Source of the DNA: Actinomycetes bacterium
GTDB taxonomy: Bacteria; Actinomycetota; Acidimicrobiia; Acidimicrobiales; WLNW01
NCBI GenBank assembly: GCA_031393535.1
Contig: JANMVY010000115.1
Coordinates: 1-27,568 of the forward strand
Direction of reading: 5' to 3'
DNA length: 27,568 nt
In this document: positions 1 to 27,568 of the stretch, one piece after another
Layout: every line of letters begins with the position of its first letter
How positions within the stretch are numbered: position 1 is the stretch's first letter
Notes under the pieces: model-generated
What the model was told of the DNA's origin: nothing
Database searches by the model: none
What the model saw: the letters and a program-made list of their open reading frames with translations, nothing else
Translations under genes and position numbers: made by a program

Positions 1-142
1 GCAGGTGGCGAACCGCGGTGGACGCGGCGTCGCCGGCGTCGTTCCAGCCCTCGAACGCGGCCACGATGATGGGTCGACGAAGGAGCGGCTGGCGCGACCA
101 GTGGAGGTGTCGACCGTCTGCTGGCTCGGCAGGCTGAGGCAC
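1..142 (-). CDS. PAC2-family (proteasome assembly chaperone-like) protein, 5' part only; runs off the window edge
   Basis: Not in the ORF track. My translation from GTG at 142 gives VPQPAEPADGRHLHWSRQPLLRRPIIVAAFEGWNDAGDAASTAVRHL; AFEGWNDAGDAAS is the actinobacterial PAC2 N-terminal signature. TACCGT -10 box (150-155) lies 7 nt upstream of the GTG. Confidence 0.88.
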   Translation of the reverse strand, partial: MPQPAEPADGRHLHWSRQPLLRRPIIVAAFEGWNDAGDAASTAVRHL

Positions 143-218
143 GTGGAGAACGGTAGCGGCTCCACCCGGTGTTGCGACCGGCGCCAGATGCGGCCCATCG
201 ACTTATGCTGGGTTCGTC

Positions 219-650
219 ATGGTCACGATCGAGGAAGTCAAGAAGGTCGATGGCGAGCTGGTCAAGGCCTTCGAGCGCCTCACCCCGCAGCTCTCGTCGT
301 CCAATCCGCCGCCCACCGAGAAGGAGCTGGCGTCGATCGTGACATCACGTTCCACGGTGCTGTTCGTGGCCCGTGACGACGGCGAGATCGTGGGCAGCTT
401 GTCGCTCGTGTTGTTCCGCATCCCCACAGGCTTGCGAGCTTGGATCGAAGATGTCGTGGTCGATGGTGCGGCGCGTGGCAAGGGTGTGGGCGAAGCGTTG
501 AACCGGGCTGCTATCGAGCGTGCGTCGAAGGCCGGAGCGAAAACGGTCGACCTCACCTCGCGCCCGTCGCGTGAATCCGCGAATCGGCTCTACCAACGCC
601 TGGGGTTTCAGCTCCGCACCAGCAACGTCTACCGCTACGAACTCGACTGA
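219..650 (+). CDS. GNAT-family N-acetyltransferase
   Basis: 143 aa; acetyl-CoA-binding motif A (IEDVVVDGAARGKGVGEAL) and motif B (ANRLYQRLGF). TATGCT -10-like box at 204-209. Confidence 0.92.
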   Translation: MVTIEEVKKVDGELVKAFERLTPQLSSSNPPPTEKELASIVTSRSTVLFVARDDGEIVGSLSLVLFRIPTGLRAWIEDVVVDGAARGKGVGEALNRAAIERASKAGAKTVDLTSRPSRESANRLYQRLGFQLRTSNVYRYELD

Positions 651-684
651 CCCGGTGCGCGAATCGGCCGCGGGTGTTGCGACC

Positions 685-1743
685 TCAGTTCGCCTTCCGC
701 GCCGGTGGCACATAAGAACCGGGGGCCGGAGCGGACCATGGCGCCTGCGTCACGTAGTCGGCCACCGCAAGCGTGGTCGGCGGGCGGTACCCGACCGGTA
801 ACCACAGATCGCCGATCTGGCTGAGGTAGTAGATCTCCCACTGGTACACCACGTGGAACGAGCGCTCGTCGTCGTTGAAGAGGTCGGCATACGCCGAGAC
901 TGCGCGGACGTAGTTGCCATGGTTGTTGTAGCCCCGCAAGGCCTTGGCCATGTCGGCCGGCCCGCCGCGACGAACGAGGTACCGGGCCGCAGCTTGGATT
1001 GCGTCGTGCGGGTCACGGATGTCGCCTTGGCCGATGCCCTTCTCGTTCCAAGTCGACTGGAGGAACTGCATCGGGCCGATCGCCCCGGCCGTCGACAGGC
1101 CGCTGATCCGGCCCAGGCCGGATTCGACGAGGTTGATCGCGGCAAGGTATTGCCAACCGATGCCGGTGGTCGCCTCGGCCTCTTTGTAGTACCCGACCAG
1201 CGCGGCGACCGGTCTCGGTTCGATGATCTCCCAATCGGGGACCGTGTCACCGAGGGTGGTGCGCATCTCGAGGAACTCGCGGCGGGCTCGCAGGTGGGTC
1301 TGCACCACGGGCCGGAGGTCGGCGGGGACCGCCGCGAGCACCGCGTCGTCCCACTCGGGCTTGGTGCTGAGCGTGCGATACGCGAGCTGGTTGAGGTGGC
1401 CGAGGTCGGGCCGTGTGGTGTCGGCGGTCGCAGGATCACGGAGCCCCCGTTCGGTGCCCACGATCTGGGCCGCGAGCCCGGCCGGGCTGGTGGCCGCGCG
1501 GGGCGCGGCACGCCCATTGGGCGCGCGGTCAGGTGCGGTCACCGCGAGGGTGGTGACCGGCGCAGCGGTGCGCGTGGTCGCCGCCGCTGCGTTCGACGAC
1601 GTACGTGTCATGGTCGTGACGACCGTTGCGGCCGCGGTGGGCGAGTCGAGCGCCGCGGTGGCGTTGTTTGCGCAACCTGCGACTGCGCTCGCCGCGCTGA
1701 CCAACGAGGCGGCGAATCGCCGCGCGCGCATCGGGCCGGTCAT
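685..1743 (-). CDS. Lytic transglycosylase (SLT domain) lipoprotein
   Basis: C-terminal part of ORF 685..2394. ATG at 1743 overlaps the upstream TGA (ATGA). Lipobox VAGC, Thr/Ala-rich linker, catalytic Glu in AAINLVESG, GAIGPMQFLQSTW and YNN motifs. Confidence 0.88.
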   Translation of the reverse strand: MTGPMRARRFAASLVSAASAVAGCANNATAALDSPTAAATVVTTMTRTSSNAAAATTRTAAPVTTLAVTAPDRAPNGRAAPRAATSPAGLAAQIVGTERGLRDPATADTTRPDLGHLNQLAYRTLSTKPEWDDAVLAAVPADLRPVVQTHLRARREFLEMRTTLGDTVPDWEIIEPRPVAALVGYYKEAEATTGIGWQYLAAINLVESGLGRISGLSTAGAIGPMQFLQSTWNEKGIGQGDIRDPHDAIQAAARYLVRRGGPADMAKALRGYNNHGNYVRAVSAYADLFNDDERSFHVVYQWEIYYLSQIGDLWLPVGYRPPTTLAVADYVTQAPWSAPAPGSYVPPARKAN

Positions 1744-3005
1744 GCCGCGGCGATCTTCGCGATCGCTCCCGAAAGCGACAGCGTGTAGAGCTCGCCTGCG
1801 TTGTCCTGCCCGAAGGACACGAGCGCACTCCTGCCCACGTTGATCCCGAGGCTCACGCGTTCGTACGTCTCCCCCTTTGGTACCAGCGCAAAGACGGTGC
1901 CCTCGCAGTAGTCGCCGAAGACGTACGCGCCTGCGAGCCCGGCAAGGGCTCGGCCCCGATAGACGAATCCGCCGATGACCGAGCACGAACCGTTGCTGCG
2001 GTCGTAGTCGAACACGGGTCCGACCGAACCCGCCGGAGCATCGCCGCGGAACTTGTGGCTGCCTTCGCGCAGGGGCCATTGCAGGTTCGCGCCTTTGCCG
2101 CGCGCGGGCGCCGGTAAGCGGTCGATCTCCTCGTAGGCGTTCTGACCGACATCGCCGATCCACAGGTCGCCGTTGGCGCGGTCGAAGCTCCAGCGCCACG
2201 GGTTGCGTACGCCGTAGAGCCAGATCTCGGGCCGCCCGCCGCCCGCTACGAAGGGGTTGTCGGGGGGGATCGAGTACGCGCCCGCGCCTCGGCCGCTCGG
2301 GTCGATACGCAACATCGAGCCGAGGAGCGTGTTCGTGTTCTGCGCGTTGGCGAACTGGTCGCCGGATCCACCTCCGTCGCCGAGGCCGAGCCACAAGAAG
2401 CCGTCGGGGCCGAACGCGATGTTGCCGCCGTTGTGGTTTCCGGCCGGTTGCACGGCCTGCAACACGATGCGTCGCGAGCCCATGTCGACGGTGTCACCGG
2501 TGACACCGAATTCGTCGATGCGCGTGTTGCTCGCGGAGTCGGTGTAGCTCGCGTACAACCGCCGGCCGTCGGGGGAGAACGCGATTCCGAGAAGACCTTT
2601 TTCGAAGTCGGTCGTCACGTCCGCTGCGATGTCGAGAATGGGCGCGCCGAGCACTCCGTCGGTGGCCAACGGGCGGACGCGACCGGCTCGCTCGGCGATG
2701 TAGCGCGCGTCGGTACCGGCGCGGGGGACGAGCACGAGCGGTGCGTTGGCGGTCGCGACGGGCGCGAGCGCGATCTTAGTCGCACGGACACCGGCCGCAG
2801 TGGCCACGGCGGGCGGGGTCGTGTCGGGTGAGGCGTTCGCTCGCGACGCGGTGGGCGCCACGCTGGTCGTGTTCGGCCGCGGGATCGTGGTCGCGACGGT
2901 GCCGGTCGGGGCGGTGACGACGCGCGGGCCGCCGCTGCAACCCACCGCAACCATCGCGAGCGCGAATACGGCGAACATCGCGCGCCGAGCGCGCCGGTGG
3001 CTCAT
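1740..3005 (-). CDS. PQQ-dependent glucose/sorbosone dehydrogenase (GSDH-family beta-propeller), probable lipoprotein
   Basis: 421 aa; signal peptide ending AVGC, Thr/Pro linker, EKGLLGIAFSPD, HNGGNIAFGPDGFLWLGLGDGG, YGVRNPWRWSFD and GDVGQNAYEEID motifs. Confidence 0.9.
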   Translation of the reverse strand: MSHRRARRAMFAVFALAMVAVGCSGGPRVVTAPTGTVATTIPRPNTTSVAPTASRANASPDTTPPAVATAAGVRATKIALAPVATANAPLVLVPRAGTDARYIAERAGRVRPLATDGVLGAPILDIAADVTTDFEKGLLGIAFSPDGRRLYASYTDSASNTRIDEFGVTGDTVDMGSRRIVLQAVQPAGNHNGGNIAFGPDGFLWLGLGDGGGSGDQFANAQNTNTLLGSMLRIDPSGRGAGAYSIPPDNPFVAGGGRPEIWLYGVRNPWRWSFDRANGDLWIGDVGQNAYEEIDRLPAPARGKGANLQWPLREGSHKFRGDAPAGSVGPVFDYDRSNGSCSVIGGFVYRGRALAGLAGAYVFGDYCEGTVFALVPKGETYERVSLGINVGRSALVSFGQDNAGELYTLSLSGAIAKIAAA

Positions 3006-3895
3006 CGGTCGATCCGGCGAATGAGGCCTTCTTGCACCACCGATGCCACGAGCACACCGTCACTGCGGAACACCGATCCGCGGGCCAGCCCTCGCCCGCC
3101 CGACGCAGCGGTGGTCTCCTGGTCATAGAGCAACCACGCGTCAGCCCGGAACGGTTGATGGAACCACATCGCGTGGTCGAGGCTCGCGAGCTGGATGCTC
3201 TCGTTGAGCGAACTCGTGCCGTGGGGGAGCAGGGTGGTGTCGAGCAGCGTCATATCGGACGCGTAGGTCAGCAGGCAGGTGTGCAAGACGTGGTCGTCGG
3301 GCAGTTTGCCGTCGGCGCGGAGCCACACCTGTTGGCGCATGGTGGACGTGCCGGCGCGCATGAACGGCAATCCGCTGGCGTAGCGCAGGTCGATCGCCCG
3401 CGGCCGCTCCCAGCGCTCGCCGATCCCCTCCGCGACGGGTGCCCATTGCGTCTTCCAGTCGGGCAACGACTCGGGAGCGGGCACCTCGGGCATGGTCAGT
3501 TGATGCTCGAACCCCGGCTCGTGCACGTGAAAGCTGGCTGCGAGGTTGAAGATGGCTCGACCGTGTTGGATGCCCACGACGCGGCGGGTGGTGAACGAAC
3601 GACCGTCGCGGATGCGGTCGACCTGATAGAGGATCGGCACTTTCGGATCGCCGGCCCGAAGGAAGTACGCGTGCAACGAGTGCACCGTGCGGTCGGGTTC
3701 GACGGTGCGGGCTGCGGCCACGAGTGCCTGCCCCGCGACTTGTCCGCCGAAGACCCGTTGGAGCGACTCGTCGGGGCTGCGCCCACGGAAGATGTTGACC
3801 TCGATCGCCTCGAGATCGAGCAGGCGGACCACGGCGTCGACCGCGGCCTGGGACTCGATTGCGTCGTCGGGCGGGGGCACGGGTGGTGGCTGCAC
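3002..3895 (-). CDS. tesB: Acyl-CoA thioesterase II
   Basis: FGGQVAGQAL, HSLHAYFL, DRIRDGRSF, YASDMTLL and ASLDHAMWFH double-hotdog motifs. Start placed at GTG 3895 (CATGAT box 6 nt upstream); GTG 3880 is an alternative. Confidence 0.93.
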   Translation of the reverse strand: MQPPPVPPPDDAIESQAAVDAVVRLLDLEAIEVNIFRGRSPDESLQRVFGGQVAGQALVAAARTVEPDRTVHSLHAYFLRAGDPKVPILYQVDRIRDGRSFTTRRVVGIQHGRAIFNLAASFHVHEPGFEHQLTMPEVPAPESLPDWKTQWAPVAEGIGERWERPRAIDLRYASGLPFMRAGTSTMRQQVWLRADGKLPDDHVLHTCLLTYASDMTLLDTTLLPHGTSSLNESIQLASLDHAMWFHQPFRADAWLLYDQETTAASGGRGLARGSVFRSDGVLVASVVQEGLIRRIDR

Positions 3896-3964
3896 TCGCC
3901 CATCATGCCGGGCGCGCGTCGACGTGGCGCCGCGCGAGGCCGACGGCTCGTTACCCTCGGAGGC

Positions 3965-4396
3965 GTGCTCAGCAGCCTCTGGTCGCGCTACGGCGCCAAG
4001 CTCTTCCGCTATTTCGGCGTCTCTGCGTTCAATGTCGTCTTCGGGCAGAGCCTCCTCGCGCTCTTCTACAGCGTGTTCGACTGGCGGGCCTGGCTCGCGA
4101 ACCTTCTTGCGGTGTGCATCAGTGCCGGACCCGCATACTGGATGAGCCGGCACTGGGTGTGGGAGCAGTCGGGTTCGCACAGCGTGCGTTCGGAGATTGC
4201 GCCGTTCTGGGGGCTCGCGTTGCTCGGCCTCGGCATCTCCACCGTCACCACGTCGTTCGCCGACCATCGCTGGCACACGGGTCTCGCCGTGCAGGCCGCG
4301 AGCATCGCGGCGTTCGGGTCCGTGTGGGTGTTCAAGTTCTTCGTGCTCGAACACCTGATGTGGAAGCAGCCGACCGAGGTGCCGTCCACACCATGA
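3965..4396 (+). CDS. GtrA-family small membrane protein (about 4 TM)
   Basis: 143 aa from GTG 3965 with TACCCT (3952-3957) 7 nt upstream. KLFRYFGVSAFNVV start, ANLLAVCIS...YWMSRHWVW core and four hydrophobic segments are typical of GtrA. Its TGA overlaps the next ATG. Confidence 0.82.
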   Translation: MLSSLWSRYGAKLFRYFGVSAFNVVFGQSLLALFYSVFDWRAWLANLLAVCISAGPAYWMSRHWVWEQSGSHSVRSEIAPFWGLALLGLGISTVTTSFADHRWHTGLAVQAASIAAFGSVWVFKFFVLEHLMWKQPTEVPSTP

Positions 4397-5076
4397 CTGC
4401 GCCGCCCGCGACGCCCGCGACGCCCGCGCCGCCCGCGCCGCCCGCGATGCCCGCGCACCTGCGCGTGTTCGCCGAGGCGGCGCGTGGGTTCATGCCTTCT
4501 GACGAAGGGCTCGCACTGCACGACGCTGCGGCTTCGGTACAGGTGGCCGGGCCGTTCCTCGAGATCGGTGGCTACTGCGGCAAGTCCGCGGTGTATCTCG
4601 GCGCGGCGGCCCGTGCGCAGGCCCGGGTTCTCTACTCCGTCGACCATCATCGTGGCTCCGAGGAGAACCAGCCCGGGTGGCAGTGGCACGAACCCGATCT
4701 CGTCGACGAGCGTGTCGGCCGCATCGACACGATGCCGGCCTTTCGGCGCACAATCTTCGACGCGGGGCTCGAGGACACGGTGGTCGCGGTGGTGGGCGAC
4801 TCGCCGACGGTGGCCGCGCACTGGGCCACGCCGCTCGCCCTGCTGTTCATCGACGGGGGCCACGGTCACGAGCCGGCACATCGCGACTACGAACGTTGGG
4901 CGCCCCACGTGCGGCTCGGGGGCACGCTGGTGATTCATGACGTGTTCCCGAACCCGACTGACGGCGGCCGCCCGCCATTCGAGATCTATTGTCGGGCGCT
5001 CGACTCCGCCGCGTTCACCGAGGTTGTCGCCGTCGGCTCGCTTCGCGTGTTGCGCCGCACCCGCCCGGGTATCTGA
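4393..5076 (+). CDS. meT1: Class I SAM-dependent methyltransferase (Methyltransf_24), MeT1-like MMP 1-O-methyltransferase
   Basis: GFMPxDEG, LEIGGYCGKS, VDHHRGSEENQPGW, LFIDGGH and IHDVFPxPxDGGRPPF match, in order, the motifs I recall for mycobacterial MeT1. The neighbouring manT/mmpH-like genes support the call. Confidence 0.8.
   Translation: MTAPPATPATPAPPAPPAMPAHLRVFAEAARGFMPSDEGLALHDAAASVQVAGPFLEIGGYCGKSAVYLGAAARAQARVLYSVDHHRGSEENQPGWQWHEPDLVDERVGRIDTMPAFRRTIFDAGLEDTVVAVVGDSPTVAAHWATPLALLFIDGGHGHEPAHRDYERWAPHVRLGGTLVIHDVFPNPTDGGRPPFEIYCRALDSAAFTEVVAVGSLRVLRRTRPGI
4399..4455 (+). repeat. In-frame 9-bp tandem repeat, GCG-(C/A)(C/T)G-CCC x6 plus GCG, encoding APP-ATP-ATP-APP-APP-AMP-A
   Basis: Read directly: gcgccgccc gcgacgccc gcgacgccc gcgccgccc gcgccgccc gcgatgccc gcg. 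Confidence 0.9.
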
Positions 5077-5095
5077 GTTGACCGCCGCACGGACC

Positions 5096-5115
5096 CGCGC
5101 GCCACGTGTCGCGCG
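5096..5115. terminator. Possible bidirectional hairpin between convergent meT1 and mmpH
   Basis: CGCGCG-ccacgtgt-CGCGCG in the 47-nt gap between converging stops. There is no U-tract and the sequence is low-complexity. Confidence 0.3.
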
Positions 5116-5123
5116 CGCGCCCG

Positions 5124-6188
5124 TCAGTGTTCGCGGCTGAGGTCCTCGTCGCTGATGACGATCTCGGGCAGCGTGTCGTGGTGCGAGAACAAGCCGCTCG
5201 CCGGTGTTGCTCCTGCGAGAGCGTCGGCGCACAGCACCACCGCGGCCGCGGTGTACGACGACATCTCGCCATCGGGGTAATGCACGACTTCGGGATACAC
5301 GGTGCCGGTCCAGTAACGGCCGTCGTCGAGGCGCATCTGCTGCGCCCAACCGAACAGCTCGCGTGCACTTGCGTCGTTGCCCACACCTAGTTGCGCGAGC
5401 GCGAGCTCGCACGTCTCGGCTGCTGTTACCCAGGGGCGGTCGCTGACGCACTTCACGCCGTGGCCGGGGAGGATGAAGCTGTGCCAGCGTGCTGCGAGAT
5501 GCGCGATTGCTTCGTCGCCCGAGATCGCGCCCGACAACACCGGGTAGTACCAGTCCATCGCCCAACGGTTCTTCGGCGCGAACGCTCCGTCGGGTCGCGC
5601 CCGGATGACTGCGGCGAGGCTCGCGAGGCTGAGCTCCCAGTCGAGGCGCTCCTCGCCCAGCTGATGCGCGACCGCGAGCGCACACCGCAACGAATGGCAG
5701 ATCGATGACGAACCGGTGAGCAGCGCGAACGACCACGGTGTTCCGTCGGGGTGGCGTGCCCAGATGATCTCGCCGCGTGGCGTCTGGAGGTCGAGCACGA
5801 AATCGAAGGCCCGCTCGACTGTGGGCCACAGGGACTCGAGAAATCCGCGATCGTGCGTGAGGAGCCAGTGGTGCCAGACGCCCGCGGCGACGTATGCAGT
5901 GACGTTCGCTTCGAGTTTGTCCTGTTCGACTCGATCGGCGAGGTAGTAGTGATGCCAGGCGCCGTCGGGCCGCTGCATTCTCATCAGCCAGTCGAACGCT
6001 CGCTCGGCTTCGGACCGGCGGCCGCCGACGAGCAACGCCATCGCGGCCTCGACGTGGTTCCACGGATCCGCGTGGCCGCCGGGGAACCACGGGATCATGC
6101 CGTTGGGTAGCTGGAGTGCGGCGATCGTGTCGACGGTGGCCGCGAGCTCGTCGGCCCGCAGGATGCCGGGGACCTCAAGCGAGGGCAT
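5124..6188 (-). CDS. mmpH: (alpha/alpha)6-barrel glycoside hydrolase, MmpH-like (often auto-annotated prenyltransferase/squalene oxidase repeat protein)
   Basis: 354 aa; IPWFPGGHADPWNHVEAAMAL, YVAAGVWHH, ALLTGSSSI, RWAMDWYYPVL, CVSDRPWVTAAETCEL and YWTG match my recollection of mycobacterial MmpH. Start overlaps the upstream methyltransferase stop. Confidence 0.75.
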   Translation of the reverse strand: MPSLEVPGILRADELAATVDTIAALQLPNGMIPWFPGGHADPWNHVEAAMALLVGGRRSEAERAFDWLMRMQRPDGAWHHYYLADRVEQDKLEANVTAYVAAGVWHHWLLTHDRGFLESLWPTVERAFDFVLDLQTPRGEIIWARHPDGTPWSFALLTGSSSICHSLRCALAVAHQLGEERLDWELSLASLAAVIRARPDGAFAPKNRWAMDWYYPVLSGAISGDEAIAHLAARWHSFILPGHGVKCVSDRPWVTAAETCELALAQLGVGNDASARELFGWAQQMRLDDGRYWTGTVYPEVVHYPDGEMSSYTAAAVVLCADALAGATPASGLFSHHDTLPEIVISDEDLSREH

Positions 6189-6948
6189 ACGTGCTCCGTG
6201 AGGTGGCCGGCGCGGCCGCGGTGCGAATGGGTTTGGTGGCGTAGACGATCAGGCTTTTACCGATCATCGGGTTGAGCACCCGGTCGGCGAGCCGCGTCGA
6301 CCGTGGTGCCTTTGCGATGTCCCAGCACAGGAACCGGTGGTAGGCGCGCACGAGCGTGTGGTCGTCGATGGGGCGGTTCGGCCCCACGGCGCAGCGAAGC
6401 CACCAGTAGGGCGCATGCAGCCCGTGCGCATGGTGCGATCGACCGGGAACGAGGCCGGCGGAGCGCATCTTCTCTCGCACCTCGGTTCTCGCGTAGATGC
6501 GGACGTGTCCGCCCGGCACCGCCGGCGCGTGGTAGTCGTCGGACAAAAGCCAGCACACCTTCTCGGCGAGTCGGGCCGGGACGGTGACCGCCATGGTGCC
6601 ACCGGGCCTCAGCACCCGAGCGAGCTCGGCGAAGGCCGCATCGTCATCGGGGATGTGCTCGAGCACCTCGCTCGCAAGCACGCGATCGAATGAGTTGTCC
6701 GGGAACGGTAGACGTGTCGCGTCGCCGTTCACCGACTGACAGGTGACTCCGTCGGGTAACTCACTGGCTTCGCGCATGCCTGCGAACACCGCGTGAACCT
6801 GCTGCAACTCGGTGAGGCCGAGGTCGCACGCGATCACGCTGGCACCGCGACGCATCGCCTCGTATGCGTGGCGGCCGAAGCCACAACCGAGGTCGAGCAT
6901 GCGTTCACCGGCGCGTAGACCGAGACGGTCGTAGTCGACGGTGATCAT
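6175..6948 (-). CDS. Class I SAM-dependent methyltransferase (Methyltransf_11), putative MMP 3-O-methyltransferase
   Basis: 257 aa; motif I MLDLGCGFGRH, DATRLPFPDNSFD, SEVLEHIPDD and LRPGG. MITVDYDRL start and GGHVRIY match the methyltransferase that sits between manT and mmpH. ATGA coupling to manT. The 3-O activity is inferred from context. Confidence 0.85.
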   Translation of the reverse strand: MITVDYDRLGLRAGERMLDLGCGFGRHAYEAMRRGASVIACDLGLTELQQVHAVFAGMREASELPDGVTCQSVNGDATRLPFPDNSFDRVLASEVLEHIPDDDAAFAELARVLRPGGTMAVTVPARLAEKVCWLLSDDYHAPAVPGGHVRIYARTEVREKMRSAGLVPGRSHHAHGLHAPYWWLRCAVGPNRPIDDHTLVRAYHRFLCWDIAKAPRSTRLADRVLNPMIGKSLIVYATKPIRTAAAPATSRSTYALA

Positions 6949-8219
6949 GCGCGGCGACCGTGACTCGCCGCCCCGTGCTCGTCGAGCACGGCCCGGTAGT
7001 GCTCGACGGTGCGTGCCGCGGTGTGCTTCCAGCTCCAGTTATCGACCACGCGTTGGCGACCCGCCGCGCCGACGCGTGCCCGCAGCACTGGGTCGTCGAG
7101 CGCGATGCGCATCATCGCGGCGAGCGCTTCGGCGTCACCCGGGGGCACGAGGAAGCAGGTCTCGTTGTGGATGCCTGCTACTTCGGGCAACGCGCCCCCG
7201 GTGGTCGCGAGCAGCGGTACGCCGGACGACATCGCTTCGACCGCAGGCAGGGAGAAACCCTCGTACAGCGAAGGTACGACCGCGAGCGTGCATTCGCTGT
7301 AGAGCTCGACGATGCGCTGATCGCTCACGCCGTGCACGAACGTGACGATGTCGTTCAGGCCGTACTGCTCGATGAGCTGTGGCGTGCGACTCTCACTGCG
7401 GGGCTTGCCGATGATGACGAGCTCGACGTTGCGTTCGGTGCGCAGCTTCGCCATGGCGTCGAGGAGGTACTTGAGGCCCTTGAGCGTGACGTCGCTCGAG
7501 GTGGTGCACAGGATGCGGCCCGGTGCCCGTTCGACACCCGGAACCGGTTTGAAGATGTCGGGATCGACCCCCACGGGCACGACGTGCATGCGATCGAGCG
7601 GCACCTGGTAGTCGGCATGGATATCGTGCTTCGACGACTCCGACACCGTGAGCACGTGCGTCATGCGCCGCGCGACCTGCGACTGCATCTTGGTGAACGC
7701 GTACCAGCGGCGCTTGCCGACTTTGTCCCAAAGCGAGTGCGCGTGCTCGAGCTCGAGACGACGGTCGACGCTGATCGGGTGATGGATCGTCTCGAGGATC
7801 GGCCAGCCCGCGCGTTGCAGGGCGAGGATGCCCCAGCCGAGGGTCTGGTTGTCGTGGACGAGGTCGAACTCGTGGCGACGCTTGCGTAGCGCACCGTAGG
7901 CCCGCCAGCTGAAGGCCATCGGTTCGGGGAAATTGCCGGTCGCGAAGGACGCGGCCTCGACCACGTCGTACACCGATTTCCATTCGAAGAACCGCGGCTT
8001 ACGGGCCGGGAAGAAGTCGTTGTAGGTGTCGAGGCTCGGCAACTTGTGCAGCGCGACCCGCGGATCGACCTCGGGATAGGGCTGACCCGCGAAGATCTCG
8101 ATGTGATGGCCGAGGTCGGCGAGCGCTTTCGCGAGGTGGCGGACGTAGACACCCTGGCCGCCCACGGTGGGCTTGCCTCGATAGGTCAAGAGCGCGAGGC
8201 GGAGTGCGGAGTCGGTCAC
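6945..8219 (-). CDS. manT: GT4 glycosyltransferase, ManT-like alpha-(1->4)-mannosyltransferase
   Basis: LALLTYRGKPTVGGQGVYVRHL, GQPYP, FPEPxxFS, DLVHDNQxLG, HHPI, RRWYxFxxMQ, LKG and PSLYEGFSLPAVEAM (GT4 ExxxxxxxE). Start set at GTG 8219, where the family N-terminus begins. TACCAT -10-like box at 8293-8298. Confidence 0.8.
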   Translation of the reverse strand: MTDSALRLALLTYRGKPTVGGQGVYVRHLAKALADLGHHIEIFAGQPYPEVDPRVALHKLPSLDTYNDFFPARKPRFFEWKSVYDVVEAASFATGNFPEPMAFSWRAYGALRKRRHEFDLVHDNQTLGWGILALQRAGWPILETIHHPISVDRRLELEHAHSLWDKVGKRRWYAFTKMQSQVARRMTHVLTVSESSKHDIHADYQVPLDRMHVVPVGVDPDIFKPVPGVERAPGRILCTTSSDVTLKGLKYLLDAMAKLRTERNVELVIIGKPRSESRTPQLIEQYGLNDIVTFVHGVSDQRIVELYSECTLAVVPSLYEGFSLPAVEAMSSGVPLLATTGGALPEVAGIHNETCFLVPPGDAEALAAMMRIALDDPVLRARVGAAGRQRVVDNWSWKHTAARTVEHYRAVLDEHGAASHGRRA

Positions 8220-8354
8220 GGGCTGTCCGGTCGGGTTGGGCCGTTGCGTACGGCGTTGCACCGACGATGACCGCGAGAGAATACCGGCTTGGATGGTACC
8301 GGCCCGACGGCACGGTCGCGCCACGGAGTCGGTGACCGAGCGCGGCGAGCGGGG

Positions 8355-9824
8355 TCAGCCGGCGCGGCGACGAGCCGCCGTCTGTGCGGCGGCGAGCAAC
8401 ACGAGAGACAGCACGAGCATGGGCCAGGCGCCGACGCGGGTCGCGATGGTTTGACCGTCGCGCAGTTCGACGGTGTCGTAGAGGACGGCTTGCTCACCGA
8501 TTCGGGTTCGTTGGCGTACGGCCCCGCCGGGTTCGATCACCGCGGAAAATCCGGTGGGTGCGGCCTGGAGCACGAAGCGCCCGGTCTCGAGTGCCCGTAG
8601 CCGCGACGACGCGATCTGCTGGGCCTGGACGACCGTGAGCCAATACGATGCGCCGTTCGTCGGATTGAGCAGTATCTGCCCACCATTGCCGATCGCGTCG
8701 CGGCTGCGGTGGTCGAAGAAGATCTCCCAGGAGATCGACACGCCCACACGACCGAACGGTGTGTCGAGCACTGCGGGTTCGGTGCCCGGGCGAGCGTCGT
8801 GGGGAGGTAGGCCCGACACACCCAGCCCTTCCAGCAGACCGCGTAGTGGTACGAACTCGCCGAAGGGAACCGTGCGCACCTTGTCGTAGCGATCGATCGT
8901 CACACCGTCGGGTGTGATGACCTCGGCGTAGTTGACCGTTGCCGTGTCGTCGACCGCGTAGAACCAACCGGGGATGATCGTGGCGTGCAACGTGCGCGCC
9001 AGGTCGGCCAGCGTCGCCGCGGCGTCGTCGGCGTAGAGGTACCGGCGCGAGCGCACCTCGTCGAGGTACGGCGGCCTGGGGTTCACGACGTTCTCGGGCC
9101 ACAACACGAGGTCGACGGGGCGGTCGATCGTGCGCGTCGCGGCCACGTGACGTTCGAACACGAGCGGGTTGTCCTCGGGGTTGGCGCGTGTGCGTTGCTT
9201 GCCCCCCCCCTGCACGATGGCCACATCGATCGTGCGCACGACGTGGCCACGCGGCGCCAGGTCCGCCCATCCGACGCACAGCACGACGATCGTGGCGCCC
9301 ACACCGACCACACGCCAGTTCCGCTCGCGGGCCGCCGCGAGTGCGAGCCCGACAACGACGACCAACGCGACGAGCAGCAGGGAGCCGAGCGTCCGGACCA
9401 CCGGAGCGAGTGGCGAAGCGGCCTGGCTCATCGCGAGCGTTGCGAGTGGCACGCCGCCGAATGGCCAACTCCAGCGAACCAACTCGGCCAACGTGATAGC
9501 GCCCACGAGGCCCACTCGTCGTGGGTTGCCATATGCGGGCACGACCATGACCGCGAGCCCGAACGCCATCGCGGCTGCGACCTGTGCGATCACCCAACCC
9601 GGCGGCGTGAGGTCGAGCATCCAGATCGTCGCCGGAAACAGCCAGCAGGCCGCCACGAGCCACATGCGACGAGCCCGCACGAGCGGTGGTTGCTCGGCCA
9701 GCAGGCGGTCGACGAGCGCGATGCCGACGAACGCGAGCGGCCACCAGCCCCATGGCGGCAGCGACGCGGCGATGCAACCACCGGCGAGCGCGCAGCGTGC
9801 AGCGATACGGGCTCGGGTCGACAT
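8355..9824 (-). CDS. lnt: Apolipoprotein N-acyltransferase (Lnt fold) with an E-K-S triad
   Basis: Multi-TM N-terminus (SLPPWGWWPLA, WPFGGVPL) and nitrilase domain: VQG, LWPEN (Glu), YDKxxxVPFGEFVP (Lys), ISWE where Lnt normally has ICxE, QQIASSRLRALETGR, APTGFSAVI. The start is uncertain (ATG 9824, 9857 or GTG 9878). Confidence 0.9.
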   Translation of the reverse strand: MSTRARIAARCALAGGCIAASLPPWGWWPLAFVGIALVDRLLAEQPPLVRARRMWLVAACWLFPATIWMLDLTPPGWVIAQVAAAMAFGLAVMVVPAYGNPRRVGLVGAITLAELVRWSWPFGGVPLATLAMSQAASPLAPVVRTLGSLLLVALVVVVGLALAAARERNWRVVGVGATIVVLCVGWADLAPRGHVVRTIDVAIVQGGGKQRTRANPEDNPLVFERHVAATRTIDRPVDLVLWPENVVNPRPPYLDEVRSRRYLYADDAAATLADLARTLHATIIPGWFYAVDDTATVNYAEVITPDGVTIDRYDKVRTVPFGEFVPLRGLLEGLGVSGLPPHDARPGTEPAVLDTPFGRVGVSISWEIFFDHRSRDAIGNGGQILLNPTNGASYWLTVVQAQQIASSRLRALETGRFVLQAAPTGFSAVIEPGGAVRQRTRIGEQAVLYDTVELRDGQTIATRVGAWPMLVLSLVLLAAAQTAARRRAG

Positions 9825-9932
9825 GCGACGCGCCAGGCTAAACCGCGCCGCGAGCATGTGCTTCACAAACGACCACACGCGTGGTTCACCACTGCGACAC
9901 CTGGCGATGACGCAAGAGTCACCCGTGTGAGC

Positions 9933-10382
9933 TCAGAGCCGCCGACCGCAGACGGGCCACGGTGCCCGGCCGCGTTCGCTGTAGAGGGCGCGCGCCATGA
10001 CGTCCTGCCACCAGGGGTCGGCCTCGGCCGGGTCGACACCGACCAGCCATTCGAAGTGGCGTGCCGCGACCCCGTCCCATGTGCTGCGGTTGAACTGGTA
10101 TGCCCCGCGGAAGGTGCCGGTGTGGTCGACGATCGTGTAGTCGCCACCCGACTCGCAACGCCGTAGTGCGGCCAGTTGCGCGCCCGTGAGCACGTGCTCG
10201 TACGGCTCGGATACTGCGGCCACGAACGCGAACTGCTCGGGGGTGCAGGCGGTCGCCGCGAGGATGATGCCGAGGCCGAACAGGAAACCGAAGCATCGCC
10301 CGAAGCGTCGAATGCGCACCTCTGCGGAAGCAGGCCGATCGTGCTCGTTCGTGGCGCCAGTGGCTGTGACGTGGTGCTGCAT
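9933..10382 (-). CDS. Rpf-like transglycosylase-domain protein, probable lipoprotein
   Basis: 149 aa; CESGGDY...GAYQF...TW...WPVC keeps the catalytic Glu and both Rpf cysteines. Hydrophobic segment ends in LAATAC. SD GAGGAGG (10394-10400) lies 11 nt before ATG 10382; GTG 10319 is an alternative start. Confidence 0.85.
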   Translation of the reverse strand: MQHHVTATGATNEHDRPASAEVRIRRFGRCFGFLFGLGIILAATACTPEQFAFVAAVSEPYEHVLTGAQLAALRRCESGGDYTIVDHTGTFRGAYQFNRSTWDGVAARHFEWLVGVDPAEADPWWQDVMARALYSERGRAPWPVCGRRL

Positions 10383-10573
10383 ACGTGGTGTGGCCTCCTC
10401 GGACAGCGATGTCCGACAGTGGTCAGGGGCGTGGTGGCAGGGGTTGGTGACGCGCGCGAGTTCCAGGCCGAGGGAGATTGGCCAGGCGTCGACTCGAGGG
10501 CGACTACGGAGGACAAGCGCGAGCAAGGCTCAAGCGCCACCAATCCCGTGGACCTATGGTGTCAGTGGCGGTG

Positions 10574-10604
10574 ACTCTAGCTTTTTTTCGTCACCGATTC
10601 GCAA
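10574..10604 (-). promoter_or_regulatory. Putative housekeeping-sigma promoter of the rpf-like gene: TTGCGA-19 nt-TAGAGT
   Basis: Minus strand reads TTGCGA atcggtgacgaaaaaaagc TAGAGT within a noticeably AT-richer intergenic stretch. Confidence 0.5.
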
Positions 10605-10692
10605 TACGGGCAGTATTCCTCTATGCCGTCAGTCACTTTCATCACAAGTCGTTGCGTGATCGCCGTGTCACATCGGGTCGAACGGCCGACCT

Positions 10693-12054
10693 TCAGCGTG
10701 TGCCGCGTGCCCGTGTCGCGGTTTCACGGGCTGCCCGCACGAGCGCGGGAATACCGATGCCGCGATATGCCGCGCCGGTGACCATGATGCCCGGCGCTTC
10801 ATCGCGAAGAGCAGCGGTGAGTTCGTCGATGCGCTCGATGTGGCCGGGCGTGTACTGAGGGAACGAGGCCGGCCACCGGCTCACGCGCACCTCGACCGGC
10901 TCGCCGCGCAGATGCATGATCGCGCGCAGCTCGTCGAGCATTGCGCGGACGAGCGCATGGTCATCGAGCGCGAGCGCCGATTCGTTTCCGTAGTGCCCGG
11001 CGGACGCGCGCACGATCGCATGCTCGCCCTTGTCGAGATGGGGCCACTTCGTCGATGACCACGAGCACGCGGTGAGAGTCAGATGCTCGGGTTTGGGCAC
11101 GAGGAAGCCGCTCGCGTCGAGTGGCACGCCGATTGCGTCGCGTGCGAACGCCATGGTGACGAGCGCAACCCCGGCGTAATCGATGTTCGACAGTTGTCGC
11201 GCGGTGAGTGGCGCGACATCGCGCAGCACGCGTGCGGTGACGTACGCGGGTGTGGCGAACACCACCGCATCGGCGCGTGTTCCGTCGACCACCCAGCCTG
11301 CGTTGTCGCGTTCGATGTGGGTGACCTCGCGATCGCGGAAAACTTTGCGTTCCAGGGCTTTCTCGAGCTCACGGACGAGTCGACTCATGCCATCGGGGGG
11401 CGCCAAGAACACTGGTGCGCCAGGGTTCGCCTGCAGTGTGGCGCGTCGTTGCGTGTCGAGCGCGCGGATGAGGCTTGCGTCGGTTCGCGCCGCGGCCGCG
11501 ATCTGCGGCGCACCAGCCGCGAGGCTCAGCCGGTCGGCGTCGCCCGCATAGATTCCGCCGAGCAACGGGTCGACGAGTCGCTCGAGAACTTCGTCGCCGA
11601 GGCGCCGGCGTACGAGTGAACCGAGCGACTCGTCACCGTCGGGCATTGCGTGGTCGACGATGCGGTCGAGGTCGCGCGCCGCGATCGTGACCGCATCGGG
11701 CGACACGATGCCCGACGCGCGCAAGGCGTCGAGATCGAGCGGTACGCCGAGCAGGTTGGGTGTCGGAATGCCGCGCAACTCACCGCGTGTGTAGATGTAC
11801 GCGGTACCCGACGCGGGCGAGATGAGCTCGTCGCCGAAGCCGAGCTCGCGGCTCAGCTCGACGGCCCACGGCACGCGTGCAAGGAAAGCGTCGGCGCCGC
11901 AATCGACCGCGGGGAGCCCCGCGAACGGTGTGGTGCGAATCTTGCCTCCGAGCCGGTCATCGGCTTCGTAGAGCGCGACGTCGACTCCGGCGCGGGCGAG
12001 GTCGTACGCGGTTGTGAGCCCGGCGATCCCGCCACCGACGACGATCACGCGCAT
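10693..12054 (-). CDS. hemG: HemY/HemG FAD-dependent protoporphyrinogen/coproporphyrinogen III oxidase
   Basis: VIVVGGGIAGLTTAY (FAD binding), GGKIRT, DCGADAFL, PLLGGIYAGD, GFLVP and PQYTPGH. GGAGG SD (12063-12067) upstream of ATG 12054. Lies downstream of hemE. Confidence 0.93.
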   Translation of the reverse strand: MRVIVVGGGIAGLTTAYDLARAGVDVALYEADDRLGGKIRTTPFAGLPAVDCGADAFLARVPWAVELSRELGFGDELISPASGTAYIYTRGELRGIPTPNLLGVPLDLDALRASGIVSPDAVTIAARDLDRIVDHAMPDGDESLGSLVRRRLGDEVLERLVDPLLGGIYAGDADRLSLAAGAPQIAAAARTDASLIRALDTQRRATLQANPGAPVFLAPPDGMSRLVRELEKALERKVFRDREVTHIERDNAGWVVDGTRADAVVFATPAYVTARVLRDVAPLTARQLSNIDYAGVALVTMAFARDAIGVPLDASGFLVPKPEHLTLTACSWSSTKWPHLDKGEHAIVRASAGHYGNESALALDDHALVRAMLDELRAIMHLRGEPVEVRVSRWPASFPQYTPGHIERIDELTAALRDEAPGIMVTGAAYRGIGIPALVRAARETATRARGTR

Positions 12055-12076
12055 GGAAAACACCTCCGGATGTTGC

Positions 12077-13111
12077 TCAACGGTCGAGCGGTGAAATGCG
12101 TCCTTCGCGATGGACCAGTTCGACGACGCGTTCGAGGATCGACGGGTCGGTCTCGGGTTGCACACCGTGGCCGAGGTTGAACACGTGGCCGGGGTGACCG
12201 TCGTTGCGGGCGAGCACGTCGCGTACCTCGGCTTCGACCACGGGCCACGGTGCGAGCACCGCTGCGGGGTCGAGGTTGCCCTGCAATGCGACTCCGGCGG
12301 GAACGCGGACGCGGGCGTCGTCGAGATGCACGCGCCAGTCGACGCCGACGACATCGGCGCCCGCCTCGGCCATGGAGCCGAGCAGTTCGCCCGTATCGAC
12401 ACCGAAATGGATTCGTGGCACGCCGAGATCGGCCATCGCGGCGAGCACTTTCGCGCTCGCAGGCATCACATAGGTGCGGTAGTCCTGGCGGTGCAAGGCG
12501 CCCGCCCACGAGTCGAACAACTGGATCGCGCGCGCACCTGCCGTGACCTGTGAACGCAGCGATGCGATGGCGATGTCGGCGAGCCGATCGAGCAGCGCGA
12601 ACCACAGCGTGGGCTCGCCGCGCATCATGGCCTTGGTCCGGCCGTACGTGCGCGACGGGCCACCTTCGATGAGGTAGCTCGCGACGGTGAAGGGTGCGCC
12701 TGCGAAACCGATGAGCGGGACCGTGAGCTCACGGACGAGGTTGCGCACCGTCTCGATGACATAGGGGGTGTCGATGTCGGGTTCGAGCGGACGGAGACGA
12801 TCGAGATCGGCTGCGCGCGTGAACGGCACCGCGATGACGGGGCCGGTGCCAGGGGCGACGTCGACGCCGAAGCCGATGGCATGCACCGGTACGACGATGT
12901 CGGAGTAGAGGATTGCTGCATCGACTCCATAGCGGCGAACTGGTTGCAGCGTGATCTCGGTCGCCAGATCGGGGGTCTTGATGGCGTCGAGGATGCTGCC
13001 CGGCCCGCGAATGGCGCGGTACTCCGGCAACGACCGGCCGGCCTGGCGCATGAACCAGACGGGTACGTGGTCGTGGGGCTCGCTGCGGCAGGCCGAAAGG
13101 AACGCGCTCAC
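12077..13111 (-). CDS. hemE: Uroporphyrinogen decarboxylase
   Basis: [53 protein letters not shown] and FNLGHG. TAGGGT -10 (13118-13123) lies 6 nt before the GTG. Confidence 0.97.
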
Positions 13112-13120
13112 GCGGCGACC

Positions 13121-14089
13121 CTAGCGAGCAGCGGACACAGCGGACGATGCGGCCGTGAGGATGTCATGGGCGCGGCCGGCCCCGCGGCGCGCCAAGTTGG
13201 CGCGAGCGCTCTGTGCGGCCTGCGCCGCGATCGCGGCCGTCGGGTCTTTGCCGCGGCGAACTTCGAGATCGGGTCGCGTGGGTTGCACCACGAGCACCTC
13301 GGTGCCCGTGCGCCGAATGGCCGCGACCTCGCGAGCGAGGAGCCGGGAATACCACATGATCATCGGCGCGCGTGGCGTGAAGTCGGCGATCGATGGCACC
13401 GCGGTCATGGACGACACGATGACGACGAGATCGAAGGCCAGCGGTGCGACGAGATCGGCGCTCGTCGACGAATGCGTGGCACCGTCGATGTATTCGTCGG
13501 CACCTATGCGCACCGGTTGCACCACGCGGGGTATGGCACACGAGGCCTGGGAGGCCGTGCCGATGTCCGGAGTGGCCGTGTCGTCACGACCGAACACCAC
13601 GCGCTTGCCGTCGCGGACCCGCACGGCGCAGATCCATGTGGGCAGCTCGGGCCATGCGTTGCCCCACAGGTCGCGCACTCGCTGACCCATGGGTGCGCCG
13701 TCCCACCGACCCCGGGGCGACAGACCGCTGAACGCGGTGACCGGCGTGACGCGACCGAGCACGCCCCGTGCGGCGAGCGACGGCCGGAGGAGCCGGCCGG
13801 TGTTCGGCGCGGGCAATGGGTCCATGGGCGGGCCCGGGGCGTGGACCCGGGCCAACAGTTCGGCACCTTCGGCCGAAACGTCGCCACCGGTGTAGCGGGC
13901 GAGGTCATCGGCCGGCGCGAGGCCGGCGCGTAGGAAGGCCGCGGCCGCGGACCCCGCAGAGGTGCCGACGATCAGCTCGGCGGTGCGGGGGTCCCAGCCG
14001 GTCTCGGTCTGAAGGCCGGCGAGCGTGCCTGCGTGGTACGCCCGCCCGGGCGCACCACCGGCGGAGAGGACGAGTCCGATGGAGGCCAC
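13121..14089 (-). CDS. Patatin-like phospholipase
   Basis: Gly-rich LSAGGAPG loop, GTSAG nucleophile elbow and DGA acid motif (YIDGATHS). Start refined to GTG 14089, with TACGAT (14097-14102) 7 nt upstream. Confidence 0.88.
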   Translation of the reverse strand: MASIGLVLSAGGAPGRAYHAGTLAGLQTETGWDPRTAELIVGTSAGSAAAAFLRAGLAPADDLARYTGGDVSAEGAELLARVHAPGPPMDPLPAPNTGRLLRPSLAARGVLGRVTPVTAFSGLSPRGRWDGAPMGQRVRDLWGNAWPELPTWICAVRVRDGKRVVFGRDDTATPDIGTASQASCAIPRVVQPVRIGADEYIDGATHSSTSADLVAPLAFDLVVIVSSMTAVPSIADFTPRAPMIMWYSRLLAREVAAIRRTGTEVLVVQPTRPDLEVRRGKDPTAAIAAQAAQSARANLARRGAGRAHDILTAASSAVSAAR

Positions 14090-14197
14090 AGCGAGCATCG
14101 TAGAGGCTGCACCGGCCGGCACCGGCGGCCGTCACCCCTATTGCGGGTTGATCCCGGCGACCGGTCCCGGGTGGGGCAGGTGGTGAGCACCTGTAAC

Positions 14198-16315
14198 ATG
14201 GTCAGTCCCCGAAAGGGGACATCCCCGGAGCAGGAGGTCGCGGCCATCCACCCCGAGCTCGAAGCCGAGCAGGCCGTCGTCGACCATGCCTACGCATGTC
14301 TCGACGACTCGCGCCGGGCCGCCACGCGTCTCACGTCCATGGTCGAGGTCGGCCAGGGAGGTACAGAACAGGCGCGCTACGAGCGCGAGGTCATCTACGA
14401 GCAGGTGCTGAACCGTCTGGCACAGCTCAACGTGGGCGACGCCTCGTTGGTATTCGGCCGCATCGATCAGGCCCCCGACGCCGGCGACGCCGCGTACTAC
14501 ATCGGACGGCTCGGTGTGTGGGACCGCCGTCAGGATCCGGTGGTGGTGGACTGGCGCGCCCCGGTTGCCGAAGCGTTCTACCGGGCCACGGGGCGCGAAC
14601 CCCTCGGCCTCGTGCGTCGTCGGCATTTCGCCACCCGTGGCCGAACCCTCCTCGCGATCGACGACGAATTCTTCGGTGATCTCACCCGACTTGATGTCGA
14701 GGAAGGCGAGACGCCGCGTCTGTCGGGTCAGGGTGCGTTGTTCAGCGCGCTCGAAGCGGCACGTACGGGACGCCTCAGTGACATCGTCGCTACCATCCAG
14801 GGCGAACAGGACCAGATAATCCGCGCCCCACTGCCCGGCGTGCTCGTCTGCCAAGGTGGCCCGGGTACCGGCAAGACCGTGGTCGCGCTGCACCGTGCGG
14901 CCTACTTGTTGTACACCCACCGCTTCCCGCTCGACGGCCAAGGCGTGCTGGTCGTCGGCCCGAACCGGTTGTTCCTCGCCTACATCGAACAGGTACTGCC
15001 ATCGCTCGGCGAGGCAGGAGTCGAGATGGCGGTGCTCGCCGACCTGGTTGATCACGTGCGGGTCGAAGGTCGCGACACCGAGCCGGTCGCCCGCATCAAG
15101 GGCGACCTCCGCATGGTATCGATCCTCGCCAAGGCCGTCCGAGACCGCCAGCGGGTGCTGCGCAACGATGTGCGCATCGGCTATGGCCTGCGTTCGCTGT
15201 GGCTCACGGTCGAACAGAGCGAGCACATCGTGCGCGAAGCGCGTCGCCGTTTCCGCACCCACAACGGCGCCCGGCGGTTCGTCGAGACCGAGGTTTTCGC
15301 GGCGCTCGCCGCGGGTCATCCCGACGATCCGGATCCGAAGATCGTGCGGGCCCGTCTGCGCGAGACCGTCGAGATCCGCGAAGCGCTCGCGTGGATGTGG
15401 CCGGTGCTCACGCCCGCGCAACTGCTCAACGACCTTTACGGCTCGCGGGCCTTGCTGCGAAGTGCGGCCAGGGGCCGGTTCACGAACGACGAGATCGAGC
15501 GGCTCCGGCGACCCCGCGCGGTGAAGGCAGACGAGATCGTCTGGCGCGATGGCGACGTGGCGCTCCTGGACGAAGCGCGCGAGCTGCTCGGCTCACGTCC
15601 GGGCAGGAAGCACGAGGACGGCTGGCGTACCTACGGCCATATCGTGGTCGACGAGGCCCAGGATCTCTCACCGATGGACCTTCGGGTCCTCACGCGGCGT
15701 TCGTTGAACGGGTCGATGACGGTGGTGGGCGACATAGCGCAGTCCACCGGCGCTTGGGCGCACCACAGTTGGGACGAAGTGCTCGCGCACCTCCCCGACC
15801 GCCGCGAGCCGCGTCTTGTCGAGCTGACCGTCGGGTACCGCATCCCCGCACCCATGATGTCGCTCGCGGCGCGCGTGCTCGCACAGGCCGCGCCGGGTCT
15901 GAAACCGCCCCGTGCTGTGCGCCAGGATGGCGAACCGCCGAGGGTGATCCGGGCGTTGCACGGGCTCACGCCAGCGCTCGTCGAGATCGTGCGCGCCGAG
16001 CTCGATGCGTCCGACGCGGGCAACATCGCGATCATCCATCCGGCGAGCCTCGGCGACGAGATAGCGGCCGCGCTCGAAGAGGCCGGCCTCCCCCATGGTC
16101 GCGCGAACCGTCGTGGGCTCGATCAGCAGCTCACCGTCGTGCCTGTAGGGCTCGTGAAGGGCCTCGAGGTCGACGCGGCCATAGTCGTGGAACCGGCGCG
16201 CATCGTGGCCGAGGAAGCGCAAGGCATGCGTGCGCTGTACGTGGCGCTCACCCGAGCCACGAAGCGCTTGCGCGTGGTGCACGCCGAGCCCCTGCCCGAC
16301 GTGATGCAGGAGTAG
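14198..16315 (+). CDS. helD: HelD-family RNA polymerase-recycling SF1 helicase-like ATPase
   Basis: FGRID, YIGRLG, VVDWRAPVAEAFY, LVRRRHF, DIVATIQGEQDQIIRA, QGGPGTGKTVVALHRAAYLLY, VDEAQD, GDIAQ, KGLEVD and YVALTRAT. The true start is uncertain: ATG 14198 overlaps a -10 box, and ATC 14246 follows a strong SD. Confidence 0.88.
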   Translation: MVSPRKGTSPEQEVAAIHPELEAEQAVVDHAYACLDDSRRAATRLTSMVEVGQGGTEQARYEREVIYEQVLNRLAQLNVGDASLVFGRIDQAPDAGDAAYYIGRLGVWDRRQDPVVVDWRAPVAEAFYRATGREPLGLVRRRHFATRGRTLLAIDDEFFGDLTRLDVEEGETPRLSGQGALFSALEAARTGRLSDIVATIQGEQDQIIRAPLPGVLVCQGGPGTGKTVVALHRAAYLLYTHRFPLDGQGVLVVGPNRLFLAYIEQVLPSLGEAGVEMAVLADLVDHVRVEGRDTEPVARIKGDLRMVSILAKAVRDRQRVLRNDVRIGYGLRSLWLTVEQSEHIVREARRRFRTHNGARRFVETEVFAALAAGHPDDPDPKIVRARLRETVEIREALAWMWPVLTPAQLLNDLYGSRALLRSAARGRFTNDEIERLRRPRAVKADEIVWRDGDVALLDEARELLGSRPGRKHEDGWRTYGHIVVDEAQDLSPMDLRVLTRRSLNGSMTVVGDIAQSTGAWAHHSWDEVLAHLPDRREPRLVELTVGYRIPAPMMSLAARVLAQAAPGLKPPRAVRQDGEPPRVIRALHGLTPALVEIVRAELDASDAGNIAIIHPASLGDEIAAALEEAGLPHGRANRRGLDQQLTVVPVGLVKGLEVDAAIVVEPARIVAEEAQGMRALYVALTRATKRLRVVHAEPLPDVMQE

Positions 16316-16338
16316 CGCGGCAGGGTTCGGTGGGCCGA

Positions 16339-17010
16339 TCAGTCGGCGACGGTGACGAGCAGACGATCGGAGGCGTACGCGTCGAGCTGCACCTCGCGCC
16401 CGTTGATCTGGATGTACATGTCTCCGTGCGGTACCGACGACTGCACCATGCCGGTGCAACCGGGGAGGACCTCGACTCGCTCGAGGTAGTCGAGCATGCC
16501 GGGCGCGAATTCGAGCGCTTCGGGAATACGTGTGACGGTGAACATGCGGCCGACGCTCACGGAGCGGAGCAGTTGCATGGTCTCGGCGTGGTAGTCGCTG
16601 CCGGGAATGGGGTTGCCGTGCGGGCAGGTGGTGGGTTCGCCCAGCATGCGGACCATCGCGGCCTCGACGACGGGGGAGATGACGTGCTCCCACTTACCCG
16701 CCTCGACGTGCGCATCGGACCACGACAGCGAAAGCACATCGGTGAGGAACCGTTCGGCGAGTCGATGACGGCGCACGACGCTCTCGGCGAGCACGCGGCC
16801 CTCGGTCGTGAGCGTGATGTAGGTACCGATCGCGACGAGCCCTTCAGCCTCGAGTCGGTGGATCATCTCGGACACAGAGGGCCGCGAGACGCTCAGCCGC
16901 TCGGCGATGCGCGCCTGGATGACATCGAGCGAGTCCTCGTTGAGCTCGAAAATTGCTTCGCAATACTCCTCGTAGGAACGATGGAACGCGCCAGTTCGAA
17001 CGGAAGCCAT
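16339..17010 (-). CDS. DtxR/IdeR/MntR-family metal-dependent regulator with C-terminal FeoA/SH3-like domain
   Basis: EEYCEAIFEL, HTH (IAERLSVSRPSVSEMIHRL), VRRHRLAERFL, EAGKWEH and PTTCPHGNPIPG. ATG 17010 has TAGACT (17018-17023) 7 nt upstream. Confidence 0.92.
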   Translation of the reverse strand: MASVRTGAFHRSYEEYCEAIFELNEDSLDVIQARIAERLSVSRPSVSEMIHRLEAEGLVAIGTYITLTTEGRVLAESVVRRHRLAERFLTDVLSLSWSDAHVEAGKWEHVISPVVEAAMVRMLGEPTTCPHGNPIPGSDYHAETMQLLRSVSVGRMFTVTRIPEALEFAPGMLDYLERVEVLPGCTGMVQSSVPHGDMYIQINGREVQLDAYASDRLLVTVAD

Positions 17011-17074
17011 GAATGGGAGTCTACGGCCCGCGCCGCCCGTGTCCCAGGGCGGCGGCCTTGATCGCAACGGCGAG

Positions 17075-17096
17075 TGTCAGACCCCCTCGGTAGCGT
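17075..17096 (+). promoter_or_regulatory. PafBC-dependent (RecA-NDp-type) DNA-damage promoter: TGTCAG-N10-TAGCGT
   Basis: Fits TGTCRG-N10-TANNNT exactly and ends 6 nt before the lhr GTG. lhr is a known PafBC target in mycobacteria. Confidence 0.8.
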
Positions 17097-17102
17097 GGCC
17101 CG

Positions 17103-20100
17103 GTGGATCCGCTCGAAAGCTTTTCGCCACCCGTGCGTGAGTGGTTCCTCGCGAGCTTCGGCGAAGCAACCCCGGTGCAGGCAGCGGGCTGGCCGGCCAT
17201 CGCGTCGGGTGCGCACGCGCTGCTGCTGGCACCCACCGGCTCGGGCAAGACGCTCGCGTCGTTCCTGTGGAGCATCGACCGGCTCATGGCGGGCCCGCCC
17301 GCCTCGGCTCGCAAAGGAACGCGGGTGCTATACCTGTCGCCGTTGCGCGCGCTCGCAGTCGACGTCGACAAGAACCTCCGCGCTCCGCTCCGTGGAATCA
17401 GGCTGGCCGGTGAGCGTCTCGGCATAGCGTTGTGCGAGCCCGCGGTGGGCATGCGCACGGGCGACACTGACCCACGCGAGCGGCGCCAGCTGATTCGCAA
17501 CCCGCCCGACATCCTCATCACCACGCCCGAGTCGCTGTACCTCATGCTCACGTCGCGCGCGCGTGACACGTTGCGCGACGTCGAGCACGTGATCGTCGAT
17601 GAGATCCACGCGGTCGCCGGCACCAAGCGCGGCGCGCATCTCGCGCTCAGCCTCGAGCGGCTCGACGAGCTCTGTGCGAAGCCACCGCAGCGCATCGGGT
17701 TGTCGGCCACGCAGCGGCCGCTCGACGAGATCGCACGGTTTCTCGGTGGCTACGACGACCACGGTGCGCCGCGTGCAGTGCGCATCGTCGACGCGGGCAT
17801 GCGCAAGGCGCTCGCGATCGAGGTGATCGTGCCGGTCGACGACATGGGTGCCATCTCGTCGCGCGAATTCGAACCCGCCGCCGCGCCGGGCGCGCCTGAG
17901 CTGCGCAGCATCTGGCCGTCGATCCACCCGATGGTGCTCGACCTTGTCGAGTCGCATCGTTCCACGATCATCTTCGTCAACGCTCGCCGTTCCGCGGAGC
18001 GTCTCGCGGCGAAGCTGAACGAGCTCGCCGCGGAGCGGACCGGCGCGGTCGACGGTGCGGTCGATGGCGCGGTGCTGCAGGTGGTGAAGGCGCACCATGG
18101 CTCGCTGTCGCGCGAACGCCGTCTGCTCATCGAAGACGAACTGAAAACGGGTCAGGTCAAGGCCATCGTGGCCACGAGCTCGCTCGAGCTCGGCATCGAC
18201 ATGGGCGCGGTCGACCTCGTCGTGCAGGTCGAGTCGCCGGGCGCCGTTTCTCGCGGGCTGCAACGCGTCGGACGCGCCGGCCACCAGGTGGGCGAGGCCA
18301 GCCGGGGCACGTTCTTCCCGAAGCACCGCAACGACCTACTCGAGACTGCGGTGGTGGTCGATCGCATGCAGCGCGGTCTCATCGAGGAGACGCACTACCC
18401 GCGCAACCCGCTCGACGTCCTCGCGCAGCAGATCGTCGCGATGTGTGCGCTCGACGATTGGCCGGTCGCCCGGCTCGCCACAATTGTGCGCCGTTGCGCG
18501 AACTTCGCCGAGCTCACCGACGACGTGTTCGCGGCCACACTCGACCTGCTCGCAGGCCGGTACCCCTCCGAAGAGTTCTCCGAGCTCCGCCCGCGGATCG
18601 TGTGGGACCGCGTCACCGACACGGTGCGCGGCCGTGCCGGCGCACAGCGTCTGGCGGTCACGAGCGGGGGCACCATTCCCGACCGCGGGTTGTTCGGGGT
18701 GTTCACCCCCGACGGTACGCGTATCGGCGAGCTCGATGAGGAGATGGTGTACGAGAGCCGCCCCGGTGAGACGTTCCTGTTGGGGGCGAGCACGTGGCGT
18801 ATCGAGGACATCACCTTCGAGCGGGTGATCGCCACACCGGCCCCGGGGCAGCCGGGCAAGATGCCGTTCTGGAAAGGCGACGGTCCGGGCCGGCCGATCG
18901 AGCTCGGCCGGGCACTCGGCGAGTTCGTCCGCACCATTCGCGCCATGCCCGAAGCGGCGGCGCTCGACCGCCTGCGCCGCGACCACTCGCTCGACGAACG
19001 CGCGGCGGCCAACCTGATGCGCTATCTCGACGAGCAAGCCGAAGCGACCGGCGTGGTGCCCGACGATCGCACGATCGTCGTCGAACGGTTTCGAGACGAG
19101 ATCGGCGACTGGCGCGTGTGCATACACACACCCTTCGGCGCGCGAATACACGCGCCGTGGGCGATTGCGTTGCGCGAACGCCTCCGCGAATCGTGGGGCA
19201 TCGATCCCGAAATGTTGTGGAGCGACGACGGCATCGTGGTGCGTCTCCCCGAGGCGGTCGATGAATTCCCGGTCGAAGCGTTGTCGATCGACCCGGCCGA
19301 CATCGACGAGCTCGTCGTCAGCAACTTGCCCGCCACGTCGTTGTTCGCGTCACGTTTTCGCGAGTGCGCAGCTCGCGCGCTGTTGCTGCCGCGCCGCCGT
19401 CCCGACCGGCGCACGCCGCTATGGCAACAACGCCAGCGAGCCGCGGATTTGTTGGCGGTCGCCGCGAGGTACCCACAGTTCCCGATGCTCCTCGAAGCCA
19501 CGCGTGAGTGCTGCAACGACGTCTTCGATCTTCCGGCGTTGCGCGGGGTGCTCACCGACATCGGCTCTCGTCGTGTGCGAGTTGTGCCGGTCGACAGTCG
19601 TAAGGCATCGCCGATGGCGCAGTCGCTGTTGTTCGGGTGGATCGCCGTGTATATGTACGAGAACGACGCGCCGCTGGCTGAACGGCGTGCCGCGGCGCTC
19701 GCGCTCGATCGCGATCTGCTCCGCGAACTGCTCGGCGCCGAGGAACTGCGTGAACTCCTCGATCCCGACGTGCTCGCCACGCTCGAGTGCGAGCTGCAGC
19801 GGCTGGTTCCTGAGCGCCACGCACGCGACGCCGATGGTGTGCACGACCTCGTGCGGCTGCTCGGACCGCTGACGCGCGCCGAGATCGATCTGCGTTGTAC
19901 GGGCGATACAGCGGGCTGGATCGCCGAGTTGCTCGCGCAGCGGCGCATGATCGAGGTGCAGCTGGCCGGCTGCGGGCAACTCGCCGCGGCGGATGACGCA
20001 GCCCGCCTGCGCGACGCGCTCGGTACCGCGTTGCCTCGTGGTCTGCCCGCGGTCTATTCCGACCCCGTCGACGATCCGCTGGGCGATCTGGTGTCGCGCT

Positions 20101-21569
20101 ACGCCCGCACGCACGGTCCGTTCGTGGCGCGCGAGGTGGCGAGTCGTTTCGGGCTCGAGTCCGAGCGGGTCCTTCCGGTGCTCGATCGTCTGGTTGCGTC
20201 CGGTCGCCTGGTGCGTGGCGAGTTCCGCCCCGGCGGCGTCGCGCGCGAATGGTGTGACGACGACGTGTTGCGCCGGCTGCGCCGTCGATCGCTCGCCGCA
20301 CTCCGTCGTGAGATCGAACCCGTCGAGGCCGAGGCATACTCGCGGTTCCTGGCGGCCTGGCAGGGCGTCGACGTACCCCGCCGCGGCATCGATGGGCTCG
20401 TCGAGGCCATCGGCGTGCTGCAGGGCGCAGCGATTCCGGCGTCCGCGCTCGAGGCCGACGTGCTCGCCGCGCGGGTGATCGGGTACCGCGCGGCCGACCT
20501 CGACGCGTTGTGCACCGCCGGCGAGGTCGTGTGGATCGGCGCGGGTGCGGCCGGCGCGACCGACGGGCGACTGCGGTTGTTCTTCCGCGACCAGGTTGCA
20601 TTGCTCGTCCCGTCGGCGGTTGATCCGCTCCCTGATGCACCGGCGCACAGTGCGCTTGTCGCGCATCTCGAACGCAGTGGTGCGTCGTTTTGGACCGACC
20701 TCGTTCGCGCCGCGAGCGATGCCGCGCAGGCCTACGACGATGCCTCGGTGCTCGCCGCGCTGTGGGATCTCGTGTGGGCGGGTGTGGTCACGAATGACTC
20801 GCTCGCGCCGGTGCGTGCCTTCGTCGCTGGCGCCCGCCGCAGGCGTGGCGGCGCAACTCGTGGAACGCTCGTGCGCCCTCGGCCGGGTCGTCTTTCGCGT
20901 CTCGGGCCGCCCGCGGGTGCAGGCCGCTGGTCGCTCGTACGTGCCCTCGTCGAGCCCGCGGTCGATCCCACCGCCGCCGCGCACGCGAGGGCACGTCAAC
21001 TTCTCGAACGCTACGGCGTGCTCACGCGCGAATCCGCGCTCGGCGAAGGGGTCGTCGGTGGGTTCGCCGGCGTGTATCCCGTACTCAACGAGCTCGAAGC
21101 GCGCGGTCACGTGCGTCGCGGGTACTTCGTGGCCGGGTTGGGCGCGGCTCAGTTCGCGTTGCCGGGCGCAGTCGACCGGCTGCGGGCGGAGCGCGCCGGC
21201 TTCGACGCGCACGGTCGTGCACCCACGCGGCCGCTGGTGCTCGCGGCCACCGATCCGGCGCAGCCGTACGGTGCGGTGCTGCCGTGGCCCGACTCGGCCA
21301 TGCGCCCGGCGCGAGCGGCGGGGGCACACGTGGTGCTACACGACGGAGCGTTGCGCGCGTACCTCGAACGCGGCGACAAGTCCATCGTCACCTTCGGCGA
21401 CGATCATGCGGTCTGGATCAGCGCCTTGGTAGCCCGCAAGACGAGCGGTCGCGTGGCGCGCATCGAGCTCACCAAGATCGACGGCCAACCCGTTCGCGAC
21501 CACGTCGCCGCGGCCGCGCTGCGCACCGCGGGTTTCGTCGACAGCTACCGCGGCATGTTGTTGCCGTGA
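17103..21569 (+). CDS. lhr: Full-length Lhr SF2 helicase with C-terminal winged-helix/AlkZ-like region
   Basis: 1488 aa; APTGSGKT, YLSPLRAL, ITTPESLYL, DEIH, GLSAT, HHGSLS, TSSLELGIDMG, QRVGRAGH, TSGGTIPDRG, GELDEEMVYE, ARYARTHGPF, LLERYGV and AATDPAQPYG. Confidence 0.96.
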   Translation: MDPLESFSPPVREWFLASFGEATPVQAAGWPAIASGAHALLLAPTGSGKTLASFLWSIDRLMAGPPASARKGTRVLYLSPLRALAVDVDKNLRAPLRGIRLAGERLGIALCEPAVGMRTGDTDPRERRQLIRNPPDILITTPESLYLMLTSRARDTLRDVEHVIVDEIHAVAGTKRGAHLALSLERLDELCAKPPQRIGLSATQRPLDEIARFLGGYDDHGAPRAVRIVDAGMRKALAIEVIVPVDDMGAISSREFEPAAAPGAPELRSIWPSIHPMVLDLVESHRSTIIFVNARRSAERLAAKLNELAAERTGAVDGAVDGAVLQVVKAHHGSLSRERRLLIEDELKTGQVKAIVATSSLELGIDMGAVDLVVQVESPGAVSRGLQRVGRAGHQVGEASRGTFFPKHRNDLLETAVVVDRMQRGLIEETHYPRNPLDVLAQQIVAMCALDDWPVARLATIVRRCANFAELTDDVFAATLDLLAGRYPSEEFSELRPRIVWDRVTDTVRGRAGAQRLAVTSGGTIPDRGLFGVFTPDGTRIGELDEEMVYESRPGETFLLGASTWRIEDITFERVIATPAPGQPGKMPFWKGDGPGRPIELGRALGEFVRTIRAMPEAAALDRLRRDHSLDERAAANLMRYLDEQAEATGVVPDDRTIVVERFRDEIGDWRVCIHTPFGARIHAPWAIALRERLRESWGIDPEMLWSDDGIVVRLPEAVDEFPVEALSIDPADIDELVVSNLPATSLFASRFRECAARALLLPRRRPDRRTPLWQQRQRAADLLAVAARYPQFPMLLEATRECCNDVFDLPALRGVLTDIGSRRVRVVPVDSRKASPMAQSLLFGWIAVYMYENDAPLAERRAAALALDRDLLRELLGAEELRELLDPDVLATLECELQRLVPERHARDADGVHDLVRLLGPLTRAEIDLRCTGDTAGWIAELLAQRRMIEVQLAGCGQLAAADDAARLRDALGTALPRGLPAVYSDPVDDPLGDLVSRYARTHGPFVAREVASRFGLESERVLPVLDRLVASGRLVRGEFRPGGVAREWCDDDVLRRLRRRSLAALRREIEPVEAEAYSRFLAAWQGVDVPRRGIDGLVEAIGVLQGAAIPASALEADVLAARVIGYRAADLDALCTAGEVVWIGAGAAGATDGRLRLFFRDQVALLVPSAVDPLPDAPAHSALVAHLERSGASFWTDLVRAASDAAQAYDDASVLAALWDLVWAGVVTNDSLAPVRAFVAGARRRRGGATRGTLVRPRPGRLSRLGPPAGAGRWSLVRALVEPAVDPTAAAHARARQLLERYGVLTRESALGEGVVGGFAGVYPVLNELEARGHVRRGYFVAGLGAAQFALPGAVDRLRAERAGFDAHGRAPTRPLVLAATDPAQPYGAVLPWPDSAMRPARAAGAHVVLHDGALRAYLERGDKSIVTFGDDHAVWISALVARKTSGRVARIELTKIDGQPVRDHVAAAALRTAGFVDSYRGMLLP

Positions 21570-21573
21570 GCCC

Positions 21574-22119
21574 CTACAACGCGAACACGCCGTCGAGCAG
21601 AAGGCGAACCGCGGCCAAGACCAGTGCGACACTCGACACGGCGCCCAGCGCGCGCTCGACGCGCGTCACCGTCACGGTCGAACCACCGCGTGCGTTCCAC
21701 CAACCCACCGTGGCCGCGAACGCGACCGTCGCCGCGACCGCCACCGATGCCACTCCGCCTGCGTCGTACGCCGCCAGTGCGACTACGGCGAGATCAGGTC
21801 GCATCAGCACCGGAAACCACACCGGGTTGAGCCATGCACGCGCCGCGTCGTCCATGGGCATCGGCGCCGGGGGAGCCGTCGCAAGGGCGTGCAGGCCGAC
21901 GACGACCAACACGAGCCCCGCGGCGATCCGCGCGTTCGGTGCGCTCACGTCGAGCGTGTCGCGCGCGTTGGCCCCGACGATGGCGAGTACGGCGTAGCTC
22001 GTCACGGCGCCGACGGCGCCGCCGACCAGCGTGCGAACACGGGGTACCGACAGAGCCGTTCGTCGACGGAACGGGTTCGTGGCGCCGAAAAATGCGATGA
22101 CTACGGCCCAGACGGTCAT
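21574..22119 (-). CDS. MarC-like small integral membrane protein (divergent)
   Basis: 181 aa, almost entirely hydrophobic. FFGATNPF, DTLDVSAPNARIAAGLVL, PVWFPVL and VERALG mirror the MarC pattern (F..xNP, lgis..afriAGGl, PlaxP, l.Rl.G). ATGA coupling to the upstream gene. Confidence 0.65.
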   Translation of the reverse strand: MTVWAVVIAFFGATNPFRRRTALSVPRVRTLVGGAVGAVTSYAVLAIVGANARDTLDVSAPNARIAAGLVLVVVGLHALATAPPAPMPMDDAARAWLNPVWFPVLMRPDLAVVALAAYDAGGVASVAVAATVAFAATVGWWNARGGSTVTVTRVERALGAVSSVALVLAAVRLLLDGVFAL

Positions 22120-23303
22120 GACGTCGCCTCCAGGTCGCGTAGCAACAACAACGCCGAGAGCGCGTGTTGCTGGTCGTCGATCTGGGTGGTGCCGTCGCGG
22201 ATCCACGCACCGCGTGCTCGCTCGGGATTCGGGTACCGCGCGCTGGCCGCTGGGCTGGTCTGGCGATGCAGCAGTACACCGGCTGCGCACTCGGCGCGTC
22301 GGCGCAACATCTGGTCGCCCGCGAGGGCGGGCACCGAGCGCAACGACATCAACGCTTCGGCCAGCGCGCCAACGCCCGCACCGAGCCCGGTCTGCCCGCG
22401 AGTCGCGCGGCTGAACCAGGTGCCGGTGCGTTGTGACTCGTAACGGATCTGCATGCTCTCGAGGGCTCCGATGTGGCGCGCGTACGCGACGAGCGTGTCG
22501 TCGACGACGCTCGGCGCCGGCCACCGGGACATCTCCGCGAGCGCGTACGCGGCCCAATGGTCGGGTACGTCGGGCCAGCGGCTTTCGGCGTCGTCGCGGG
22601 TGGTGGCGAGGTAATGCGCTATCCGCAAGGCCGGGTCGCGCCACTCGCCGGGGAAGAGGCGCTCGAGACGGGCGATCGCCCACAGCGCCTCGCCGGTGTA
22701 GAAGGGCGACGAGGTCGATGTGATCGGCGCGGCTGCGCGCGCGTCCCAATAGGCGGCCACGGCCCCCGACGGCGCAACATTGGCGACGAGGAATCGGCCG
22801 AGGTCGACGAGCAACATGTCGTCGTCGGCGACGTCGCCGAGGGCACGGCGATAGAGCAGGGCGTTGAGGAACAGCGCCGTCGCGCCGATGTCGTACTGTC
22901 CGTCATCGACAACGGGAGCGAGCGCGTGGCCGCCCCCGGCTGCGACCAGGTGCGCTCGAGCGTACGCGTCGGCCTTCTCGGCGATGGCCCGAGCGCCGTC
23001 GACGCCCGCACCGGCGGCTTGGTAGAGCGCCATCGTGAGGCCCGCGTGGCGCACGAACTCGTAGAACCCTCGGTCGGTGTCGGTGCGCGCGTTGTAGCGG
23101 TAGATGAAGCGGCCGTCGGGACCTTGGGTGCGCGACGCCCAACCGACGGCCTCGTCGATCGCGTGGTCGAGTCGTTCGACGCTCACGGTGCCGCATTGCT
23201 CGGGTTGTGCGATCACGAGACGAACCACGCCGAACGTCAGTACCCATGTGGCGAGCCCGCCACACACACGTTGTCGTCGTGTCATCGCCTCGCGCCGCCT
23301 CAC
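22116..23303 (-). CDS. Membrane-anchored/secreted protein of unknown function with predicted alpha/alpha-barrel (toroid) fold
   Basis: 395 aa from GTG 23303 (TAGGCT 7 nt upstream; ATG 23285 is an alternative). N-terminal Arg-rich plus hydrophobic segment; motifs GRFIYRY, VRHAG, FYTGEAL, DHW and IDDQQHALSAL on amphipathic helices. The fold is inferred. Confidence 0.75.
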   Translation of the reverse strand: MRRREAMTRRQRVCGGLATWVLTFGVVRLVIAQPEQCGTVSVERLDHAIDEAVGWASRTQGPDGRFIYRYNARTDTDRGFYEFVRHAGLTMALYQAAGAGVDGARAIAEKADAYARAHLVAAGGGHALAPVVDDGQYDIGATALFLNALLYRRALGDVADDDMLLVDLGRFLVANVAPSGAVAAYWDARAAAPITSTSSPFYTGEALWAIARLERLFPGEWRDPALRIAHYLATTRDDAESRWPDVPDHWAAYALAEMSRWPAPSVVDDTLVAYARHIGALESMQIRYESQRTGTWFSRATRGQTGLGAGVGALAEALMSLRSVPALAGDQMLRRRAECAAGVLLHRQTSPAASARYPNPERARGAWIRDGTTQIDDQQHALSALLLLRDLEATS

Positions 23304-23647
23304 CGCCGCGAGCCTACGGCGGGTCCGCCCAGCGGTCGGGGTATGCCGCGCACCCACGAGCGCAAGATGGCTCGATGCCGTCGACCGCATGCGGGCCGTA
23401 GGGCTCACCTACGGCTCTCCGCTGCGGCAGCCAAGTTGTGACGTGTCGAAATGCGACGTTCGGTGGCAAGGTCGTGGCCTACGTGATCGACCACCCGGTG
23501 CCCGAACACGGCACCGACGGCTGCGCTCGCGCCGTACCCGCGGTCCTCTTTTGGACAGGCGCGCTGGCGGGCACCGCGACCTGTGGTTGGCAGTGCTGAG
23601 ATCGCGGGCTGGCTGAGCGAGCACCTGGATCCGGTAGCGTGCGACGC

Positions 23648-24070
23648 ATGCGTCGGCGGGTCGCGTCGGTGGTGTCGCTCGTCGCGGTGGCCGCGGTGCT
23701 GAGCCCCGCGCTCCACGAGCGCGACAGCTATCCGCTGTCGACCTACCCGATGTTCTCCTATGACCGCGGACGCCTCGCCACGATCGACACCGCGGTCGGG
23801 TACGACACCGTGGGCGCACGCAAACGGCTGTCCCCCACGCTCATCGCAGGCGGAATCGAGGTGATCCACGCTGCGGTCACCGTGACCGTGGCCATCGAAC
23901 GGGGCGATACCGACGCGTTGTGTCGCGAGATCGCCGCGCGCGCGCGTGCACGTAGGGACCTCGTACGCATCGAGGTCGTGTCCGAAACCCTCGACGTGAT
24001 CGCGTACTTCGACGGAAACGACGAACCGGCCTCCGTCGTCGTCCACGCCTCGTGCGAGGTGTCGCGATGA
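23648..24070 (+). CDS. Small exported/membrane-anchored HTTM-partner protein of unknown function
   Basis: 140 aa; RRR plus hydrophobic N-terminal helix, then DSYPLSTYPMFS and two Cys (LCREIA, ASCEV). TAGCGT (23635-23640) lies 7 nt before the ATG. Its TGA overlaps the HTTM ATG. Confidence 0.75.
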   Translation: MRRRVASVVSLVAVAAVLSPALHERDSYPLSTYPMFSYDRGRLATIDTAVGYDTVGARKRLSPTLIAGGIEVIHAAVTVTVAIERGDTDALCREIAARARARRDLVRIEVVSETLDVIAYFDGNDEPASVVVHASCEVSR

Positions 24071-25011
24071 GCGCAGCTCGCGACCGCTACTTTGCACCTG
24101 AGGTGCCGACTCGTCTCGCAGCGTTGCGGGTGCTCGTCGGGTTGTTCGGCACCGTGTTCCTGCTCGTACGCACCGGCTACCTCTTCGACGTGGCCCGTCT
24201 CCCCGTTTCGCGCTTCGATCCGGTCGGGCCGCTGTCGTGGTTGGGTGAGCCACTGCCGGTGGGCGTGGTGCAACTCGGGGCCATCGCGGCCATTGGCCTT
24301 GCGGTCGCCTTCACGTTGGGTTGGCGGCACCGGGTGACGGGGCCGCTCTACGCACTGTTGCTTCTCGCCGTGACCGTGTACGACAATTCGTGGCAGCACA
24401 TAGCGCACGCGGAAAACCTGTTCACGCTCCACACGATCGTGCTCGGGCTCGCTCCGTCGGCTGACGCGTGGTCGCTGGATTCGCGGCGTCGTGGCGTTCG
24501 CGCCAATCGGCCCGGGCCCGCCGAGGCATATGGATGGCCGGTGCGGCTCTTGTCGGTGATCACCGTGTGCACATACGCGCTCGCGGGTTGGGCGAAGTTG
24601 CGAAACGGCGGCTTCGACTGGATTACGGGCGACGTGTTGCGCAACCAGGTCGCGCACGACAACGTGCGCAAAGCGCTGCTCGGCGATCGGAACTCGCCGA
24701 TCGGGGGTCACCTCGTGCAGTACCGGTGGGTCTTCCCGCCAATGGCCCTGGCTTCGGTGTTCGTCGAGCTCGGTGCGCCCGTCGCGCTGCTGGGTGGCCG
24801 CGCCCGTCGTGGCTGGGTCGCTGCGGCCTGGCTCTTCCACGTGGGAGTCCTCGCGCTGATGGCGATCTTGTTCATCTACCCGCTCACGGGTATCGCGTTC
24901 GCCTCGTTCGGGCGTCCCGATCTGTGGTGGGAACGGTTCGTCGCGCGACGTCGAGCCGTTCGAACCCTTGAGGAACCGACCGCCGCCGCGTACGGTCAAC
25001 GGCGTGCCTGA
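24067..25011 (+). CDS. HTTM-domain (vitamin K-dependent gamma-carboxylase/SdpB-like) polytopic membrane protein
   Basis: 314 aa; RLAALRVLVG, LGWRxR, NSWQHIAH, DAWSLD, YALAGWAKL...DW..G, ELGAP and FHVGVLALM are HTTM-family motifs. Confidence 0.85.
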   Translation: MSAARDRYFAPEVPTRLAALRVLVGLFGTVFLLVRTGYLFDVARLPVSRFDPVGPLSWLGEPLPVGVVQLGAIAAIGLAVAFTLGWRHRVTGPLYALLLLAVTVYDNSWQHIAHAENLFTLHTIVLGLAPSADAWSLDSRRRGVRANRPGPAEAYGWPVRLLSVITVCTYALAGWAKLRNGGFDWITGDVLRNQVAHDNVRKALLGDRNSPIGGHLVQYRWVFPPMALASVFVELGAPVALLGGRARRGWVAAAWLFHVGVLALMAILFIYPLTGIAFASFGRPDLWWERFVARRRAVRTLEEPTAAAYGQRRA

Positions 25012-25789
25012 TCCCCGAGCCGCCGCCTTCGACGGGCCACTGTTGCTCTTGTCGCCGCATCTCGACGACGCTGCGTTGTCGTGCGGAGCGTTGTTCGAGC
25101 GTGACGAGCCGTTCACGGTGTTTGATGTCTTCACCCAGCTACCCGAGCCGGAACAGGTCACCGAGTGGGATACGCGCTGCGGGTTCGCGGGGTCCAACCA
25201 GGCGATGACCGCGCGCTGGGCCGAGGAGCACCGGGCGTTCGCCGGCAGCGTGCACGCGTTCGCGGCGATTGACCTGCTCGACGGCCAATACCGCGTCGGT
25301 CCGCCCGACGAACGTGACGCGGCACGTCTCGAGCGGGCGCTCGGTGCGTGGCTCGCGACCATGGGTGGGCGCGCAATCGTCGCGATGCCGGTCGGCGCGG
25401 GGACCCCGCGCGGGCTGTCGATTTCGTTCGCCACCCGGTGGAAGGTGCGTCGCAGCGGCACGTTCGCGTTCGACAACAGCCCCGATCATCTCTTCGTGCG
25501 CGACACGGCGATCGCGTACCTTCGTGACAAGCCGGACGTCACCATCGTTTTGTACGAGGAATACCCCTACATGTTCGCGATGAGCGGCTCGCGGGTGGTG
25601 CCCGCGATCGAGCGCTGGGTGGGGCGTACCGCGGTCGAGCACGTGCTGCGGGTAGATCGCAAGGCGAAAGCCGACAGGATCGCCGCGTACACGTCACAGC
25701 TGAGCCTGTTGTTCCGCTCTTCCGCCGCCGAGTCGTTGGTACGAGCGCTGCCGACGACCGAGCGCTACTGGGAGCTCTCGGCTCCATAG
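25004..25789 (+). CDS. PIG-L/LmbE-family metal-dependent N-acetyl-sugar deacetylase
   Basis: 261 aa from GTG 25004 (8-nt overlap with HTTM); LSPHLDDAALSCG (HxDD), R..E, SPDH, YEEYPY and K...IAAYTSQ. Confidence 0.85.
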   Translation: MPDPRAAAFDGPLLLLSPHLDDAALSCGALFERDEPFTVFDVFTQLPEPEQVTEWDTRCGFAGSNQAMTARWAEEHRAFAGSVHAFAAIDLLDGQYRVGPPDERDAARLERALGAWLATMGGRAIVAMPVGAGTPRGLSISFATRWKVRRSGTFAFDNSPDHLFVRDTAIAYLRDKPDVTIVLYEEYPYMFAMSGSRVVPAIERWVGRTAVEHVLRVDRKAKADRIAAYTSQLSLLFRSSAAESLVRALPTTERYWELSAP

Positions 25790-25840
25790 TCGGCGAGGTG
25801 TGCCCGACGACGTCGATCGGCGCGAGGCGCCCCTGAACGA

Positions 25841-27568
25841 TCAGGAGTGCGAGATCGCGTCGAGCACGTTGAGCTTGGCGGCGCGGCGCGCCGGGAAGAT
25901 CGCCGCGAACAACCCGGCGACACCCGACAGCACCACGAAGAAGGCGATTTGCCGCGTGGGTATGGCGATCTCGGAGATTATCGAGTCGGGGATGGCGCTC
26001 GCGAGAGCGACACCGAATGCGATACCCATGACCGCGCCGAGAATGCCGCCGAAGAGCGCGATCACCACGGCTTCCCACCGGATCATGCGGCGCAACTGGC
26101 GGCGGTCCATCCCGATGGCACGCAGAAGGCCCAGCTCGCGGGTGCGTTCGAAGATCGACAACGTGAGCGTGTTGATGATGCCGATCAGCGCGACGAGCAC
26201 CGAGAGCAAGAGGAAACCGTTCACGATGAGCAGGAAGTTGCTGAGGTTCTTCTCGATCGTCTTGCGGAACTCCTCCTTGTTCTGGAGCTGCTGTGGCGGG
26301 TACTCGCTGACGACGCCCTCGAGTGCCGGCCGTGAGGCCTCAGCGTCGCGCCCGTCGAGGAGCCGCACCGCGACGAAGGCGTCGCGCGACTCGGGGAGGT
26401 TCGAGTTCCACGCCCCCAGGTCGATCAGGTAGTTGCTGCCGAAGATCTGGTTGTTCGCAAAGACCGCGACCACGGTGAACGGCTGTTGCTGCGCACCCTG
26501 GAACTCGACGTTGATCGTGTCACCGACCTTGGCGCCGGTCTGCTTCGCCGCGTCGGTGTGGATCGCGATGCCGTTCGGCGGAGCGTTCTTGAACGAACCC
26601 TCCTTCACCCGCATCTCGAATGCGCGCTCGAGGCTGGCGAACGATGCCGCTGACATCGACTTGGTGTCGCCGTCGATTCGGATCTGGCCTTGACGGATCG
26701 CGACCACATCGGACACGCTCGGGACCTTCGTGAGATCGCGTGCCAGTTGCGGCGAGAACCCGGAGCCAGGGCCCCGCCTTTCCGCCACCACCACGTAGTC
26801 CGCCGTGACTCCGGTCGAGAGCACGGACTTCAACGTGGTGCGCAATGACTGCGCCACCACCGCAACCATGCACACGAGCGCGATGCCGATCATCAGCGCA
26901 GAGGCCGTGGCTGCCGTACGCCGAGGGCTGCGGGCGCTGTTCTCGCGGGCAAGTTTGCCGGAGGCCCCGAGTATTCGCGGAAGTGGCGCGCCGAGCGCGC
27001 GAGCGGCCGGGCGCGCGATGAGCGGGCTGAGCACCGCGACGGCGACGAAGATCACGAGAGCGCCACCGCCGATCAGCGTCAGCGTGACAACCGTGGAGCC
27101 GACCGAACCGAACAACCCGATGCCGGCCAGCGCCACGCCCACGAACAACGCAATCACGCCGGCGGTGGTTCGGGCGGCGGTACCCGACGACGTCAACACG
27201 CCGTCCTCGCGCAACGCGGCGATCGGTGCGATGCGCGCGGCTTTGAAGGCAGGGAGTACCGACGCGCTCACGGTGACGCCGACGCCGACCACGATCGCGG
27301 CGATGATCGTGCGCGGCTTCAGTTCGAGGGGGCCATCAGGCAGCGAGAAACCCGCGGCGGCGAACGCGGCGCGCATGCCGATTGCGAACAGCACGCCGAG
27401 ACCCAGCGACAGCAACGTGCTCAGCGCACCGATCAGGAACGACTCGGTGAGCACGGATCGACGCACCTGCGTGCCGGTTGCACCGAGGGCCCGGAGCAGC
27501 CCGAGCTCACGAATGCGTTGACCGATGATGATGTTGAACGTGTTGTTGATGAGGAACGCGCTCACGAA
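25841..27568 (-). CDS. FtsX/MacB-type ABC transporter permease, 3' part (5' end outside the window)
   Basis: Two FtsX repeats (NTFNIIIGQRIRELGLLRALGA and INTLTLSIFERTRELGLLRAIGM) flank an extracytoplasmic domain; ARENSARSPRRTAATASALMIG; C-terminal PARRAAKLNVLDAI. The track's start at 27565 is an internal GTG. Confidence 0.92.
   Translation of the reverse strand, partial: FVSAFLINNTFNIIIGQRIRELGLLRALGATGTQVRRSVLTESFLIGALSTLLSLGLGVLFAIGMRAAFAAAGFSLPDGPLELKPRTIIAAIVVGVGVTVSASVLPAFKAARIAPIAALREDGVLTSSGTAARTTAGVIALFVGVALAGIGLFGSVGSTVVTLTLIGGGALVIFVAVAVLSPLIARPAARALGAPLPRILGASGKLARENSARSPRRTAATASALMIGIALVCMVAVVAQSLRTTLKSVLSTGVTADYVVVAERRGPGSGFSPQLARDLTKVPSVSDVVAIRQGQIRIDGDTKSMSAASFASLERAFEMRVKEGSFKNAPPNGIAIHTDAAKQTGAKVGDTINVEFQGAQQQPFTVVAVFANNQIFGSNYLIDLGAWNSNLPESRDAFVAVRLLDGRDAEASRPALEGVVSEYPPQQLQNKEEFRKTIEKNLSNFLLIVNGFLLLSVLVALIGIINTLTLSIFERTRELGLLRAIGMDRRQLRRMIRWEAVVIALFGGILGAVMGIAFGVALASAIPDSIISEIAIPTRQIAFFVVLSGVAGLFAAIFPARRAAKLNVLDAISHS

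What the first reader, a model, noticed from the sequence alone, without database searches (positions are those of the whole stretch)
4393..8219. Complete methylmannose-polysaccharide (MMP)-type gene set in a probably non-mycobacterial actinobacterium
Seen: three tightly coupled minus-strand genes (GT4, type-11 methyltransferase, alpha/alpha-barrel hydrolase) converge on a type-24 methyltransferase. Known: mycobacterial MMP is made by the alpha-1,4-mannosyltransferase ManT, the endomannosidase MmpH (which cuts mature chains into primers, giving self-priming replication), the 1-O-methyltransferase MeT1 and a presumed 3-O-methyltransferase. The motifs here follow those proteins in order, as I recall them. 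Inference: this lineage, which looks Acidimicrobiia-like, makes an MMP-like acyl-CoA-binding polysaccharide. MMP is documented chemically in mycobacteria and a few other actinomycetes; I know of no report for this class. Automated annotation would hide it as glycosyltransferase, two methyltransferases and a prenyltransferase.
Basis: partly seen in the sequence, partly recalled or inferred. Interest (0 to 1): 0.8.

Follow-up and report, generated by a model that had tools for sequence, protein, structure and literature searches.

The report
Methylmannose polysaccharide genes in Acidimicrobiales
An uncultured freshwater-sediment actinobacterium of the order Acidimicrobiales carries intact counterparts of all four genes that mycobacteria use to build, cap and recycle a small methylated mannose polymer; almost every genome of its order has them, so this copy is ordinary for its lineage, although published work does not describe the polymer there.

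Summary
Window 4393-8324 holds MeT1 (+ strand) converging on ManT, an MT11 methyltransferase and MmpH (- strand, with 4- and 14-nt overlaps). ManT, MmpH and MeT1 match the solved M. hassiacum proteins at E 7e-118, 1e-104 and 3e-69. The MT11 gene is the pMeT3 orthologue by synteny and reciprocal best hit. All four are clean reciprocal best hits with a Mycobacterium genome, and gene order and orientation are the same. Every near-invariant family residue is kept except one conservative V-to-I change in ManT.

The contig belongs to an Acidimicrobiales MAG; its nearest named relatives are Acidimicrobiales. MmpH was found in about 93 of 94 near-complete genomes of that order, in an all-or-none pattern by family in the other Acidimicrobiia orders, and in about 12% of the remaining Actinomycetota sampled.

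Four features set this lineage apart:
- MmpH Asp50 is always Asn.
- A GtrA-like gene is coupled to meT1, with tesB divergent from it.
- A Ser-type Lnt homologue lies upstream of manT.
- The FAS-I marker domain was not found.

[quoted passage not shown] This scan has already reported the same gene set on other DNA, in at least 46 genomes, including five Acidimicrobiia and several Proteobacteria.

Verdict: a new member of a known kind, of moderate interest. The polymer itself is unproven.

The parts
4393..5076 (+). meT1: MMP 1-O-methyltransferase orthologue (Methyltransf_24, 227 aa). Residues 1-24 form a Pro/Ala-rich extension.
   Evidence: Matches PDB 6g7d (M. hassiacum MeT1) at E 2.8e-69 over residues 25-224. 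It is the only hit for the mycobacterial MeT1 in the window's own genome. It keeps 40 of 40 near-invariant family columns. Its ATG overlaps the stop codon of the GtrA-like gene as ATGA.
5124..6188 (-). mmpH: MMP endo-alpha-1,4-mannosidase orthologue, an (alpha/alpha)6 barrel of 354 aa.
   Evidence: Matches PDB 7qsj (MmpH) at E 1.4e-104. It is the only hit for the mycobacterial MmpH in the window's own genome. Asp47, Trp49, Glu262, Glu265, Met215 and Tyr219 are kept, and Asp50 is Asn. It keeps 51 of 51 near-invariant columns.
6175..6948 (-). pmeT3: putative MMP 3-O-methyltransferase orthologue (Methyltransf_11, 257 aa).
   Evidence: Pfam E 2.3e-23. It is a reciprocal best hit with the methyltransferase that lies between manT and mmpH in a Mycobacterium genome: 284 bits against 49 for the next hit, and 270 against 57 in the other direction. 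It sits between ManT and MmpH in 70 of 71 Acidimicrobiales loci and 15 of 15 other loci. The AF2 model has pLDDT 92, and its nearest solved folds are the sugar O-methyltransferases RebM and AtmM.
6945..8219 (-). manT: alpha-1,4-mannosyltransferase orthologue (GT4, 424 aa from GTG 8219; the longest ORF reaches 8324).
   Evidence: Matches PDB 7qsg (M. hassiacum ManT) at E 6.8e-118, with the next PDB hit at 1e-28. Lys240, the Glu313-Gly-Phe-x-Leu motif and the GGQG loop are kept. It is a reciprocal best hit at 388 bits against 78 for the next. It keeps 74 of 75 near-invariant columns.
3905..4396 (+). GtrA-like small membrane protein, translationally coupled to meT1. This accessory gene is specific to the lineage, and its role is inferred only.
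   Evidence: Pfam GtrA_DPMS_TM, E 1.3e-9. It lies next to meT1 on the same strand in 51 of 73 Acidimicrobiales loci and 0 of 14 other actinobacterial loci.
3002..3832 (-). tesB: acyl-CoA thioesterase II, divergent from the gtrA-meT1 pair (neighbour; functional link inferred).
   Evidence: NCBIfam TIGR00189 at 298 bits, above its cut-off. It lies divergently within 2.5 kb of meT1 in 45 of 66 Acidimicrobiales loci and 0 of 14 others. The pairing holds even where insertions separate the meT1 module from mmpH.
8355..9878 (-). Lnt homologue directly upstream of manT, with Ser at the catalytic Cys position (neighbour; functional link inferred).
   Evidence: NCBIfam TIGR00546 at 179 bits. An Lnt homologue lies upstream of manT on the same strand in 49 of 60 Acidimicrobiales loci and 0 of 14 others. 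Ser aligns with E. coli Cys387 and is present in all 53 linked homologues.

Best explanation
The locus is the Acidimicrobiales version of the mycobacterial MMP biosynthesis and recycling cluster. By homology, ManT extends alpha-1,4 mannosides from GDP-mannose. The MT11 protein (pMeT3) methylates the 3-OH of the added mannoses with SAM. MeT1 caps the reducing end by 1-O-methylation. MmpH cuts mature chains into short oligomannosides that prime new chains, which gives self-primed, partly conservative replication. All four proteins lack membrane segments, so the product is most likely a cytoplasmic, lipid-binding polymethylated mannan of roughly 10-14 units. Shown here: orthology, synteny, retention of the active-site residues (except Asp50, which is Asn), vertical conservation in the order, and lack of the FAS-I marker domain. 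Inferred: enzyme specificities, the polymer and its role. Because FAS-I was not found, the role cannot be the FAS-I modulation proposed for mycobacteria. More likely the polymer buffers long-chain acyl-CoA or fatty acids in general, which would fit the conserved tesB neighbour.
For: PDB matches to the characterised M. hassiacum enzymes are ManT 6.8e-118, MmpH 1.4e-104 and MeT1 2.8e-69. L087 was identified as Mycobacterium because its MmpH scores 707 bits against 7qsj. Reciprocal best hits hold for all four genes by wide margins. The order ManT-pMeT3-MmpH with MeT1 convergent is the same as in L087 and matches the locus-tag order MHAS_04402-04405 given in PMC9883506. The catalytic residues are kept: MmpH Asp47 and Glu262, ManT Lys240 and Glu313. 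Near-invariant columns kept are 40/40, 51/51, 43/43 and 74/75. No TM-like segment was found in the four proteins. MmpH occurs in 29 of 31 relatives and in about 93 of 94 near-complete genomes of the order. The three-gene tree puts Acidimicrobiales on one side of a branch, with SH-aLRT 85. The FAS-I marker PF08354 was found in 0 of 26 genomes, while the control C. glutamicum was positive.
Against: No chemistry exists for any Acidimicrobiia. pMeT3 activity has not been shown even in mycobacteria (PMC9883506). MmpH Asp50, whose Ala variant is nearly inactive in M. hassiacum, is Asn here and in all 93 Acidimicrobiia sequences examined. The lineage-specific membrane neighbours (GtrA-like protein, Lnt homologue) have no counterpart in the mycobacterial model. 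Protein identity to the characterised enzymes is only 47-58%, so the acceptor, chain length or methylation pattern could differ.
Confidence: 0.8

Rival explanations
1. The same enzyme set makes a polymer that differs in structure or location from mycobacterial MMP. It might have another chain length or methylation pattern, carry acyl groups as in the Streptomyces acetylated MMP, or be assembled on the membrane or attached to it through the GtrA-like protein and the Ser-type Lnt homologue.
For: The GtrA-like gene is coupled to meT1 in 51 of 73 Acidimicrobiales loci, the Lnt homologue lies upstream of manT in 49 of 60, and neither is found in the other actinobacterial loci. The Lnt homologue has Ser at the Cys387 position in all 53 linked copies. 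Asn replaces Asp50 in MmpH throughout the class. PMC9883506 states that S. griseus makes an acetylated MMP and that ManT activity was first detected in membrane fractions.
Against: No acyltransferase gene lies within the cluster in the window. The four core proteins have no membrane segments. All other substrate-site residues of MmpH and ManT are identical to those of the characterised enzymes. The neighbour conservation could simply reflect shared ancestry within one order.
Confidence: 0.15
2. The cluster is a salvage or catabolic system that takes up and degrades methylated mannans made by other organisms, rather than a biosynthetic system.
For: MmpH is a hydrolase, and some distant homologous clusters lie next to an ABC substrate-binding protein and an MFS transporter (L108).
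Against: Three of the four genes encode biosynthetic enzymes: a GT4 transferase and two SAM methyltransferases. No transporter, signal peptide or membrane segment accompanies the four genes in the window. In mycobacteria the hydrolase is itself part of biosynthesis (PMC9883506).
Confidence: 0.03
3. The contig is misbinned or contaminating DNA from a known MMP producer such as Mycobacterium or Streptomyces, so no taxonomic extension exists.
For: The genome is a fragmented MAG with 860 contigs, 83% completeness and 3.6% contamination.
Against: The closest MmpH homologues follow the genome's own taxonomy: 84-87% identity in the same genus, 71-73% in the same family and 50-70% in the same order. 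Identity to Mycobacterium and to the 7-10 Mb-genome genus is only 46-49%. Of the 80 nearest named loci, 63 are labelled Acidimicrobiia or Acidimicrobiales. The flanking Lnt, GtrA-like and TesB arrangement is found only in Acidimicrobiales loci.
Confidence: 0.01

Closest known systems
Mycobacterial MMP cluster manT-pmeT3-mmpH-meT1 (M. hassiacum MHAS_04402-04405; M. smegmatis MSMEG_6481-6484; Ripoll-Rozada 2019; Maranha 2023, PMC9883506)
   Same: The same four protein families are present as reciprocal best hits, at 47-58% identity. The order ManT-pMeT3-MmpH with meT1 convergent is the same. The mapped ManT residues are kept, as are the mapped MmpH residues except Asp50. All four proteins are predicted to be soluble.
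   Different: MmpH Asp50 is Asn. Three lineage-specific neighbours are present: a GtrA-like gene coupled to meT1, a divergent tesB, and a Ser-type Lnt homologue upstream of manT. The FAS-I marker domain was not found in the host lineage. The cluster is near-universal in the order, whereas it is patchy among mycobacteria. No chemical evidence for the polymer exists.
Acetylated methylmannose polysaccharide (AMMP) of Streptomyces griseus, as cited in PMC9883506
   Same: It is a producer outside mycobacteria.
   Different: That polymer is acetylated. No acyltransferase gene is present in the window cluster. Protein identity to that group is only 46-59%.
Mycobacterial methylglucose lipopolysaccharide (MGLP)
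   Same: It is the other cytoplasmic polymethylated polysaccharide proposed to bind long-chain acyl-CoA, so it is a functional analogue.
   Different: It has a glucose backbone, 6-O-methylation, acyl decorations and unrelated genes. It was not examined here.
Ppm1/Ppm2 pairing in mycobacteria, in which the Lnt-domain membrane protein is adjacent or fused to polyprenol-phosphate-mannose synthase (general knowledge; not checked in a paper here)
   Same: An Lnt-family membrane protein is genetically linked to a soluble GDP-mannose-dependent glycosyltransferase.
   Different: The partner here is the GT4 ManT rather than the GT2 Ppm1. The Lnt homologue carries Ser in place of the catalytic Cys. No interaction was tested.

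Membership tests
MMP biosynthesis/recycling cluster (ManT, pMeT3, MmpH, MeT1) | All four proteins present as orthologues of the characterised mycobacterial proteins | tested here: met
   PDB hits are 6.8e-118 (ManT), 1.4e-104 (MmpH) and 2.8e-69 (MeT1). Reciprocal best hits with a Mycobacterium genome hold for all four, with margins of 367 vs 84 bits, 270 vs 57, and unique hits for the other two. The genome was identified as Mycobacterium by a 707-bit match to 7qsj.
MMP biosynthesis/recycling cluster (ManT, pMeT3, MmpH, MeT1) | Clustered gene order ManT-pMeT3-MmpH-MeT1 | tested here: met
   The window has the same order and orientation as the Mycobacterium locus L087, where MeT1 is also convergent. 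The core order is conserved in 70 of 71 Acidimicrobiales loci and 15 of 15 other loci.
MmpH endomannosidase | Putative catalytic acid Asp47 and catalytic base Glu262 (E262A is inactive) | tested here: met
   These are Asp41 and Glu258 in window numbering. Both are invariant in 106 sequences.
MmpH endomannosidase | The remaining mapped substrate-site residues (Trp49, Asp50, Glu265, Met215, Tyr219) | tested here: inconclusive
   Four of the five residues checked are kept. Asp50 is Asn here, in all 93 Acidimicrobiia sequences and in some other actinobacterial families, while Mycobacterium has Asp. D50A strongly lowers activity in M. hassiacum, and the authors could not decide between Asp47 and Asp50 as the acid. 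Asn101, Phe102, Thr163 and Trp315 were not checked one by one.
ManT alpha-1,4-mannosyltransferase (GT4, GT-B fold) | Lys240, Glu313 and the Gly314-Phe315-x-Leu317 donor-site residues, plus the glycine-rich loop | tested here: met
   The alignment to 7qsg shows DVxLKG, YEGFSLP and GGQGVY conserved; chain numbering is offset by 26 from the paper's numbering.
MeT1 1-O-methyltransferase | Close homology to the solved MeT1 and retention of the family-invariant residues | tested here: met
   The match to 6g7d is 236 bits over 200 residues. All 40 near-invariant columns are kept. The residues named in the 2019 paper could not be checked, because that paper is not held.
MMP biosynthesis/recycling cluster (ManT, pMeT3, MmpH, MeT1) | Product is an alpha-1,4-linked 3-O-methylmannose polymer with a 1-O-methyl reducing end | not testable with these tools
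   This needs polysaccharide extraction, GC-MS, ESI-MS and NMR from a cultured carrier of the cluster.
MMP biosynthesis/recycling cluster (ManT, pMeT3, MmpH, MeT1) | Enzyme specificities: GDP-mannose with methylmannoside acceptors, SAM with dimethylmannobiose, and MMP hydrolysis | not testable with these tools
   Recombinant enzyme assays are required.

The most novel reading that the evidence does not exclude
In Acidimicrobiales the MMP-type polymer is an ancestral core trait that works independently of FAS-I. It is assembled at the cytoplasmic face of the membrane by lineage-specific partners: a GtrA-like protein that tethers MeT1, and a catalytically altered (Cys-to-Ser) Lnt homologue that tethers ManT, as Ppm2 does for Ppm1. 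TesB ties the system to acyl-CoA turnover. The fixed Asp50-to-Asn change would identify Asp47 as the MmpH catalytic acid.
Probability: 0.25. Interest if true: 0.55.

Novelty: new member of a known kind. Interest (0 to 1): 0.35.

Why it matters
MMP is treated as a peculiarity of mycobacteria and a few actinomycetes, and is thought to modulate FAS-I. These results point to three consequences.

1. The full gene set is close to a core trait of Acidimicrobiales, an abundant and mostly uncultured group of soil, freshwater, marine, sponge and wastewater bacteria that includes Microthrixaceae. The FAS-I marker domain was not found in any of the 26 genomes searched. The polymer's general role therefore cannot be FAS-I control, and is more likely a broader handling of long-chain acyl-CoA or fatty acids.

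2. The natural, class-wide Asp50-to-Asn change in MmpH bears on an open mechanistic point in the 2023 structural paper: which aspartate is the catalytic acid.

3. Genera with cultured members (Iamia, Aquihabitans) are named among the MAGs that carry the cluster, so the prediction may be chemically testable, once the cluster is confirmed in the cultured strains.

For annotation, none of the four proteins has a specific NCBIfam model, so the cluster is invisible in standard annotation.

Tried and rejected
- The 2019 PNAS paper on MeT1 (DOI and PMC6338870) is not held, so the MeT1 residues named there could not be checked.
- The consensus promoter and terminator scan of 3700-10700 found nothing.
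- Complex prediction on the GtrA-like protein plus MeT1 gave no answer, with score 0.00 and no controls run. This is not evidence for or against binding.
- NCBIfam gave no specific model for any of the four proteins.
- No RNA run that holds the locus was listed, so expression was not assessed.
- The long gaps between mmpH and meT1 in some relatives hold unrelated insertions, not recurrent tailoring enzymes: SodC and DUF1214 in L032.
- Contamination from Mycobacterium or Streptomyces was considered and rejected, because identity falls off in step with the genome's own taxonomy.
- I could not name the non-Acidimicrobiia families in the genome search, because the handles are anonymous. Only the Mycobacterium-like one was identified, indirectly.
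Full report
**What is in the sequence**

Pfam finds four genes:
- a GT4 glycosyltransferase at 6945-8324(-);
- a Methyltransf_11 protein at 6175-6948(-);
- a 354-aa protein at 5124-6188(-), with only weak squalene-cyclase and GH95 hits;
- a Methyltransf_24 domain in the + strand frame that ends at 5076.

The ATG of the + strand gene is at 4393 and overlaps the stop codon of an upstream GtrA-like gene as ATGA. The three minus-strand genes overlap by 4 nt (ATGA at 6945-6948) and by 14 nt (6175-6188). The two stop codons at the convergent junction are 47 nt apart.

The locus is not an assembly artefact. Contigs assembled from other public runs span 4421-10058, 3159-6429 and 6400-10200 with at most 11 differences. 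Runs of a second study (freshwater sediment) hold 83-84% of the sampled words.

**Identity of the four proteins**

Against all PDB sequences:
- The GT4 protein matches 7qsg, the M. hassiacum ManT structure, at E 6.8e-118. The next entry scores 6e-28.
- The barrel protein matches 7qsj, deposited as "Methylmannose polysaccharide hydrolase (MmpH)", at 1.4e-104.
- The Methyltransf_24 protein matches 6g7d, the entry I take to be the M. hassiacum MeT1 structure, at 2.8e-69. It has no other hit.
- The Methyltransf_11 protein has no close solved relative. Its best sequence and fold matches are the sugar O-methyltransferases RebM (3bus) and AtmM (6uv6).

To test whether the Methyltransf_11 protein is the pMeT3 orthologue, I needed a mycobacterial locus. 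L087 (genome G168) encodes an MmpH that scores 707 bits against 7qsj, so it is a Mycobacterium in the broad sense. In L087 the order is ManT, a methyltransferase, MmpH, and then MeT1 convergent, exactly as in the window. This also matches the locus-tag order MHAS_04402 to 04405 given in PMC9883506.

Reciprocal best hits are clean in both directions:
- The four L087 proteins find only contig C408 as top hit in the window's own genome. Scores are 367 bits against 84 for the next (ManT), 270 against 57 (pMeT3), and unique hits for MmpH and MeT1.
- The window's ManT and MT11 proteins find the cluster genes in G168 at 388 bits against 78, and 284 against 49.

**Active sites**

I mapped the residues discussed in PMC9883506 onto the printed alignments.
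- MmpH: Asp47, Trp49, Glu262, Glu265, Met215 and Tyr219 are kept. They are invariant in 106 sequences.
- ManT: Lys240, Glu313-Gly-Phe-x-Leu and the glycine-rich loop are kept.
- Across alignments of 88-106 homologues, the window proteins keep 40/40 (MeT1), 51/51 (MmpH), 43/43 (pMeT3) and 74/75 (ManT, one Val-to-Ile) of the columns that are at least 98% conserved.
- None of the four proteins has a TM-like segment.

The one departure is MmpH Asp50, which is Asn here. It is Asn in all 93 Acidimicrobiia sequences examined. It is Asp in Mycobacterium and in the genus with 7-10 Mb genomes, and mixed in other families. The paper reports that both D47A and D50A are nearly inactive and leaves open which residue is the catalytic acid. 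The natural, class-wide Asn argues by inference for Asp47 as the acid and for residue 50 as a hydrogen-bonding partner of the sugar.

**Taxon**

The window is contig C408 of a MAG of 4.0 Mb, with 860 contigs, 83% completeness and 3.6% contamination. The 80 best loci from named genomes are 60-71% identical in MmpH. Of these, 54 are labelled Acidimicrobiales, 9 more Acidimicrobiia, and most of the rest only "Actinomycetota" or "actinobacterium". They include Microthrixaceae, Iamiaceae, Acidimicrobiaceae and Ca. Poriferisocius.

MmpH identity falls with the genome's own taxonomy: 84-87% in the same genus, 71-73% in the same family, 50-70% in the same order, and 46-49% to Mycobacterium. Misbinning from a known MMP producer is therefore excluded.

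**Distribution**

- Relatives: MmpH was found in 29 of 31 genomes, spanning 25 families of the order.
- Class sample (genomes at least 90% complete): 179 of 300 have it. Within the window's order that is about 93 of 94.
- Other orders of the class show an all-or-none pattern by family, for example 19/19 and 3/3 against 0/42 and 0/12. The 0/12 family has 1.1 Mb genomes.
- Phylum sample: 68 of 401 have it. That is 22/22 in the order, 2/8 elsewhere in the class, and about 43 of 370 (12%) in the rest, concentrated in a few families.
- Two of the positive genomes in that tally, G031 and G078, are unpublished. Only this tally rests on them.

A maximum-likelihood tree of concatenated ManT, pMeT3 and MmpH (56 loci, quick method) puts all Acidimicrobiales on one side of a branch, with SH-aLRT 85, and groups the other families by taxon. 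This fits long vertical descent within the order. The tree is unrooted and did not include the window itself, because its locus L001 was too short; same-order genomes stand in for it.

The MmpH family has 397 clusters at 50% identity with E up to 1e-30, among 1.84 billion representatives. Two distant members (33-38% identity) also lie in GT4-MT11-MmpH order, on low-GC contigs of 36% and 40% GC. One of these contigs also carries a Methyltransf_24 gene and COQ7, a ubiquinone gene. The set therefore probably exists outside Actinomycetota too.

**Lineage-specific context**

In Acidimicrobiales loci with enough flank:
- A GtrA-like gene sits directly upstream of meT1 on the same strand in 51 of 73.
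- tesB lies divergently within 2.5 kb of meT1 in 45 of 66.
- An Lnt homologue lies upstream of manT on the same strand in 49 of 60.

None of the three was found near the cluster in the loci from other actinobacterial families (0/14 for the GtrA-like gene and tesB; 0/14 for Lnt).

The tesB/gtrA-meT1 module stays together even where unrelated genes have been inserted between mmpH and meT1. The Lnt homologue has Ser at the position of E. coli Cys387. Ser is found there in all 53 linked homologues. It is the only Lnt hit in this incomplete MAG.

These links could reflect function or only shared ancestry within one order. I did not establish any physical interaction.

**FAS-I**

The FAS-I marker domain PF08354 was not found in any of 26 genomes (the window's own and 25 relatives, 16 of them at least 90% complete). 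The named control Corynebacterium glutamicum was positive. The role proposed for MMP in mycobacteria, relief of FAS-I product inhibition, cannot be transferred as such.

**Mechanism proposed**

By homology with the published model (PMC9883506):
- ManT elongates alpha-1,4 mannosides from GDP-mannose.
- pMeT3 3-O-methylates them.
- MeT1 caps the reducing end.
- MmpH cuts mature chains into primers.

Orthology, synteny and residue retention are shown here. The specificities, the polymer and its lipid-binding role are inferred.

**Comparison with what is known, and novelty**

PMC9883506 surveyed mycobacteria and a few related genera. It mentions MmpH and ManT homologues in Corynebacterium, Rhodococcus, Streptomyces (which makes an acetylated MMP) and Nocardia. 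No held paper combines methylmannose with Acidimicrobiia, and none of the 48 papers since 2019 that mention methylmannose addresses this class.

This scan has already reported the same gene set on other DNA, in at least 46 genomes. These include five Acidimicrobiia genomes, one with the same FAS-I observation, and several Proteobacteria. My results agree with those notes and were obtained independently.

The finding is a new member of a known kind, and ordinary for its lineage.
- the class-wide Asp50-to-Asn change in MmpH;
- the three lineage-specific neighbours of the cluster;
- the invariant Ser in the linked Lnt homologue.

Noticed in passing
window 8355-9878 (-): The Lnt homologue directly upstream of manT has Ser where E. 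coli Lnt has the catalytic Cys387 (ISWE against ICYE), while the Glu and Lys of the triad are kept. Ser is present in all 53 homologues linked to MMP clusters in Acidimicrobiales. No second Lnt was found in this 83%-complete MAG.
   Followed up: partly
window 3002-4396: A GtrA-like gene (3905-4396, +) overlaps meT1 by ATGA, and tesB (3002-3832, -) is divergent from it. This module is conserved in about 70% of Acidimicrobiales loci and was not found in the other actinobacterial MMP loci examined.
   Followed up: partly
window 4396-4456: The Pro/Ala-rich N-terminal extension of MeT1 is encoded by a short GC-rich repeat. Contigs from other runs carry in-frame deletions of 18 and 36 nt here, and word depth rises 4-5 fold. 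It looks like a variable low-complexity linker.
   Followed up: no
window 6175-6948 (-), residues 148-186: The pMeT3 family has invariant His148, His175, His178 and Cys186 and a PYWW motif in the region after the Rossmann core. These could form a metal site or a substrate lid. The geometry was not inspected in the model.
   Followed up: no
L060, L073, L084: Three MAGs labelled Acidobacteria or Chthoniobacterales carry clusters 61-69% identical to the window's. L073 nests inside the Acidimicrobiales clade of the tree. These are probably mislabelled bins or misbinned contigs.
   Followed up: partly
L107 (36% GC, TARA scaffold) and L108 (40% GC): MmpH homologues of 33-38% identity lie in the same GT4-MT11-MmpH order on low-GC contigs. 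L108 also has a Methyltransf_24 gene and COQ7 nearby, which suggests a non-actinobacterial, ubiquinone-making host.
   Followed up: partly
window 9933-13111 (-): Housekeeping neighbours lie beyond Lnt: an Rpf-like transglycosylase (9933-10526), a protoporphyrinogen-oxidase-like amine oxidase (10693-12402) and HemE (12077-13111). Further on are an Lhr helicase (17103-21569) and an IdeR/DtxR-type repressor (16339-17067).
   Followed up: no
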